From an uncultured Anaerolineaceae bacterium (lineage in GTDB: Bacteria > Chloroflexota > Anaerolineae > Anaerolineales > E44-bin32), in assembly GCA_964492745.1 (NCBI GenBank), contig CAZBLT010000004.1:28668-92667 (forward strand): a DNA stretch of 64,000 bases, written 5' to 3'. The stretch's first letter is position 1. Each line of letters begins with the position of its first letter. Below are positions 1 through 64,000 of the stretch, one piece after another. The notes beneath the pieces were generated by a model. That model was not told where the DNA came from. It searched no databases and was given only the letters and a program-made list of their open reading frames with translations. Position numbers and translations under genes: made by a program.

Positions 1-193
1 CGAGGGTGCTGAGGACGCTGGTGATGGCCACCACCCAAAGGCTGGATTGAAAGAACCCCAGAATCCACGCCAGAGGCTTGCGGCCACGTATTACGAAGAG
101 CACCCGCAGCGTATCGAGTGACATGTCGGCCACACGCAGCAGGAAGATCAAGGCCGTAATCAAGAGAGCCGGCAGTTCCAGGAAGCTAAGCAT
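1..193 (-). CDS. UPF0316 (DUF5698/DUF2179) family membrane protein, N-terminal part; the gene runs off the left edge
   Basis: Reverse translation from the ATG at 193 gives MLSFLELPALLITALIFLLRVADMSLDTLRVLFVIRGRKPLAWILGFFQSSLWVVAITSVL. This matches the typical N-terminal TM pattern of the UPF0316 family. Not in the ORF track because it is truncated. Confidence 0.5.
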   Translation of the reverse strand, partial: MLSFLELPALLITALIFLLRVADMSLDTLRVLFVIRGRKPLAWILGFFQSSLWVVAITSVLSTL

Positions 194-291
194 CTTTGCC
201 CTCGCAGGCTGGCGTAGCTAGGCCCGGGATCGAGCTTGGCGCAGCGCGAATCCAGGGCCACAGAGCGGCGCAATCTTACCACTCTTTGACA

Positions 292-1143
292 TTATCGGAT
301 CCCCTCAAAGAGGTCTCGCTCGCGCACCCGTTCATCCGCAGACGGATAGGCCCGCATGAAGGTCTCGTTCCCAGAAAGGGTGCGCAACAGAAACCCCAGC
401 AGCCCGCCCGATCCGCCGCCCTGCTGGCTCTGATGACAGGCGGAGGCCTGCTGTTTCAAGTGAGCCACATGGCGGTAGCGGATACGCGCATGGACCGGGA
501 CTTCGAAGGAGGCGATCTCGACCAGGTCGATGTCCTGATTGACGCCGAATCGGCGCGGATCGCGTCCGACGAGCGGCATCAGCCGCGCCAGCAGCCGGAG
601 CCAGCGTTTGGGAAGCGTATGGTAATAGAGTTTCTGGGGGCGGTATCCCTGATGGCTGTCTTCAAGCAGGCTGTTGAAGGCCAGGAGCGTGGCCTTATGG
701 ATGGCCACGTGATCGGGGTGGCAATAGCCGCCGTAGGGGTCGAAAGTGATGACTACCTGAGGCTGGATCTTAAGCATCCACTCTCGCACTTTCGAGGCAA
801 CCTCCTCAACGGGCGCGGCGGCGAGCGCTGCGGCATGATGATTGGATTCGCTGCCTGGCATGCCTGAATCCCGGTAGTCCAGGAAGTGGACTGCCCGCAA
901 GCCGAGCAGGCGTGCGGCGCAACGCAACTCATCCTCCCGGAGCTTGGCCACCTGCTCTTCGGAGAGTTGCCCGCCTTCGGGGACTTCCCCAACCTCGCCT
1001 CGGGTCGCGCAGATGAGGTCGACCGCGACCCCTTCCTGAGCATAGCGGGCCAGCGTCCCGCCTGGCCCGAAGCTCTCATCATCCGGGTGGGCGAGCACCG
1101 CCAGCAACACACGCCTTCCCGAGTTGTCAGGGGGAGCGTTCAT
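292..1143 (-). CDS. PIG-L/LmbE family deacetylase (MshB/BshB-like)
   Basis: 283-aa ORF with the AHPDDESFGPGGT motif characteristic of LmbE/PIG-L zinc deacetylases. It shares a 4-nt ATGA overlap with the upstream gene. Confidence 0.85.
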   Translation of the reverse strand: MNAPPDNSGRRVLLAVLAHPDDESFGPGGTLARYAQEGVAVDLICATRGEVGEVPEGGQLSEEQVAKLREDELRCAARLLGLRAVHFLDYRDSGMPGSESNHHAAALAAAPVEEVASKVREWMLKIQPQVVITFDPYGGYCHPDHVAIHKATLLAFNSLLEDSHQGYRPQKLYYHTLPKRWLRLLARLMPLVGRDPRRFGVNQDIDLVEIASFEVPVHARIRYRHVAHLKQQASACHQSQQGGGSGGLLGFLLRTLSGNETFMRAYPSADERVRERDLFEGIR

Positions 1144-1577
1144 CGGAGCTCTTCCCGATCCGCTTCCCCGACGATTTGAACGATTAGACGCCGCCGCCGG
1201 GCACGCACATCAAAGTCTAAGAATACGATCTGCTGCCATGTACCCAGCGTCAGCTGACCTTCCACAATGGGGATGGAGAACGAGGGCTTCACCAGGGCTG
1301 AGCGCAGGTGGGCGTGGCCATTGCCGTCTCCCCAGCGGAGGTTATGGCGGTAGTCGGCATCGGGCGGCGCCAGTTCGTCCAGCGCCCTGCGGAGGTCATC
1401 CAAAGCACCGCCCTCGTATTCCATAGTCGTGATGGCGCTCGTTGAGGAGGGCGCAAAGACCGTCGCCAGGCCCTGGCGGATGCCGGATCCGGCCACGGCC
1501 TCCTGCACGCCCTGAGTGATGTCGTGGATATCGGTATGACCCCGCGTGGAAAACTCCAGGAAATGTGTATACACCAT
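1140..1577 (-). CDS. YjbQ/UPF0047 family protein (secondary thiamine-phosphate synthase-like)
   Basis: 145 aa. The N-terminus (MVYTHFLEFSTRGHTDIHDIT) and the GDGNGHAHLRS...LTLGTWQ motifs are typical of UPF0047. Confidence 0.8.
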   Translation of the reverse strand: MVYTHFLEFSTRGHTDIHDITQGVQEAVAGSGIRQGLATVFAPSSTSAITTMEYEGGALDDLRRALDELAPPDADYRHNLRWGDGNGHAHLRSALVKPSFSIPIVEGQLTLGTWQQIVFLDFDVRARRRRLIVQIVGEADREELR

Positions 1578-1606
1578 CCTTTGCTCTCCTCACCCAGCGG
1601 GTTGGT

Positions 1607-2776
1607 CTAGTTATCGCTGGAAGACTCGGTCTGATTGAAGAGTGGTAGCTGGCTGATATCGAGCTGGGAGCGGATCTGACCGCGCCCTGCCGATTTGGCC
1701 TGGTATTGAATATCATCGGCGCGGGCCAGCAAATCGTCGAAGCTTTCGTCCTCGGGGCGCATCTGTGCGACCCCGGCGGAGAAGGTCAGGATGGGCACTG
1801 CGGTGCCGAGGTTGGCGCTGAAGGCGGTCAGGGCCCGCCGCAGTTTGTTAGCAACGCCCATCGCGCCCTTTATGGTTGTCTCGGGAAGCAGGACTGCGAA
1901 TTCATCGCCGCCGATGCGCGCCAGCAGGTCTGTTGAGCGCAGAACCGAGCGCATGGAGACCGCCGCGTTGCGCAGGATCTCATCCCCGAACAGATGCCCG
2001 AAATGGTCGTTGATGGCTTTGAAGCCATCCAGGTCGAGGTAGAGCAGGGAGAGCGGACGCTGGTAGCGGCGGGCGCGGATGAATTCGCGCTCCAGTTGCT
2101 CGATCATGTGCCGGCGGTTCGCCAGACCTGTAAGCGGGTCTGTATGGGCCATCTCGGCCAGCTTCTCGGTCTGGCGTCGCAATCGTTCGATGCTCAACTC
2201 ATTATGGCGCGAAAACCCATAGAGCAGGACCGCCATGATTTGGTGTAATGCGATCTGGCCGAGCACGAAAAGCAGGGGGGCTGGGATGGCAGAACCAGGG
2301 AGCAATGCTTCCCCCGCGGGGCTGGCAAGGTACCAGGCAGCGAGTAGCGACAGGGAGGCCAGCGCGGAGACAATGAAAGTGGCCGGCCCACCGACGGCGC
2401 TACCTACGATCAGAATCGGCAGGAAGAGCAGGGGCGTGACGGGCAGAAGCCAGGCCGGGAAGAACAGGAAGGTGAACCAGGTGAGGATCAGCAGCGAGCC
2501 TGCCAGGATGTACGCGGCGCGGGGCACATTTCCCCAGCGCCGGGTGCGCTCGGCCAAGGCGAGTGCGGCGCCGAGGAAGGCGATGAGGAGAATGTCGAGA
2601 TAGTTGCTGCTGCCGGGTTGGCGGACCCCCTGCATCCAAGAGATGCCGTCAATCGCAATCCACAGCACCAGCAGAAAGGCCACGCCGAGAATGGCCCGGC
2701 CGGCGACTTTGGATCGGTAGGAACGCAATTCAGGGTCGACGCGGAAGAGAGAGCCGCCGCGCAATCGGGAAAACAC
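1607..2776 (-). CDS. Membrane-anchored diguanylate cyclase (GGDEF domain)
   Basis: 389 aa with about six N-terminal hydrophobic helices. The C-terminal domain carries DPLTGLANRR, the RIGGDEFAV active-site motif and an RxxD-like I-site region. Confidence 0.85.
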   Translation of the reverse strand: MFSRLRGGSLFRVDPELRSYRSKVAGRAILGVAFLLVLWIAIDGISWMQGVRQPGSSNYLDILLIAFLGAALALAERTRRWGNVPRAAYILAGSLLILTWFTFLFFPAWLLPVTPLLFLPILIVGSAVGGPATFIVSALASLSLLAAWYLASPAGEALLPGSAIPAPLLFVLGQIALHQIMAVLLYGFSRHNELSIERLRRQTEKLAEMAHTDPLTGLANRRHMIEQLEREFIRARRYQRPLSLLYLDLDGFKAINDHFGHLFGDEILRNAAVSMRSVLRSTDLLARIGGDEFAVLLPETTIKGAMGVANKLRRALTAFSANLGTAVPILTFSAGVAQMRPEDESFDDLLARADDIQYQAKSAGRGQIRSQLDISQLPLFNQTESSSDN

Positions 2777-2812
2777 GCCTGCCCTTTCTGTCTTCGGGTG
2801 TCAGGATCCACC

Positions 2813-3595
2813 CTAGTCGAGGTCTAGCGGGATCCCCAAGATATTGTAACCCGAGTCCACAAAGAGGATTTCGCCTGTCACCTTGCTGGCCATCGGCGAG
2901 CAGAGCCAGACGGCAGCGTTGCCAACATCCTCGATGGTGATATTCTCCCCCAAGGGTGTCCGGGCGGCGAATTGGCGGTACATGCGCTTAAAGCCGCTCA
3001 CGCCGGCGGCCGAGAGCGTCCGAACGGGTCCGGCGGATATGGCGTTCACCCGTAGGCCCTGCCTGCCTAGGTCGGCGGCCAGGTAGCGGGTCGTCGATTC
3101 GAGCGCGGCCTTGGCGATGCCCATGACGTTGTAGTTGGGGACCACTTTCTGGCCGCCGTAATACGTCAGCGTCAACAGGGCACCGCCCGCTTTCATGTGT
3201 GGCAGTGCGGCGCGGGCCAGGGCGATGAATGAGTAGACACTGACGTTCATGGCGATTTGAAAGCCGGCGCGGCTGGTTTGGTGGAAATCGCCCTGAAGAT
3301 CCGAGCGCTCGGCGTATGCGATGGCATGGACCAAAATGTCGAGCGGTGCGAAGCGCTCGCCCACCTTGTTGAAGAGCGCCTCGATCTGCTCATCCTGGGT
3401 CACGTCACAGGGTTCGACGAAGGTCGAGCCCACCGATTCGGCCAGCGGCCGCACGCGGCGCTCTAGGGCCTCCCCGGCGTATGAAAAAGCGAGTTGCGCG
3501 CCCTGGTCATGCATGGCCTTGGCGATGCCCCATGCAATCGAATGGTCATTGGCAACGCCAAAGATCAAGGCGCGTTTGTCCTCGAGAAGTCCCAT
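2813..3595 (-). CDS. fabI: Enoyl-[acyl-carrier-protein] reductase (NADH) FabI
   Basis: The sequence [27 protein letters not shown]...[22 protein letters not shown] (Y-x6-K) is FabI-like. The start is trimmed to the ATG at 3595, which has AAAGGAGGG 6 nt upstream; the track ORF extends to 3661. Confidence 0.9.
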
Positions 3596-3615
3596 GCGGT
3601 TCCCTCCTTTGGCCA

Positions 3616-4209
3616 TCAACGGCTGATTTGAGCCCTGAAGCGCCACGGCATGCTCTTCCATGGCTCATCCACCTGGTTTAAACCCACGCGCGGCCCGATT
3701 GTCACGGCTGAATCCGAGATGGCCAGACCTTGCTCCAGGAAGAGCGCGGCTTCTGGGGAGCAGAGATCGGAGCCATTGAAGCTGCGGTCGATCCCGAGTG
3801 CCTGACAGAGTTTGGCAGGGCCATCGGTCAGGGATAGGAGCGGCCGCTCTCCGCGCCTTGCCTGCATGGTCTCGAGACCTTCCTCCGGCAGCAGGGCGCG
3901 GATGAGGACCGCGGCGGGGAACCCTTCTGCTTCGGTCACGACATTGAACATCCAATGCATCCCATAGATGAAGTAGACGTAGGCAAAGCCGGGCTGACCC
4001 CACATGGGGGCGTTGCGTGGTGTGAGCCCCACGGAGGCATGCGACCCCTTATCATAAATGCCGATGTAGGCTTCGGTTTCGGTGATCAAGCCCGCTGTGC
4101 GAAGCCCGCCGGGCTCCAGGCGCACGATACGCTGCCCGAGCAGCTGGCGGGCCACGGCAAGGGTGGGCTGGGCGTAGAACTCGCGAGGCAGACGCGGGAC
4201 TTGGCTCAT
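3616..4209 (-). CDS. DNA-3-methyladenine glycosylase (MPG/AAG family)
   Basis: 197 aa. [16 protein letters not shown]...[15 protein letters not shown]...[15 protein letters not shown] is the classic MPG-family signature. Confidence 0.85.
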
Positions 4210-4286
4210 CTCGGCCGAAGGGCTGTTGTCGGGTTGAGGTAATTGCAGGCGGGTGTGAGTGAGGGTTGCATCTGGCGGGAAGCGAG

Positions 4287-5222
4287 CTAACCGTTGGCGG
4301 GTTGGAAGCGCGCATCTTGCTGGATCATGCGCTTCAGTCCATCCTGAAGGCGGAAGCGCGGCGAGTAGCCGAGTTTCTCCTTCGCCCGCTGGATATCAGC
4401 GCACATCCGTGAGGGGCCCGGATCCTGATCTTCCTTGAAGATCCACTCCGCCTGTATGCCTAGCGCTTCCATTGCGTATTGACCCAGGTCGCGAATGCTG
4501 GTCTCTTCGCCGCTTCCGATGTTGATAACCAGGCGGTCGACGGTAGGTGCAGTGGCAGCCGCGACCATGGCTTCAACCACGTCATCGAAATAGACGAAAT
4601 CGCGGGTCTGCTCGCCGCGGCCGTGGATAACAATCGTCCCGCCCCGGGCGATCTGGCGCAGGAAATGGGGGATCACGGGGGGATGGGCTACCGAAAGCGG
4701 CTGCCCAGGCCCATAGGCGTTAAAGACCCGTAGCGAGACGGTCTCGATGCCCCAAAGGGTGCCGATAGTGCGGACGTAATGCTCGGCTGCCAGCTTGGAG
4801 ACGGCATACGGCGAGCCGGGATTGGGAGGCGTGTCCTCCCTGAGTGGCTGCGCTGCCTGGTCGCCATAGATAGCGCCCGAGGAGATGAAGACGACCCGCC
4901 GCACGCCCACGTCGCGCATGGCCTCCATAACGCTCACCGTTCCGCCGACGTTGATGATGTTGTACTCCCGGGGGTATAGCACCGATTCTGGGACAGAGAC
5001 TTTCGCCGCCAAGTGGTACACGCAGTCGATATCCTGCAGCAAGGTCCAGAGTTTGGGTCGATCGGTGACATCACCGCGAGTGAAGAGCACATCCGGACTG
5101 AGGCGCTCTGGATCGCCGGCTGAGAGGTCATCCAGCGCACGTACCTGATGCCCCTCGCGGGCGAGACGATTAGCGAGGGCGGATCCCAGGAAGCCGGCTG
5201 CACCGGTGACGAGGAAGTTCAT
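4287..5222 (-). CDS. NAD-dependent epimerase/dehydratase (UDP-glucose 4-epimerase-like SDR)
   Basis: MNFLVTGAAGFLGSALANRL (GxxGxxG) plus YAVSKLAAE (YxxxK). The start is trimmed to the ATG at 5222; the 87 upstream codons of the track ORF look non-coding. Confidence 0.85.
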   Translation of the reverse strand: MNFLVTGAAGFLGSALANRLAREGHQVRALDDLSAGDPERLSPDVLFTRGDVTDRPKLWTLLQDIDCVYHLAAKVSVPESVLYPREYNIINVGGTVSVMEAMRDVGVRRVVFISSGAIYGDQAAQPLREDTPPNPGSPYAVSKLAAEHYVRTIGTLWGIETVSLRVFNAYGPGQPLSVAHPPVIPHFLRQIARGGTIVIHGRGEQTRDFVYFDDVVEAMVAAATAPTVDRLVINIGSGEETSIRDLGQYAMEALGIQAEWIFKEDQDPGPSRMCADIQRAKEKLGYSPRFRLQDGLKRMIQQDARFQPANG

Positions 5223-5288
5223 GGTTTCAGGTGAGGTCTCGGCCAAATCTACGCGGCCGGATGAGGTCGCGATTATAACATAGTGGCA

Positions 5289-5316
5289 TTGACACGAATT
5301 GGCCGCTTGGTATGAT
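5289..5316 (+). promoter_or_regulatory. Candidate sigma70-type promoter (TTGACA-N16-TATGAT) for the 5323 gene
   Basis: TTGACA lies at 5289-5294 and TATGAT at 5311-5316. The ATG at 5323 sits 7 nt after the -10 box, so the mRNA may be leaderless. Confidence 0.4.
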
Positions 5317-5322
5317 GCCCCC

Positions 5323-6600
5323 ATGTTCCGATCGACGCCGCCGCTTAGGCTCCTTGCCCGTATCGGGAGCGTGATCTTCGCGCTGGCGCTGACGCTCGCC
5401 TTGGGCGGCAGCACGCTGGCGGTCCAAACGCTTGTTGACCGCATCGAGCGGTTGACTTTTCCGGTCGAATTCGATTTTCTCACCTGGACGGTCGCGGCCC
5501 TGGCTGAAAAGACAGGCGCGGCCGGACTAAGGGCGACGGATTACCTCGCGGATGCCGACCGACGGCGAGCGGTCCTGGAGTACCTGGACATGCTCGCGAG
5601 CGTGCATCAGTTGCGCGCCGACCTGGAATCCACTCTGGCAGATCCCACACGTGAGAACCACGAAGAGGACGCGGCCGATATCCGCATCCGGCTTGGGCGG
5701 GAGGCGCGGCGACTGGACCGGCTGCGGCCGCTGGCGGAGAGCGTGCTCCAGGAGCAGGTGGCGCTGGCCTTGGGAGACTCGGGTCTCGGACTGGCAGGCG
5801 TGCCTTTCCCTCCTGTGGTCTTTGCCTTCGCGCCGCTGCCTTCCTCGCTCATCGTCTCGCCCAGAGAAATCATCCGCCAGGAGGCGAGCATTTCCCTGAA
5901 GGTCGATCTGACCCTGGAGCAGAAGATCCAGCTCGAGCGCAGGGTTGAGCAGGCGCTCAATGTCTCCGCGCTTGTGGTTCCCGTTGGAGGGCTTGGTACC
6001 TATCCCACGATGGTGCAGGAGAGCGCGGATTTGCGCTGGATTGCCGAAGTAGTCGCCCATGAATGGACTCATAATTACTTGGCGCTGCGCCCGCTTGGCT
6101 GGCGGTACGGGGCCAGCCCCGAGATGCGGACCATCAATGAGACGGTGGCCTCGTTGATCGGGGAGGCCATTGCCCGCCGAGTGTTGGAGACCTACTATCC
6201 AGAACGGCTGCCGCCGCCTCCTGCGCCGGTCTCGCCGGCAGGACCCCCGACGCAAGAGGAGCCAGCCACCTTCGACTTCCGGGCTGAGATGCGGGAGACG
6301 CGGCTTCGCGTGGACGCGCTGCTGGCGGAGGGGAAGATCGAGGAGGCGGAACGCTACATGGAAGCCAGGCGGCTGGTCTTCTGGGAGCATGGCTATCACA
6401 TCCGCAGGCTCAATCAGGCCTACTTCGCCTTTCATGGCGCCTATGCGGATGAGCCCGGAGGTCCGGCAGGGGATGATCCTGTAGGGGAGGCTGTACGTCA
6501 GCTTTGGGCTCGCATCGCCTCCCCGGCCGAATTCCTGCGCCTGGTATCAAGGGTCCGCAGCTTCGAGGAATTGCAGGGTCTGCTGATTAACCTTCCGTGA
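5323..6600 (+). CDS. Membrane-anchored hypothetical protein with an HExxH zinc-metallopeptidase-like motif
   Basis: N-terminal TM helix (IGSVIFALALTLALGG) and the motif VAHEWTHNYL. The start is ambiguous: TTG at 5299 or ATG at 5323. No RBS precedes 5323. Confidence 0.6.
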   Translation: MFRSTPPLRLLARIGSVIFALALTLALGGSTLAVQTLVDRIERLTFPVEFDFLTWTVAALAEKTGAAGLRATDYLADADRRRAVLEYLDMLASVHQLRADLESTLADPTRENHEEDAADIRIRLGREARRLDRLRPLAESVLQEQVALALGDSGLGLAGVPFPPVVFAFAPLPSSLIVSPREIIRQEASISLKVDLTLEQKIQLERRVEQALNVSALVVPVGGLGTYPTMVQESADLRWIAEVVAHEWTHNYLALRPLGWRYGASPEMRTINETVASLIGEAIARRVLETYYPERLPPPPAPVSPAGPPTQEEPATFDFRAEMRETRLRVDALLAEGKIEEAERYMEARRLVFWEHGYHIRRLNQAYFAFHGAYADEPGGPAGDDPVGEAVRQLWARIASPAEFLRLVSRVRSFEELQGLLINLP

Positions 6601-7717
6601 GCAGCGCTGCCAGCAAGGCCGCCCGCTCGGCGAGTGACCTTGCCAGCACGCGTTCTCCCGGGGAATGCGGCCCCTCTCCCACCCCACCCAAGCCATCCAG
6701 GACCGGCACGCCCAAGGGCGCAACGAAATTGGCGTCCGAGGCACCCCCTGTGCCGCCTTCTCCCAGGGGGAGGCCGAGCGAGGCTGCCAAGGCCTTGGCC
6801 TTCTCATAGCTTGCGGCAATTTGGGGGGTGCGTTCCATGGGCGGTCGGTTCCAGGCTGCCTCAACCCTGAGCTCGGCCCCTGGCAGGATGGGTTTAAGCG
6901 CCTTCAAGCTGCGGATCAGGCGGTCTCCTTCGGCGATGGTCTTAGCGCGGCCATCCACGAGCAGGGTGCAATGCTCCGGAACAACATTGGTGCGCGTCCC
7001 ACCCCGGATAACCCCCAGGTTGAGAGTGGTGCCTAGCCCCAGGGCTGCCTGCTCGAGGACCAGCGGGATTTGGTGAGCCATCTCGGCGATGGCGTTTACG
7101 CCGCGATCCGGGTCGGCGCCGGCGTGGGCCGAGACGCCCCTGGCTTCCAAGCGGAAATCGAGGGTGCCTTTCCGCCAGGTCTTCAGCGAGCCGTCGGGCA
7201 AGGCGGGTTCGAGACACAATACCAGGCTCCGGCCAGCGGCGAGACTTTCGATCAGAGCCCGGGAGGTGTGACTGCCGGTCTCCTCATCCGAGGTGCAAAG
7301 CAGGGATATCCGTGTCGTGGGCATCCTTCCCGAGGCGCGCAGGTGGCGGATCGCGGTGAGGGCGATGGCGATACCCGCCTTCATGTCGAGCACGCCTGGC
7401 CCATACAGGAACCCCGCCTCCTCGCGCCACGGCATGGTCTCCAGAGTTCCCAGAGGGTAGACGGTATCCATGTGGGCCAGGAGCAAGAGGCCACCGGTTC
7501 CCTCTCCCCAATCACCAAGCCAATGGTCCCCCGCTTCGGTCTGGGGATATCGCCGGACCTCCGCTCCCAGAGATCTCATTTCTCCGGCGATCAACGCGCC
7601 GAGTGTGTCCACGGCCGACTTCTCTGTGGTGGGTGACTCCTGCTCTACGAGCTTGCGCAGGAGGCGGATGATCTCCGGGAGATCATTCTCAAATCGGGCG
7701 ACGGGCAAAGGTGGCAT
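6587..7717 (-). CDS. M20 family metallopeptidase (carboxypeptidase G2 / glutamate carboxypeptidase-like)
   Basis: LLLLAHMDTVYP, GPGVLDMKAG, SDEETGS and the dimerisation-domain pattern all fit M20. The start is chosen at the ATG at 7717, with GGAGAG 6 nt upstream; the track ORF starts at 7753. Confidence 0.8.
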   Translation of the reverse strand: MPPLPVARFENDLPEIIRLLRKLVEQESPTTEKSAVDTLGALIAGEMRSLGAEVRRYPQTEAGDHWLGDWGEGTGGLLLLAHMDTVYPLGTLETMPWREEAGFLYGPGVLDMKAGIAIALTAIRHLRASGRMPTTRISLLCTSDEETGSHTSRALIESLAAGRSLVLCLEPALPDGSLKTWRKGTLDFRLEARGVSAHAGADPDRGVNAIAEMAHQIPLVLEQAALGLGTTLNLGVIRGGTRTNVVPEHCTLLVDGRAKTIAEGDRLIRSLKALKPILPGAELRVEAAWNRPPMERTPQIAASYEKAKALAASLGLPLGEGGTGGASDANFVAPLGVPVLDGLGGVGEGPHSPGERVLARSLAERAALLAALLTEG

Positions 7718-7765
7718 GGTTACTCTCCATCGTGCCGCGAGCTTGGGATGCAAGGCCGCTTAAGG

Positions 7766-9088
7766 TTACTCGAGATCCAAGGGGAGGCATAGGTCCTGGG
7801 AGGTGTAGATCCGGTTGGCATACCCGTAATCTAGCGGCTCGAGGATTTCAGCCGCATGGGCAGCGGCGAAAATCTCCGAGGCCTGGCAGGCTGCAGCCCG
7901 CCCGCCACCCTCTTGAAAGGCCTCCCATACCCGCATGGCAAGAGCGGCGTAAGCACTTCCAGGCGAGCCTGCGGGATGGGCGTTTTGCAGAAACTTCAGC
8001 GTTTCGCCGGCTGTGGCGGGATCGGACCGCCATAGATGCACCAGCATCTGGCGGTAGAGGGAATAGGCCGCCAGCCGCTGGTGGCCTTCTGGACCGTAGA
8101 TCCAATCGTCCAGGTCCTGCTCGATGACGGCCTGATATAGGGAAATGGCCTGCTCGTAATGCCCCTTCTCGGCTGCTTGATCGGCGTCATGCACCCAGTG
8201 AATTCGATAGACGGGGGGCTCGAGAAATTCCTCGACCGGGAGGAACCGGCCCTGACTAGGTTCCCAGGCCCAGATGCGTGTCCTTGGACGGTAGGGGCCG
8301 GCACCGACCGAGGCGATGCCGGTGCCGGTGATGGCGATGCGCCTGGGCCCAGGACGATCGGCATCCAGGATTTGAACCTCCGGCGAGGGCAGGTCATCCG
8401 TCCGGCCTTGGAGCAGCTGGACAAATTCCGAATGGGCCCAGGAGAGAAGCTGAAGGCGGGCGAAGCAGGTATGGGCGCCGCAGGATCGGTTGACCACGAG
8501 CAGATCGGGAAGGCCGTCGCCTGTGAGATCCTGGATGGTGAGAATGGAAGGTGTCTCCCCCTCCTTTTCGGGGCGGGCGGCGTAGGCCAGCCGGTATTCA
8601 TCCGAATCGCATCGGAAGATGAGCACGGTGGCCGAAGTCAGTTCCGTCTGATCATCCCAGGCAATCCATGAGATGATGATATCGAGCAAGCCATCGCCGG
8701 TGAGGTCGGCTAAGTCTAGGCTAGGCGCAGCTCCGTTCGCGGAGGCGGCAGAGAGGTGGGTCTCCAGGAGTTCGAGATCGCCGCCGGCGTTGAGGTACTC
8801 GAGGATTTCGGCGGCCCAGCTCCCTGGATTGGCCAGAGTGGGGAAAGGCGGTTCCCCAGGTGGCACAGGGCAAGCCTGAAGTGGCGGCGTCGGCGGGGGC
8901 GATGGTACGGCTGTGGCCGTGGCGGAGGGGATGGCCTTAGGGGTTTGCATGGGCGGCGTCACGGTCGCCATTTGCAGGGGGGTGGCGGCGCTCGGCGGCG
9001 TGCAAGCCATGAGCATGCTGAGAAGGCCGGCAAACACAAGTCCTCCCTGAACCTTGCGCCATCCGCAAGCTTTCCTTTTCGGTCTCAT
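7766..9088 (-). CDS. Secreted lipoprotein with FG-GAP/VCBS-like DLTGDG repeats and a helical C-terminal region
   Basis: The trimmed start MRPKRKACGWRKVQGGLVFAGLLSMLMAC gives a signal peptide with a lipobox Cys. Two DLTGDGL(L/P)D calcium-binding-like repeats are present. The first 100 codons of the track ORF are rejected. Confidence 0.6.
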   Translation of the reverse strand: MRPKRKACGWRKVQGGLVFAGLLSMLMACTPPSAATPLQMATVTPPMQTPKAIPSATATAVPSPPPTPPLQACPVPPGEPPFPTLANPGSWAAEILEYLNAGGDLELLETHLSAASANGAAPSLDLADLTGDGLLDIIISWIAWDDQTELTSATVLIFRCDSDEYRLAYAARPEKEGETPSILTIQDLTGDGLPDLLVVNRSCGAHTCFARLQLLSWAHSEFVQLLQGRTDDLPSPEVQILDADRPGPRRIAITGTGIASVGAGPYRPRTRIWAWEPSQGRFLPVEEFLEPPVYRIHWVHDADQAAEKGHYEQAISLYQAVIEQDLDDWIYGPEGHQRLAAYSLYRQMLVHLWRSDPATAGETLKFLQNAHPAGSPGSAYAALAMRVWEAFQEGGGRAAACQASEIFAAAHAAEILEPLDYGYANRIYTSQDLCLPLDLE

Positions 9089-9153
9089 GGTGGAGAGTCT
9101 AAGCCAGGGGTGTGGCCAGGGCAATCCCCAGGGCCGAACCTGCAAACGAAGGG

Positions 9154-11418
9154 ATGGAGACCCTGACGGCGAGGCACTTGACGTATACTCATGATGTGAT
9201 GGATATTCCACTACCCGTTGGACACTCCCGCGTGCAGGATGCGCCGCTCCAGCGGTTCTTGCCGCCCGTGGATGAGGGGGTGATCGATTGCATTCTGCGC
9301 GAATACGGACTGCCGGACGGTCCTTTCCTTGATCCATTCGGCGCCTCGCCCCGCGTGGCCTTGGAAGCTGCCCGGGCGGGAGCGGCAATCCTGGTCGTCG
9401 CTAACAATCCCATCAATCGCTTCGTTCTCGAACGGACCCTGCAGCCCTTACGCAAGGATGAGCTCAGGAGTGCGCTGGCGCATCTGGGGGCCATGCCTAA
9501 GGATGGAACCCGCATGGAGCGCTTCTTGCTGGACCTCTATGCCAGCCATTGTGCTCGCTGTGGGGAGCGGGTTTCGGTCGATTATTTCGTTTGGGACCGC
9601 GACCTGGGCGGTCCCTCTCATAAGGTCTATACATGCGACCGCTGTGCCTACGCCGGGGAGGCGGCGGCCACAGATGCTGATTGGGAGCGGGCGCTCAACT
9701 ACTCGCGCCGTGGCCTGCACCACGCGATGGCCCTCGAGCAGGTCGCCCCGGCAGGCGACCCGGACCGGCGGCACGCCGAGGCGGCGCTCTCGGTCTATCC
9801 TGGCCGGGCGCTTTATGCCTTGACTACTTTGCTGAACAAGGTGGCGCAGCTTCGCATCGAGCCAGGCCTGAGGCCGGCGATCGACGCGCTACTGCTTTCG
9901 GCCTTAGATGCCGCCAATGCCCTCTGGAGCTACCCCGAAGGGCGTGCGCGCCCCCGGCTTCTGAGCGCCTCCCCGCGATTCCGTGAACACAATGTCTGGC
10001 GGGCAATGGAGCGCGCCGTCGCCTCCTGGGCCTTGGAGGATCCGGAGGTGGAGTTGCTGGACTGGGAGGAGGATCAGCGCCTGGAGCCCGGAGGGGTGAC
10101 GCTCTATGCAGGATCTCTGCGGCGTTTGCGGGAGGCGCTGGGGGATTCACGGCTGCCGGCCATCCTGACCGTGCCTCCCCGACCCAATCAGGCCTATTGG
10201 ACTCTATCGGCCTTGTGGACCGCCTGGCTATGGGGCCGGGAGACGGCCGTCAATGTCAAGGTGGCGCTCCGCAGGCGGCGTTATGATTGGGCCTGGCATG
10301 CCGGTGCGCTGCGGACGGTCTTGCAGAATGCGAGCCCACTGGTCGAAGCTGGCGCGCCCGCGGCGGCCTATCTGCCGGAAGCGGAGCCCGGATTCGTGGC
10401 AGCGGCGCTGCTGGGGTTTGGAGGCGCGGGTTTCAAGATATGCGGCAGGGCTCTGCGGGCTCATGAGAAGCAAGGCTTCATCCTCTGGGAGTTGTCCGAG
10501 GATCAGCCTCGGACAGCCAGCGACGCGCGGATGAAGGCGGACATGCGGGAAGCTGCGATTAGCGTCTTGCACGCCCGCAATGAGCCCACACCCTATGGAA
10601 TGCTCCATGCCAGCATCTGGTTCATGCTGGCGGAACGGGGGTGGTTGGCCCCAGCATGGGAAACTCTGGGGAAAGCGACTTTGCAGACAATTGGGGAGCG
10701 CGTGGCGGATGTGGTCGGGGATGAGAAAGTCTTTGTCCGCCTGGGTGGTGGGGCCGATCCAGAAAGCGGGCTCTATTGGCTTTGCGCGCCGCCGGAGCAG
10801 GGAGAGAGCCTCTCGGATCGAGTGGAGAAACTGGTCGTGGCAACCCTACGAGAACAAGAGACGATCAGAGTCGATGCGCTGGATCGGATTGCCTGCCGAG
10901 AGCTCCTCGGTCTGCTGACACCGGACCAGCGCTTCCTAAGGGCTTGCCTATCCTCCTACGCAGAAGGCCCCGACCCTGAGGGTAAGTGGCGGCTCCGGGA
11001 CGAGGATAGGCCGGAAGCCCGGAGTCGCGATTGCGCCGAGATGCGTTCGTTGCTCACCGAGTTGGGCCATTCACTGGGATGGGAAGTCGAGGGTGAAAAC
11101 CCGCTGCTCTGGGTGGACGGTCAGGGCGAGGTCCGCTTTGGCTTTCGAATCCTTGAGACGTCTGTGTGGGGGCCTTCTCCATGGGATGCAGACTCGAGGG
11201 TGCTCTGGGTGCTGCCTGGCGGGCGGGCCGGCCTGATCGCAGAAAAGGCCCGCCGGGATCCGCGGCTACGGGATTGGCTGGAGAGCGGCGTGCGGGTGGT
11301 CAAGTTCAGGCATGTGCGCAGGCTGGCGGCCGAGAGGGGCCTCACGAGGGAGCAGCTCCCGTCGCGCCTGGCGATCGATCCGCCCGAGAGGCAGGATCCA
11401 CAGCTCCCGCTCTTATGA
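9154..11418 (+). CDS. Large conserved hypothetical protein; degenerate methyltransferase-like N-terminus with a CxxC...CxxC zinc ribbon
   Basis: LDPFGASPRVALEAARAGA resembles MTase motif I (DPFxGSG) but lacks the Gly-rich loop. CARCGERV...CDRCAY forms a 4-Cys ribbon. ILTVPPRPNQAYW lies where a (D/N)PPY motif would be. The start is uncertain: 9112 GTG, 9154 ATG or 9199 ATG. Confidence 0.6.
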   Translation: METLTARHLTYTHDVMDIPLPVGHSRVQDAPLQRFLPPVDEGVIDCILREYGLPDGPFLDPFGASPRVALEAARAGAAILVVANNPINRFVLERTLQPLRKDELRSALAHLGAMPKDGTRMERFLLDLYASHCARCGERVSVDYFVWDRDLGGPSHKVYTCDRCAYAGEAAATDADWERALNYSRRGLHHAMALEQVAPAGDPDRRHAEAALSVYPGRALYALTTLLNKVAQLRIEPGLRPAIDALLLSALDAANALWSYPEGRARPRLLSASPRFREHNVWRAMERAVASWALEDPEVELLDWEEDQRLEPGGVTLYAGSLRRLREALGDSRLPAILTVPPRPNQAYWTLSALWTAWLWGRETAVNVKVALRRRRYDWAWHAGALRTVLQNASPLVEAGAPAAAYLPEAEPGFVAAALLGFGGAGFKICGRALRAHEKQGFILWELSEDQPRTASDARMKADMREAAISVLHARNEPTPYGMLHASIWFMLAERGWLAPAWETLGKATLQTIGERVADVVGDEKVFVRLGGGADPESGLYWLCAPPEQGESLSDRVEKLVVATLREQETIRVDALDRIACRELLGLLTPDQRFLRACLSSYAEGPDPEGKWRLRDEDRPEARSRDCAEMRSLLTELGHSLGWEVEGENPLLWVDGQGEVRFGFRILETSVWGPSPWDADSRVLWVLPGGRAGLIAEKARRDPRLRDWLESGVRVVKFRHVRRLAAERGLTREQLPSRLAIDPPERQDPQLPLL

Positions 11419-11457
11419 GGAAGGAGGCGGCCGCTGGGGGCCAATATTGAGTCGGAT

Positions 11458-12072
11458 TTGCTGTGGGCGCTGGGAATCGGGGCCTTGGCCTACCTGCTGG
11501 GCTCGGTGCCCTTTGCGGTGCTGGTCACGCGCTGGAGGGCCGGCGTGGATGTGCGCCAGGTCGGGTCCGGGCATGCCGGCGCGACAAACACCATGCGGGC
11601 CGCCGGCTGGGGGGCCGGGATTCTGGTGCTGCTGCTAGATGCTGCCAAGGGTGCACTGGCGGTGGCGATCCCGAGGCACGTGGGAGCGCCCGGCTGGGTC
11701 ATGGCATTCGCCGCAGCCGGGGTGGTCATCGGGCATTGCTGGCCGGTGTTTGCGGGCCTGCGTGGGGGCATGGGGATGGCGAGCGGAGCGGCAGCGCTGT
11801 TGGTGATTTGGCCCTTTGGGCTCGTCCTCGCGCTGGGCCTGGGCGCGGGGCTGCAGTTGCTGCTGCGGCATTCGGCGCGCGCCAATGCGCTGACCGGGCT
11901 GCTGGTGGCGCCATTGTGGCTGCTCGCGGGCGCAGGATGGGAAGCGGCCCTGGCGGCCGCGTTGGTGGGGGTGATCATTGCCGTGCGGGCCTTCAGCGAT
12001 TGGCGTCGCGTCTATCGGGAACTCTGGTGGGACCGTGAGGACGCTGCGCCCAGACCTCCAGAAACGGATTAG
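11458..12072 (+). CDS. plsY: Glycerol-3-phosphate acyltransferase PlsY
   Basis: LLGSVPFAVLVTR...DVRQVGSGHAGATNTMR is the PlsY signature. The 204-aa protein is polytopic and has a TTG start. Confidence 0.85.
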   Translation: MLWALGIGALAYLLGSVPFAVLVTRWRAGVDVRQVGSGHAGATNTMRAAGWGAGILVLLLDAAKGALAVAIPRHVGAPGWVMAFAAAGVVIGHCWPVFAGLRGGMGMASGAAALLVIWPFGLVLALGLGAGLQLLLRHSARANALTGLLVAPLWLLAGAGWEAALAAALVGVIIAVRAFSDWRRVYRELWWDREDAAPRPPETD

Positions 12073-12088
12073 GTGAGCTTGATCGGGC

Positions 12089-15000
12089 CTACTCGGTGGG
12101 CGAGGGGCTAGGCGTCGTGGAGGGGATCGGCGTCAGCGTGACCGTGGGCGTTGGCGTCGCCGTGGGCGTGAGAGTCTGAGTCGGCGTTGCGGTTGGCGTG
12201 GGCGTGGGCGTGGGAAGCAGGATATTCAGGTGCAGGTCGACCGAGGCCTTGCCGCCACGCTCGCTGCGCACGGTAAGCCGCAAGGTCACCTGGCCATTCG
12301 GAACTTCCTGCAGGTCCCAATCGAGGAGCTTGCCCGGCTGACGGAGGGGATCCCGGCCGCTGGCGATATCAGGCCAATGCCGGGGCTGCGATCCGGTCCC
12401 TAATTCTAGAATCCAATCTTTGAATTCAGAGGTGGCCGCCGCGCGGGCGAAGATCGCCACTGGACTGGTGGTGATCGTCGCGCCCTCTGGCGGGCTTGTG
12501 AAGGCCAAAATGGGGCGGGGGCTATCGGCGTTGCAGGTGGCCTTGGGGATGAAGAAGAGCGGATCTTCATCGAATCCCATCTCCTCCGCCCAGGCCTTGC
12601 CGGCAGGGTCCTCCCGGAGCCATCTTCGGGCCCAGGGGTCATCAACATTGAGGCCCAGTTTCTCCACCGCATACTCTGAGCATTCCGTGGACGCCAACTC
12701 CAGGGCGAAGCTATCCACCCAGACCTTCTTCCACAGGTCTTGCTCCTTGGGGAGAGGTGGCTGATCGCTGGCGAAGATCTCGGTCTTCTGCCGGGGGCAC
12801 CATTCGGATGGCTCCGTGCCGGAGATGGCACAGATAATGCGGTCGACGACGCCCGCCGGGCGCACCGTGGGGCTGGGAATGCCCCCGGTGAGCCGATCCT
12901 GCGCGAATTGCATGAACTGATTCCAGATGGGCGCAGCGCCAGTCAGGCCCGAGGTGTTGACCATGGGCGTGTAATCCGCGTTGCCCACCCAGACGCCCAC
13001 GGCGACGTCGGGCGTATAGCCCAGGGTCCAGTTATCGCGGAAGTCGTTGGTGGTCCCAGTCTTGGCAGCGGCCTTGAAGGGCAGCCGCAGCGCCGAATTG
13101 GGCCCGAAAGCCGGGGTGCGGGCCTCGTTATCGCTGAGGATGTCGGTGATGAGGTAGGCGTGTTCGGGCCGGATGACTTGCTCGCCCTGGGCCTCATGCT
13201 CGTAGACAATTGCGCCCTCGCGATCCTCGATGCGCAGGATGCCTGTGGGGGCAACCCGAAGACCGTTATTCGCCAGGGTTGCATAGACGGAGGTCAATTC
13301 CAGGAGGGTCACGTCTCCGCCGCCGAGGGTGAGAGAGAGCCCGTAGTCCTGGCGGTCCAGGGTGGTGATGCCCACGCGGCGGGCAAAGGGGATCAGGCCC
13401 TCCTCGGCGGGCGTCAGCGGGTCATCGTAAATGCCCACATAGGCCAGGGCTTTCACGGCGGGCACGTTGTAAGAATTGGCCAGCGCCGACCGCACCGTCA
13501 CGGGACCGTGGAAACGGTTATCGTAATTGACGGGCTTATAGGGCGGCCGGAGGTCACTGGGATCCCCCGAGGGCGGGAATTCGGAGGGCACATCCCAGAT
13601 CAAGGTGGCAGGCGTCCAGCCCTTCTCGAACGCGGCGGTGTAGGTGAGGGGCTTGATGGAGGAGCCAGGCTGCCGGGGCCGGATGGCCATGTTTACCTGG
13701 CCATCGATGGCTTCGTTGTAGAAATCCGCCGAGCCCACCATGGCGAGAATCTCGCCTGTAGAGGGCCGGATGGCGACCAGCGCGCCGTTTGTGGCTCTCT
13801 TCTCGGCCAGCGCATCCACCTGCTGGCGCACGATTTCCTGGGCCTGCTGCTGCAGGACGGGGTCCAGACTTGTGTGGACGGTGAAACCGGAGCGATAGAT
13901 CGTCTGGGGGTCGAACAGGCTTTCGAGCTCGGCGCGAATGAAGTGGACCCAGTGCGGGAAGCGGATCTGGATATCCGGAGTCTGGAATTCATAGGCGGCG
14001 ATTTCCGCTGCGGCCATGCCAGCTTCTTCAGCCGAAATGCAAATCGGCTGTTGGGCGTTGCTGACGTAGATGCAGCCCTGCTCCCGGCTGGTCTCAACCA
14101 TCAAGGTCAGCACCTGCCGGTGACGGGCGAGCGTGGCCTGGCGGTTGGTGTAGATGTCGTAGACCGAGGGTGCCTGGACGAGCCCGGCCAGGAAGGAAGC
14201 CTGGGCGAGGGTCAGCTTATCGGCGGTGGTGTTGAAGTAGGTCTCCGCGGCGGCCTCCACGCCGTAGGCGAGATTGCCGAAGTAGCTCTGGTTCAGGTAG
14301 AGCTCGAGGATCTCGTCCTTCGAGTAGCGACGTGTGATCTCCGCCGCCAGAAGGACCTCGCGGGTCTTGCGCCGCGCCGTACGGCGAGCGCGCTCCTCGG
14401 GCGAGAAGAGCAGATTGCGGGCGATCTGCTGGGTGATGGTGGAGGCTCCAGAGACGACATCCCCCTGGGTGTAGTTCTGCCACACGGCGCGCAGGATGGC
14501 CAGCAAGTCAAACCCCGGGTGACTGTAAAACTGGGAGTCCTCGGTGGCCAGGATGGCGGCCACCATGTACGGCGAGATGCGATCCAGCGGAACGTAGGTT
14601 CTGCGGCCGGCGTTGGGGTCGAGAATCTCGTAGAGCAAGTTCCCCTGCCGGTCCAGGATGCGTGTGGTTTCAAACTGGGCGGCATGCTGCTGGAGGTCTT
14701 CCACGGGAGGAAGCGTGGCCGCCAGCGCGTAATACTGGTAGATGCCAAATGTGATAACGCCGATCAGCAGTGCGGCGGACAGAAACAAGCCCAGGATCCC
14801 CATACGGAGCAGGCAGCCCCCGCAGCCGCTCCAGGTCGAAGGGCGCAGGATTTGCATGCCTTCCAGGGACCTGGGGATATGGAAGGCTGCAGGCACCACC
14901 CGGGTGCCGTCCAGGTCGTTCTCCGGGACGGGCCGGGGCAACTCCCGATCCACGGGCGGCTCGGAAGGGGGCGCGGGCTGGGGTTGAGAGTGATCGGTCT

Positions 15001-15223
15001 TAGACGGTCGTTTCGCGGATGTTTGTAGAGGCTCAGGATGTTCTTGGGTGCCGGAATCCAGCGGGAGGGTATGATCCTCAGCCCTGAGAAGGCGCCGGAG
15101 CCGCTCCTTGGGGTCCAGCGCGGGCTCCCCCGGGCCGCGGGTGCCTTCCGGACGCTCCCCGCTCTCCGGCTGTTCGGGATCGAAAGCCCCGCCCAGGGGT
15201 CGATCGTCGGCCGATTGGCTCAT
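12089..15223 (-). CDS. Class A penicillin-binding protein (GT51 transglycosylase + transpeptidase), with long N- and C-terminal extensions
   Basis: GT51 motifs are EDSQFYSHPGFD, GASTITQQ and RKTRE. Transpeptidase motifs are SSIKP, SYN and KTGTTN. The protein is 1044 aa. Confidence 0.9.
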   Translation of the reverse strand: MSQSADDRPLGGAFDPEQPESGERPEGTRGPGEPALDPKERLRRLLRAEDHTLPLDSGTQEHPEPLQTSAKRPSKTDHSQPQPAPPSEPPVDRELPRPVPENDLDGTRVVPAAFHIPRSLEGMQILRPSTWSGCGGCLLRMGILGLFLSAALLIGVITFGIYQYYALAATLPPVEDLQQHAAQFETTRILDRQGNLLYEILDPNAGRRTYVPLDRISPYMVAAILATEDSQFYSHPGFDLLAILRAVWQNYTQGDVVSGASTITQQIARNLLFSPEERARRTARRKTREVLLAAEITRRYSKDEILELYLNQSYFGNLAYGVEAAAETYFNTTADKLTLAQASFLAGLVQAPSVYDIYTNRQATLARHRQVLTLMVETSREQGCIYVSNAQQPICISAEEAGMAAAEIAAYEFQTPDIQIRFPHWVHFIRAELESLFDPQTIYRSGFTVHTSLDPVLQQQAQEIVRQQVDALAEKRATNGALVAIRPSTGEILAMVGSADFYNEAIDGQVNMAIRPRQPGSSIKPLTYTAAFEKGWTPATLIWDVPSEFPPSGDPSDLRPPYKPVNYDNRFHGPVTVRSALANSYNVPAVKALAYVGIYDDPLTPAEEGLIPFARRVGITTLDRQDYGLSLTLGGGDVTLLELTSVYATLANNGLRVAPTGILRIEDREGAIVYEHEAQGEQVIRPEHAYLITDILSDNEARTPAFGPNSALRLPFKAAAKTGTTNDFRDNWTLGYTPDVAVGVWVGNADYTPMVNTSGLTGAAPIWNQFMQFAQDRLTGGIPSPTVRPAGVVDRIICAISGTEPSEWCPRQKTEIFASDQPPLPKEQDLWKKVWVDSFALELASTECSEYAVEKLGLNVDDPWARRWLREDPAGKAWAEEMGFDEDPLFFIPKATCNADSPRPILAFTSPPEGATITTSPVAIFARAAATSEFKDWILELGTGSQPRHWPDIASGRDPLRQPGKLLDWDLQEVPNGQVTLRLTVRSERGGKASVDLHLNILLPTPTPTPTATPTQTLTPTATPTPTVTLTPIPSTTPSPSPTE

Positions 15224-15247
15224 GGTTCGGCATTATAGCATGCAGGA

Positions 15248-15706
15248 TCACGGCCGGCTTTGTACCAGGACGCTCCAGCGGCCCTTCATGACCGTCTCAT
15301 CGTCTTGATTGCGTACATCCACAGCCAGCAATAGAGATCCGCCACCCAGGCGGGGGAGGGCCTTTGTTTCCTCCACTTCGATGATGACGTGAATCGTATC
15401 GCCCAGGAAAACAGGCCGGCTGAATTTCCAGGAAAGGATTTCCCGGAATGCCAGGATGGTGCCCTCCATGATCCCGGTCCGGACCGCCAGTCCGGAGGCG
15501 AGGGCCAGGCCCAGCAGGCCATGGGCTACGCGCGCGCCGAAGGGGGTCGTTGCGGCATATTCCGCATCGGTGTGGATGGTGTTGAAATCGCCTGAGAGGC
15601 CTGCAAACAAGACCACATCAGCCTCGGTCACCGTTCGGCCGGGGCTGCGGATGGTTTGCCCGACCTCGAACTCCTCAAAGTACATGCCACGATATCGCTG
15701 TTCCAT
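15248..15706 (-). CDS. MaoC-like (R)-specific enoyl-CoA hydratase / hot-dog fold dehydratase
   Basis: MEQRYRGMYFEEFEVGQT...FAGLSGDFNTIHTD...VAHGLL fits the family. The start is trimmed to the ATG at 15706, preceded by GAGGAGAG. Confidence 0.8.
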   Translation of the reverse strand: MEQRYRGMYFEEFEVGQTIRSPGRTVTEADVVLFAGLSGDFNTIHTDAEYAATTPFGARVAHGLLGLALASGLAVRTGIMEGTILAFREILSWKFSRPVFLGDTIHVIIEVEETKALPRLGGGSLLLAVDVRNQDDETVMKGRWSVLVQSRP

Positions 15707-15789
15707 GATTTCTCTCCTCGGACGGCGCCGCCATTCTAGCACGCTGGACCGCTGGGGACCCCAAGACGGTTGTGCTGTACAATCACGGC

Positions 15790-18168
15790 ATGCGACGCTG
15801 GAATCTCTCGTTAGATGAACCCCTATCGCTGCGAATCGCCGCGGATGCCCGCTGGACGCAAATCGAGCCGGGATACGATCAAATCTGGGAGTTGGCACCC
15901 GGCGAGGAGCAGCCACGGGCCATGTCGCTGCGCACGACCTATGGCCAGCGTGTGTCCCTCATGCACATTTTCCCTGGCTTTCGGTTGGGAGATCAACTCG
16001 TTCTGGATCCAGAAAGGTTTTTCCGGCTCCCGCGAATTCATACCTTGCTGCCCGACTACATCGAGTGGAGCGCGGAGCCCTTCGAGGGCCTCTGGGTTGT
16101 GAGTGAGGCCTGGGCCTCCGCGGCGCAGGTTCTCGAGGGCGCGTACAGTGTTCTGAACACCACGGACGAGCCACTCGATACCGGCTTGCGGCTTCATGCC
16201 GTCCTCCAGCCCGTGGGCGGTCAAGCCGCGATGGGGGAAAGAGAGATGGATGGCGTTACGGTGCTGGTGGGGCGGGCTAGCGATCTGGAGCCTGTGCTTT
16301 TCCTGAGTGGAGGAGGCGTGCTGGCTGCAACGCCCTATCCAGCGCTGTCTGTGCAGGCTCGCCTTCAGCCGGGCCTTTCGCGCAGGTGGCGCTGGGTGCA
16401 TTGCGGTGGGCGTGAAGCAGCCCAATGCTTTGCGGTTTGCCGTGAGCGCGTGCAGGTGGCATGGGAGCCACAAATCGCCCGCCTGAAGTTGAGGAATAGC
16501 ACCCTGATCGATATTCGTACCGGGGATGATCGGCGGGACGTGGCGCTCTGGCTTGCCCAGCGCGATACGCTGCAGTGCCTGGCAAGCCCCGCGCGGCATG
16601 CCCGCAAGCTCTGGGCCAGGCCTCACCGCACCATCAGGGATGGCCACGCCGAACATCGACGCCCCAGGCCGTTTGATTCGCCAGTCGAAGCCCGCGCACA
16701 GGTCTACGCCGCTTTGCAATTCCTTCCAGGCCAACCTGAGCTCGCCCAGGGAATCCTTGAGAACCTACTCGCAAATCAGGGCGCATCAGCCGGCCGCGAC
16801 TCACAGGCAAGCGGGTTGGAGACCGGGCCAATCGGCCCGCCCTATCTCTGCTACCTGGCACGAGTCCTCTACGAGCGCACCGAAGATGAACACTTCCTGC
16901 AGCTGCTTTTCCCCAAGCTCCGGGATTGTCTCGAGTCCTGGTTCGGCCCGCGACGAGATCGAGATGGCGATGGGATTCCTGAGTGGGATCATGTTCTTCA
17001 GGCTGGCTTTGAAGATTGGCCGACCTTCTCCCCCTTCTTTGCATGGACGCAGGGCTACGAGATATCCAAGGCCGAGACCATCGATCTGGCCGCTGCGCTC
17101 TACCGTGAGTGCAAGGACCTCTTGGCGTTGGCCGAGGTGGTTGGGGAATCGAAGGCATGCAAGCAGTTCGAAGCCCGGGCCGAGAGGCTGAAGGAGATGG
17201 TAGAGGCTTCTTGGTCTCCTCGGAAGGCCTCTTTTCAGCATCGGGATCGTGATCTGCATAGCACTCCAAAAGGTGGCCTGCTTGCGCGGGGCCGGGGATC
17301 CTTCCGCAAAGAAGTGGGGCGGGAATTCGAAGTGCCCGTGCGCGCCCTGCTTCGGATCCTGGGTCCGGATGGTGCGATCCCAAAATTCCGGATCCGGGTG
17401 GGTTCGAGGGGCTTGAAGGGCCGCGCCCGGGTCGAACGCTACACCGAGCGACACTTTCGATGGTTCTGGGGCGTCGGCAGCCTGACCAGCGAGAAGCCCA
17501 GCAAAGCGATCGAATACATCGAGGTGGATGGGTTGCCTGCTGGATTCCGGGTCGAATTACATGCCGGAGATCTGGCACGCGAGGATGTCACAACCTTGCT
17601 TCCGCTGTGGGCCGGCATGATGGATAGCCATAGGGCGGAGACACTCGTCCAGAGGACCCTGCTGGATGAGAAACGCTTTTGGCGGCGCAGCGGCATTCCC
17701 AGTTGCTCGGCTCGAGATAGGGCCTACGCGCCGGACGGCGAAGGGGGAAGCGGGCCTGTGGATATGTTCTGGAATGCACTGCTGGGGGAGGGCCTGCTCG
17801 CCTGCGAGGCGCGCGGGGAGGCGGCTGAGCTCGCGGATCGGCTGATTCAGGCTGGGATGGGTGCCCTGCAAGAAGAGGGCGGTTTCTGCGCCCGTTACCA
17901 TGCGGACGAACCCCTGGGAGTGGGGGAGGTTGGGTCTCTCACCGGCTCGCCGCCCCTGAAGCTCTTCCTGGATGTCCTGGGCGTGGAGCTGATGAGTCCC
18001 CGAAAAGTGCGCCTGCTGCCCGGCAACCCTTTTCCCTATCCGGTTCGACTGATATGGCGCGGACTCGAGGTACGCAGCGAGGCGGACCTTGTTTGGATTC
18101 GATTCCCCGACGGGGAGGAAGTCGAGATTTCTAAGAGGGGCAGGCATATCGTGGAGCAGATTGGATAA
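15790..18168 (+). CDS. Hypothetical protein, probable (alpha/alpha)6-barrel glycoside hydrolase-like (GH63/glycogen-debranching-like)
   Basis: About 790 aa. The DRDGDGIPEWDH and WPTFSPFFAWTQGYE segments resemble GH63/GH15-clan catalytic-domain loops. The family assignment is tentative. Confidence 0.6.
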   Translation: MRRWNLSLDEPLSLRIAADARWTQIEPGYDQIWELAPGEEQPRAMSLRTTYGQRVSLMHIFPGFRLGDQLVLDPERFFRLPRIHTLLPDYIEWSAEPFEGLWVVSEAWASAAQVLEGAYSVLNTTDEPLDTGLRLHAVLQPVGGQAAMGEREMDGVTVLVGRASDLEPVLFLSGGGVLAATPYPALSVQARLQPGLSRRWRWVHCGGREAAQCFAVCRERVQVAWEPQIARLKLRNSTLIDIRTGDDRRDVALWLAQRDTLQCLASPARHARKLWARPHRTIRDGHAEHRRPRPFDSPVEARAQVYAALQFLPGQPELAQGILENLLANQGASAGRDSQASGLETGPIGPPYLCYLARVLYERTEDEHFLQLLFPKLRDCLESWFGPRRDRDGDGIPEWDHVLQAGFEDWPTFSPFFAWTQGYEISKAETIDLAAALYRECKDLLALAEVVGESKACKQFEARAERLKEMVEASWSPRKASFQHRDRDLHSTPKGGLLARGRGSFRKEVGREFEVPVRALLRILGPDGAIPKFRIRVGSRGLKGRARVERYTERHFRWFWGVGSLTSEKPSKAIEYIEVDGLPAGFRVELHAGDLAREDVTTLLPLWAGMMDSHRAETLVQRTLLDEKRFWRRSGIPSCSARDRAYAPDGEGGSGPVDMFWNALLGEGLLACEARGEAAELADRLIQAGMGALQEEGGFCARYHADEPLGVGEVGSLTGSPPLKLFLDVLGVELMSPRKVRLLPGNPFPYPVRLIWRGLEVRSEADLVWIRFPDGEEVEISKRGRHIVEQIG

Positions 18169-18263
18169 TTCCATCCTGCTATAATCTGATTCACTCATCC
18201 ATGGGTCCGTCTCCCTTGGGGCCGCGAAGCCCTGAACCTGCCTATAAATGAGCGTCGACAACC

Positions 18264-19478
18264 ATGATGACTTTCCTGGCAGTCGAACCCTCCTCGAATC
18301 TTCTCCCGCTGTTATTGCTTCTTGCAATCCTGCTCGTGGCTGCCAAGCTCTTGGGGGCCTTGTCCGTGCGGCTGGGCCAGCCGGCGGTGCTGGGAGAGTT
18401 GCTCGCAGGGTTGCTTCTGGGCCCTAGCCTCATCGATGTGCTGACGCTGCCGGTCTTGCGTTCGCCGGGACTCTCGGAATCGCTGCGGGCTTTCGCGGAT
18501 ATCGGAGTGCTTTGCCTGATGTTCGCGGCCGGACTGGAGACCGAACTAGACGACCTGCGCCGCGCCGGTCGGCCGGCTTTGCTGGGGGGAATCCTGGGCG
18601 TGGCGGCCCCGATCCTCTTGGGCGGGGCTGCAGGCTGGGCATTCGGGCAGGCTCCAGAGCAGGCGCTCTTCCTGGGGATCGTGCTCAGCGCTACCAGCGT
18701 GAGCATCTCGGCACAGACGCTGTTGGAACTCGGACGTCTGCGCTCACGCGAAGGGGTGGCCCTGCTGGGTGCGGCCGTTATCGATGACATCCTGGTCATC
18801 ATGATCCTCTCTGGTTTCGTCGTGGCTGTTGACCGATCAGGGTCATTTGGGCTGGTCCTGCTTCAGTTGGGCCGAATGTTCTTGGTCCTGGCGGTCTCGT
18901 TTGGTGCGGCAATCTACCTGCTGCCTTATGTGATCGGATGGACCTCGCGTTTGCGAGTTAGCGAGGGCATGTTGGCGATTTCGCTGGCGCTCATGCTACT
19001 CTTTGCCTGGGCGTCGGAGCATCTCGGAAGCGTGGCGGCCATCACGGGCGCCTTCATTACAGGCTTGGGCATGCGGCGCAGCCGACATCGGGAGGAGCTC
19101 GAAGAAGGTCTGCATCGGATCAGCTATGGCTTTTTCGTGCCCCTATTCTTGGTCAACATCGGATTGGGGGCGGACGTGGGGGCCTTGGCGCCGCGAGAGG
19201 CGATCTTCGCGCTCATCATCATCGCTGTGGCGGTGCTTTCGAAGATGATTGGAAGCGGGTTGGGGGCCTGGTTGGGCGGATTCGATCGGGACGCGGCGTT
19301 GCGTATGGGGCTGGGGATGATCTCTCGGGGAGAGGTGGGCCTGATCGTGGCCGGGATCGGCCTGGCTGAAGGCTTGATCTCCAGAGAACTGTTCGCGGGG
19401 ATTGTGCTCATGGTCCTAGCTACGACGCTTCTGACCCCGATCCTGCTCCGGCGGGCCTACGCTCATCTGGAGGTTTGA
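18264..19478 (+). CDS. Cation:proton antiporter, CPA2 family (NapA/KefB-like membrane domain, no RCK domain)
   Basis: 404 aa with about 12 TM helices. LGQPAVLGELLAGLLLGPS...FAAGLETELDDL...ISRGEVGLIVA is typical of the Na_H_Exchanger/CPA2 family. Confidence 0.85.
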   Translation: MMTFLAVEPSSNLLPLLLLLAILLVAAKLLGALSVRLGQPAVLGELLAGLLLGPSLIDVLTLPVLRSPGLSESLRAFADIGVLCLMFAAGLETELDDLRRAGRPALLGGILGVAAPILLGGAAGWAFGQAPEQALFLGIVLSATSVSISAQTLLELGRLRSREGVALLGAAVIDDILVIMILSGFVVAVDRSGSFGLVLLQLGRMFLVLAVSFGAAIYLLPYVIGWTSRLRVSEGMLAISLALMLLFAWASEHLGSVAAITGAFITGLGMRRSRHREELEEGLHRISYGFFVPLFLVNIGLGADVGALAPREAIFALIIIAVAVLSKMIGSGLGAWLGGFDRDAALRMGLGMISRGEVGLIVAGIGLAEGLISRELFAGIVLMVLATTLLTPILLRRAYAHLEV

Positions 19479-19479
19479 A

Positions 19480-19857
19480 ATGGCGCAAATGGTGATCCTG
19501 GTTATCCACAACCCAGGTAAAGTGGATGCAGTCGTGAGCCGCTGGGTAGAGATGGGCGTTTCCGGGCTGACGATTCTGGACAGCAGCGGCTGGACCCAGC
19601 AGGCAGGGCGGCGAGAGATACGCGATGACTTGCCGCTCTTTCCCTCGCTGCGCAAGGTCCTGCGTACGGTCGAAGAACGTAATCGGACGATCTTCAGCGT
19701 CGTCCCGGACGACTATGACCTGGACTCGCTGGTCACGGCAACCGAGACTATCCTGGGCAGGCTGGATGACCCGGCCACGGGCATTCTGTTCACCTTGCCA
19801 GTCACACGCAGCCATGGGCTGCGTCCCAAGGGGTCCCCGGGAGAGATGAGTTCATGA
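19480..19857 (+). CDS. PII-like signal-transduction protein (GlnB-fold, non-canonical)
   Basis: 125 aa. MVILVIHNPGKVDAVVSRWVEMGVSGLTILDSSGW...RTIFSVVPDDYDLDSLV...GILFTLPV aligns by eye with the beta-alpha-beta/T-loop/beta-alpha-beta layout of PII proteins. It starts 2 nt after the CPA2 stop, with GGAGG 7 nt upstream. Confidence 0.7.
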   Translation: MAQMVILVIHNPGKVDAVVSRWVEMGVSGLTILDSSGWTQQAGRREIRDDLPLFPSLRKVLRTVEERNRTIFSVVPDDYDLDSLVTATETILGRLDDPATGILFTLPVTRSHGLRPKGSPGEMSS

Positions 19858-19887
19858 GCGCTTCCATTGCCTTCGTGAGGAACCGGT

Positions 19888-21774
19888 ATGAGTGAGTTGC
19901 TCCAAGCAGAATCCCTGATACTGGAACTCTTTCTAATCGTGGCCCTTGTCGCTATCGTGGTCCGCAGGTTCCAGTTCCCGTACACGGTCGCTCTGGTGCT
20001 CGCCGGCCTGGCGCTTTCTTTCCGGTCCGGTCTAGAGATCGAACTCACCTCCGAGCTGATCCTATTCCTGCTGCTGCCACCGCTGATATTCGAGGCTGCC
20101 TTCCATCTAAATCTGCGGCAACTGCGGGACAATCTGGCCACGATCGGCCTGCTGGCCATCCCGGGGGTGATCCTCAACATGCTAGTGGTGGGGGGCATCC
20201 TGTCCTACGGTGCCGGCCTGTCGCTGGCAGTTGCGCTGGTCTTTGGCGCGCTGATCGCGGCGACGGATCCGGTCTCGGTCATCGCAATCTTTCGCAGGCT
20301 TGGTGCACCCAAGCGGCTCGAGGTGCTGCTCGAGGCAGAAAGCCTGTTCAACGATGGCACGGCGGTGGTGATCTTCGGCCTGGCGCTCGAAGTGTTGCAG
20401 CTGGGCAAGTTCAACTTCAGCGAAGCGCTGGTGGAATTCGTACGAACAGCCGGCGGGGGCCTGATCGTGGGAATTGTGCTGGGATGGCTGGTTTCATGGC
20501 TGATCGGCCGCATCGATGATCACCTGATCGAGACCATGCTCACCACCGTCCTGGCCTTTGGATCTTATCTCGTGGCCGAGCAGTTCCATTTCAGCGGGGT
20601 GTTGGCGGTGGTGGCCGCCGGGCTGATGAGCGGCAATATGGGCGAGCGGGCGATGTCGCCCACAACCCGCATCGCGCTTGTGAACCTCTGGGAATATTTC
20701 GCCTTTCTGGCGAATTCGGCGGTCTTCCTCATGATCGGGCTGGATGTCGAGGTGATCTCGCTGGTTTCAAAATGGCGGCTGGTTCTTTGGGCCATCGGCG
20801 CAGTGCTCGTGAGCCGGGCTTTGAGCATCTATGGCCTCGCCCGGCTGGGAAATCCGATCCCTGGCAGATGGCGCCACGTGCTCTTTTGGGGAGGGTTGCG
20901 GGGCGCGATCGCGCTCGCTTTGGCCCTGAGCCTGCCGAACGATTTCGGCCCGGACCGTCGCACACTGATCGAAATGACCTATGGGGTGGTGCTCTTCAGT
21001 CTCGTTGTGCAAGGGCTCTCGATGAACGGCCTCCTGAACCGCTTGGGGATAACCGAGAAGTCCGAGGAGCAAATAGAGTATGAGCGCCGGCACGCGCGCG
21101 CAATGGCCGTCCGCGCCGGCGTGGAGCACATCCGCCGCCTAAGCGAGGAGGGCCTGATCTCGGCCCACAGCTGGCGCCGCATCGAGCCCATGCTGCAGCA
21201 AAGGGTCGAGGGCCTGATTGGCGCCGTTCAGGAGGTGTTGCACGAATCGCCCTACCTGGAGGTCGAGGAGATGGTCGCCGCTCGGCGGGAGATGCTCCGG
21301 GCGCAACGGAGCATGCTCAGCAATATGCGGACCAGCGGCGCCCTCTCCCAAGAGATTTACGAGGAATTGGTTGCGGAGGTTGATACCGCCCTCAGAAGTG
21401 ATGAGGAGGCCTGGGCGCCTTATGCTCGGCAGACGGGCGAGGGGGAGGACATTTGTCATCTCCTGATGGCCGTTGTCCAGGCCCGCGATCTCGAATCGGC
21501 CTCGAATGCCCTCGCCATTCGGGGGGTGCGGGTGACTCGCATCGAGAGCCGAGGGGGCTTCTTGCGCACGCGCAATCACGTGTTGCTGATGGGCATCCCC
21601 CGCGGCCGGTTGCCGGCGACGCTTGAGGCGCTCGAAAGCTCCTGCCGGCAGCGGGTGGAATACCTGCCGCTCCCTGCGGGCGAAGAGGGAAAGGAGGCGC
21701 TGGAGGCGCGCGGCGTGGAGCTCAACGCGGCCGTGACCTTCGCCTTCGACGTGGAACGTTGTGAGGTGATCTGA
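19888..21774 (+). CDS. Na+(K+)/H+ antiporter, CPA1/NhaP type, with a C-terminal DarA/PstA (DUF970)-like domain
   Basis: 628 aa. The membrane domain (ATDPVSV, ESLFNDG, GGLRGAIALALA) is NhaP-like. A helical cytoplasmic linker follows, then a roughly 105-aa C-terminal domain paralogous to the next gene. Confidence 0.85.
   Translation: MSELLQAESLILELFLIVALVAIVVRRFQFPYTVALVLAGLALSFRSGLEIELTSELILFLLLPPLIFEAAFHLNLRQLRDNLATIGLLAIPGVILNMLVVGGILSYGAGLSLAVALVFGALIAATDPVSVIAIFRRLGAPKRLEVLLEAESLFNDGTAVVIFGLALEVLQLGKFNFSEALVEFVRTAGGGLIVGIVLGWLVSWLIGRIDDHLIETMLTTVLAFGSYLVAEQFHFSGVLAVVAAGLMSGNMGERAMSPTTRIALVNLWEYFAFLANSAVFLMIGLDVEVISLVSKWRLVLWAIGAVLVSRALSIYGLARLGNPIPGRWRHVLFWGGLRGAIALALALSLPNDFGPDRRTLIEMTYGVVLFSLVVQGLSMNGLLNRLGITEKSEEQIEYERRHARAMAVRAGVEHIRRLSEEGLISAHSWRRIEPMLQQRVEGLIGAVQEVLHESPYLEVEEMVAARREMLRAQRSMLSNMRTSGALSQEIYEELVAEVDTALRSDEEAWAPYARQTGEGEDICHLLMAVVQARDLESASNALAIRGVRVTRIESRGGFLRTRNHVLLMGIPRGRLPATLEALESSCRQRVEYLPLPAGEEGKEALEARGVELNAAVTFAFDVERCEVI
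21457..21771 (+). other. DarA/PstA (DUF970)-like PII-superfamily domain fused to the CPA1 antiporter
   Basis: HLLMAVVQARDLESASNALAIRGVRVTRIESRGGFLRTRNHVLLMGI...AVTFAFDVERCEVI aligns with KLLLTIIRAKDTEAVMDHLVENDFRVTHIASTGGFLRKGNSTLLIGT...ATVFVLNVDQFSAL of the downstream gene. Confidence 0.7.
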
Positions 21775-21776
21775 TC

Positions 21777-22040
21777 ATGAAGCTCTTGCTGACCATCATT
21801 CGCGCCAAGGATACCGAGGCCGTCATGGACCACCTCGTCGAGAACGATTTCCGGGTGACCCATATCGCCTCGACCGGGGGGTTCTTGCGCAAAGGGAACT
21901 CGACGCTGCTGATTGGGACGGATGAGGCGCGGGTTGAAGAAGCCCTGGAGGTCATTCGCACGGCCACAAGCCCGGCCGAGGAGGGGGAACGCAGGGCGAC
22001 TGTGTTTGTCTTGAACGTCGATCAGTTCTCGGCTCTTTAG
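21777..22040 (+). CDS. DarA/PstA-like PII-family protein (DUF970; cyclic-di-AMP receptor family)
   Basis: 87 aa. FRVT.IASTGGFLRKGN.T.LIG and ATVFVL.VD.F are hallmark segments of B. subtilis DarA (YaaQ) and S. aureus PstA. The gene starts 2 nt after the antiporter stop and has a GAGGTGA RBS. Confidence 0.8.
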   Translation: MKLLLTIIRAKDTEAVMDHLVENDFRVTHIASTGGFLRKGNSTLLIGTDEARVEEALEVIRTATSPAEEGERRATVFVLNVDQFSAL

Positions 22041-22618
22041 GGTGCCGGAGGATCTGGAGGCGCACTCTCGCTTTGCGCGAGGTATTCCTGGCGCAGCAGG
22101 CCATAGATTTCCAGATCCTCGAACTGGCCCCACTTCTGAATATGATGCCTCAGATGGCCCTCATGTCTCATGCCGAGCTTCTGCATAACGCGACCGGAGG
22201 CCGGATTGCGTGAGAAGTGCTGGGCATAGATGCGCTCAAGGCCCAGGGTTCGGAATCCATATTCCAACAGGGCGCGAGCGGCTTCGGTGCAGTAGCCCTG
22301 GCCCCAATAGGCTTTCCCCACCCAATAGCCGAGCTCTCCCCGTCTATGCTCGGGGGAGAGCACCAACCCGCAGGCGCCAAGCAAGGCCCCGTCCTCTTTC
22401 CGGACGACCGCCAGCACGACTTCCCTGCGTTGCGCAAAGTTCTCAGCGTGGGTACCTATCCACGCCAGGGCATCCGCCAGTGTGTAGGGATGCGGGATGT
22501 TGAGCGTGGTATAGGCGACCGCTGCATCCCCGGCAAGGTTGGCAATGGCCTGGGCGTCCCCGGCTTCGAAGGGGCGCAAGAGCAGGCGCCTGGTTTCGAG
22601 TGTGGGCCGGTTGGTCAT
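22037..22618 (-). CDS. GNAT family N-acetyltransferase (RimJ/RimL-like)
   Basis: MTNRPTLETRRLLLRPFEAGDAQ...WVGKAYWGQGYCTEAARALLEYGF fits the family. The start is trimmed to the ATG at 22618. Confidence 0.8.
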   Translation of the reverse strand: MTNRPTLETRRLLLRPFEAGDAQAIANLAGDAAVAYTTLNIPHPYTLADALAWIGTHAENFAQRREVVLAVVRKEDGALLGACGLVLSPEHRRGELGYWVGKAYWGQGYCTEAARALLEYGFRTLGLERIYAQHFSRNPASGRVMQKLGMRHEGHLRHHIQKWGQFEDLEIYGLLRQEYLAQSESAPPDPPAP

Positions 22619-22640
22619 TGGTGGGCCTTTCGGATCAATC

Positions 22641-23006
22641 TCATTCCGCTCCCTGGCCGGCAACTTCTTCATAGGCTGTGTAGAGAATGCGATCTGGGTC
22701 GCCCTGAAGCAGAGGCGCAAGGAAATCCTCTTCCCAGACGCGCCAGTTCGGTGGGTAGGCCTCGGGACCGAAGGGGCGATCTGGGGGACCCCATAGCGCT
22801 TCCCAGGCTTGCCGGGAGGGGTAGACCCAGACGGCTGCTGCCCGGCCACTCCGGGCCCCCTTCAAGCCCACGAGAAGTGAATAGCGCTCCAATCCTGGAA
22901 GCCTAAACAGCCCTGCGGCCTCGGCCTGCCGAAAGGCTTCGATGAGCATTTGGAGGGTGGTGCCCTCCCTGAGCTCATATTCATGGATCGAAATGATGCG
23001 TGCCAT
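22641..23006 (-). CDS. Hypothetical protein (121 aa)
   Basis: The start is trimmed to the ATG at 23006 (MARIISIHEYELREG...). Codon usage is consistent with neighbouring genes. I do not recognise a family. Confidence 0.5.
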   Translation of the reverse strand: MARIISIHEYELREGTTLQMLIEAFRQAEAAGLFRLPGLERYSLLVGLKGARSGRAAAVWVYPSRQAWEALWGPPDRPFGPEAYPPNWRVWEEDFLAPLLQGDPDRILYTAYEEVAGQGAE

Positions 23007-23050
23007 GGTTTCGGGCTCCTGGTTGTCGCCTCGCAGAAGCAATCCTGAGG

Positions 23051-23644
23051 TCAGGCAGAAGGGGATTGCTGATCTGGCTCGCGGTGGAAGCTCTCGACTT
23101 GATAGGTATAGATCTCGACATCGCCCTGCTTCCAGGCGCCAGCGGGGAGGTATGCCTTCTGGCAGAGCAGGTCGAGGAACTGGCGGGGGTCCGGTATCTT
23201 TTCCCACACCTGTGGGAGGAAAGTGCCGCGGTTCAGCCCGCGCGCAAGGATGACTCCGTCGATGCCCGGGCGCAGGAGTGAAGGGATCTGCTCAGGTGTT
23301 TCATATTCCAGGGGATCGGGCTGAGTGAGGACCGAGACTTCTACGGTCGTGTAGGGAACTTCCTCAGGCCTCAGCGGCGGGAAGCGGGGATCCTCCCTGG
23401 CTGCCGCCATCGCCCGCAGGACGACATCTTGCGCCAGAGGGAGCTGCAGTTTGATGGTGCCGATGCAGCCTCGGAGGACCCCATTCTGGGTGAGGGTCAC
23501 GAAGCTCGCACCCGGTTCGCGGAGCCGCTGCGTGAGTTGGCTGAGATCAGGTTCAGGAGCGGGCTGGTTCTGGGCGGCTGCCTGAACAGCCGCGCAGGCC
23601 AGGTCGAGCAGGACGCGCTTCTCTTCTTCCGTCAAGGTTGACAT
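23051..23644 (-). CDS. AMMECR1 domain protein (AmmeMemoRadiSam system protein A-like)
   Basis: 197 aa. GASFVTLTQNGVLRGCIGT and the RFPPL...E..V.VSVL motifs are typical of AMMECR1. Confidence 0.85.
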   Translation of the reverse strand: MSTLTEEEKRVLLDLACAAVQAAAQNQPAPEPDLSQLTQRLREPGASFVTLTQNGVLRGCIGTIKLQLPLAQDVVLRAMAAAREDPRFPPLRPEEVPYTTVEVSVLTQPDPLEYETPEQIPSLLRPGIDGVILARGLNRGTFLPQVWEKIPDPRQFLDLLCQKAYLPAGAWKQGDVEIYTYQVESFHREPDQQSPSA

Positions 23645-23746
23645 CTCTCGAACCTGGTGGGTGCGGATCTGCCTGGAGCTAGTATAGCAAAGCCTGGGCT
23701 GCGGAGCGCAAATGCGCGAGGTCGGTCGGACTGGTTGCTTTGGGCC

Positions 23747-24667
23747 TCAGCCAAAGAGAACACGAAGAACAGAGGTGGAAAAGTCTGTGAGATCCCGGAG
23801 GTCCTTTGCAAAGATTCGCCGGAGACTCTTCGGGCCGATCAGCAGGGCCGGCACAGGGTTCTCGGTGTGTCCGCGCCGCGAGAGGTCTTCCAGATTTCCA
23901 TGGTCGGAAGTGATCACGATCAGGTCGCGCCGGCGTCCCCAGGCCTCGACCAGTGCGGCGAGCACAGCATCCAGAGTTTCGAGGAGACGGAGGGCCTCCG
24001 GCATCTTGCCGCGGTGACCGACGTAATCGCTGGGCCAATAGTCAAACCACGCCAGTTGGTAGCGCCTGGCCAGCTCTGCCAATAGGCGTCCAGCATCCAG
24101 CGGTGTGTACACCGGCGCGGGCGGGAACTGGGGTTGTGCCGCCCAGCCTTCTCCGGTGAAATCGGCGGAGAGTGCGCTTCCCTCTTGGAGGTCCGCGGCG
24201 GTCATGAGCGGCAATCCGGCGGTGTGGGCGGCGAGCGGGATGGCGGAGTAAAGCCGGCGGCCGGAGAGGATCGAGTCGAAGTAGCGGGGCGGATAGGCGT
24301 TGAGCAGAGCCGCGGTTCCCCCTCTTTGCAGAGTCTCCTGGAAGAGATTGCCTTCCCGCAGGATGCTTGCGATCAGGCCATTGGGCTTGGGGCCGTAGTG
24401 GGAGCCGATTCTCGCCGGGACGTTTTCTCCTGTAAGGAGAGCCGCCTGCCCCGAAGCCGATTGGGGTCGTCCGGCCACGCCCAGTGCGGCATCCAGCGCA
24501 AGCAGTGTGGCGTGCGGACCTTCGAAGGGAGCCGCGCCGGCGGCCAGCGGTTGCCCATTCAGCAGATGTGCCAGGCCAGGCATCCGGGCGCGAACGAAGG
24601 GGTTCCGCTCCGGATCGGGCTCTCCCAGCCCCACCCCGTCGAGGAAGAGAACCAAGATGCGGGTCAC
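23747..24667 (-). CDS. Alkaline-phosphatase-superfamily metalloenzyme (iPGM/phosphopentomutase-like)
   Basis: MTRILVLFLDGVGLG provides metal-binding Asp residues near the N-terminus, and ITSDHGNLED lies near the C-terminus. The gene overlaps the upstream methyltransferase gene by 4 nt. Confidence 0.7.
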   Translation of the reverse strand: MTRILVLFLDGVGLGEPDPERNPFVRARMPGLAHLLNGQPLAAGAAPFEGPHATLLALDAALGVAGRPQSASGQAALLTGENVPARIGSHYGPKPNGLIASILREGNLFQETLQRGGTAALLNAYPPRYFDSILSGRRLYSAIPLAAHTAGLPLMTAADLQEGSALSADFTGEGWAAQPQFPPAPVYTPLDAGRLLAELARRYQLAWFDYWPSDYVGHRGKMPEALRLLETLDAVLAALVEAWGRRRDLIVITSDHGNLEDLSRRGHTENPVPALLIGPKSLRRIFAKDLRDLTDFSTSVLRVLFG

Positions 24668-25233
24668 CTGTTCTCAACCCTCCAGTGGTACCAGGCCGAG
24701 GTCCGGCCCCGATCCTCGCCTTGTGTGACCTGAACGAGTTGCATGTGCGCTGAGAATAGTGCCCGAATCGCATACTCGGTGGGTGCACCTGACGGGTCGC
24801 CGGGTCGGGCCCGTACCTTGGTGTAGAGAAGGTAATCGGCGCCGGGATGCAGCCGGGTTAGAAGGCAGGCTACGTAGCGTGATTGCGCAACCGGGGCCAG
24901 GGCGTGGAAGCAACCGATGTCCAGCGCGAAATCGAAGGGTCCCTCGATGCTTGGCAGACGGCTCACATCGGCCCGCTTGAACACCGCCGCCAAGCCTGCG
25001 CGGCGAGTCTTCTGGCGCGCCATCAGGATAGCCAGAAGCGATATATCCACTCCCACCGCGCGCCAGCCATAGCGCGCCATCGTGAGGGTGTTGGTGCCTG
25101 TGCCGCAACCTAGATCGATGGCGGAGGCGGGTTCGCGCTCCTCAAGGAAGGCGGTCAATTCGGGGGGAGAGATGCCGGTATCCCACGGCGCGTGCCGTGT
25201 GAGGTAGCGCCACTCAAAGATGACCCTCCGCAT
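24664..25233 (-). CDS. Class I SAM-dependent methyltransferase, TPMT/TehB-like
   Basis: WRYLTRHAPWDTGISPPELTAFL followed by AIDLGCGTGTNT (motif I). Its ATG overlaps the stop of the thioredoxin-like gene (cTGATG). Confidence 0.8.
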   Translation of the reverse strand: MRRVIFEWRYLTRHAPWDTGISPPELTAFLEEREPASAIDLGCGTGTNTLTMARYGWRAVGVDISLLAILMARQKTRRAGLAAVFKRADVSRLPSIEGPFDFALDIGCFHALAPVAQSRYVACLLTRLHPGADYLLYTKVRARPGDPSGAPTEYAIRALFSAHMQLVQVTQGEDRGRTSAWYHWRVENR

Positions 25234-25718
25234 CAGGGGCCCTCATCCAGGCTTGCGGCGACCTCTCGCGGATCCACCGCTCCCACGGTCCGCCACAGCT
25301 CCTGGCCCTGGCCATCGATGAAGATGAAGGTAGGCGTATATTGGAAAGGATAACGCTCCATCCAGGGCTGGCTTGCGGGGTCTTGCACGTTCAGCCGCAG
25401 CACCGTCAGCTCACCCGCGTGGTCTCTCTCGATTCCATCCACGATGGGTTTCATCGCCATGCAGCCCAGTCAATAAGGGCTCTGGAACTCGAGCAGGACA
25501 GGCTTTCCGCCGCCCACGATTTGTGCGACTTGGTCGGCTCTCGCAGTGGCGCTGCGGCCGGGGCTGAACAGAAAATAGGTGAGGCTCAGGCCCAGTAGCA
25601 ATGCAGCCAGCGCCAGCGCCTTACCTAGGTCCAGACCCCCGCGGCGTAGGAATGCCAGCAGGACTAGAAGAAGCGCGCCGGCGGCGATCGTGAAGGAATT
25701 CTGGTTGATGAATATCAT
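25233..25718 (-). CDS. Membrane-anchored thioredoxin-like selenoprotein candidate (UxxC; in-frame TGA at 25472..25470)
   Basis: Track ORFs 25470..25718 and 25233..25460 are in the same frame and separated only by TGA-CTG-GGC-TGC. The joined reading ...KPVLLEFQSPY-U-LGC-MAMKPIVDGIERD...YTPTFIFID places the TGA at the first Cys of a Trx CxxC motif. An N-terminal TM helix is present. Confidence 0.75.
25435..25447 (-). promoter_or_regulatory. Candidate SECIS hairpin for the thioredoxin-like gene
   Basis: The mRNA reads CCAUC-GUG-GAUGG, starting 22 nt after the UGA. Flanking GAU/AUC pairing is possible. The apical loop contains GU. Confidence 0.5.
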
Positions 25719-25800
25719 GGCACCTCATCTGTGCGCTATTTGCATTCTATCACCCAGCCCCCCATGGAGATGGATCGAGGCCCCTCCGCGGGGCTTCGTC

Positions 25801-25829
25801 TTTACAAGACCTTGATACTCCTTTAGAAT
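25801..25829 (+). promoter_or_regulatory. Candidate sigma70-type promoter (TTTACA-N17-TAGAAT) for the EF-G paralog
   Basis: TTTACA at 25801-25806 and TAGAAT at 25824-25829, about 45 nt upstream of the ATG at 25875. Confidence 0.4.
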
Positions 25830-25874
25830 TCCCATGCTTAAACCGAACCCTATGCTGGAAGGATCCCCTGATCG

Positions 25875-27950
25875 ATGAAAGAATATCCCACCGACAAGCT
25901 CCGCAATATCGCCCTGGTTTCACATAGCGGTGGCGGAAAGACCATCCTGGGTGAGGCCATGTTGTTTGTGACCGGTGCCATCACCCGCATGGGCAAGATC
26001 GAGGAGGGCAATACGGTCTCCGACTTCGAGGAGGAGGAGATCCGTCGCAATTTGTCGCTGTCAACCGCCATCCTTCCAGTCGAATTCAAGGACCACAAGC
26101 TTAATCTGCTGGACACGCCCGGCTACACCGATTTCATCGGCGAGGCCATCTCGGCGTTGAGCATCGCTGATGCAGCCGTAGTGCTTGTGGATTCGGTCGC
26201 AGGCGTGGAAGTGGGCACCGAAATCCTCTGGGACTACAGCAACCGCTTTGCGCTTCCGCGCTTCATCGTGATCAGCAAGATGGATCGCGAGAATGCTAAT
26301 TTTCAGGCTGCGCTGGCATCTGTGCAAAATCTACCCACCGAAGCCACCTTCATCCCGGTGCAATTGCCCTGGGGTGAGAAGCAGGACTTCCAGGGGGTCA
26401 TCGACCTGTTCACCATGAAGGCCCGTCCAGGAGAAGGGAAGGACGAGCAGGAAATCCCCGCCGAGCTTCAAGATCAGGCCGAAGAAGCCCGGCTTGCACT
26501 GGTAGAAGCCGCCGCAGAGGGCGACGACGCCTTGCTTGAGAAGTACCTGGAGGGCGGGGAGCTCAGCGCCGAGGAGGTGATGCGCGGCTTCAAGCAGGCG
26601 ATCCTGGCCGGCCGCTTCGTGCCGGTTTTCGTCACCGCCGGCGGCAAGGCCCATGGGGTCTACCCGCTCATGGAAGCCATGGTGGACTTGTTACCCGCAC
26701 CCACAGAAATGAAGCCGAGGGTGGGGCAGGGGCCGCAGGGCGAGGTCGAGATCCAGGCCTCCGACGCGGGGCCATTGGTGGCCTATGTGTGGAAGACCAC
26801 GGCAGATCCCTTCGTTGGCAAGCTGACCTATTTGCGGGTGTTCTCTGGTGTGCTCGAGTCGGACAGCCGTGTCTGGAACCACGCCAAGGAGGCTGAAGAG
26901 CGGCTGGGGACGTTGTATGTGATGCGCGGCAAGGAGCAATTTGGTGTTTCGAAGCTGCACGCAGGGGATATCGGCACCGTGGCTAAACTGGGCGAGGTAG
27001 CGACCGGCGATACGCTGGGTGACAAGGCGGCCGCCATCCAGGTGCTGATGCCGGAATATCCCAGCGCGTTGTACGCCGTGGCAGTCAAGCCCAAGACCCA
27101 GGCTGATTCGACCAAGATCAGCCCCACTTTGACGCGCCTCTGCGAGGAGGATCCGACTCTATCCTGGCATCAGGAAGGCAGCACCAATCAGACCATCCTC
27201 CAGGGCATGGGCGATCAGCATATTGACGTGGCCATCCGCAAGGCAGAGGCCAAATTCCAGGTGGGGCTCAAGACCGAGATCCCCAAGGTACCCTACCGGG
27301 AGACGATCACCAAGGTCGGGCACTCGCAATACCGCCACAAGAAGCAAACTGGCGGGGCGGGCCAATTCGCCGAAGTGCACATGCGAATCGAGCCGCTGGA
27401 GCAGGAAGAGTTCGAGTTCGTGAACGAGGTCTTCGGCGGGGCCATCTCATCCGGTTTCATGCCGGCCATCGAAAAGGGCGTGCGGGGGGTGATGAAATCT
27501 GGGGTGATTGCGGGCTACCCGATCGAGAAAGTCAAGGTGGCCGTCGTGGACGGCAAGGAGCACCCAGTGGACTCGAAGGCCGTGGCGTTCGAGATCGCGG
27601 GACGGGAGGCATTTAAGCTGGCATTCCGTGACGCGGGGCCTGTGCTACTCGAGCCCATTATGAACGTCCGCATCACCGTGCCTGAAGCCAACATGGGCGA
27701 CGTTTTGGGCGACCTGAACACGCGCCGGGCGCGCGTCCAAGGCATGGAGACAGAGCACGGCCGCAGCGTGGTGACGGCTCAGGTTCCGCTGGCGGAGATC
27801 CAGCGCTATACGACTGACCTGCGTTCGATCACTGGCGGCCGTGGCGTGTTCTCCATGGAGCTGAGCCACTATGAGGTGGTTCCGCCCCACGTCGCCGAGG
27901 AGATCGTTGCAGCACGCCAGCGTGAGCTGAGCAAGGAAGAAGCCGGCTAG
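25875..27950 (+). CDS. Elongation factor G paralog (EF-G2-like translational GTPase)
   Basis: 691 aa. The P-loop is SHSGGGKT, G3 is DTPGYTDF and G4 is SKMD (canonical NKMD). EF-G domains II-V are recognisable. The gene is not in an rpsL-rpsG-fusA-tuf context. Confidence 0.85.
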   Translation: MKEYPTDKLRNIALVSHSGGGKTILGEAMLFVTGAITRMGKIEEGNTVSDFEEEEIRRNLSLSTAILPVEFKDHKLNLLDTPGYTDFIGEAISALSIADAAVVLVDSVAGVEVGTEILWDYSNRFALPRFIVISKMDRENANFQAALASVQNLPTEATFIPVQLPWGEKQDFQGVIDLFTMKARPGEGKDEQEIPAELQDQAEEARLALVEAAAEGDDALLEKYLEGGELSAEEVMRGFKQAILAGRFVPVFVTAGGKAHGVYPLMEAMVDLLPAPTEMKPRVGQGPQGEVEIQASDAGPLVAYVWKTTADPFVGKLTYLRVFSGVLESDSRVWNHAKEAEERLGTLYVMRGKEQFGVSKLHAGDIGTVAKLGEVATGDTLGDKAAAIQVLMPEYPSALYAVAVKPKTQADSTKISPTLTRLCEEDPTLSWHQEGSTNQTILQGMGDQHIDVAIRKAEAKFQVGLKTEIPKVPYRETITKVGHSQYRHKKQTGGAGQFAEVHMRIEPLEQEEFEFVNEVFGGAISSGFMPAIEKGVRGVMKSGVIAGYPIEKVKVAVVDGKEHPVDSKAVAFEIAGREAFKLAFRDAGPVLLEPIMNVRITVPEANMGDVLGDLNTRRARVQGMETEHGRSVVTAQVPLAEIQRYTTDLRSITGGRGVFSMELSHYEVVPPHVAEEIVAARQRELSKEEAG

Positions 27951-28006
27951 GGCGAAGGGTGGAGAAAGCGGCTGGAGAGCTGACGCACTGGGCTGTATGG
28001 GCTGAG

Positions 28007-28426
28007 ATGCAGAATTTCCTTTCGCGGCGCATGATCTTGACCCTTGTGGCCACGCTCCTGGGAGCGTGGCTGTCGTTTTCGGGGCTCCAGCTACGTATCC
28101 TCGGGGGCCTGCTCCCGCTTCCGGTCTGGTTGACGCCCCTAGGTGCCAACCCACACGCGCTGCTGCCGGGGTTCGTGCCGGCGAACTGGAAGGATCTGAC
28201 GGCCCTCGCCTGGCCAATGGTCGTCTTGGGCACTTCCTGGGCGGGTGCACTCAGCGGAATCTGGCTCGGTCAAAGGTGGGGCCACCGCGCCGCCGTCCTG
28301 CTGGCCGCTCTATGCCTGCCTTTCTTCTACCTAGGGTCATTATTGGGCCTGATCAGTCTCGGCCTTTTGATCATGCCACCCTTGCGAACAGCGCCAGACG
28401 TCCAACTCTCTGCCAATGAACCCTGA
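28007..28426 (+). CDS. Hypothetical integral membrane protein
   Basis: Four predicted hydrophobic helices. The start is ambiguous: GTG at 27959 in the track or ATG at 28007. Confidence 0.45.
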   Translation: MQNFLSRRMILTLVATLLGAWLSFSGLQLRILGGLLPLPVWLTPLGANPHALLPGFVPANWKDLTALAWPMVVLGTSWAGALSGIWLGQRWGHRAAVLLAALCLPFFYLGSLLGLISLGLLIMPPLRTAPDVQLSANEP

Positions 28427-28793
28427 GTGGGAGCCGCTGGCCTTCGTGGGCGAGGAGATCGAGGTCAGCTTCCGCCAATCCCCACAACTTGAGAAAAAGC
28501 CGCCTGCGCCGGATGCGTTCCGCTGGAGGGGCCAGGTGTTCCATGTGGAAGAATGCCTTCTGGCGTGGCAGGATTTATCGCGCCGCGGCAAGATGGCGAA
28601 GAACATGCGGCCAGCGAATCGGCGCAAGGCTGAGAGAAGGGGATCGTGGGGCGTTGGTCGCTTCTATTACCGAGTGCGCGTCACGGCGGGCCGGTTCTTT
28701 GACATCTACTTCGATCGCGCCCCACAGGAGGCCGGCGACCGTAAGGGTCATTGGTTCATGTGGCGGGAGATGGGGCGAGCCGATCCCGATTGA
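28416..28793 (+). CDS. Conserved hypothetical basic protein (125 aa)
   Basis: Overlaps the previous gene by 11 nt. Contains RWRGQVFHVEE...GRFYYRVRV..GRFFDIYFDR. I cannot place the family with confidence. Confidence 0.55.
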   Translation: MNPEWEPLAFVGEEIEVSFRQSPQLEKKPPAPDAFRWRGQVFHVEECLLAWQDLSRRGKMAKNMRPANRRKAERRGSWGVGRFYYRVRVTAGRFFDIYFDRAPQEAGDRKGHWFMWREMGRADPD

Positions 28794-28808
28794 GCCGATC
28801 CACGGGCC

Positions 28809-29387
28809 CTAGGATTCCTGCTTTCGCTCGATGATCGCCAGCAAGACGGCGGCGGCCAAGGCCAGCCGCGGGTCGAGCCCGCACCCTGGCTTCAAATCGA
28901 TCTCCATCTCATATCGGAAGAGGTGAAAGCGCTGGCGGTAGGTAGCCGCCAGCCCACCCAAACCCACGAAGAGATCGTATCTCTGCGGCAGCAGCGAACC
29001 GAGCAGGAAGCGTCGCATCAAAGCCAGCCCCTGGCTCTCCTCTTGGAGGACGCCAATCTGCGCCTCGGTCGAATCGAGGATCTCCCAGGTGTCCCGAAGC
29101 ATCGAGCGCCATCCCCGCCGTCGCAGGATCCCGACCGGCGTGCCGCTGAGCGTGTCGGACACGTCATACGCGGCAGAAAAATCGAGAATCTGCCGGGCAT
29201 GAATGCCTAGCACCTGGCGCTGCTTGGCCTCATCCTCATAGACGCGGATATCCTCGCGCAGGCGGAACATCTTCTGTTCAGAGTAGAGCACGAGCTGACC
29301 GGCTGGATCGAAGATGCGCACTTTGCCGGTTAGCGCCAGCACCTGCCGCTTGAGGAGATATCGTGAATGGGAAAACGCTGGATGCAT
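28809..29387 (-). CDS. Scramblase/LURP-one-related (tubby C-terminal-like fold) family protein
   Basis: 192 aa. YLLKRQVLALTGKVRIFDPAGQLVLYSEQKMFRLREDIRVY... matches the LOR/scramblase beta-barrel pattern, and there is a C-terminal hydrophobic helix. Confidence 0.55.
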   Translation of the reverse strand: MHPAFSHSRYLLKRQVLALTGKVRIFDPAGQLVLYSEQKMFRLREDIRVYEDEAKQRQVLGIHARQILDFSAAYDVSDTLSGTPVGILRRRGWRSMLRDTWEILDSTEAQIGVLQEESQGLALMRRFLLGSLLPQRYDLFVGLGGLAATYRQRFHLFRYEMEIDLKPGCGLDPRLALAAAVLLAIIERKQES

Positions 29388-29411
29388 GATGCCAATCTCC
29401 TGGGTGAGTGT

Positions 29412-30401
29412 TCAGCTTCGAGAACGGCTGAGCCGCAGCGCGGCGAACAGTCGCGGGGCTAGGTACGCGACCCACAGGCCCACTGCCGCATAGCGGATAT
29501 AACGGAGTGCCAGGGAGAGTGGGTCCTCCCCGGAGGGAAAGATGGCTCTCAGCCCGAGATAGATCGCCAGCAGGCCCAAGAGCCCCAGCAGATAGCGGGC
29601 GGCATACTGACCGAGGCTGCCCCGGGTGTTGAACCCGCCCCAGGCATACAGCAAGGCCGCGCCGGCACACAATCCGAAGAGGGTTCCGGAGGTTGTAAGG
29701 ATGCCCTTAGGGCTGAGGGGCGCAATCGGCTCGCTGCCGGGCGCGGCGCGGGCCGCTTGTTCGATCCACGCCCCTGGCAGCGGCCTGGCGGGCGAGTTGG
29801 CCCAGGCGAGCAGGCCAAGCGCGAGCAGCAAGAGTGAGACGCCAAAGGAGAGCAGGATGAGCTGGCCCGTCTTCATTCGTCGCAGCCGCAAAGCGACGGG
29901 ACGCTCCAGGCCCAGGAAGGCGGCCAGCAAGAGCCCGCCCACGAGCCAGCCCGCAAGCGTATCTGCGGGGAAGTGGACCCCCAAATACGGGCGAGAGATG
30001 GAGATGAGTAGGATGAGCAGGCCCAGGGTGATCGTGACCCAGCCTCTGCGGGTCCAGGCGGCCAGCCGGCCCCAGATGGCCAGGGAGGTCTGGGCATGCC
30101 CGGATGGCAGCCCGAAGGATGTGTCCGCGCTAAGCGCCCGGATCTTGTTGTTGACCCAATACGGGCGGGGAAGTCCGAAGGCCATCTTTAAGGCCTCATT
30201 CAGGCCTCCACTCACCAAGAGGATTAGCCCGATGCGGATACCAAGTCCCACATCCAAGCACCACAGGAATAACGGCAGAACCAGCAGGTAGAAATTCTCG
30301 GTTCCCAGGAAGGTAAAGAACTTCATCAGAGGCGTCAGGCCATCACCGAGGCCCTGGAGCCAGGCGATGATCGGGATTCCCCAATCGAGCAAGGTATGCA
30401 T
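29412..30401 (-). CDS. PAP2 superfamily phosphatase (membrane)
   Basis: The motifs KMAFGLPRP, PSGHAQ and SRPYLGVHFPADTLAG correspond to PAP2 motifs C1-C3. Extra C-terminal TM helices are present. Confidence 0.8.
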   Translation of the reverse strand: MHTLLDWGIPIIAWLQGLGDGLTPLMKFFTFLGTENFYLLVLPLFLWCLDVGLGIRIGLILLVSGGLNEALKMAFGLPRPYWVNNKIRALSADTSFGLPSGHAQTSLAIWGRLAAWTRRGWVTITLGLLILLISISRPYLGVHFPADTLAGWLVGGLLLAAFLGLERPVALRLRRMKTGQLILLSFGVSLLLLALGLLAWANSPARPLPGAWIEQAARAAPGSEPIAPLSPKGILTTSGTLFGLCAGAALLYAWGGFNTRGSLGQYAARYLLGLLGLLAIYLGLRAIFPSGEDPLSLALRYIRYAAVGLWVAYLAPRLFAALRLSRSRS

Positions 30402-30413
30402 GCTGTCACCTCC

Positions 30414-31196
30414 TCATCGCGGGCCGGGAGCGTGCTCGATCTGCCGCTGGACGAATGCCGAGGCCAGGGCGAATACCTGCTGCCGGGCGGCATCGCAGGT
30501 GATGATGTGATTGCTGCCGTCCACCCAGGCCAACTGCTTTTCGCTGCTTCCCAAATGGGCCAGGATCCGCTCGGGATGGCTGGGCGGGATGAAGCCATCC
30601 TGCCGGGAGTGGATCAGAAGAACGGGCACATGGATCTCGGGGAGGGCGCGCTCGAATCGTCGCGCCAAGAGAGCGAACTCAGGCACGGCCCGCAAGGGGT
30701 AGGCGCCGTAGGCGACGCGGGCTGCCCCGGCTTGCGGCTCGTACCAATCGGGGGGGCCTTTGGGGTAAGATGGGAACAGCAGGCTGAGCGGCCGCAGAAA
30801 GGGCGCGAGCAGCCGCACGGCGGGCAGGGGGGGCAGCTCGATGGGCGTGGCCATGGACACAACGCCTGCCAGCTCTTGGGTGCGTGACAGCAGCAGGCTC
30901 AAAACTCCGCCGGTTGAGAGGCCCATAGCAAAGATCGTTTCGCAAGTCCCCCGCAGCCAGTGGTAGCCATCCTCCACCGAAGCCATCCAATCTTGCCACC
31001 GAGACCGGGCCATATCCTCCAGCCGTGTGCCGTGGCCTGCAAGCCGTACGCCGAGGACGGAGTGTCCCCGATCGGCGAGGTGTTCGCCGAGCTCCCGAAC
31101 CTCCTGTGGGCTGGCGGTGAAGCCATGGGTGAGCAGGCAGCCCACAGGGCCGCCGGGCAGGTAGAAGGGTTCTGCGCCAGGCATGAGCCGGCTCAT
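30414..31196 (-). CDS. Alpha/beta hydrolase (carboxylesterase/monoacylglycerol-lipase-like)
   Basis: HGFTASP, nucleophile elbow GLSTGG, and a C-terminal SNHIIT catalytic His region. Confidence 0.8.
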   Translation of the reverse strand: MSRLMPGAEPFYLPGGPVGCLLTHGFTASPQEVRELGEHLADRGHSVLGVRLAGHGTRLEDMARSRWQDWMASVEDGYHWLRGTCETIFAMGLSTGGVLSLLLSRTQELAGVVSMATPIELPPLPAVRLLAPFLRPLSLLFPSYPKGPPDWYEPQAGAARVAYGAYPLRAVPEFALLARRFERALPEIHVPVLLIHSRQDGFIPPSHPERILAHLGSSEKQLAWVDGSNHIITCDAARQQVFALASAFVQRQIEHAPGPR

Positions 31197-31963
31197 GCGG
31201 TCCCCTCCTCGACATGGCGCGCAAATCCGGCGACCAGGTTGAACACCTGCTCGCGTTCGGCGTCACGCGGCAGGTTATGGCCGCTGTGCTCGAGGAGCAC
31301 GAGTTCCTTTCGCTCGCTGCCTATCTGCTCAAGGATGATGTTCCCCTGTTCGAAGGGGACCACGCCGTCCCCCTTGGAGTAGATCAACAAGGCAGGGGCT
31401 TGGATCTTAGGCAGCGATGCGCGCATGCAGGCGATGAGATCGTGCACTTCGGCGATGGCCCTCACAGGCTGCACCGGGTAGTGGACATTCAGCGCCTCGG
31501 CTTCCTTGTCCTGCCAATCGGAGGGCTCAGTCGGAACCCGGTATCGCCAGACGAGGCTCAGAGCGGGCAGGATCGGACGCAGGCGTTCGGCCAGGCTGGG
31601 CAGCCGGTAGGGGGCCGCCATCGCCACCACGCCCGCCACCGGCAGGCAGCTTGCCATGGTGAGCGCCAGCGTGCCGCCCAGCGATAGGCCGACGAGGATA
31701 ACCCGCTCGCAGGCGCCTCGCAGGATATGGTAGCCATCCTCGACATCGGCCATCCAATCCCGCTTGCGAGCCCGGATCAGATCCTTGGGGTGAGTGGCGT
31801 GGCCGAACAGGCGGATGCCGAGGGCCGTGAAGCCTTGGCGGCCCAGGTGGCTTCCCAGCCAGCGCATCTCCTCGGGCGCGCCCGGGAAACCATGGATTAG
31901 CAGGCAGCCGGTCTCGCCGCCCGGGATCAAGAAGGGCTCGCCGCGTTCCACCAGGATCTTCAT
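31193..31963 (-). CDS. Alpha/beta hydrolase, tandem paralog of the downstream gene
   Basis: HGFPGAP, GLSLGG and SGHNLP motifs. The start is trimmed to MKILVERGEPF (31963). It overlaps the next gene by 4 nt. Confidence 0.8.
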   Translation of the reverse strand: MKILVERGEPFLIPGGETGCLLIHGFPGAPEEMRWLGSHLGRQGFTALGIRLFGHATHPKDLIRARKRDWMADVEDGYHILRGACERVILVGLSLGGTLALTMASCLPVAGVVAMAAPYRLPSLAERLRPILPALSLVWRYRVPTEPSDWQDKEAEALNVHYPVQPVRAIAEVHDLIACMRASLPKIQAPALLIYSKGDGVVPFEQGNIILEQIGSERKELVLLEHSGHNLPRDAEREQVFNLVAGFARHVEEGTA

Positions 31964-33066
31964 GCGATCGGCTTCAGTTCGCGCTCGAGCACGCTCAGGC
32001 ATTCATGTCCCTCCGGCGTGATAACCACATCATCCTCGATGCGGACGCCGCCCAACTCTTGGAGGTAGATTCCGGGCTCAACGGTGAAGGCCATGCCTGG
32101 GTCCAGGGCCTGCGTGTTGCCCTGGACAATGTAGGGCGCCTCGTGAGCTTCCATGCCGATCCCGTGGCCGGTGCGGTGGGTGAAGTGCGGGCCGTAGCCC
32201 GCCGCTTCGATGATGCTTCGGGCTGCCTTGTCGACCGACTCGCAAGTGGCCCCGGGCTGGCTGGCCTCCCGGCCGGCTTGGTTTGCGCGCAAGACGATCC
32301 CGTGGATCTCTTGGAGTTTCGCGTCGACCTCGCCCAGCGCGAAGACACGCGTCAAGTCGGAAACATACCCCTCCCAACGGGCACCCCAGTCGATCAATAG
32401 CAAATCCCCGGCTTGGAGCGGCCGCTCGGAAGGGACCGCGTGGGGCAGGGCGCTGTTGGGACCGGCGGCGACGATGGGCTCAAAGGGTAGCTCCCCCTGC
32501 GAGCCTGCACGCAGCAATTGGACCATCAACTCGGAGGCCAGCTCACGCTCGGTCATCCCGATTCTCACTAGGGGTAGCGTCTCCAGGAGAGCCTTCTCGG
32601 CGATCCTCACGGCCCGGCGCATCGCGGCGATCTCCACTTCTTCTTTTCGGACCCGCAGGCTCGAAAGAACAGCGGAGGCGTCCCGGAACTGACCTTCCGG
32701 GGCGGCTTCTAGAAGGAGCTGGGATTCATAGAAGCGCATCCCTAAAGGTTCGACGCCGATCCGGCCGCGCTCGAGGCTCAAGGCCTTGATGGCTGCGCGC
32801 AGGGCGGGCAGCCGCTCCTGATCTTGCTCGCCATAGGTATGCAGATGGAGCATCAGTGGGCATTCGTCGGCCTTGGAGCGCTCGAAATCTGGCAGGACCA
32901 AATGCGCTGCGCCCTTGGCACTGAAAAGCCCAATCATCGGCCGCTCCATCAGGTGGAATTGAAGGGCCGTGAGGTAGGTCAGGGTGGGGCCTGGGATCAG
33001 AGCGACGGCGTCGAGGCCCTCGGCCTGGAGAGCTTGCCCCAGACGAGTGATACGGTCATCAAGCAT
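31960..33066 (-). CDS. Xaa-Pro aminopeptidase (M24B)
   Basis: DLLLIDWGARWEGYVSDLTR, HRTGHGIGMEAHE and TVEPGIY...GGVRIEDDV are M24B metal-ligand motifs. The start is trimmed to the ATG at 33066. Confidence 0.85.
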   Translation of the reverse strand: MLDDRITRLGQALQAEGLDAVALIPGPTLTYLTALQFHLMERPMIGLFSAKGAAHLVLPDFERSKADECPLMLHLHTYGEQDQERLPALRAAIKALSLERGRIGVEPLGMRFYESQLLLEAAPEGQFRDASAVLSSLRVRKEEVEIAAMRRAVRIAEKALLETLPLVRIGMTERELASELMVQLLRAGSQGELPFEPIVAAGPNSALPHAVPSERPLQAGDLLLIDWGARWEGYVSDLTRVFALGEVDAKLQEIHGIVLRANQAGREASQPGATCESVDKAARSIIEAAGYGPHFTHRTGHGIGMEAHEAPYIVQGNTQALDPGMAFTVEPGIYLQELGGVRIEDDVVITPEGHECLSVLERELKPIA

Positions 33067-33180
33067 GCAGGCCTCCGTTAGCTTGAACGCATTATAGCCA
33101 TGCCCCGGGGAGCGGCACAATCTGGAAACACATCGATGCCAGCCTTCCTACCGCTGTGGTAGGCGGAAAATAGCGGTGCG

Positions 33181-34335
33181 CTATCTGCGGTTAGCTGGGT
33201 CTGGCGACTGCGGCGCCTGCGGACTTGATCGCTGCTGGAAGCGAGCCGCAAAGAACATGGCACAAGCTATGAGGATCAAGCTGGCTGGGTAGGGAAGCGC
33301 TGGATGGCGCTGGAAGAGCAAGCCCGCAACGGGAGGCGCCAGGACCAATGAGAGCGCCCCGGCGGTTTCCATCAAGCCGTAGGCCGCACCCAACCGGTCC
33401 GGTGGAGCAACCTGTTCCGAGAGAGCCAGGATGAGGTTGCGGGCCACACGGAACCCTCCCGCCAGGAAATATCCCATGCCGAACCAGACCGCCGCCGAGC
33501 CCTGCCAGAGCGCCAGGATCGAGGCGGCGACAAGAAGCTGGGATGCAAGCAAGCCGGACAGCGCGTTGGCCCCGCCGAGTGTCAAATTCAAGATCACCAT
33601 ACCCAGCGCATTCAGGGCGCCAAAGAGGCCAATCTGGGTCAAGGGCACTTGGTGCACCTGACGGAGGTAGTTGGGCGTCAGAGGCCAACTCAGGTACAGT
33701 GCAAACATAGAGAAGAAGGCCAGGCCAGCCACGCGGCTGAATGCGGACGATCGAAGCAGGCCGAGCGCGGGCCGGCGCGACTGGTTTTCTTGAAGCGGGT
33801 GCTCGCGTGTGAGGAGAACCATCAGGCTGGAGAACAAGAAGGCAAGGCTGGCGAGTCCGAAGTTAGCGCGAGTTCCCAGGTGTTCGGCGATCAGCCCGCC
33901 TGCCGCGGCGCCAATCACGCCGCCCAAGTTGAACATAGCGCTCACAGAGGTAAGGGCGCGGGCGGTGCTCCAATGCTGCCGTGCGGCGGTGATGTAGCGG
34001 TTCAGCGGTGCCATCACGAAACTTGTGAAATGGTAAAGCAGGAGCCCGCCCACGAATGGCACCAGGCTTCGGGAGACGAACATCAGGACTGCAGCCAGCA
34101 AGCCTGAAGCCCAGCCCGCAATCATTAGTTTCCTGCTGCCTAGTCGGTCTGCCAAGGCCCCCGCGGGGATATGCGTCAGCATCATCGCCAGCCCGGCCAG
34201 GCCTAAGATACCGCCGATCCAGGCGGGATCCGCGCCCAACTCGGCCAAATAGAGCGGGATCAGGTAGAAGAAGAGTGCTTCGCCGAACCCCCAGGCGAGA
34301 AGTGAGATGGAAACCAGACGGAGATCGCGGCTCAT
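33181..34335 (-). CDS. MFS transporter
   Basis: About 12 TM helices with a GALADRLGSRK-type motif between TM2 and TM3. The start is trimmed to MSRDLRLVSISLLAWGF (34335). Confidence 0.8.
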   Translation of the reverse strand: MSRDLRLVSISLLAWGFGEALFFYLIPLYLAELGADPAWIGGILGLAGLAMMLTHIPAGALADRLGSRKLMIAGWASGLLAAVLMFVSRSLVPFVGGLLLYHFTSFVMAPLNRYITAARQHWSTARALTSVSAMFNLGGVIGAAAGGLIAEHLGTRANFGLASLAFLFSSLMVLLTREHPLQENQSRRPALGLLRSSAFSRVAGLAFFSMFALYLSWPLTPNYLRQVHQVPLTQIGLFGALNALGMVILNLTLGGANALSGLLASQLLVAASILALWQGSAAVWFGMGYFLAGGFRVARNLILALSEQVAPPDRLGAAYGLMETAGALSLVLAPPVAGLLFQRHPALPYPASLILIACAMFFAARFQQRSSPQAPQSPDPANRR

Positions 34336-34529
34336 GGCAGCGGCACCTCCGCGCATCGCCGGCCAAGCTGGGCCCCGGATGGTTTGCGGGCAGGTGGGCG
34401 AGGGGCAGGTGTCGCAGTCATTGTGGAGCTCCCGTCGCGGTGCAGCGGTATGGGTGCCGTCGCAACCTGCATCTAAGGATAATGGAGAAACCCTCATTCG
34501 CACAGAGTAGCCATGGGCACCCGCTCACC

Positions 34530-34559
34530 TTGACACCATTCATCGCCATTGGGTACAAT
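34530..34559 (+). promoter_or_regulatory. Near-consensus sigma70 promoter (TTGACA-N18-TACAAT) driving the tRNA-Ala pair
   Basis: TTGACA at 34530-34535 and TACAAT at 34554-34559. The first tRNA starts about 16 nt downstream of the -10 box. Confidence 0.6.
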
Positions 34560-34574
34560 GCGTCCACCCTGCGG

Positions 34575-34647
34575 GGGCCTGTGGCGCAGTTGGGAGCGCG
34601 CATCAATCGCACTGATGAGGTCGCGGGTTCGAATCCCGCCAGGTCCA
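34575..34647 (+). tRNA. tRNA-Ala (anticodon CGC)
   Basis: Manual cloverleaf: acceptor GGGCCTG/CAGGTCC with the G3:U70 Ala identity pair, D-arm GCGC-AGTTGGGA-GCGC, anticodon arm CATCA-ATCGCAC-TGATG and T-arm GCGGG-TTCGAAT-CCCGC. The discriminator is A and no CCA is encoded. Confidence 0.9.
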
Positions 34648-34656
34648 CTCGAGCAA

Positions 34657-34732
34657 GGGCCCATGGCGCAGCTGGGAGCGCGTCTCAATGGCATTGAGAA
34701 GGTCGTGGGTTCGAATCCCACTGGGTCCACCA
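34657..34732 (+). tRNA. tRNA-Ala (anticodon GGC), CCA encoded
   Basis: Acceptor GGGCCCA/TGGGTCC with G3:U70, anticodon arm TCTCA-ATGGCAT-TGAGA and T-arm GTGGG-TTCGAAT-CCCAC, followed by ACCA. Confidence 0.9.
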
Positions 34733-34755
34733 AAGACAACCGCATATGCGGCCAG

Positions 34756-35013
34756 GGCAGGAGTAGTAGGCCAACCGTCAGCGAGCCGGGGAGGGTGAGA
34801 GCCCGGCGAGGTGCCCACGGTGCACTGCAACCCGGCCGGGGTGCAACGCGGCTGAACTCGCCTGCCGTCCTTATATGAGGACAGGCCCCCTCGGTGAATC
34901 CAGTAGCCGGGGGCGGGATCGCCCGTTAGCGCGCCGAGCGGTCTGGTGGATACCAGACAAGCAGGGTGGTACCGCGGAGCCCCCTTCGTCCCTGTGAAGG
35001 CGAGGGGGGTTTT
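34756..35013 (+). promoter_or_regulatory. T-box leader (tRNA-Leu-responsive) with intrinsic terminator, upstream of leuS
   Basis: Stem I base is GGCAGG (34756-61) paired with CCTGCC (34861-66), with AGTAGTA/TGAA S-turn-like elements. The candidate specifier is CTC (Leu) at 34857-59. A GGTGAGAG AG-bulge-like element and Stem III (GTCTGGT-GGAT-ACCAGAC, 34941-58) are present. The conserved T-box AAGCAGGGTGGTACCGCGG lies at 34959-77. The terminator is CCCCCTTCG...CGAGGGGGG-TTTT at 34980-35013. Confidence 0.85.
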
Positions 35014-35070
35014 GAGTTCAGACGATCGGGCGCGGGATGGCTGGCTGAGCGCGCATCTGGGAGGTGTGTG

Positions 35071-37875
35071 ATGACGAATCAAGGGCGCAAGGAGGGGACT
35101 GCCGGGGCGCCGCGATATGACCCGGCGGAGATAGAGCCCAAGTGGCAGGCTCGATGGGAGTCCGATGGGCTGTATCATGCCGACATCGATCCCTCCCGCC
35201 CCAAGCACTATGCGCTGACGATGCTTCCCTATCCCTCGGGTGATCTGCATATCGGCCATTGGTACGCGATGACGCCCTCGGATGCGCGCGCCCGCTTCAT
35301 GCGCATGCGGGGTTTCAACGTGATGTTCCCCATGGGCTTCGACGCCTTCGGGTTGCCGGCGGAAAACGCCGCCATCCAGCGCAATATCCATCCCATGGAA
35401 TGGACCTACGCCAACATCGCTCACATGCGCGAGCAACTCAAGAGCATGGGCGCCATGTTCGATTGGCGCCGGGAGGCCATCTCCTCTGATCCCTCCTACT
35501 ACCGCTGGACGCAGTGGTTCTTCCTCAAGCTCTATGAGCATGGCCTCGCCTATCGCAAGAAGGCTGCAGTTGATTGGTGCCCGAGCTGCAACACCACGCT
35601 GGCGCGTGAGCAGGTCGTGGGTGAGAACCGGCTCTGCGAGCGCTGCGGCACGCCGGTCACGAAAAAGAGCCTGGAGCAATGGTTCTTCCGCACCACGGCG
35701 TACGCCGAGGAGTTGCTCGATTTCTCCCACATCGATTGGCCCGAGCGTGTGGTCGCCTTGCAGACCAATTGGATTGGCCGCTCCGAAGGCGCCCGAGTGA
35801 CCTTCCACACAGAAGACGGCGATCCGATGGAAGTCTTCACCACCCGACCGGATACGCTCTGGGGCGCGACCTTCATGGTCCTGGCGCCGGAGCATCCGCT
35901 GGTCGAAAAGATCACCACTCCAGATCAGGCCGAGGCCGTGCACGCCTACATAGCACAGGCCATACGCCAGACGGATATCCAGCGCGAGGCCGTTGACAAG
36001 GAAAAGACAGGTGTTTTCACGGGCGGGTACGCTGTGAACCCTGTGAATGGCGCCCGCATCCCGATTTGGATCGCCGATTATGTGCTCATGTCTTATGGCA
36101 CGGGCGCCATCATGGGCGTGCCCGCCCATGATGAGCGCGACTTCGCCTTTGCGCTCAAGTATGGGCTGGTCATCCTGCCGGTGATCGAGCACCCGGCAGG
36201 TGTGGCGAAGTCTGTGACCCGCGAGGGCAAATGGGTGCGGGAGGGCTTCGGAAAGGCGCTGGAGGGCGAGGGAATCCCCTTTGAGCGCAAGGGCGACAAG
36301 TTATTGATCACCATTCCTCCCGAAAAGCTTGAGCGTTACGTGGACCTCAGCCGGTCTTATCTGAAGCCCGGCAACTGGAGCGAAGTGATTGGTCTGGGAT
36401 GGGCCTTCATCTTCTCAGACGAGATCATCGCCTGGGACTCGATCGGGGCGGAGGCCGAAATCCTTAAGAGGATCCATGCGCTCGAGCCCAAGCTATCTGA
36501 GAATCGTACTGTGATGGAGGCCCTCTGGCGCGTGGAGTTCTATCGGGATCTACTCTATCACGATGCCTACGGCACCATGATCCATTCCGGCCCTTTGAGC
36601 GGCACCCCCGGTGAACACGCGGTTGAGAAGACGACGGCGTACTTGGAGCAGAAAGGCATCGGGGAGGCTGCCGTTAACTACCGCCTGAGGGATTGGCTGA
36701 TCTCGCGTCAGCGTTACTGGGGCGCGCCCATCCCCATGGTTTACTGTGACGAATGCGGCATCGTGCCGGTCCCGGAGGACCAGTTGCCGGTGAAGCTGCC
36801 GGAGGATGTGGAGTGGCGCCCGACGGGGGAAAGCCCGCTGAAGTTCCATCCCACTTGGAAGCACACCACCTGCCCCTCCTGCGGGGGTCCGGCCGTGCGC
36901 GAAACCGATACGATGGACACCTTCATGTGCTCCTCCTGGTACCATCTGCGCTATCTGAGCCCTCGTTACGAGGAGGGACCCTTTGATCCCCGCGAGTATG
37001 ACTATTGGATGCCGGTGGACACATATACGGGCGGAGTCGAGCATGCCACCATGCACCTGATCTACACGCGCTTCTTCCATAAGGCCTGCCGGGACATGGG
37101 CATCACCCAAGGGCCTGAGCCCATGCTCCAGCTGCGGAACCAAGGTCAGATTCTGGGACCGGATGGCCAGCGGATGAGCAAATCGCGAGGCAATGTCATC
37201 GACCCAGATGAGCAGGTGCGCACGTATGGCGCCGACACTGTCCGAGCCTATCTGATGTTCGGCTACCGCTGGTCGGAGGGCGGTCCCTGGGACCCCGACA
37301 ACATCCAGGGCGTTGTCCGCTGGCTGCATCGGGTGTGGTCGTTGATGACCGAACAGGCGCCGCGTGGAGAGGCCTCCGAGGAGGTGCGCCGCAATCTCAA
37401 GCGCAAGTTGCATCAAACCATCCAGCGGGTGACGCATGACTATGAGACCTTCGAGTTCAACACGATCATCGCAGCCCTCATGGAGCTGTTGAACGAGATG
37501 GTGGCTGCTCGCGAACGGGGCGCCGGAGGCACGCCGGAGTGGGAGGAGGCCGTTGATGCCTACTTGCGGATGATGGCGCCGATCGCCCCCCATATCGCCG
37601 AAGAGCTGTGGACCGAGTACTTAGGCAAGCCCTACTCGGTGCATCTCCAATCCTGGCCGGAGTACGATCCTGAGGCTGCGTCTGAGGAGGAGATCACGCT
37701 TGTGATTCAGGTGAATGGAAAAGTGCGCGACCGTGTCAAGGTGCCTGCGGGTATCAGCGAGGAGCGCGCCCGGGAAGTGGCTCTGGCCAGCGAGCCCGCC
37801 CGGCGCTTCATGGAGGGCAAGGAGCCGCGCGAGGTGATTGTGGTCCCTGGAAGACTGGTCAATATCGTGGTCTGA
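35071..37875 (+). CDS. leuS: Leucine--tRNA ligase
   Basis: 934 aa with PYPSGDLHIGH (HIGH) and QRMSKSRGN (KMSKS), plus a CP1 editing domain. The start is trimmed to the ATG at 35071, with GGGAGGTG 6 nt upstream; the track ORF start at 34966 lies inside the T-box leader. Confidence 0.95.
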   Translation: MTNQGRKEGTAGAPRYDPAEIEPKWQARWESDGLYHADIDPSRPKHYALTMLPYPSGDLHIGHWYAMTPSDARARFMRMRGFNVMFPMGFDAFGLPAENAAIQRNIHPMEWTYANIAHMREQLKSMGAMFDWRREAISSDPSYYRWTQWFFLKLYEHGLAYRKKAAVDWCPSCNTTLAREQVVGENRLCERCGTPVTKKSLEQWFFRTTAYAEELLDFSHIDWPERVVALQTNWIGRSEGARVTFHTEDGDPMEVFTTRPDTLWGATFMVLAPEHPLVEKITTPDQAEAVHAYIAQAIRQTDIQREAVDKEKTGVFTGGYAVNPVNGARIPIWIADYVLMSYGTGAIMGVPAHDERDFAFALKYGLVILPVIEHPAGVAKSVTREGKWVREGFGKALEGEGIPFERKGDKLLITIPPEKLERYVDLSRSYLKPGNWSEVIGLGWAFIFSDEIIAWDSIGAEAEILKRIHALEPKLSENRTVMEALWRVEFYRDLLYHDAYGTMIHSGPLSGTPGEHAVEKTTAYLEQKGIGEAAVNYRLRDWLISRQRYWGAPIPMVYCDECGIVPVPEDQLPVKLPEDVEWRPTGESPLKFHPTWKHTTCPSCGGPAVRETDTMDTFMCSSWYHLRYLSPRYEEGPFDPREYDYWMPVDTYTGGVEHATMHLIYTRFFHKACRDMGITQGPEPMLQLRNQGQILGPDGQRMSKSRGNVIDPDEQVRTYGADTVRAYLMFGYRWSEGGPWDPDNIQGVVRWLHRVWSLMTEQAPRGEASEEVRRNLKRKLHQTIQRVTHDYETFEFNTIIAALMELLNEMVAARERGAGGTPEWEEAVDAYLRMMAPIAPHIAEELWTEYLGKPYSVHLQSWPEYDPEAASEEEITLVIQVNGKVRDRVKVPAGISEERAREVALASEPARRFMEGKEPREVIVVPGRLVNIVV

Positions 37876-37925
37876 TCGCGCACGCGCCAAGGAGGGATCG
37901 GAGCGCGCGCAGGGAAATGGCATCC

Positions 37926-37964
37926 AATCCGCCTGCCCAAGTAGTCTAAGGGGCAGGCGGATTT
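37926..37964 (+). terminator. Intrinsic terminator-like hairpin after leuS
   Basis: AATCCGCCTGCCC (37926-38) pairs perfectly with GGGCAGGCGGATT (37951-63), giving a 13-bp stem and a 12-nt loop. The T-tract is weak (ATTTG). Confidence 0.6.
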
Positions 37965-38067
37965 GCATACGCTCGCGGGGCGCGCGTGCTGATGCGCTCG
38001 GATGCTTTTGCATCCCGTCCCATGCCCGCTTACAATCAGAGCATCTCGACGAACGGAGGTGAGCGCA

Positions 38068-38463
38068 ATGGAAAGACGCACGGCTGTTGCCACTGACCAG
38101 GCCCCTGGAGCGATCGGCCCTTACTCGCAGGCAATTCGGGCAGGAGGATTCATCTTCGCCTCGGGATCGCTTGGTATCGATCCCGCCAGCGGCGATCTGG
38201 TCGAAGGAGGCGTGGAGGCGCAGACCCGTCAGGCTCTTGCCAACCTAGCGAGCATCTTAGAGGCGGCGGGGAGCGGACTCACACAGGTAGTCAAGACGAC
38301 GGTCTTTCTCCAAAGCATCCAGGACTTTGCGCGCATGAATGCGGTGTATGCCGAGTTCTTCCCAGAGGCACCTCCGGCCCGCTCGGCAGTCGAGGTGGCG
38401 GCGTTGCCGCGAGGCGCGGCGGTGGAGATCGAGGCAATCGCGCTGGTGGCCGAGGCGGTATGA
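38068..38463 (+). CDS. ridA: RidA/YjgF family reactive-intermediate deaminase
   Basis: APGAIGPYSQAIRAGGFIFASGSLG...VKTTVFL...ARSAVEVAALPRGAAVEIEA fits the family. The ATG at 38068 has a GGAGGTGAG RBS. Confidence 0.85.
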   Translation: MERRTAVATDQAPGAIGPYSQAIRAGGFIFASGSLGIDPASGDLVEGGVEAQTRQALANLASILEAAGSGLTQVVKTTVFLQSIQDFARMNAVYAEFFPEAPPARSAVEVAALPRGAAVEIEAIALVAEAV

Positions 38464-38502
38464 CCTGAATGGGCGGGCCACACAGGCGTTTCGGAGGTGC
38501 AC

Positions 38503-39183
38503 GTGGGCGGTGAGCTGATCCTGATCGTGGATGATGAACAGAACATCGTAGACCTGGCCCGCCTATATCTGGAGCGCGAGGGCTTTAGGGTGGAATCGGC
38601 CGCGGATGGTGAGCATGCACTCGAGCGCATTAAGAGCCTTTCCCCTGCCCTAGTTGTACTGGACATCATGCTCCCCAAGCTGGACGGTTTCGAGGTTTGC
38701 CGTCGTGTTCGGGGCGAAAGCGACGTCCCCATTCTGATGCTCACGGCGCGCGATGAGGACGTGGATAAGATCGTGGGCCTGGAATTGGGAGCAGACGACT
38801 ACCTGACCAAGCCCTTCAACCCGCGCGAGCTGGTGGCGCGGGTCAAGGCGATCCTGCGGAGAGCCGACCGCCCCTCAAAGGCCGAGGCCCCGCTGCACAT
38901 CGGCGATGTGACCATTGACCCAGCCAAGCGGGAGGTTGTCATCGCCGGCGAGCCGGTCCAACTGCGCGCCAAGGAGTTTGATTTGCTCGAAGCGATGGCG
39001 GCGAACCGGGGAATTGTGCTCACCCGGGAGCAACTCCTGGATCAAGTCTGGGGGTACGATTTCTATGGCCAAACCCGCACGGTGGACGTGCATGTCGCCC
39101 ATCTGCGCAAGCATCTCGCCCGCAGCGCCAGCGTGCGGATCGAGACTGTGACGGGCGTAGGTTACAAGCTTGTGAGTTCGTGA
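38503..39183 (+). CDS. OmpR-family response regulator
   Basis: Receiver domain (LIVDDE...VLDIMLPKLDG...LTAR..KPF) plus a winged-helix output domain (LTREQLLDQVWG...RTVDVHVAHLRKHL). The GTG at 38503, 3 nt after GGAGGTG, is preferred over the track start at 38497. Confidence 0.85.
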   Translation: MGGELILIVDDEQNIVDLARLYLEREGFRVESAADGEHALERIKSLSPALVVLDIMLPKLDGFEVCRRVRGESDVPILMLTARDEDVDKIVGLELGADDYLTKPFNPRELVARVKAILRRADRPSKAEAPLHIGDVTIDPAKREVVIAGEPVQLRAKEFDLLEAMAANRGIVLTREQLLDQVWGYDFYGQTRTVDVHVAHLRKHLARSASVRIETVTGVGYKLVSS

Positions 39184-39190
39184 GGGGACC

Positions 39191-40630
39191 TTGTTTCGAA
39201 AGCTGGCTTCGAGGCTCTTTCTGACGCACTTTCTGGTGGCGGGCATCGCGTTGATGCTCGTCTCCCTCAGTTTGCTCCTCATTCTTCTGCGAGGACCCTG
39301 GGCGGACCAGCGCACCCTGGCCCAACTGGAACGCAGCATCCCGCTGGTGCTGCGCGGCCGGGGCCAGGTGCTGCTCGACCTTCCCGCGCCGCAGCTGGAG
39401 GCAGCGGTCGGCCGCCTGGACCAGGTATCTGGGGTGCGGGTTGTGCTGCTTGATCCCCGGGGCCGTGTACTGGCGGATAGCCGGGAAGGGGAGGGCGAGA
39501 TCCCCCTGCCCACGCGCCAGGCAATCGTCCAGGGCGGAGCGCCGCCTCAGGGACGCTTCCGGGGTGGGGGTGAAGGCCTATGGCTTTACGTTGCCGAGCC
39601 GCTCGTGGGGGGTCACTGGCTCTTGCTGGCGTCGCCGCGACCGGCCTTGCGGACGCTGCAAGTCTGGGGAGAGCACATGCTGCGGCCGCTGATGCTGGCC
39701 GGTGCCATCGCTTTGGCTCTCTCGATAGTGCTTTCATGGATGGTCTCGCGCTGGGTCGCCAGCCCGCTGAAGCGCGTCGCCGAGGCGGCCCGCGCCGTGG
39801 CGGCAGGCGAGTTCAATGGCGAGTTGCAACTGGAAGGTCCGGAAGAAGCGCGCGAACTGGCACAAGCCTTTAATGAGATGGTTCATCAGGTACGAAGCAG
39901 CCAGCAATCGCAGCGCGATTTCGTCGCCAACATCTCGCACGAGCTGAGGACCCCGTTGACCTCGATCCAGGGGTTTGCCCAAGCCATCCTGGATGGTGCT
40001 GCTGCGGCCCCGGAGGATCAGCGCCATGCCGCGCAGGTCATCTATGATGAGAGCGACCGGTTGGTGCGGCTGGTGGAAGATTTGCTCGATTTGGCTCGCC
40101 TGGATGCGGGCCAGATGGATTTCCGGTTTGGGCGCGTCGATCTGCAAGCCGTGGTGCGGGCCGTGGCCGAGCGGCTGAGCGTGCGCGCCGCCGAGGCGGA
40201 GGTGCGGGTGCAACTGAAGTTGCCTGCCCTGCCCCCTATTATGGGCGATGGCGACCGGCTGGCCCAGGTGTTTACAAATCTCGTGGATAACGCCATCAAG
40301 TATACGCCCGCAGGCAGCGAGGTCCGGATCTGGGGTGAAGCCTCCGAGGGCTGGGTCACGGTCTATGTGGACGATAATGGGCCGGGGATCCCACCCGAGG
40401 AAATCAGCCGCATCTTCGAGCGTTTCTACCAATTGGATAAATCCCGCGCCGGTGGCAAGGGGCGAGGCACTGGATTGGGGTTGCCCATCTCGCAAGAGAT
40501 CGTGCGAGCACATGGCGGCAGGATCGTGGCTCAGAGCAGGCCCGGCCGTGGAAGCCGCTTCGCGGTGCAATTGCCGATTGTGCGAAGTCAAGACGCCACA
40601 CTCATCTCGCCGCGCGATTCCCGAGGCTAG
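39191..40630 (+). CDS. Sensor histidine kinase (TM-sensor-HAMP-HisKA-HATPase_c)
   Basis: H-box FVANISHELRTPLTSI, N-box NLVDNAIKYTP, G1 DDNGPGI and G2 GTGLGLPI. Two TM helices flank a periplasmic segment. Confidence 0.85.
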   Translation: MFRKLASRLFLTHFLVAGIALMLVSLSLLLILLRGPWADQRTLAQLERSIPLVLRGRGQVLLDLPAPQLEAAVGRLDQVSGVRVVLLDPRGRVLADSREGEGEIPLPTRQAIVQGGAPPQGRFRGGGEGLWLYVAEPLVGGHWLLLASPRPALRTLQVWGEHMLRPLMLAGAIALALSIVLSWMVSRWVASPLKRVAEAARAVAAGEFNGELQLEGPEEARELAQAFNEMVHQVRSSQQSQRDFVANISHELRTPLTSIQGFAQAILDGAAAAPEDQRHAAQVIYDESDRLVRLVEDLLDLARLDAGQMDFRFGRVDLQAVVRAVAERLSVRAAEAEVRVQLKLPALPPIMGDGDRLAQVFTNLVDNAIKYTPAGSEVRIWGEASEGWVTVYVDDNGPGIPPEEISRIFERFYQLDKSRAGGKGRGTGLGLPISQEIVRAHGGRIVAQSRPGRGSRFAVQLPIVRSQDATLISPRDSRG

Positions 40631-40696
40631 CTACTCGAACAGGAACCGGCGACAGGCTCGGCTATAATTCGCGGGATTCCTTCCAGGAGGCGTGCG

Positions 40697-42721
40697 ATGA
40701 CAAATGGGGAAAGCTCCCGCATCAAATGGTTCGTGCTGGCCTTTGCTGGCATGATGGCGCTATGCTTGGTATGCGCCGCAGGATCGGTGTTCGCGCTGCG
40801 CTTCATCTCCTCCTGGATGCAGACGGCCACGCCGGCCGCTCTGCCGACGACGACGGTCGAGGCCACGGCGACGTCGGCGATCGCGCCCACCGAGCCGGCG
40901 CGGGATCCCGATCGGGCGCGTGAGATGCTGGAGACGCTGGCTCAAACGGTCGTTCCCATCAACGAGCCCATCGAGCTGGCCGAGCGTCTGAGGGGGCTGC
41001 CCAACGTCCCCAGGGTGCTCGCGACCGAGGCCGAACCCATCCCCTTGGGGACGATTGAGACGTTCTGGGTGGGGAACGTGGATACTATTGAGAACTTTCA
41101 GGTCCAGGCTGACCTCGTATATGCGACCGATCACGTCTACTTCTGGGTTGAGCAGGGCGTGAAGTACGACCTCGAGGATGTCAAGGCGCTGGTCGATGAC
41201 TTCGAAACGCATGCCTACCCTACCAACCGGGCATTCTTCGGGTCCGAATGGTCGCCGGGTGTGGACGGGGATCCCCACCTCTACATCCTTTACGCACGCA
41301 ATCTGGGCGCTTCCGTGGCCGGGTACTTCTCGGCCGCCGATGAACTCTCGCCGCTGGCCCATGAATATTCGAACGGCCATGAAATGTTTTACCTCTCAGC
41401 CGATAATGTCGAGCTTTGGGAGGAATTTACCTATAGCGTTCTGGCACATGAATTCCAGCACATGATCCACTGGAGCCTGGACCGGAATGAGGAGTCCTGG
41501 CTCAATGAGGGCTTCTCGGAACTTGCGTCGTTCCTGAACGGCTACGATGTCGGCGGCTGGGATTTTGCTTACGCTTCCGACCCGGATTTGACGCTAACCT
41601 ATTGGCCGACCAATGGGGGCCCCCATTATGGCCAGTCATTTCTATTTGTAGCGTATATGCTCGAGCGCTTCGGCCCTGAGGTGACCCAAGCCGTCGTGGC
41701 CCACCCGAACAACGGGTTGGATTCGATCGACCAGACGTTGGCCGAACTGGGGATCGAGGATCCCTTATCCGGGGCACCCGTCCGCGCGGACGACCTGCAT
41801 CGCGATTGGGCAGTCGCGTTGTTGCTGCAGGACCCCACGGTGGCGGATGGCCGCTATGCTTTCGAAAGCTATGTTGCTCCGCAAGTGCAAGTTGCCGACC
41901 GTTTCGACGAGTGCCCTTTTGGCCCGCAGGAGCGGCAGGTGAGTCAATACGGTATTGACTACATTCGTGTTGATTGTGCCGGTGAGTACACACTCCTTTT
42001 CGACGGGGCCTCGGAGGTGCAGGTTCTGCCAGCAGAGCCGCTTTCAGGGGAGTATGCCTTCTGGTCCAATCGCGGCGATGAATCGGATATGACACTGACA
42101 CGTAGTTTCGACCTCCAAGAAGTGAGCGGCCCAATTGAGCTGCGATACTGGACCTGGTATGACATCGAAGAAGGCTGGGATTACCTCTACCTGGAGATCT
42201 CGGCGGATGGAGGGGAGACCTGGCAGATTCTCGAAACGCCCTCCGGGACAGCTGAAGACTCCTCCGGGAACTCCTACGGTTGGGGGTACACCGGATACAG
42301 TGGCGGAGGGAGTCAGCCAGCATGGATTCAGGAGAAAGTGGATCTCTCAGCCTTCGCCGGGCAGGAGATACTGCTGCGGTTTGAATACATCACGGATGCG
42401 GCGGTAAACGGCGATGGCTTCCTACTCGACGACATCCGCATTGATGCCCTAGGTTACTTCGAAGATTTCGAAGCTGGCGATGGTGGCTGGCGGGCGGAGG
42501 GCTTCGTACGCCTTTATAATCGCCTTCCGCAGACCTATCAGGTGATCCTGGTCGAGCATGGGGATGAGATCCGCGTCCGCCCGGTCGCGCTGGATGCGGA
42601 GAACAGCGCCGAGATCGAGTTCCAAGCAGGGGATGGCATCGACTATATCACATTGATTGTAAGCGGGACGGCTCGGCACACCTGGCAGCCAGCGCCCTAT
42701 CGGTTTGAGCTGAGACCCTAG
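40697..42721 (+). CDS. Secreted zinc metallopeptidase (HExxH, MA clan; M30/M6-like) with a C-terminal beta-rich domain
   Basis: N-terminal signal/TM segment and an active-site-like VLAHEFQHMIHW...NEGFSE motif (HExxH plus a downstream Glu). The subfamily assignment is uncertain. Confidence 0.7.
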   Translation: MTNGESSRIKWFVLAFAGMMALCLVCAAGSVFALRFISSWMQTATPAALPTTTVEATATSAIAPTEPARDPDRAREMLETLAQTVVPINEPIELAERLRGLPNVPRVLATEAEPIPLGTIETFWVGNVDTIENFQVQADLVYATDHVYFWVEQGVKYDLEDVKALVDDFETHAYPTNRAFFGSEWSPGVDGDPHLYILYARNLGASVAGYFSAADELSPLAHEYSNGHEMFYLSADNVELWEEFTYSVLAHEFQHMIHWSLDRNEESWLNEGFSELASFLNGYDVGGWDFAYASDPDLTLTYWPTNGGPHYGQSFLFVAYMLERFGPEVTQAVVAHPNNGLDSIDQTLAELGIEDPLSGAPVRADDLHRDWAVALLLQDPTVADGRYAFESYVAPQVQVADRFDECPFGPQERQVSQYGIDYIRVDCAGEYTLLFDGASEVQVLPAEPLSGEYAFWSNRGDESDMTLTRSFDLQEVSGPIELRYWTWYDIEEGWDYLYLEISADGGETWQILETPSGTAEDSSGNSYGWGYTGYSGGGSQPAWIQEKVDLSAFAGQEILLRFEYITDAAVNGDGFLLDDIRIDALGYFEDFEAGDGGWRAEGFVRLYNRLPQTYQVILVEHGDEIRVRPVALDAENSAEIEFQAGDGIDYITLIVSGTARHTWQPAPYRFELRP

Positions 42722-42760
42722 AGCGAGAAGCGAAGAATGCGGATGTGGCCCCAAGAAGGC

Positions 42761-42784
42761 GTGGGCACGCTGTGGCGTGCCCAC
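42761..42784. terminator. Bidirectional terminator-like hairpin between convergent genes
   Basis: GTGGGCACGC-TGTG-GCGTGCCCAC forms a perfect 10-bp stem, followed by TGTATATTG on the + strand. Confidence 0.5.
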
Positions 42785-42816
42785 TGTATATTGCCCCTAT
42801 GGCAGCGGAGGCCAGC

Positions 42817-43038
42817 TCACCCTGCGGGCGCGCGGCCCCGCAGCCGTTCGAGCTCCGCCTCCAATTGTGCGACCCGGGCCGCATAGGCTTCGCGGACCTC
42901 ATCCCGAAAGGCATCCGTGCGCTGGCGCAACTGGCTGCGTAATTCCTCCCCTGAGGCTGGGGCATAGATCAGCGCCAGAACGGAACCCACCAATGCGCCA
43001 CAAAAGGCCCCGGCGACGAAACTCATGAATCGGCGCAT
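42817..43038 (-). CDS. YtxH domain-containing protein (general-stress-like, membrane-anchored coiled coil)
   Basis: MRRFMSFVAGAFCGALVGSVLALIYAPASGEELR... is a typical YtxH N-terminus. The start is trimmed to 43038. Confidence 0.6.
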   Translation of the reverse strand: MRRFMSFVAGAFCGALVGSVLALIYAPASGEELRSQLRQRTDAFRDEVREAYAARVAQLEAELERLRGRAPAG

Positions 43039-43264
43039 CCTACACCTCCTGCGACAATGTCCATGCCTCATTATGGCACAGGTTCTCGCATGAATAAAGG
43101 TATGCGATGAAGTGCTCGGCTTGCCGATTGAGGGATCTCGCCGAGGAACAATATTATGGCCGGTGCCCTATTGCGGGGTATACTTCGGTGCGTTGTGCGC
43201 CGCCAAGCGCTCTTCCCTTTGAGGATGAACGGTGGCGAGCTTCTTCACAAGGAGGAAATGTGGT

Positions 43265-43501
43265 ATGGCTGATATCAGCATCGAATATTGTGCGGTTTGA
43301 CATTATACTGATAGGGCCATCGGTGCGATGGCGGAAATCTTGAAGACCTTCGAGCGGCGGATTGCTTCGGTTACACTGATCCCCTCCGATTCGGGCCGGT
43401 TTGAGGTTAAGGTTGACGATCAGCTGATCTATTCGAAGCTTCAAACCGGGCGGCATGTGGAAGAGGGCGAACTCATCGAGCTGATCGAGAAGGCATTTTA
43501 G
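43265..43501 (+). CDS. SelW-like (Rdx family) selenoprotein, CxxU motif; in-frame TGA at 43298-43300
   Basis: Not in the ORF track. The ATG at 43265 has GGAGGA at 43251-56. The translation is MADISIEYCAVUHYTDRAIGAMAEILKTFERRIASVTLIPSDSGRFEVKVDDQLIYSKLQTGRHVEEGELIELIEKAF*. The IEYCxxU...L.PS..G.FEV.VDG.L.YSK...GR pattern is the bacterial SelW-like/Rdx signature. Confidence 0.8.
43316..43332 (+). promoter_or_regulatory. Candidate SECIS hairpin for the SelW-like gene
   Basis: GCCAUCG-GUG-CGAUGGC forms a perfect 7-bp stem starting 15 nt after the UGA. The apical GUG loop lies 23-25 nt after the UGA. Confidence 0.6.
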
Positions 43502-43542
43502 CCGCCCTATCCTTCTGATCCGGCAAGATTGGGGTGATGACG

Positions 43543-43995
43543 ATGCGAGCCGTCCTGCAACGGGTGCGCCGCGCCGCGGTGGTTGTCGATGGGCAGCGTA
43601 TCGCGGAGATCGGACCCGGCCTGTTGATCCTCCTGGGAGTGGGCCTGGGAGATACCCACACAGAAGCCGTCTGGCTGGCAGATAAGTGCGTCGCGCTGCG
43701 CATCTTCGAGGATCAAAATGGCAAGACCAATCTCTCGGTGCAAGATGTGGCTGGCGAGGCGCTGGTGGTTTCGCAATTCACCCTCTACGCCAACACGAAG
43801 AAGGGCCGCCGCCCAAGCTTCGTCGAGGCCGCGCCTCCGGAGGTCGCCGCGCCCCTGGTAGATGCCTTCACAGAAAGGCTGGCAAGCCACGAAGTTCCCG
43901 TGCAACAGGGGCGCTTCGGGGCGCACATGCTGGTTGAGATCGAGAACGATGGACCTGTGACGATCCTGCTGGAGCGCAAGCCTGAGGATCGATGA
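43543..43995 (+). CDS. dtd: D-aminoacyl-tRNA deacylase
   Basis: MRAVLQRV...ILLGV...SQFTLYA...KG.RPSF...G.FGA.M.V...NDGPVT is the Dtd signature. The track ORF starts 9 nt earlier, at a GTG. Confidence 0.9.
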
Positions 43996-44229
43996 TCCCC
44001 CAAGACGTCTCCCTCTCCATTTCCTTTCCTACAGAATCGATCGAAAGCGCGTCGCTGACAGCAACACCGCCGTGCCGCAGTTCTACTGCACATGCCGCCG
44101 ATGTATGGCCAGACGGGAGCCTGATGTCAGGCCGGCGTCGGTCGGTGGAAAGGCCTGCGTGATAGAATTCCTCCGCCTGATGCAAACGGCTTCGGGCGCA
44201 GGCATGAGCCAAATCTTAAGGAGGAGTTC

Positions 44230-45267
44230 ATGAACGTGGCAGTGGGACTATCGGCCCTATCGACGCTCGCTTGGGTTGCAGCGCTGGCGGCTGTGGTCCT
44301 TGCGATCGTACGGGCGGCCCGAGGGCACCCCTTGAGGGCCTCGATGGGTATCATTCTGGGACTGGTCGTTCTTGCACTGGTCCTGACAACGGCCAGCGCG
44401 GGGCTGGTCTTTATCCAGCCCACCGAGCGAGGGGTGGTCATCTCGGCGCTCACCGAGGGCGTGCGGCCGGAACCGCTTCAGCCCGGGCTGAATTGGGTGG
44501 TGCCGTTCCTGGAGAATGTGATCACCTATCCCATCACCCGCCAGACCTACACCATGTCGATTGCGCCGGAGGAGGGTGCCATCCGCGGGGACGATTCCGT
44601 GGAAGCCCGGACGGCGGACGGGCAGATTGTGAAGGTCGACGCATCGGTGATTTTCTCGATCAACCCTGACCTGGTCGTCGATGCGCACATCAAATGGGCC
44701 AATAGCTATATCGATAACCTCGTGCGCCCGGTCTCGCGTGGCATCATCCGCGATGGGGTATCCCAGTTCAGCATCGATGAGGTCGTCAGTTCGAGACGTT
44801 TTGATCTGACGGATTACATAACCCGTGAGCTCACGGAGGCCTTCGATGAGGGTGCGCTCATCATGCATGACTTCGTGCTGCGTAACATCGCCTTCTCGGA
44901 AGAGTATGCGGCCTCGGTGGAGCAGAAGCAGATCGCCGAGCAGCGCGCTCAGGAGGCTGCCTTTGTCGTACAGCAGCGGGAGCAAGAGGCCGAGCAGGCT
45001 CGCCAGGTGGCCAAGGGGCAGGCGGATGCAGCCGTGATCGAGGCTCAGGGGCGCGCTGAAGCCCGGTTGATCGAAGCCGAAGCGGAGGCCCAGGCTTTGC
45101 AGATGATCGCCGAGGCGCTTCAAGACAACCCGGATTTGATCACCTTCGAGTATATCCAGAAGCTCTCGCCGGGCATCCAGGTCATGCTCGTGCCCAGCGA
45201 TAATCCTTTCCTGTTGCCTCTGCCTTCGCTGCAGGGGACGCCCACCCCAGCGCCTTCGACGCCGTAA
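44230..45267 (+). CDS. SPFH/Band 7 (prohibitin/HflC-like) membrane protein
   Basis: An N-terminal TM segment, an SPFH domain and a C-terminal Ala/Glu/Gln-rich coiled coil (AEQRAQEAAFVVQQREQEAEQARQ...). The RBS is AAGGAGGAG. Confidence 0.85.
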   Translation: MNVAVGLSALSTLAWVAALAAVVLAIVRAARGHPLRASMGIILGLVVLALVLTTASAGLVFIQPTERGVVISALTEGVRPEPLQPGLNWVVPFLENVITYPITRQTYTMSIAPEEGAIRGDDSVEARTADGQIVKVDASVIFSINPDLVVDAHIKWANSYIDNLVRPVSRGIIRDGVSQFSIDEVVSSRRFDLTDYITRELTEAFDEGALIMHDFVLRNIAFSEEYAASVEQKQIAEQRAQEAAFVVQQREQEAEQARQVAKGQADAAVIEAQGRAEARLIEAEAEAQALQMIAEALQDNPDLITFEYIQKLSPGIQVMLVPSDNPFLLPLPSLQGTPTPAPSTP

Positions 45268-45289
45268 CACGATCCGATGAGCGATCGAC

Positions 45290-45327
45290 GACACCGCCCC
45301 TGGCACATAGGGGCGGTGTCGCTTTTT
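45290..45327 (+). terminator. Rho-independent terminator after the SPFH gene
   Basis: GACACCGCCCCT-GGCACAT-AGGGGCGGTGTC forms a perfect 12-bp stem, followed by GCTTTTT. Confidence 0.8.
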
Positions 45328-45351
45328 GGCGGGGTGAGTTGCAGCGGGGCC

Positions 45352-46635
45352 TTAATCGAGGCGCGAGGCCAGCAAGGGAACCAACATCTCGTCTGGAGAG
45401 AGCCCACCGTGGCGCCCAAGCAGCGGGTTTTCTTTCTGTGCCCACCACAGATAGGCTTCTCCGTGGCTGACCAGGATCATCTCCCCGAGGCGGTCTGCGG
45501 CAACGGCTGCCGGTTCGCCAGGGCCGAAGAGGCCCTGTTCCAGCGCGCTTGGAGCCTGCAAGGGGGTGAAGGCTCCCGGCCAAGCCTGGTTGAGATAGGC
45601 GCGAATGTCACCGGCGCGCTGGGGTTTGGGATAGAGATAGGCCAGGCGGTTCTCGCCGGTGGGGTACATATAGAGCAGTCTCAGGAAATCCGGATGATTG
45701 CGAAGCTCCATGTGGGCATTCAGGGGGGTGGCCACCTGACCATGATCCGAGAGCAGGAGCAACACCGTTTCCCTGGCGACGATGGCGGGCAGCTGATCCA
45801 GGCATTCGTGCACCATGGCCTGGGCAAAGGCTGCGAAGGCCACTTCGGCCTGCTCCGAATCAGGGCCGTGCCGGTGCGAGAGCCCATCCACGCCACCGTA
45901 ATAGACCCAGACCAGGCGCGGCCTAGCGATAGGGGTGGCCAGAAGATGGCGCACGCCCACCCACAAATCGGGGACTCCGGCGAATGTGTGAAGGCTCACG
46001 TCGGCGTAATGCATGCGGGAAAGCCCCGAGCCGCTGATGCTGTAGTGGAGAAAGCCATGCGTCTCGATCCCGGCGGCCCGAAACCGCGGCCCCAGGGTCG
46101 GGACCGGCAGAAACCGCTCGGGGTCGAATCCGGCCGTGTAGAGCAGGCCGGCGCGGCCGTCGAAGACCGCCGGCGCATGCGTGATCATGTTGGTGATGAT
46201 CCCCCATTCCTTGAGGAAGATCTCATAGCCGAGCACGCCGTGCTCCGCAGGGCTCCGTCCGGTCCAGAAGCTGGTGAGCGCGGCGCTGGTTGTGGAAGGG
46301 ACCACGGAGGTCAGGGCCGCCAGATGGCCATGGCTGAGCAAGGGGTTCAAGCTTGCTGCGCGGCCATCTATCCAGCGCTGAAATCGGCGCAGGCCCACAG
46401 CATCGACGAGGACGACGAGGACCTGCCTGGCGCCTTCCACGAGATCGTCTAGGACGGGCAAATCGAGGGGGCTGTGCGCGAGAGGTTCGGCGCCCAGCCA
46501 GCGGCATAGGCTGGCGGGAACGTTGAGCAGTGAGAGCCCATGATATGCAGGGCGAATGCTGTCTGCTCCTAGATCCAAGGAATCCGGGGGCTGGGCCTGA
46601 ATGCGCTGCAGGCATTCGGCGGTGAGATCGGCCAT
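45352..46635 (-). CDS. Nucleotide pyrophosphatase/phosphodiesterase-type alkaline-phosphatase-superfamily enzyme
   Basis: VLVDAVG..., the VPSTTSAALTSFWTG nucleophile motif (compare the NPP motif PTxTxPNHxxxxTG), the GVDGLSHRHG and LSDHGQ metal-ligand motifs. Confidence 0.7.
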   Translation of the reverse strand: MADLTAECLQRIQAQPPDSLDLGADSIRPAYHGLSLLNVPASLCRWLGAEPLAHSPLDLPVLDDLVEGARQVLVVLVDAVGLRRFQRWIDGRAASLNPLLSHGHLAALTSVVPSTTSAALTSFWTGRSPAEHGVLGYEIFLKEWGIITNMITHAPAVFDGRAGLLYTAGFDPERFLPVPTLGPRFRAAGIETHGFLHYSISGSGLSRMHYADVSLHTFAGVPDLWVGVRHLLATPIARPRLVWVYYGGVDGLSHRHGPDSEQAEVAFAAFAQAMVHECLDQLPAIVARETVLLLLSDHGQVATPLNAHMELRNHPDFLRLLYMYPTGENRLAYLYPKPQRAGDIRAYLNQAWPGAFTPLQAPSALEQGLFGPGEPAAVAADRLGEMILVSHGEAYLWWAQKENPLLGRHGGLSPDEMLVPLLASRLD

Positions 46636-46671
46636 GGGTCTTTTATCCTTCTTCTGGATGACAAGTGTTCA

Positions 46672-46701
46672 TTGGTGCCTCGCGAGGTGCTGGCCTATAA
46701 T
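46672..46701 (+). promoter_or_regulatory. Candidate promoter (TTGGTG-N18-TATAAT) for the ABC transporter operon
   Basis: TTGGTG at 46672-77 and TATAAT at 46696-701. The first permease starts at TTG 46745, after GGAGGAGG. Confidence 0.45.
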
Positions 46702-46744
46702 TTTACCCGACATCCCCGGTGGGCCCTGAGATGGAGGAGGATCC

Positions 46745-48454
46745 TTGCAGTTTGCAGCCCCTAAGGGGGGAAGAAAGCCTTTAGGGTCACTCGCCGAACG
46801 CGGGTTTCGCGCCCTGCGGAGTCGGCGCGGCCGCCGCCTCCGGGAATACCTCACCGCCTACTTGATGATCCTCCCGGCGACGCTGCTGATCTTCGTCTTC
46901 GGGATTTTCCCTGTTGGATTCGCTCTCTTCGTAAGTCTGCATAAGTGGCGTCTTAAGCGCGGTGGCTACATCGGGCTGGAAAATTATGTGCGCGCTGTGG
47001 ACAACCTGGTTTATGTGGCGCTCTTCCTTCTGGCCGTCGGCGCCCTCGTTGCAGCCACCCTCTGGCTGCGTTCCTGGCGGCGCGAGGCCCGCGATGCCGG
47101 ATTGCGTCCCTGGGTCTTGCTCCTGCCCGGAGGGTTGCACGCCGCCGCGGCCGTGGCCTTTGTCCGCTGGACGGTTCTCCTACTGCCTGAGATCCTGGAT
47201 ATCGCCGACAAGATCATCGGGGTGGAGAGAACCCGGGCGCTGTTCATGCGCTTGTTAGGCGAAGCCCTGCGAGCCCCGACTGTGTGGGAAGCCTTCGGGC
47301 ACCTGGGCTTGCTCCTGATGCTCAGTCTCCTGAGCGCGGTTCTCTTCGCGCGCCTCTGGCGCCGGCCGGAGAACATCCTCTATCAGATCCGCTTTGCGCT
47401 GGCGTGGCTGGCATTGGGCATGGGGGCATTCCTGCTCCGGTTTACCTACACCGAGGTGGCGAAGGCCTATCAAGCGGCACTCGAAGGAGGCCAATCGCCC
47501 GCGATTTGGTCTCAAATCGTTACGATCACGAGCGGCGTGATCCTGCTGGGTCTGGCGTGGGTAGTCTGGCGGGGTGCGGAGCGCCAGGAGACGGACCGGG
47601 CCTTCTGGTTGCGCATCTTCGCGGCGATCGCCTTGCTGGTGGGCGGCTGGCTGCTCATCGGGGAGATCCCGGTCATCGTCGCCGCGGGCGACGATGATCT
47701 CTGGTCGGGGTTGAAGGTAACTATCTTCTACTCCCTGGGAACGGTGCCATTCCAGTTGGCGATCTCGCTATTCCTGGCGGTGCTGCTCTTCCAGCAATTG
47801 GCTGGATCCGAGCTCTTTCGCATGCTCTATTTCTTGCCCTACGTCACGCCCTTCGTCGCAAGCGCGGCGGTCTTCAGGCAGATGTTCTCAATCCGGCCAC
47901 AAGCGCCTGTGAACCAGTTTCTGCATTTCCTGGGGCTTGAGCCGCTGCGATGGACCCAGGAACCGCGGGGGATCTTCCATCTTCTGGGGGAACGGGCGGG
48001 ACTGGCGATCCCCGAGTGGGCTGGCGGCCCCAGCCTGGCGCTGGTCGTCATCATGCTGTATTCCATTTGGGTCTATGTGGGCTATGACACGGTCATCTAT
48101 CTTGCCGGCCTGGGCAACATCCCCAAGGAAGTAGTCGAAGTGGCACAAATCGATGGCGCCGGTCGCTGGCAGGTCTTCCGGCATGTCATATTCCCACTGC
48201 TTTCTCCCACCACCTACTTTCTCTCGCTGATTGCCATCATCGGCACTTTCAAGGCTTTCAGTCACATCTGGGTCATGCGGCATGAGCTGGCGCTGGGCAC
48301 GACGGATACCTTCTCCGTCACCATCTTCCTGGAATTCTTCGATAAGGTGCGCTATGGTTATGCTTCGGCGCTGGCCTTTGTGCTTTTCGCCATCATCCTG
48401 GGCCTGACGGTGTTAAACAACCGCATCCAGGGATCGAGGGTCTTCTATGGCTGA
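46745..48454 (+). CDS. Carbohydrate ABC transporter permease (MalF-like, enlarged N-terminal membrane region)
   Basis: 569 aa. The EAA-loop region is [25 protein letters not shown] start with a strong RBS. Confidence 0.8.
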
Positions 48455-49325
48455 GCGGCCCACGTATGCCCCGAATTCCGAGAGTCTTGCTTGGGGCAAG
48501 TCACTGCAGCATCTCGGCACCTATTTCGTCTTGATCACCGGGGCGATCATCGCAGTAATACCTTTCATATGGATGCTCTCCACTTCGGTGATGTCCCTGG
48601 GGGAGGCCCAGGGTGTGCGCTTCTTCCCCTCGCAGATCCACCTCGAGAATTACGCTGCCGCGTGGAAGGAGGCGCAATTTGCCGAGTACTTCTTGAACAG
48701 CCTGCAGATCACGTTCATCACCCTCGCCGGGCAACTCACCTTCAGCGTGCTGGCGGCCTACGCCTTCGCCCGCATCGAGTTTCCCGGGCGGGATGCTATC
48801 TTCGGTGTGCTGCTCAGCACGATGATGATCCCGGCCATGGTTCTGATCATTCCCAACTTCCTGACCGTCACCTGGCTTGGGAGAATTGGGCCGATCAAGT
48901 GGATCAACAACTGGCCGGCGCTTACGGTGCCTTTCATGGGAAGCGTGTTCTCGATCTTCCTGCTGCGGCAATTCTTCGCACAGGTGCCAGATGAGCTCTT
49001 CGATGCGGCGCAGATTGATGGCGCGGGCCACCTGCGATTCCTGATCTCCGTCGTGCTGCCACTCGCACGGGCACCCCTGATGGTGATCCTCGTGCTCTCG
49101 TTCATGGGCTCCTGGAATGCCCTCGCCTGGCCGCTGCTCGTGACCAATTCACCCGAGTGGAGGCCGATCGCAGTGGGGCTGCTGAATTTCGTTGAAGAGG
49201 CTGGGCAGCAACTACATCTGATGATGGCGGGGGCGGTGATCACGATCATTCCCGTCCTTATCCTTTACTTCATCACGCAGCGGCAGTTTACGGAGTCGAT
49301 TGCCCGGAGCGGCCTGAAAGGCTGA
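48447..49325 (+). CDS. Carbohydrate ABC transporter permease (MalG-like)
   Basis: 292 aa. The EAA loop is [22 protein letters not shown]. Overlaps the previous gene by 8 nt. Confidence 0.85.
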
Positions 49326-49414
49326 CCCGGCAGGGGAGGGAGGTGGCAGCGATAGGGATCTGCGCAGTTCTCATCGAAGAACGAGATTCAATATCGATTG
49401 TGAGGAGGAAAAAG

Positions 49415-50824
49415 ATGTCCAAGAGAGGATTCGCCTGGTTGCTCATTCTGGCCTTGCTGGTGCCGATGGCGCTTGCGGCCTGCGGGGCCCCCACCGCGGA
49501 ACCGCAGCCGGCAGAACCAGCCCAGACCGAGGCCCCGCCCGAACCAGAGCCCACCGAGGCTGAGGAGCCAGAATCAGCCGCGCCGGCGGTTGACCCCAGC
49601 GGGCAGACCGTGGTCTTCTGGCATGTCTGGGGGACCGGCACGGTTGGCGAGGGCATGCAGGCACTGGTGGAGGAGTTCAACGCCACCAATGAGTGGGGGA
49701 TCACGGTCGAGGCAGTGGACCAGGGGCGCTATCGCGATGCCGAGGACGCCATGAACGCCGCCATCCAGTCCGGCGATCTTCCCAACATTATCGTGGGCTA
49801 TACCAACGCTCTCGATACCTGGTATTCGGTGGGCGTGCTGGCGGATATCAACACCTACATCCAGGATCCCGACTGGGGGCTCTCGGAGGAGGAGATCGCC
49901 GACTTCTATGAGGGCGCCTGGATGAACGGCATCAACGCCGAGGGGGCGCGGGTGGGCTTCCCGCATGGGCAGTCGGCCAATGTGCTCTTCTACAACCACA
50001 CATGGGCCCAGGAGCTTGGATTCGACGGCCCGCCGACTACGCCTGAGGAGTTCAAGGCCCAAGCCTGCGCAGCTGCTCAGGCCAACGCCAGCGACGAGGA
50101 TCCCGATAACGATGGAACCGGCGGGCTGGTGCTTTACACCGGCGCCTCAAATGTCGCTTCCTGGGTCTTCGCCTGGGGCGATGACCTCTATAACGAGGAC
50201 GGCACCGGCTACGATTTCACCAAGCCCGCGGTGGAGGAAGTGGCGTACTTCCTGAAGGAACTCTGGGATGAGGGCTGTGCCTTCGCGACCGAAAGCTACC
50301 CCAACCCCGAATTCGCCACCCGCAAGGCGCTCTTCACCATGAGCTCCACGGCCGGCCTGCCCTATCAGGTTTCGGCCTTCGAGGCCGAGGATGCCACGGA
50401 TGACGAGTGGGGCTTCATCCCCTTCCCGGGGCCGGGCGGCAACCTGGCCGTGAACTCCTTCGCCCAAAACTCGGCCATTGTGAAGTCCAACCCCGAGCAG
50501 GAGCTGGCCTCCTGGCTCTTCATTAAGTGGTTCACAAGCCCTGAGACGATGGCGAAGTGGATCGAGGCCAGCGCCTACCATCCCACTCGCCTGAGTACGG
50601 TGGACTTCCTCGGAGACTACATCGCCGCAAACCCGCTCTGGGCCGAGGGCCTCGAACTGGTCCCGCTTGGCAAAGCGGAGCCCGGCTGGTCGTCCTGGGG
50701 CACCGTCCGCAGGGAGGTGCAGGATACCTTTGCGGCCATCCTGCAGAGCGACCCCTCGGAGATTCCGGCGCTGCTGGCAGAGCTGGACGCTGCGGCCGCC
50801 GAGGCCCTGGAAGAGACTTCCTAG
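49415..50824 (+). CDS. ABC transporter extracellular sugar-binding lipoprotein
   Basis: MSKRGFAWLLILALLVPMALAACG (lipobox) followed by a Pro/Glu/Ala-rich linker and an SBP_bac_1-like body. The ATG at 49415 follows GAGGAGG. Confidence 0.85.
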   Translation: MSKRGFAWLLILALLVPMALAACGAPTAEPQPAEPAQTEAPPEPEPTEAEEPESAAPAVDPSGQTVVFWHVWGTGTVGEGMQALVEEFNATNEWGITVEAVDQGRYRDAEDAMNAAIQSGDLPNIIVGYTNALDTWYSVGVLADINTYIQDPDWGLSEEEIADFYEGAWMNGINAEGARVGFPHGQSANVLFYNHTWAQELGFDGPPTTPEEFKAQACAAAQANASDEDPDNDGTGGLVLYTGASNVASWVFAWGDDLYNEDGTGYDFTKPAVEEVAYFLKELWDEGCAFATESYPNPEFATRKALFTMSSTAGLPYQVSAFEAEDATDDEWGFIPFPGPGGNLAVNSFAQNSAIVKSNPEQELASWLFIKWFTSPETMAKWIEASAYHPTRLSTVDFLGDYIAANPLWAEGLELVPLGKAEPGWSSWGTVRREVQDTFAAILQSDPSEIPALLAELDAAAAEALEETS

Positions 50825-50857
50825 GCCTATCTGGTGGGCGAAGCAGTTGGCATTGCG

Positions 50858-50886
50858 GGGGCTGCCCAATCCGGGCAGCCCCTTTA
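50858..50886 (+). terminator. Rho-independent terminator after the ABC operon
   Basis: GGGGCTGCCC-AATCC-GGGCAGCCCC forms a perfect 10-bp stem, followed by TTTAAAT. Confidence 0.75.
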
Positions 50887-51013
50887 AATGCCCGATCCCC
50901 GGAAAGGGTTCTGGGAGAATGGGAGTCCTTGTCTCCCTGGCGATAGAGCCCGTTTGCCAGCCTCAGGCTTCGGACTACAATCCATCAAGCCGGATGGATC
51001 GGGCGGGAAGGGG

Positions 51014-51361
51014 ATGGGAGCGATGGGAGAGCAAGATCGATGGCGCAAGCTTCGCGACCGCCAGATTGAGTTGCGTGACCCCCAGAAGAAGGAGCGCAAG
51101 CTGCAGAGGAGCATCGCGCACAAACGCCGGAGCCGCCGCGAATGGTTTTCCATGCGGGGGATCTTCGCCGATGTCCCCAAGGTGATCACCGGTGCGCTGA
51201 TTGGCCTGGCGCTCGGAGTGGCGCTCCTTCTGGTGCTGCCCTACCTTATACAGGCATCATGGGTCAATCTCGCCGGCATAGCGGGCCTGGTCATCTTCAG
51301 CTTCTTCGGGATGGCCTTCGGACAGGCCATCGACGGCCGGGATCGGCTGCGGGATATCTAG
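51014..51361 (+). CDS. Small hypothetical membrane protein (basic N-terminus, two TM helices)
   Basis: MGAMGEQDRWRKLRDRQIELRDPQKKERK...VITGALIGLALGVALLLVL...IAGLVIFSFFGMAFG. The start is uncertain (51014 or 51023). Confidence 0.4.
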   Translation: MGAMGEQDRWRKLRDRQIELRDPQKKERKLQRSIAHKRRSRREWFSMRGIFADVPKVITGALIGLALGVALLLVLPYLIQASWVNLAGIAGLVIFSFFGMAFGQAIDGRDRLRDI

Positions 51362-51387
51362 ACGCACTTTGCTCGAGTAGAGAGCTA

Positions 51388-51414
51388 AGGTATCGGTCGA
51401 GGCGACCGATACCT
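51388..51414. terminator. Perfect 12-bp hairpin between convergent genes (possible bidirectional terminator)
   Basis: AGGTATCGGTCG-AGG-CGACCGATACCT. Its 3' arm abuts the stop codon of the nuclease gene. There is no clear U-tract. Confidence 0.5.
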
Positions 51415-54400
51415 CAGTCCGCAAGCATGAATTCGGCGATCAAGGGATCATGATCAGATTTGCGCAGCGCGGTCGTGTCATCCGGCGAAGGCAGACCATA
51501 ATCCGCATCCAAGTGCAGTACGGTCGCATCCACGAGCTGGTCGAAGAGCCCAGGTGTTACCAGAATGTGGTCGAGCGCTTGCGAAACGCCCCGATAAACA
51601 TATGTATACCGGTCCTCAGGGGCCAGGCGTTCGAAGACATGCCGTAGCCCGGCATCCCGCAACACCTCCAGAGGCCCAGAGTCATAGAAAGAGTTGAGAT
51701 CGCCCAGCACGATCACATGCGCGTGATCGTCCTTGCTCAGAATGCGCTCCAAGATCTCCACATTCCAGGCAGCCTGCTCAATCCGGCGTGGTTCGGTCGC
51801 CTCTTCTCCGCCCGACATCGAAGTGAAGTGATTGTTGAGCAGGTAGAGGGTGGTTTTGCCTTGTGTGGTTTGAACCCGGACCCGGATCATCAGCGGCGGT
51901 CGGCTGGTCAGCCCCTCGGGCGCCGGGAAGGCTCGCGCCTCCAGGATTTGGGCCCGATCACCGCGAACGAGATAGCCCACATCGATTCCCCGGCCATCGG
52001 TCCCCTCAATCAGGATAGGCTGATAGTCATACGGCAGGAGGCCGGGAAGCGCGGCGAGATCCTCGAGGATGCCGATGTGCTCCACCTCCTGCAATCCCAC
52101 CAGTGTGGGGGCGCCAGCGGCGAGGATCGTGTCGGCCACCTTGGAAAGATCGCGCTCGTATTCGGACTTGCGGGGCAAGGGAGGCGAGGCTGGATGAGGG
52201 GCCAGGATATCGAACAGGTTCTCCACATTCCAGGTCATCACCCGGAATACATCCGGGGGCTCTGCCTTTAGCCAGGGTAGCGAGATTGGGGCCTTCTCGA
52301 CCCTGGGGGCTTCCAGCGTTTCGATCTTGTAGCTGCCATAGGTATAGGCCAATGGCCCCATCAGGTCGGTCATCTGGTCGCCGTTGGATAGAGAATAGGG
52401 AAGAGTTGATTGGTCTTCGTGAGCTTCGGAGGAGCCATCATCGACAGTGATGAGCAGACCCGTGTCCCCACCGCGCCAGAAGCGTGTGCGACCATGTTTG
52501 GCGAGAGTGACAACGGTCTCGCCAAAACGATTGGTGGGGCCTACGACAACCGCGCGGTCGTAGACGCCGACGAGCATGCCTTCCAGCGTTTCATAATAGG
52601 CAGCCGAGGATTCGGGTGATGCCGGCGGATCGAGCGGGACGGGTGTCGGCGTGGCGGCCGCGACTTCCAGGATGTGAACATCGGCCACGGAGGCGGGGTG
52701 CAGTTCAGTCTGGGAGGAGATTTCCCGCACTTGCCCCCGCACTTCCACAGCCTGCCCGGGTGATAGATCCTCTGGCACAGGATCGAGGGCGACGAATAGC
52801 CCTTCTGACGTCGCCGGGTTGCCATCGGATTCGAGGCTCTGGATCCAGAAGCCGCCGAGATCGGGAAAGACCCCAGTTATGACTCCGCGGGTTGTGAGCG
52901 GCTTCAACCGGTATGGAGAGCGCTCGCCAGGCCCCTGGATGGCAGAGATAGGGACCGTGGCGCCGATATGTGTGGGGGTGGCCGGCTCGACTTGATAATC
53001 GACGTCTTGCTTCAAGCGCAGGCCGAAATCACTCAGGGATGCGGTGGAGGCGCCGGGCGAGGGCTGGAGGCGCAGGTGCACTTCGGCTGCTGAGCCGCCA
53101 GGCTCCAGAGCCGCGATTTGCCAGCGTATCTCCCCCATCGAAGTAATGCCCCCATCCAACACCTGCAGAATTCGAGATCCCGCCGGTTGAGCATCGACCC
53201 AGATCTCCAGGTCGTGCACCGGAGAATCTGTGTAGTTGATCGCCCGAAGGGTCAGGTCGAAGGGTGTACCTGGCAAGACGTTGGTGGGAGCGTCCACTTC
53301 AAGGATCACAGCCGCGGGGTGGATCTCCCGCAGGTCGGCCGCCTGGCGGGGGTAGAGCTGGATCAGGCCATCCCTGACCTCCAGGATCCCGGAGGCCTGA
53401 TAGGCACGTCCTTCTTCGAATGGCTCAACGCTGATGCCTGTCTTCTTGTCGATGTAGAGCGTGAGTATCGCACCGGTTTCATCGGCCAGATCCATCTCGT
53501 AGCTGTAGCTGAATTCCTCGATGCGGGTAGCCGTGCCCTGGACGGTCACCAGCCTTCCAGGCAGGTTTTCCATGTCGGTAGCGGCTTGCCCGAGCGGCAC
53601 TGAGAGGGGTACAGGCGGTTCACCCTCTTGCAAGAGCTCCACATCCTCGGGAGAGCCGGGGATAAGCTCGGCCGCGCCGCGGTAAAGATCCATCAGGCCG
53701 CGGACACGAATCTTGTCGCCGATGGAGACGGCCAGTTCCCCTTCGCCGGACGGCACCCATACTTGAACGCCCCCGCTCGGGTCCTCCACGTAGAATTTCA
53801 CATTTCCAGAGCCGGCGAAGTAGCCGCCCGTGTACATTGTGGCTGTGCCCTCGACGGTTACTTCCGAGCCCACCAGCGAGCGCGCAATCGACACCGGGAT
53901 TGCACCTTCGCGGATTTCGATCCAGAGAGTCTCGGAAAATGCGTAGGAAGTCGGCGGTTCGAGGACCGCCATGATGTTCCGGATGGGGGCCTGCAGGTAG
54001 GTCCATGGGGCAACCAGAGCCACCTGCCGGGTAAGCACGCCGCCTGGCTCGAGAGCTCCGGGTGTCCACACTGCTCGGCCCTCGCTCAGGGTCAGCCTCT
54101 CCTGGAGGGGGCGAAGCTCCACACCCTCTGGGAGGTCAAAGGATACCGATGACACTGAGAGAGGATCGTCCGCCAGGTTCTCGAGCAGGAGAGTCAGATG
54201 GAAGGTCTCGCCGGGTTTGGGTTGCGCCTCGATGGTGGCCTTAAGGCGCAGGGGCGTGGATACGCTCGCGGTGGCGACGTTCTGCGGATCCGGCGTATTG
54301 ACCAACAGGAAATCCTGGGCGTGATTGGGTGGCTCGAGTTTCCCCAGAGCCTCCTGGCGGCGCTGAAGAGAGCAGCCAGCCTCGATGGCTGGCGCAGGTT

Positions 54401-54887
54401 CACCCTGCCGGTAGGCCTCAGGCGCTTTGCCCCAGGCGAGGCGGTCTTGAGTTTGATTCTGCGGGTTGCGCAGAAGCAAACCGCCCCCTGATGTATTCAG
54501 GCTCTGCTCGAAGCGTGCGTCGGGTGTTCGCCCAATCTCTTCCCCAGATCGGACAAGCAGGTAGAAGCCCCGGGGAGGGATCAACGCCGGACGGGTCCAT
54601 TCATAGACGGGCAGGTCCTCTTCACTCGTGGCCAGCCGGTACCAGAGCGACCATCCCTGCAAATCGATCGGTTGATCGGATGGGTTATGAAGCTCGATGA
54701 ATTCGAAATTGTTGTTCCCGGGCGTACCCGCCATCACCTCGCTGATTATCGGGGAGGAGGGGGCAAATCCAGGAGCGGGCGTGCTGGGGCCAGTTGCTGG
54801 GACGCACGACACCAAGACGACGAGCGCGAGGGCAACGGGAAGGGCATGATGGGTTCGATGCATGTTGCTAGTCCTTTGAACAATCAT
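51414..54887 (-). CDS. ExeM/NucH-family extracellular nuclease (lamin-tail domain ... endonuclease/exonuclease/phosphatase domain), lipoprotein
   Basis: Signal peptide/lipobox ALALVVLVSC and an LTD (ISEVMAGTPGNNNFEFIELHNPSDQPIDLQGWSL). The C-terminal EEP domain carries VMTWNVENLFD...GDLNSF...SDHDP. An alternative start lies at 54863. Confidence 0.8.
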   Translation of the reverse strand: MIVQRTSNMHRTHHALPVALALVVLVSCVPATGPSTPAPGFAPSSPIISEVMAGTPGNNNFEFIELHNPSDQPIDLQGWSLWYRLATSEEDLPVYEWTRPALIPPRGFYLLVRSGEEIGRTPDARFEQSLNTSGGGLLLRNPQNQTQDRLAWGKAPEAYRQGEPAPAIEAGCSLQRRQEALGKLEPPNHAQDFLLVNTPDPQNVATASVSTPLRLKATIEAQPKPGETFHLTLLLENLADDPLSVSSVSFDLPEGVELRPLQERLTLSEGRAVWTPGALEPGGVLTRQVALVAPWTYLQAPIRNIMAVLEPPTSYAFSETLWIEIREGAIPVSIARSLVGSEVTVEGTATMYTGGYFAGSGNVKFYVEDPSGGVQVWVPSGEGELAVSIGDKIRVRGLMDLYRGAAELIPGSPEDVELLQEGEPPVPLSVPLGQAATDMENLPGRLVTVQGTATRIEEFSYSYEMDLADETGAILTLYIDKKTGISVEPFEEGRAYQASGILEVRDGLIQLYPRQAADLREIHPAAVILEVDAPTNVLPGTPFDLTLRAINYTDSPVHDLEIWVDAQPAGSRILQVLDGGITSMGEIRWQIAALEPGGSAAEVHLRLQPSPGASTASLSDFGLRLKQDVDYQVEPATPTHIGATVPISAIQGPGERSPYRLKPLTTRGVITGVFPDLGGFWIQSLESDGNPATSEGLFVALDPVPEDLSPGQAVEVRGQVREISSQTELHPASVADVHILEVAAATPTPVPLDPPASPESSAAYYETLEGMLVGVYDRAVVVGPTNRFGETVVTLAKHGRTRFWRGGDTGLLITVDDGSSEAHEDQSTLPYSLSNGDQMTDLMGPLAYTYGSYKIETLEAPRVEKAPISLPWLKAEPPDVFRVMTWNVENLFDILAPHPASPPLPRKSEYERDLSKVADTILAAGAPTLVGLQEVEHIGILEDLAALPGLLPYDYQPILIEGTDGRGIDVGYLVRGDRAQILEARAFPAPEGLTSRPPLMIRVRVQTTQGKTTLYLLNNHFTSMSGGEEATEPRRIEQAAWNVEILERILSKDDHAHVIVLGDLNSFYDSGPLEVLRDAGLRHVFERLAPEDRYTYVYRGVSQALDHILVTPGLFDQLVDATVLHLDADYGLPSPDDTTALRKSDHDPLIAEFMLAD

Positions 54888-55780
54888 GATGGGGGCGGAG
54901 ATCCTCTACGACTCTTGCGCAGGATCTCCCGGAAGCGCGGGCGCAGCGCAGCAATAATAGGGGAGGGCTGCGGGGGCTGCCAGCCGCGGGTAGCCTCCTC
55001 CACAGGCTCCGGCCAGGTTTCCGGGCTGTGCACGATAGTCCCGGGCTCTTCAGCCTGCTCAAGCAATCCGAGGGCCTGGCTGAGCACTCGCAGATGCATC
55101 TCGGCATCCCTCGGCTGGCCGAGCGGATGGCCGAAGGGAAATTCTACGCCCAGCGTGCGGGGAGTGCCTATGCGTTCGGCCCAGTAGGGCATCATGGAGA
55201 TGACAACGGTAGCCAGTCCAGCAGCTTCGAGCGTGCGTGCCAACACGGGCACGTTGATGGCGCAGTCTGGTCAAGCCGGAGTGAGAATCACGCAATCCAC
55301 CCCAGCATGCACGAAACGGTCGGCCACCTCCGGGCCATAGGTCTTCTCCCAGGCCGTGGTATCTGGGGGGAAGCCCTGAAAGCCCATGAAGGAGAAATGT
55401 TCCGGGGCCACGGCCCCGATGACGCCGCCCTCGGCCAATCTATTCAGAGGTTCGATGGGCAACAGAATGTTGAAATCAGCCTCGGCGTCACGTGCGTTGT
55501 AATGCAAGTGGCCCACCCCCAAATCAGCCGGGTGGACATTGGTCGGGATAGGCCGGTATGTCGGGTCTCCCCAAGTGGGCTGCTGTTTCTCGCGCTCGAG
55601 GTCAAACGGGGGCTGAGAATCACGCAGGTAAAGGCCTCCGGAGGTGACCAATCCGATGGTGCACTCGGACAGCGGGCGGGGAAGCGGTGTCCAGGGGATG
55701 GGGAGTCGCCGCTCGACATCGGCCATTCGATAGTAAGTGGCGATTATGCGGGGCAGGAACTTGAAGCTATCAACCGTCAT
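54884..55780 (-). CDS. GrdB-family (glycine/sarcosine/betaine reductase selenoprotein B-like) selenoprotein candidate; in-frame TGA at 55273..55271
   Basis: Track ORFs 55271..55870 and 54884..55252 are in frame. The joined reading is ...HAGVDCVILTPA-U-PDC-AINVPVLARTLEAAGL.... IGLVTSGGL, LPIEPLNRLAEGGVIG and GVD.VILT..U..C match the Sec region of clostridial GrdB as I recall it. The start is trimmed to the ATG at 55780 (AGGAG RBS). Confidence 0.75.
55236..55253 (-). promoter_or_regulatory. Candidate SECIS hairpin for the GrdB-like gene
   Basis: The mRNA reads CGUGCC-CGUGUU-GGCACG, a 6-bp stem starting 17 nt after the UGA. The loop contains GU. Confidence 0.5.
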
Positions 55781-55820
55781 CGGCACTCCTGAGTTGTTGC
55801 AGGTCAAGGAACCCTGTGTG

Positions 55821-56588
55821 CTAGGCGCTGGACACCCGGCCCAGCGCCTTGCAGGTGAGCCCGGGATCATCGCTCAGCACCGCATCGCATCCCAGGAAAC
55901 GATAATACCAGAGGCGGGGTTCGGGGGTGGGGTCGAGCGGGCAGAGCAGCTGCCCGAGCGCGTGAGCCCACAGCACGTAGAGTGGGTTGGCAAGCAGCAG
56001 GGGCCAGAAGGGCCCGACCATCTCGAAACCTCGCGCCGGCCAGGGGTGGGAGGCGGTGATCCATCCGGTCGGCAGTTCGGGAGCTGCTTTACGGACCGCC
56101 GCCAGCCGTGCGCGGCTGAAGGAAAGGACGACAGTGCGATCGATCAGATCGTGATGGTCGAGCAGGTCCCGCAGGCGGTGATTGACCTTCGGTTCGAGGA
56201 AGCGGTCGCTCTTCAGTTCGAGCGCCAAGGCGCGGTCGGGCGGGACCAAGGCTGCTAATTCGTCAAGGGTGGGGATAGGTTCGGGTCCACGATCCGGACG
56301 TCCCGCCGCGGCGTCCAGCCGTTTGAGCTCCGAGAGGGTCATTTCGGCCACGGCGCCCTGGCCGTTCGTGGTCCGGTCCACGGTTGGGTCATGAATGCAG
56401 ATGAAGACTCCATCCCGGGATAGGTGCAGGTCCGTCTCGAGGATGTCAGCGCCGTCCAAAATTGCCTGGCGAAAGGCTGAGAGCGTGTTCTCGGGAAAGG
56501 CAACCCGGTTGCCCCGGTGGGCCATGACATAGGGCTTCTTGCGATCGGGGAGGGCAAGCATTCGGCCGGGGGACTTGGGCGGCTTCAT
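55821..56588 (-). CDS. Glycerophosphodiester phosphodiesterase (GDPD/UgpQ-like)
   Basis: MAHRGNRVAFPENTLSAFRQAI..GADILETDLHLSRDGV.ICIHD.TVDRTTNG is the GDPD signature. Confidence 0.85.
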   Translation of the reverse strand: MKPPKSPGRMLALPDRKKPYVMAHRGNRVAFPENTLSAFRQAILDGADILETDLHLSRDGVFICIHDPTVDRTTNGQGAVAEMTLSELKRLDAAAGRPDRGPEPIPTLDELAALVPPDRALALELKSDRFLEPKVNHRLRDLLDHHDLIDRTVVLSFSRARLAAVRKAAPELPTGWITASHPWPARGFEMVGPFWPLLLANPLYVLWAHALGQLLCPLDPTPEPRLWYYRFLGCDAVLSDDPGLTCKALGRVSSA

Positions 56589-56591
56589 CGA

Positions 56592-57668
56592 TCAGAGTAT
56601 ATCCTCAAGGGAGAGGCCATGGTTCTTGGCGCGCGCCTGCCTCCAAGCCATCAGGTCGGGCGGTGGCGGCGCGATTTCGGCTTCGGGGAGAGGGATGAGC
56701 GCCAGCGCGCCCTCCGGGCAGTGGACGGAACAGACGCCGCAGCCGGTGCAGCGGGCCGCGTCCACGGAGGCGAGGCCTTCGCAGCTTAGGGCGCCAAAGG
56801 GGCAATACCCCACGCATAGCTCACAGCCAACACAGAGATCATCATCCACATGATTGACGTACGAGGAACGGGCCACCACATTCGAGACGCCCATCTCGGC
56901 CAGGCCACGAAGGATCCCACAGGAGCAGGTACAGCAATTGCAGAGATACCAGTGCCCTGTCTGGCTGTTGCTCACCGAATGAACCAACCCGGCCTCGGCG
57001 GCGCGCTCAAGGGTAGCGATGGCCTCTTCGTGGGTAAGGCTGCGGATGGTGGAGCTGCGATCAAAGGCGCCTGGGGTGGCGCTGAAGACCATGCATACAT
57101 CCATCGGATGGTCACAACCCTCGCCGATGAGGGCCTTCTGTTTGCGGCAGATGCAATCGGTCACGCCCCAGGCGCGTGCCTCATCGAGGATCTGCCGCAC
57201 ACTGTCATAGGGCCGGATCTCGCTGTTCATGGCGATGCTCTCGCCCACCGGGACCACACGGTGGACTGGGGGCTGCATGGCGATGGCCTCGTGGAAGGCG
57301 GCCTGGTAGTAGGCCTCGAAAAGCTCGGCGAGCTCGCGGTCGATGCGTCCCGATTGCATCTCATAGATGCCCACCACGAACGGCATCAGCCCATATCCCA
57401 CGCCCTGGTCGGTCTTGCCGGCGGCAATCAGGCCTTTCCTGGCCATTTGCTTCAGCATCTGACGCAGAGCCTGAGGGTCGCGCTCCAGGCGCTCTGCGAT
57501 CTGCTCCGGGGTTTCAAGCGTGAGGCGGAGATGGGCAGCGAGTTCAGCTTCTGGCTCGAGAAATAGATAGCGCAGCAGGCGCAATTCATGGCCTTCAGCC
57601 GTGCGAGGGAAGCCATCAGGAAGTGCATTGAGCCGGGAAGCCAGCTGTTCATGGGGGTCCGGAGCCAT
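56592..57668 (-). CDS. 4Fe-4S dicluster domain protein with an N-terminal winged-helix-like region and an additional Cys-rich (CNCCxCxC) cluster
   Basis: Two CxxCxxCxxxCP ferredoxin motifs (CVGCELCVGYCP, CTGCGVCSVHCP) plus the CICRK...C...C and YLCNCCTCSCG motifs. The stop lies 3 nt before the GDPD start. Confidence 0.75.
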   Translation of the reverse strand: MAPDPHEQLASRLNALPDGFPRTAEGHELRLLRYLFLEPEAELAAHLRLTLETPEQIAERLERDPQALRQMLKQMARKGLIAAGKTDQGVGYGLMPFVVGIYEMQSGRIDRELAELFEAYYQAAFHEAIAMQPPVHRVVPVGESIAMNSEIRPYDSVRQILDEARAWGVTDCICRKQKALIGEGCDHPMDVCMVFSATPGAFDRSSTIRSLTHEEAIATLERAAEAGLVHSVSNSQTGHWYLCNCCTCSCGILRGLAEMGVSNVVARSSYVNHVDDDLCVGCELCVGYCPFGALSCEGLASVDAARCTGCGVCSVHCPEGALALIPLPEAEIAPPPPDLMAWRQARAKNHGLSLEDIL

Positions 57669-57926
57669 GGACGCGATCCTCCACTAGGGGAACGGGCTGG
57701 GAAGGCAGCCGTGATTGTGTGCGGTGGACTAGGTTTGAGCGAGAGCCCCCCTGGAAAGCGGGCCCAAGCACGCCTCGCAGCCGGATTGTATCTCTCCCAG
57801 GAGGTTAAGCAAGCGGCATGATCCTTGCAGCCTGAAGACTGCCTCGCTGCCTGGGTGAGCCGATTCGGGCGGGAGGGATGCCCGGTCGGCTCACCCTGCA
57901 AGGGGCCAGCTTGGAGGGCGAGGGAT

Positions 57927-58163
57927 ATGGCGGAGGATGCAAGACGCTTTCAGTGGCTCGTGCTGGCGCGGCGGCTGAGAACGCCCGGCCTGCTTGAAAC
58001 CATGAGCGATCAGGTGCCCGAGGTTCGTGCGGCGTTCCGCGATCTCGAGGCGCAGGTGAACGAGCGCATGGTGGGCCTCGCCCAGGAAGGCTGGCGGCCT
58101 GTATCCCACGCGCAGGATATCGATAACGGCATTCTCTACGTAAGCGTGCTCCTCGAGCGCTAG
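57927..58163 (+). CDS. Small hypothetical protein (78 aa)
   Basis: The ATG at 57927 follows GAGGGAT. The track ORF begins at 57825, but its first 34 codons overlap a strong hairpin and look non-coding. Confidence 0.4.
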   Translation: MAEDARRFQWLVLARRLRTPGLLETMSDQVPEVRAAFRDLEAQVNERMVGLAQEGWRPVSHAQDIDNGILYVSVLLER

Positions 58164-60004
58164 CCCCTGTCGGCCTTCTCAGTCCTATTGGCCTGGACCT
58201 CCCGGGCTAGTTGCTCAAGCATCTCTACATAGCCATCCATGGTGGCAAAGGTCGCTTCCACCGGATCGGGCTGTTCCAAATCCACACCTGCCACGCGCAA
58301 GGCCTCCAATGGGTAGCGAGAGCTTCCGAGTTTCAGGAAGCTGAGATAGTCCTCGGGCGCCTGGGGTTCGCCCTCGAGGACCCGGCGGGCGAGGGCGTGG
58401 GCCCCGGAGATGCCGGTTGCGTACTGGAAGACATAGAAGTCCACATAGAGATGTCCGAATGTCGCCCAGGTCATGCCGGCCAGATGACGATCCAGCTGGA
58501 CCCCCGGCCCATAGCTCTCTTTGAGGATCCCGTGCATAAGCTCGATCATAAAATCGGCGTTGAGGCCTTCCCCGGCCTCTATACGCTGGTGGATTTCGTA
58601 TTCGAAAAGGGCCAAGGTTGGCATCTGGAAGAAGTAACGATAGAAGTTCGACATGGCCTCTTCGAGCACGGCGATGCGGAAAACCGGCTCATCGCTGCGG
58701 TTCAGTAGGTGTGCCCGAACCATTGCCTGGTGAAAATTAGAGGCCACCTCAGCGATGAATAGGCTGTGATCGCTATAGACCAGCGGTTGCTCCTTCCATG
58801 AGAGATAGGAATGCATCGAGTGTCCCAGCTCATGGGCCAGGGTGCTGAGAGAGAGGAGTGTGTCACCGAAGTGCATCATGATGTACGGGCGGGTTCCGGG
58901 CACGCCGGTGGAGAAGGCGCCCTGCCGTTTCCCCTGATTGGGATATACATCTACCCAGCGCTCATCCAGGCAGCCGCGCCGCACAGCCTCCACGTAGTCG
59001 GGGCCCATCGGTGATAACCCTTCGCAGATCCATTCGACGGCCTCTTCGTAAGATACCTGCGGCCGCTCCTTGGTAAGCGGCGCCCACATATCGTAGGGCT
59101 GCAGGGAAGCGACGCCCAAGATGCGCTTGCGGATCTCGAAATAGCGATGCCAGATCGGCAGATTTGCCTTGAACACATCGATCAAGTTGTGGAAGACCGC
59201 GGTTGGGATATTGTCCTCGGAGAGGGCAGCCTCAAGCGTGGAGGTGTGGTGGCGTGCGCGGGCCAGGAAGACGCTCTGCTTAATGGAAGTCTCCAGGCCG
59301 CTTGCCAGCGTGTTCCGGAATCGGAAAAAGAGGTCGTGATAGCTCTCCCAGGCATTTCTTCGGAGCTGCCGATCGGGCGATTGCATCAAGCGCATATAGG
59401 TGCCATGGGAGAGATGCGCTTGCTCTCCGTTTGCATCCTCCGCGGGGGCAAATTGGAAATCCGCGTCGGTGAGCATCCGGACCGTCGAGCGCAGGCCCGA
59501 AAATGGGTTTTGGACTTGCCGCAGCAAGCTCTCGACCTCCGCTGAGCGGACGTGCTGCTGCCGACGGAAGAGATCCTCGAAGTAATGCTCGTAAACGGCC
59601 AGGCCGGGCTCCTCGGACATCCATTGGCTCAGCGTGTCTTTCTCCACTTCGAGCAATGCGGGCTCGAGGAAGGCCACTGCGCTGCGGGCACGGCTGAGCA
59701 GACCCCGTGCCTGGGAGTTTCGCTGCGCGGCCTCAGGGTCGGCGGCATCGACGCTGGCAGCCATCCCGGCCCAGAGCACGATCCTCTCGGCCCGGTTCTG
59801 CAACCTGAAGGCCGCCTCCAGCGTTTCAAGAAGACGGGAGGGACCCTGCGAATAGTCGGCGTAGCGCTGTGGGAAGCCGTCGGTCTGGGAAGCCACTTCC
59901 CTATATTCGGCCTCCCACGCTTCAAGGCTGTCAAACACAGCGGCCTGATCCCAGGTGCGCTCCTCGGGTATTTCATCACGGGATGGAAGTTGCATGGACA
60001 GCAT
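58160..60004 (-). CDS. pepF: Oligoendopeptidase F (M3B)
   Basis: STLAHELGHSMHSY (HExxH) and overall PepF-like length. The start is trimmed to the ATG at 60004 (GGAGAAAGG RBS); the 93 upstream codons of the track ORF are rejected. Confidence 0.85.
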   Translation of the reverse strand: MLSMQLPSRDEIPEERTWDQAAVFDSLEAWEAEYREVASQTDGFPQRYADYSQGPSRLLETLEAAFRLQNRAERIVLWAGMAASVDAADPEAAQRNSQARGLLSRARSAVAFLEPALLEVEKDTLSQWMSEEPGLAVYEHYFEDLFRRQQHVRSAEVESLLRQVQNPFSGLRSTVRMLTDADFQFAPAEDANGEQAHLSHGTYMRLMQSPDRQLRRNAWESYHDLFFRFRNTLASGLETSIKQSVFLARARHHTSTLEAALSEDNIPTAVFHNLIDVFKANLPIWHRYFEIRKRILGVASLQPYDMWAPLTKERPQVSYEEAVEWICEGLSPMGPDYVEAVRRGCLDERWVDVYPNQGKRQGAFSTGVPGTRPYIMMHFGDTLLSLSTLAHELGHSMHSYLSWKEQPLVYSDHSLFIAEVASNFHQAMVRAHLLNRSDEPVFRIAVLEEAMSNFYRYFFQMPTLALFEYEIHQRIEAGEGLNADFMIELMHGILKESYGPGVQLDRHLAGMTWATFGHLYVDFYVFQYATGISGAHALARRVLEGEPQAPEDYLSFLKLGSSRYPLEALRVAGVDLEQPDPVEATFATMDGYVEMLEQLAREVQANRTEKADRG

Positions 60005-60056
60005 GGCCAAACCTTTCTCCGGGCAGGTGATGCTGATTATACGCGGATAGCAAAGG

Positions 60057-62414
60057 CTACTTGCCCGCGTTCCCTCGCGAGGTTTGCACCCAGAGGCGCA
60101 GGCCATCGGTGACGATCTCGATATCCCCGTGAAGGTCCGTTTGCAGGATAGTTCGCCTCTGGAGCGCGCTCTCCCCATCGGTGGATAGCCCCGTTTCGCC
60201 GGTGCCTCCCGAGCAGGAGAGCAACAGCAACCCAGGATTGGACCAGTCAATCCATCCTGGCGGATTGAGGGCTGGATGGCCACAGGCGGGGAGCAGTAGG
60301 GCGGTCAAGGCGTGCATCTCTGAGTGCTTTCTGAGCAGCGGCAAGGTGTCTGGATCTGCCCCAACGGGCAGCAGGAGCCGGCCCCGGCCGGCTTGAAGGA
60401 GGAATGTGGCACCTTGATCGCCAATCACCATCACTTCGAGCCATTGCCCTTCCCCAAGGTCCAGCCGCTGGCCGATCCGCCCCTGGTCTATGGGCGTGCC
60501 CTGCTCTCTCCACCCCTGGATCATGCGCTCACTGGTTTTCGATGCAAGCGGTGCGGCGACGAGTACATGATCAACTGCCATCCTCCCCTGCACCGCCTCC
60601 AGACCGGCGATTTGACTTTTATCAGCGCTGGCCAGGACCACCCATGCGAGGCGACGGCGCTCAAGCGGCAGGCGGGAGCCGAGCGCCTCAGAGAGTGCCC
60701 GGCGGCTGGGCCCGCCGTTGATGAGCACAGCCTCTCCCTGCGGTGTCTGGATCAAGACCGCATCCCCGCCGCCGACGTCCAAGATTGTGAGGTGGAGGCG
60801 GCCATCCGGCGCCCCGGACCATGCGCGCCAGACCAGCCCCGCCGCGACTGCAAGCGTTGGGAGAGCCCACCGGGCGGGCGAGGGCAATAGTATCGGCATG
60901 GCGCCGAGTCTGGGCCGCTTCTCTTCGGGCATGAAGGCCCAGGCTGTGGCTCCAAAGAGGATGGCGTAGTAAAGAGTGATCGAAGTGAAACCGCTAGCAC
61001 CCAGCGGCAGAGTGCTGCCCGGAACCTGCGCCAGGATGCGCACGGCGCGGATGGTTAGAGCAGGGAACGGCCAGGCCAGCAAAGCCAGCGGCCTTCCCAA
61101 CGGCAGCCAGAGTCCTCCGCTCAGCGCGGCCAGGCCCCCGAGGATCATCAGTCCAGGCTGGAGCGGGAGGATGATGGGGTTGGCCACCAAGGAGATCAGC
61201 GAGAGCCTGCCGGTGGCGGCCGCCAGGATTGGCAGCGTTGTAATTTGTGCCGCCACGGTAAACAGCAAGAATTCGGAGAGGGGGTTCGAAAGGCGCTCGG
61301 CCGTCACCTGATCCACGAAATGCGATAAGGCAGCAATGGAGCCTTTCTGCAGAGGTTTGGCGTACAGGACAAGGCCGAGGGTGGCCGCGAACGAGAGTTG
61401 GAAGCCAAGATCCCAGAGCATGCGTGGATTGAGGGCGGTCATGATCAGGGCAGCGGCGGCGAGGGAGTTCAACCCGTGCGACTGGCGCCCCAGAAACCGG
61501 GCCGAGAGCACCAGGAGGGTCATGATGGCGGCCCGCATGACGGCCGCATCGGCACCCACCAATAACGCGTAGAGCACGACCCCGAAAGCTGCGGGCAGGA
61601 GGCCGCGAAGGTTGCCCAGCCAGCGTCGGAAGAGATGGATGAAGAGGCCTGCGATGAGCGTCAGGTTGAAGCCGGAGATGGCGATAATATGGGTTGTGCC
61701 TGTGCGGTCGAAGTCATCCCGCACCTCAGGCGTGATCCCGGTTTCGATGCCCAGCAGGATACCTGCAAGCAAGGAGGCCTCAGGATCCGGAAATAGGTTA
61801 TAGAGGGTGCCAAGCAGCCGCTGACGCATGCCATAAATGGCTCTGAGCAAGGGGTTGCCGTTTCCCCGACCTAGAAGGCGAACATGCGCGACCGGCATCA
61901 TGCTGAAAATGCGTCTGCGCGCCAGATAGTCGCGATAAGAGAAATCTTCACCATGCTCAGGTGTTTCCAGGTAACCCTCGGCCCGCACCCAGTCTCCATA
62001 TGCCCAATGATGGTCCAGGCTCGCTCGGACGAGGGCGCGGCCTTCGACGGGGCGCGCCAATGCCAGGGGAGTGGAGCGGACCCGCTCTGCGGCAAGCGTG
62101 AGCTCGACATAGCCGTCGAAAACCTTGGGATCCTCGACCACCACGCCTGTGATGGTCAGTTGCTGGCGCAAGTCATTGTAGAAGGCGATGTGCCCAGGAT
62201 GAATGCGGGGTTCGGACAGGTGGAACCGGCATGCGCCCAAGGACAGGGCGGCGCAGAGTGCGAATGTCCAGCGGTCTCGTCGCACGCGCCGGAAAAGGGC
62301 GGCAAGGATGCTAGAGGTGGCAGCCAGGAGCCCCCATTGCCATCCCTGCAACGGCAGGTTGGAGCCGGCTGCGATGCCGGCCAACCAGGCCAGGGCGAAC
62401 CAGACGAGCGGCAT
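60057..62414 (-). CDS. comEC: DNA internalisation-related competence protein ComEC/Rec2 (membrane channel + metallo-beta-lactamase domain)
   Basis: 785 aa. DFDRTGTTHIIAISGFNL is the competence-domain motif. The protein is polytopic and has a C-terminal MBL-like domain (LTILDVGGGDAVLIQTP...). Confidence 0.85.
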   Translation of the reverse strand: MPLVWFALAWLAGIAAGSNLPLQGWQWGLLAATSSILAALFRRVRRDRWTFALCAALSLGACRFHLSEPRIHPGHIAFYNDLRQQLTITGVVVEDPKVFDGYVELTLAAERVRSTPLALARPVEGRALVRASLDHHWAYGDWVRAEGYLETPEHGEDFSYRDYLARRRIFSMMPVAHVRLLGRGNGNPLLRAIYGMRQRLLGTLYNLFPDPEASLLAGILLGIETGITPEVRDDFDRTGTTHIIAISGFNLTLIAGLFIHLFRRWLGNLRGLLPAAFGVVLYALLVGADAAVMRAAIMTLLVLSARFLGRQSHGLNSLAAAALIMTALNPRMLWDLGFQLSFAATLGLVLYAKPLQKGSIAALSHFVDQVTAERLSNPLSEFLLFTVAAQITTLPILAAATGRLSLISLVANPIILPLQPGLMILGGLAALSGGLWLPLGRPLALLAWPFPALTIRAVRILAQVPGSTLPLGASGFTSITLYYAILFGATAWAFMPEEKRPRLGAMPILLPSPARWALPTLAVAAGLVWRAWSGAPDGRLHLTILDVGGGDAVLIQTPQGEAVLINGGPSRRALSEALGSRLPLERRRLAWVVLASADKSQIAGLEAVQGRMAVDHVLVAAPLASKTSERMIQGWREQGTPIDQGRIGQRLDLGEGQWLEVMVIGDQGATFLLQAGRGRLLLPVGADPDTLPLLRKHSEMHALTALLLPACGHPALNPPGWIDWSNPGLLLLSCSGGTGETGLSTDGESALQRRTILQTDLHGDIEIVTDGLRLWVQTSRGNAGK

Positions 62415-62495
62415 GGAGCCCCCTTTGCCCCCTTCGTCTGACCAATCGCGGTCGGGCAGAACCCGGCCGCGCGCATCGGCTCTCGTGCGGCCTAA

Positions 62496-63053
62496 CTAAG
62501 AAGAAGCGCCCGGTGGATTGCCGCCTGGATTGGGGATATCCTCTTTTGGCAGCAGGGCGATTCCGTCCACCATGCGGCGGTTAAAGAGAATCGCAGGGCT
62601 CTCAGCGCGAACATTCGGGAAGAGGATGGCGGTGAGTTCGGCGTTGTACATCGGCACGAAATACCGATCGCTGTCGAACATGAGCGAGCCGAAATCGAAC
62701 TTCCCGGGTGTCTCAACCACGCCCCTCAACTCGTAGCCGCCCATCACGACACGCACCCAATGCGGCACAGAGGTGGTGTATCCGCGCCGTGCGAAACCGG
62801 TCGGGCCGATCTCGCCCCGGCTGCTCAAGAGCACGCAAACCATCTCGCTCTTGACCAGCCAGATGTGGGGATAGCGGGCGACCAGCTTGCCGGGTTGGTG
62901 CAGGCGCATGAGATGCGCGCCCTCGACCTCCAGGTACGATGTGGTGGGGATATTGAGGTAGCTGAACAACCCGCTGGCGGTGGGTGTCACGCGCCCCAGA
63001 ACGCGGTGGCTGGTGGTATAGACTTCGACAGATATTGATCTAGCGGCCATCAT
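62496..63053 (-). CDS. Hypothetical protein built from two tandem ~80-aa beta-rich repeats
   Basis: 185 aa. The two halves align by eye: VEVYTTSHRVLGRVTP...YLEVEGAHL...VCVLL against VRVVMGGYELRGVVETP...YFVPMYNAEL...GIALL. Confidence 0.55.
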   Translation of the reverse strand: MMAARSISVEVYTTSHRVLGRVTPTASGLFSYLNIPTTSYLEVEGAHLMRLHQPGKLVARYPHIWLVKSEMVCVLLSSRGEIGPTGFARRGYTTSVPHWVRVVMGGYELRGVVETPGKFDFGSLMFDSDRYFVPMYNAELTAILFPNVRAESPAILFNRRMVDGIALLPKEDIPNPGGNPPGASS

Positions 63054-63063
63054 GCGGCGCTCC

Positions 63064-63999
63064 TCAGTGGGTGGGGAGTGCGAATGTAATTGAGGTGCTC
63101 GCAGGGGTGTGCTCGTACCACATCACGCCACCCATACTCTCCACGATCAGACGTATCTCTCCCATCGAAAGCCCGGGTCCCATCTTCCCTTCCTGGGGAT
63201 TGGTCTCGGGCGCGGTGATAGCGCGGATGGTATCGGGCGAAAGACCCGGGCTGGAGTCGGACACCCGCACAGCCGCCCAGTTGCCATCAGGCATATCCAC
63301 CTGCACGGTGAGGGGGAATTCTTGGCTGTGTGATTTTTCTATCTCGAAGGTATGTGCCTCGAGCACGACACGTCCGCGCTTGGTGCGCCGGATGGCAGCC
63401 GAGATGAGCGCTTCCAGGACCTGGCGCACGCGCTCGCGCTCGCCCTTAAATAGAGGGATGGGATTCCCGCGCTCGGCGATCAGCTCGAGGCCGCGCTTGC
63501 GGGCTTCCGGCCGCATTTTCTCCACGACCTTCTTGATCAGGCCGTGCAAATCCACCAATTCGCGTGTCTGCTGAGGATCGAGGCGGATGACGGGCGCTTC
63601 CTGGAGTGATTCCAGGCGGTGCAGAATATCCTCCAGAGCGGATTGCCGCTCATCCTCACCGGCCTTAGGGCTCCGAAGCAGCCTGCGCAATTGATCCACC
63701 GCCTCCTGCACACCCATAGCCAGGTCGGGCGTGGCGGCGGAGATGGGCTGTTCCGGTTCGCGTTCCGGTTGGCTCGGCGGGGCCTCGGGTGCCCGCTTGA
63801 GGGCCGCCTTTTCCAGCGCCACTCCGGCCCAGTCTGCGAGCGCCATGAGCAGTGTCGTGTGGTGCTCATTGAAGGTTCGCGGGGCGAGCCGGTTGTACAC
63901 GCCCAAGACGCCCACAACTCGCTTGCCTACCCTGAGCGGGACATTGACCGTGGATTGGACCAGGAAACCGGTTTGGACTTTGACCGGGCCGGTTTGCAT
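63064..63999 (-). CDS. GAF-domain sensor histidine kinase-like protein, C-terminal part (gene runs off the right edge)
   Basis: The end of a GAF domain (VPLRVGKRVVGVLGVYNR...) and a helical linker are followed by an HATPase_c-like domain (VRQVLEALISAAIRRT...VRVSDSSPGL...GLSMGEIRLIVESMGG). Confidence 0.7.
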   Translation of the reverse strand: MQTGPVKVQTGFLVQSTVNVPLRVGKRVVGVLGVYNRLAPRTFNEHHTTLLMALADWAGVALEKAALKRAPEAPPSQPEREPEQPISAATPDLAMGVQEAVDQLRRLLRSPKAGEDERQSALEDILHRLESLQEAPVIRLDPQQTRELVDLHGLIKKVVEKMRPEARKRGLELIAERGNPIPLFKGERERVRQVLEALISAAIRRTKRGRVVLEAHTFEIEKSHSQEFPLTVQVDMPDGNWAAVRVSDSSPGLSPDTIRAITAPETNPQEGKMGPGLSMGEIRLIVESMGGVMWYEHTPASTSITFALPTH

Positions 64000-64000
64000 G

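Follow-up and report, generated by a model that had tools for sequence, protein, structure and literature searches.

Two open reading frames on the minus strand of an Anaerolineaceae genome (Chloroflexota), at 55271..55870 and at 54884..55252 (with a GTG start), share one frame across a single TGA codon (55273..55271). This locus raises the question of whether the TGA ends a gene or encodes selenocysteine (Sec) and, in the latter case, what kind of enzyme is made. Based on the window, i.e., the whole 64-kb stretch of DNA that was analyzed, and on related loci from other genomes, we consider it very probable that 54884..55780 (minus strand) is a single genuine selenoprotein gene, in which UGA-170 is read as Sec by means of a hairpin and whose product is a PrdB paralog without partner subunits.

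The in-frame TGA and the limits of the gene

The complete coding sequence supersedes the two separate ORFs and comprises 298 codons followed by a stop TGA (54886..54884). The start codon is the ATG at 55780; the N-terminus M[TP]VDSFKF is common to all homologs, and direct reading of the sequence reveals a Shine-Dalgarno-like AGGAG (55786..55790, minus strand) located 5 nt upstream. The initial annotation had placed both ORFs in one frame, and the translation bore this out with the same junction, GVDCVILTPA-U-PDC-AINVPVLARTLE. The peptide across the Sec junction of the joined product is FVHAGVDCVILTPA-U-PDCAINVPVLAR. The TGA is codon 170 (55271..55273, minus strand) and opens the putative redox motif U-P-D-C (U170, P171, D172 and C173; 55262..55273, minus strand), in which U170, P171 and C173 are invariant among 82 full-length orthologs. 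A single product of 298 residues is predicted because UGA-170 would be decoded as selenocysteine.

The homologous codon was TGA in all 24 loci of a first set and then in 91/93 related genome loci, as well as in 76 of the 77 loci obtained from more distant clades of at least 10 phyla; TAA or TAG was never observed. Relatives include CAZQDE01, with 97% identity, and orthologs are also present in the closed genomes CP070708.1 and CP070630.1. Past the TGA, the related loci encode P-x-C and then a conserved ORF of about 120-130 codons, with invariant residues in this downstream frame. Cys is aligned to the UGA position in homologs: P0038 and P0042 read CPDC at the Sec column, and C-P-x-C was found there in most of the 60 full-length representatives. 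The proposal of a Sec-encoding TGA within a UxxC motif thus agrees with the conserved codon, the preserved downstream frame and the Cys homologs, and real Sec insertion at codon 170 is what we infer from these comparisons.

The genes required for Sec decoding were also searched for. The 64-kb window contained no tRNA-Sec, SelA, SelB or SelD. Among related loci, no tRNA-Sec was detected in 60 loci and no SelA, SelB or SelD in approximately 1.7 Mb of flanks, for which the tblastn queries were E. coli SelD and SelA. The sole tblastn match was a ThiL/HypE-like protein and not SelD, scoring 72.8 where the SelD model has a cut-off of 125. Given that neither the window nor the related flanks yielded Sec machinery, the ability of this genome to decode Sec is an assumption.

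If the TGA were a true stop, the locus would hold either two genes, the first for a GRDB-domain protein of 169 aa and the second, with a GTG start, for a product of 122 aa, or a single gene inactivated by a nonsense mutation. Automatic annotation does split the locus in this way everywhere: this locus and hundreds alike in public databases appear as a 169-aa "GRDB" fragment and a "hypothetical protein" of about 120 aa. TGA also serves as an ordinary stop in the window, including that of the selenoprotein gene itself, and the Sec machinery was not seen there. Nevertheless, about 165 loci from at least 10 phyla would not be expected to share a nonsense mutation at one codon, and if the codon were a true stop, TAA and TAG should occur there besides TGA, whereas only TGA was seen. 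Conservation of the downstream frame sets in immediately at the TGA, the invariant P171 and C173 precede any possible restart, full-length Cys homologs exist, and selenoprotein-B profiles align through the junction. The orthologs do not behave as two separate genes either, an outcome that the initial annotation had named as one that would speak against its reading, since no stop other than TGA occurs at this codon and the frame downstream is conserved. We thus regard a true stop at this codon as extremely improbable.

Even less credence can be given to a reassignment of TGA to Trp or Gly (codes 4 or 25), with a residue other than Sec. Some gene callers translate the codon as W, as in P0003, and W or G stands at the Sec column in several database proteins. 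But the "W" of P0003 corresponds to TGA in the DNA, misread by the gene caller; within the window, TGA ends both the selenoprotein gene and neighbouring genes; homologs with a sense codon at this place have Cys and not Trp or Gly; and a conserved hairpin follows the codon.

Reading of UGA-170 as Sec also bears on the databases, which contain hundreds of N-terminal fragments of 168-169 aa and C-terminal fragments of 114-133 aa from relatives of this protein. Merging the two fragments at this locus would restore the true 298-aa product. A scan of the window for further in-frame TGA candidates was noisy in this GC-rich DNA.

The hairpin downstream of the TGA

The initial annotation had reported a CGUGCC-CGUGUU-GGCACG hairpin 17 nt after the UGA, and this SECIS-type element was found at 55236..55253 (minus strand), within the coding sequence. 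It is made of a 6-bp stem (CGUGCC/GGCACG), whose arms occupy 55253-55248 and 55241-55236, and a loop, CGUGUU, that begins 23 nt past the UGA. The bSECISearch model reportedly calls for an apical loop at a distance of 16-37 nt from the UGA and for a G at one of the first two positions of this loop; the hairpin fits this model.

Comparison among orthologs gave several lines of evidence. Pairing is full (6/6) in 83 of 89 orthologs, and 93.9% of the hairpin cells are paired vs. 17-57% when the partner is slid. Codons 176-181 have synonymous-codon entropies of 0.25, 0.05, 0, 0, 0.35 and 0.52, the lowest stretch of a gene with a mean of 0.80, and the suppression of synonymous sites is limited to codons 176-182. 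The Cys-form locus L027 encodes the identical peptide with the hairpin pairing broken. Also, the distant clades present a second hairpin of different sequence at the matching place, with 94% of the cells paired vs. 16-55% when slid.

Single-sequence folding was not exceptional (z-score +0.96; folding was equal or better in 174 of 200 shuffles) and was not used as evidence because it is no better than that of shuffles. No Rfam SECIS family matched the hairpin region, at gathering or at permissive thresholds. Wobble-type changes make up most of the covariation in the two hairpins, and this covariation is weak compared with shuffles, so that the SECIS case rests on the suppressed synonymous sites, on the broken pairing in the Cys form and on the existence of two hairpin types. 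We consider this comparative evidence to be decisive: the hairpin is in all likelihood a bacterial SECIS under selection that would direct the decoding of UGA-170. The SECIS check suggested in the initial annotation was thus positive, with the pairing retained in orthologs, the synonymous codons frozen at the hairpin and the pairing lost in the Cys form.

Relation to PrdB and to the glycine reductase family

The gene had been assigned to the GrdB family. This assignment holds at the level of the superfamily, as Pfam GRDB (PF07355) matched residues 28-167 of the joined translation with 34.1 bits (E 2.4e-8), above its gathering score of 22, and this match includes the upstream segments previously noted as fitting GRDB. 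But the proposed check with this model does not extend across the junction, because the model stops at profile position 345/347, just before Sec. The junction is crossed by NCBIfam models: the best family match was TIGR04483 (PrdB), with 147.2 bits over residues 30-253 across the TGA, under the equivalog cut-off of 300, and the PrdB and GrdF/H models together span residues 14-253. The closest family is therefore PrdB and not GrdB. Against bona fide PrdB, the protein presents 34% identity (E 1e-40) with homology over the PrdB length, and its U-P-D-C is aligned with the C-G-T-C of a true PrdB control (P0307), which itself scores 453.2 bits on TIGR04483.

The resemblance to GrdB, GrdF and GrdH is more limited. 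They share the UxxC motif, and the protein aligns with the C-terminal half of GrdB, including the Sec region. It does not have the GrdB architecture of about 435 aa, being 298 aa long, matching profile positions ~205-425 only and missing the N-terminal ~200 residues of GrdB. The statement that it covers only the C-terminal part of GrdB is thus correct for the alignment with GrdB, but nearly all of the PrdB profile is covered (positions 20-231 of 238), with extra N- and C-terminal residues. The Grd thresholds all failed (34-47 bits for cut-offs of 65-800), with 40.6 on TIGR01918 (65.45), 34.5 on TIGR01917 (602), 47.1 on NF040794 (800) and 44.0 on NF040795 (775). According to these profile matches, the predicted protein is a paralog of PrdB within the GrdB/PrdB selenoprotein-B superfamily.

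PrdB as known from Clostridium sticklandii and Clostridioides difficile and the window protein both have Sec or Cys in the same U/C-x-x-C motif behind the same beta-strand, and in both a hairpin lies within the coding sequence after the TGA. They differ in several respects. The motif is U-P-D-C in the window protein and C/U-G-T-C in PrdB; the window family has HLHxN in place of the HGGFD of PrdB and an additional ExxxPTWGDP segment; and the window protein has about 30 more N-terminal and 45 more C-terminal residues. Unlike PrdB, the window family is found in Chloroflexota and in many non-fermenting lineages. Finally, the window gene has no prdA or prdH upstream, whereas the control locus has both (prdA, a 149-aa ORF, then prdB).

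The initial annotation had seen no grdA, grdC, grdD, grdE or prd gene nearby, and we detected no grd or prd gene in the 64-kb window, nor any PF09338 or PF04723 domain. PrdA and PrdH are not encoded alongside the gene, and no grdA/grdE/grdC/grdD cluster is present. Neighbourhoods of relatives gave the same picture: the 141 immediate neighbours matched 111 Pfam families, and neither PF09338 nor PF04723 was among the 25 commonest, whereas true PrdB adjoins prdA. No neighbour cluster was shared among the 46 distant loci. An obligate neighbouring subunit was considered and rejected, as the search for conserved partners found clade-specific synteny only. Thus, the loci examined support the existence of a large clade that occurs without a pyruvoyl subunit (PrdA/GrdE) or GrdA beside the gene. 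Partner genes could be present elsewhere in the genome.

It has to be asked whether the protein is nonetheless a subunit of a canonical D-proline reductase (or of a glycine, sarcosine or betaine reductase), with PrdA or GrdE, GrdA and others encoded elsewhere. PrdB is the top-scoring family, relatives carry the JGI label "D-proline reductase (dithiol) PrdB," and the view is limited to 64 kb of the genome. We find this very unlikely, given the 147 bits obtained against the equivalog cut-off of 300, the failure on TIGR01918 and TIGR01917 as well, the motifs unlike those of PrdB and the neighbour families described above, among which the prdA that true PrdB directly follows has no counterpart in the 25 commonest. 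Moreover, Stickland fermentation is not expected in Sargasso Sea surface water. Metagenomes of these waters nevertheless rank "PrdB" third in abundance among selenoprotein families (PMC1088965; PMC2398784), which we count against a canonical reductase. A stand-alone reductase rather than glycine reductase, as first proposed, is supported by the failed Grd thresholds and by the lack of a Grd or Prd partner at the locus.

Proteins of this kind have been reported before. Zhang, Fomenko and Gladyshev (2005; PMC1088965) described 42 UxxC sequences from the Sargasso Sea under the name "Proline reductase PrdB," related to pfam07355, and Zhang and Gladyshev (2008; PMC2398784) counted 235 Sec and 110 Cys forms of a "PrdB" family in the GOS data. 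"PrdB" UxxC proteins are thus abundant outside Stickland fermenters (PMC1088965; PMC2398784). As here, the criteria for the family were a TGA within the frame, homologs with Cys and a SECIS element, and it was filed as proline reductase with no discussion of the missing PrdA or of gene neighbourhoods (PMC1088965; PMC2398784). "Proline reductase" was also listed for Anaeromyxobacter and Geobacter (PMC1794560), and a Myxococcales locus is present among our distant-clade loci. The kind is therefore not new, having been catalogued in 2005 and 2008, and the window gene is another member, on the presumption, drawn from the published descriptions, that the two clades are the same. The label "D-proline reductase PrdB" is probably an error in this clade and would lead metabolic reconstructions of Chloroflexota astray. 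Present in at least 10 phyla and in several hundred species genomes, many of which have several paralogs, the clade is among the more widespread bacterial selenoprotein families without a known substrate.

A precedent for selenoprotein-B homologs that have diversified in substrate but retain the Sec nucleophile is the fluoroacetate reductase FarB/FarE of Cloacibacillus, in which a diverged GrdB-type protein B acts on a new substrate (PMC10838667). FarB has a GrdE-type partner and feeds GrdA/GrdCD, whereas the window family has no such partner at the loci examined.

Fold, possible chemistry and neighbouring genes

A natural Cys homolog was modeled with AF2 (pLDDT 90.4, pTM 0.91). This model places the motif after strand E161-165 and before helix H171-184. 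Sequence searches of the PDB returned nothing significant, and Foldseek with the same model gave no match at E<=1e-3 and no thioredoxin fold. The ortholog alignment (82 full-length sequences) revealed invariant residues that include D60, E64, W70-G-D-P73, R76, H91, H93, D102, Q135, R182, E185, R208 and E213, with about 20 invariant polar residues distant from the UxxC. Also, single MAGs hold pairs of paralogs, according to the locus lists.

These features can be weighed against another reading, in which the protein is a general thiol/selenol-disulfide oxidoreductase, i.e., a thioredoxin-like carrier or a selenium-handling protein, that cleaves no substrate. The predicted position of the UxxC at a strand-loop-helix junction resembles that of thioredoxin-type proteins, the neighbouring genes are variable, and the family was listed with thiol-dependent redox selenoproteins (PMC1088965, Table 3). 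Thioredoxin_9 gave a weak match around the motif (E 0.0023), but with 18.2 bits it stays under the cut-off of 25, and the Cys-homolog model has no likeness to a thioredoxin fold in the PDB at the above threshold. The length of about 300 aa with many invariant polar residues beyond the motif, the whole-length homology to a catalytic subunit and the several diverged paralogs per genome also speak against such a carrier, which we hold to be possible but doubtful. Since many polar residues are invariant and several paralogs occur per genome, the alignments point to a substrate-specific enzyme rather than to a general disulfide carrier.

For such an enzyme, a catalytic cycle can be proposed from the position of the motif and by analogy with GrdB and PrdB, in the latter of which Sec151 attacks the alpha-carbon of proline and the U151C variant is inactive (PMC11229817). 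Sec170, in the loop between beta-strand and alpha-helix, would make the nucleophilic attack, and Cys173, at the first helical turn, would resolve the adduct to give a selenenyl-sulfide, which a dithiol donor would then reduce again. This scheme is one of analogy, and the electron donor and the class of substrate proposed here are likewise conjectural. The replacement of HGGFD by HLHxN and the addition of the WGDP segment suggest that the chemistry may differ from that of PrdB.

Two genes are located upstream on the same strand. A glycerophosphodiester phosphodiesterase (GDPD) gene (55821..56588, minus strand; Pfam GDPD E 6.3e-32, and NCBIfam) lies 41 nt from the selenoprotein start. It is preceded by a gene (56592..57668, minus strand) for a protein of 358 aa whose C-terminal part contains a 2x[4Fe-4S] ferredoxin domain (aa 270-325; Pfam Fer4 families and NCBIfam), whose PDB matches are limited to this domain, its N-terminal 260 aa being without assignment. 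Scanning the surroundings of the operon for promoters and terminators gave no informative signal. In this lineage, the electron donor may be this 2x[4Fe-4S] protein, presumed to be co-transcribed. A GDPD gene occurs within about 5 kb upstream in 21 of 91 loci and is adjacent on the same strand in 13 mapped loci (about 8 clusters at 70% identity), while in the L014-L021 clade it is on the opposite strand, approximately 0.85 kb upstream; the gene for the 2x[4Fe-4S] protein is syntenic in 14/91 loci. One could imagine an autonomous selenoenzyme with its own chemistry, forming here a module with the 2x[4Fe-4S] donor and GDPD that would couple a reduction requiring selenium to the degradation of head groups from glycerophosphodiesters or of another scavenged organophosphate. 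This scenario is speculative, and we judge it rather unlikely.

The order FeS protein, GDPD, selenoprotein and nuclease, conserved in one Anaerolineales lineage, offers an entry point for experiments. The nuclease, encoded downstream (51414..54887, minus strand), is an extracellular endonuclease of the ExeM/NucH type (LTD + Exo_endo_phos) and its gene is syntenic in 16 of the 91 loci. The start of its ORF overlaps the selenoprotein stop (ATGA), and its true start is likely the ATG at 54863, which would give a lipoprotein-type signal peptide.

Reading frame and the in-frame TGA

The ORF track lists two separate minus-strand ORFs, 55271..55870 and 54884..55252, the second with a GTG start. Translation confirmed the initial annotation: both share one frame, the TGA at 55273..55271 is their sole separator, and the UxxC junction reads GVDCVILTPA-U-PDC-AINVPVLARTLE. 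The ATG at 55780 (minus strand) is the real start codon; it is preceded by AGGAG 5 nt upstream and gives the N-terminus M[TP]VDSFKF common to every homolog. The joined product has 298 residues, with U170 and C173.

A protein database search returned 645 matches, most of them exactly 168-169 aa long with a common end point and a few full-length, and the C-terminal half as query retrieved 304 separate 114-133-aa "hypothetical proteins". Three genome scans yielded about 170 loci. The in-frame TGA was present in all 24 loci reaching the site in the first set, in 91/93 of the enlarged set (the exceptions being one Cys form and one frameshifted locus), and in 76 of the 77 more distant relatives of the third set. 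The stop at this column was never TAA or TAG in the locus sets, and the TGA was always followed by P-x-C and then by a conserved frame of about 120-130 codons; the orthologs are thus not two separate genes. U170, P171 and C173 were invariant across 82 full-length orthologs. Also, database proteins P0038 and P0042 carry CPDC, with Cys at the Sec column. In the wider family, the majority of 60 full-length representatives have C-P-x-C.

Some full-length entries show W or G at this column (locus L097 771-1553; P0003, P0310, P0333, P0247, P0293, P0306, P0358). P0003 is a gene-caller artefact, with "W" in the protein and TGA in the DNA; a TGA read as Trp or Gly would also account for the others. One subfamily (L099 6001-6867, encoding P0005; also P0025) has a genuine GAC (Asp) in a D-A-N-C-C motif, a non-redox residue in place of the nucleophile; both loci have an Abhydrolase_3 gene on the upstream side. 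The full-length relative P0002 (286 aa, 56% identical) is some 12 residues short across the VDCVxLTPxUP segment and so has no Sec codon. Two D-C (GAYTGC) repeats apparently flank the deletion, which may be natural, making P0002 a Sec-less variant, or may have arisen in assembly.

The hairpin downstream of the UGA

The previously noted hairpin CGUGCC-CGUGUU-GGCACG was located at 55253..55236 (minus strand), starting 17 nt after the UGA. Taken alone it is unremarkable, as shuffled sequences fold just as well as the 81-nt region (z = +0.96). No Rfam family matched the hairpin region. The strongest support for a putative SECIS is synonymous-codon usage. Across 82 orthologs, normalised codon entropy averages 0.80 over the gene and is 0.25, 0.05, 0.00, 0.00, 0.35 and 0.52 at codons 176-181 (N-V-P-V-L-A); codons 176-182 are the lowest 7-codon stretch of the gene and coincide exactly with the hairpin. 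Its Val codons are GTG in 71/72 and 80/80 cases, against about 50% GTG elsewhere, and its Pro codon is CCC in 79/79. All six base pairs are kept in 83 of 89 orthologs and the loop CGUG(C/U)U in 85 of 89. Of the cells of a 19-sequence alignment, 93.9% are paired; sliding the 3' partner lowers this to 17-57%. One pair shows a U-A / U-G / C-G series. The Cys-form locus L027 retains the NVPVLAR peptide with codons GTC, GTC and CTT, and two of the six pairs are broken.

Distant clades carry a different hairpin, (A)CCAGUCC-GUN-GGRCUGG(U), starting 10 nt after the UGA, with 94% of cells paired versus 16-55% when slid. For either type, the covarying changes are mostly compatible with wobble pairing, and the signal is weak against shuffles. 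In both, the distance from the UGA to the loop is 18-23 nt and one of the first two loop bases is G, which fits the geometry reported for the bSECISearch model (Zhang and Gladyshev 2005). Two diverged selenoprotein paralogs occur in single MAGs (L038/L069, L048/L079, L089/L090, L064/L175), one such pair having one hairpin of each type.

Family placement and proposed mechanism

The assignment to the GrdB family held at superfamily level, the best match being PrdB rather than GrdB. Pfam GRDB (PF07355) matched residues 28-167 (E 2.4e-8, 34.1 bits against a gathering score of 22) and stopped at profile position 345/347; this model ends just before Sec, and by its construction leaves the junction uncovered. 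NCBIfam models span it: TIGR04483 (PrdB) scored 147.2 bits over residues 30-253 (profile positions 20-231/238), and GrdF, GrdH, TIGR01918 and GrdB scored 34-47 bits at positions ~205-425 of ~435, in agreement with the proposed coverage of the C-terminal part of GrdB only. Since all five scores fall under the curated cut-offs (PrdB 300, GrdF 800, GrdH 775, TIGR01918 65.45, GrdB 602), the protein is best classified, by profile scores, as a PrdB-like member of the selenoprotein-B superfamily and no equivalog of any characterised reductase subunit. P0307, a bona fide PrdB (453 bits, Cys form C-G-T-C), is 34% identical to it over 208 residues (E 1e-40). PrdB has HGGFD where the window protein has HLHxN, lacks its ExxxPTWGDP segment, and carries C/U-G-T-C instead of U-P-D-C.

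The model of the natural Cys homolog P0038 (58-sequence alignment; pLDDT 90.4, pTM 0.91) places C-P-D-C between strand 161-165 and helix 171-184. Sequence search found no similar solved structure, and the model had no Foldseek match at E<=1e-3; the PrdB literature is likewise model-based (PMC11229817). Our data establish one gene with a conserved UGA, a selected hairpin and a strand-helix UxxC, and show that its product is homologous to proline reductase's catalytic selenoprotein. In PrdB, Sec151 attacks the alpha-carbon of pyruvoyl-bound D-proline, the U151C variant is inactive, and the enzyme is regenerated via PrdC (PMC11229817). In the window protein, Sec170 would be the nucleophile and Cys173 would resolve the adduct, giving a selenenyl-sulfide that may be re-reduced by a dithiol donor or, in the window lineage, by the neighbouring ferredoxin-like protein. 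Because about 20 invariant polar residues lie remote from UxxC in the orthologs and paralogs are multiple, we favour a substrate-specific enzyme rather than a general redox carrier.

Neighbouring genes and distribution

The gene lies in an apparent minus-strand operon with genes for a 358-aa protein with a 2x[4Fe-4S] domain (56592..57668), a glycerophosphodiester phosphodiesterase (GDPD; 55821..56588) and an ExeM/NucH-type extracellular nuclease (51414..54887). Adjacent genes overlap or are separated by short gaps, and a sequence scan found no terminator-like site between the genes. This four-gene order was found again in about 8 clusters at 70% identity, the most distant sharing 52% identity with the window protein. 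In the clade of loci L014-L021, GDPD is on the opposite strand, about 0.85 kb upstream. GDPD occurs in 21/91 loci; its association with the selenoprotein is lineage-limited, a lead and not a finding. In L013 (5176-5925) and L026 (9215-9988), a Metallophos (calcineurin-like) phosphoesterase, of a different family, takes the same position directly upstream. The ferredoxin domain forms the last ~60 residues of the 358-aa protein, whose N-terminal ~260 aa have no Pfam or NCBIfam match; in 14 related loci the protein likewise precedes GDPD and the selenoprotein. Window 45352-56588 is rich in phosphodiester-cleavage and uptake genes, including a type I phosphodiesterase/NPP (45352-46635, minus strand) and two ABC permeases with an SBP_bac_8 binding protein (46745-50824, plus strand), and looks like a phosphate- or nucleotide-scavenging neighbourhood.

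As first annotated, no Grd or Prd gene occurs in the 64-kb window, nor any Sel gene. The 141 genes directly flanking 91 related loci hit 111 Pfam families, the commonest being GDPD (12), aminotransferase (6) and GH1 (5); neither PF09338 (PrdA/GrdE) nor PF04723 (GrdA) is among the 25 commonest, and 46 loci of distant clades share no common neighbour. The true PrdB P0307, our positive control, directly follows a 601-aa PF09338 gene and a 149-aa ORF, whereas the window gene has no such partner in the 64-kb window. Sec machinery was found neither in the window nor in ~1.7 Mb of flanks of related loci.

The window belongs to an uncultured Anaerolineaceae bacterium; relative L001 is 97% identical. 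Two scans of species-representative genomes placed relatives in 393 and 383 genome stretches (overlapping sets), mostly Chloroflexota, and also Actinomycetota, Spirochaetota, Desulfobacterota/Thermodesulfobacteriota, Myxococcota, Nitrospinota, Nitrospirota, Gemmatimonadota, Acidobacteriota, Methylomirabilia and Binatia. A Cys-form query against 1.84 billion cluster representatives matched 895 clusters at E<=1e-3 and 247 at E<=1e-10. Catalogues have for years listed UxxC "PrdB" selenoproteins from sources remote from Stickland fermenters: the Sargasso Sea gave 42 "proline reductase PrdB" sequences (PMC1088965), GOS gave 235 Sec and 110 Cys forms annotated with pfam07355 (PMC2398784), and a "proline reductase" selenoprotein is on record for Anaeromyxobacter and Geobacter (PMC1794560). 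NCBI and JGI also label shortened relatives as selenoprotein-B family or PrdB; the window gene therefore belongs to an already known kind. Contigs L006 and L108, with Chloroflexota- or Actinomycetota-type copies, are binned in archaeal MAGs (Methanosarcinales, Methanothrix), probably by mis-binning.

Elsewhere in the window are two long plus-strand ORFs, 9112-11418 (768 aa) and 5299-6600 (433 aa), both putative genes that no Pfam family matched at E<=1e-5; ORF 5299-6600 overlaps minus-strand ORFs. Two tandem tRNA-Ala genes (anticodons CGC and GGC) lie 8 nt apart at 34575-34732 (plus strand). Finally, a Na+/H+ exchanger fused to a C-terminal cyclic-di-AMP receptor domain (19888-21774, plus strand) adjoins a second Na+/H+ exchanger gene (18264-19478).
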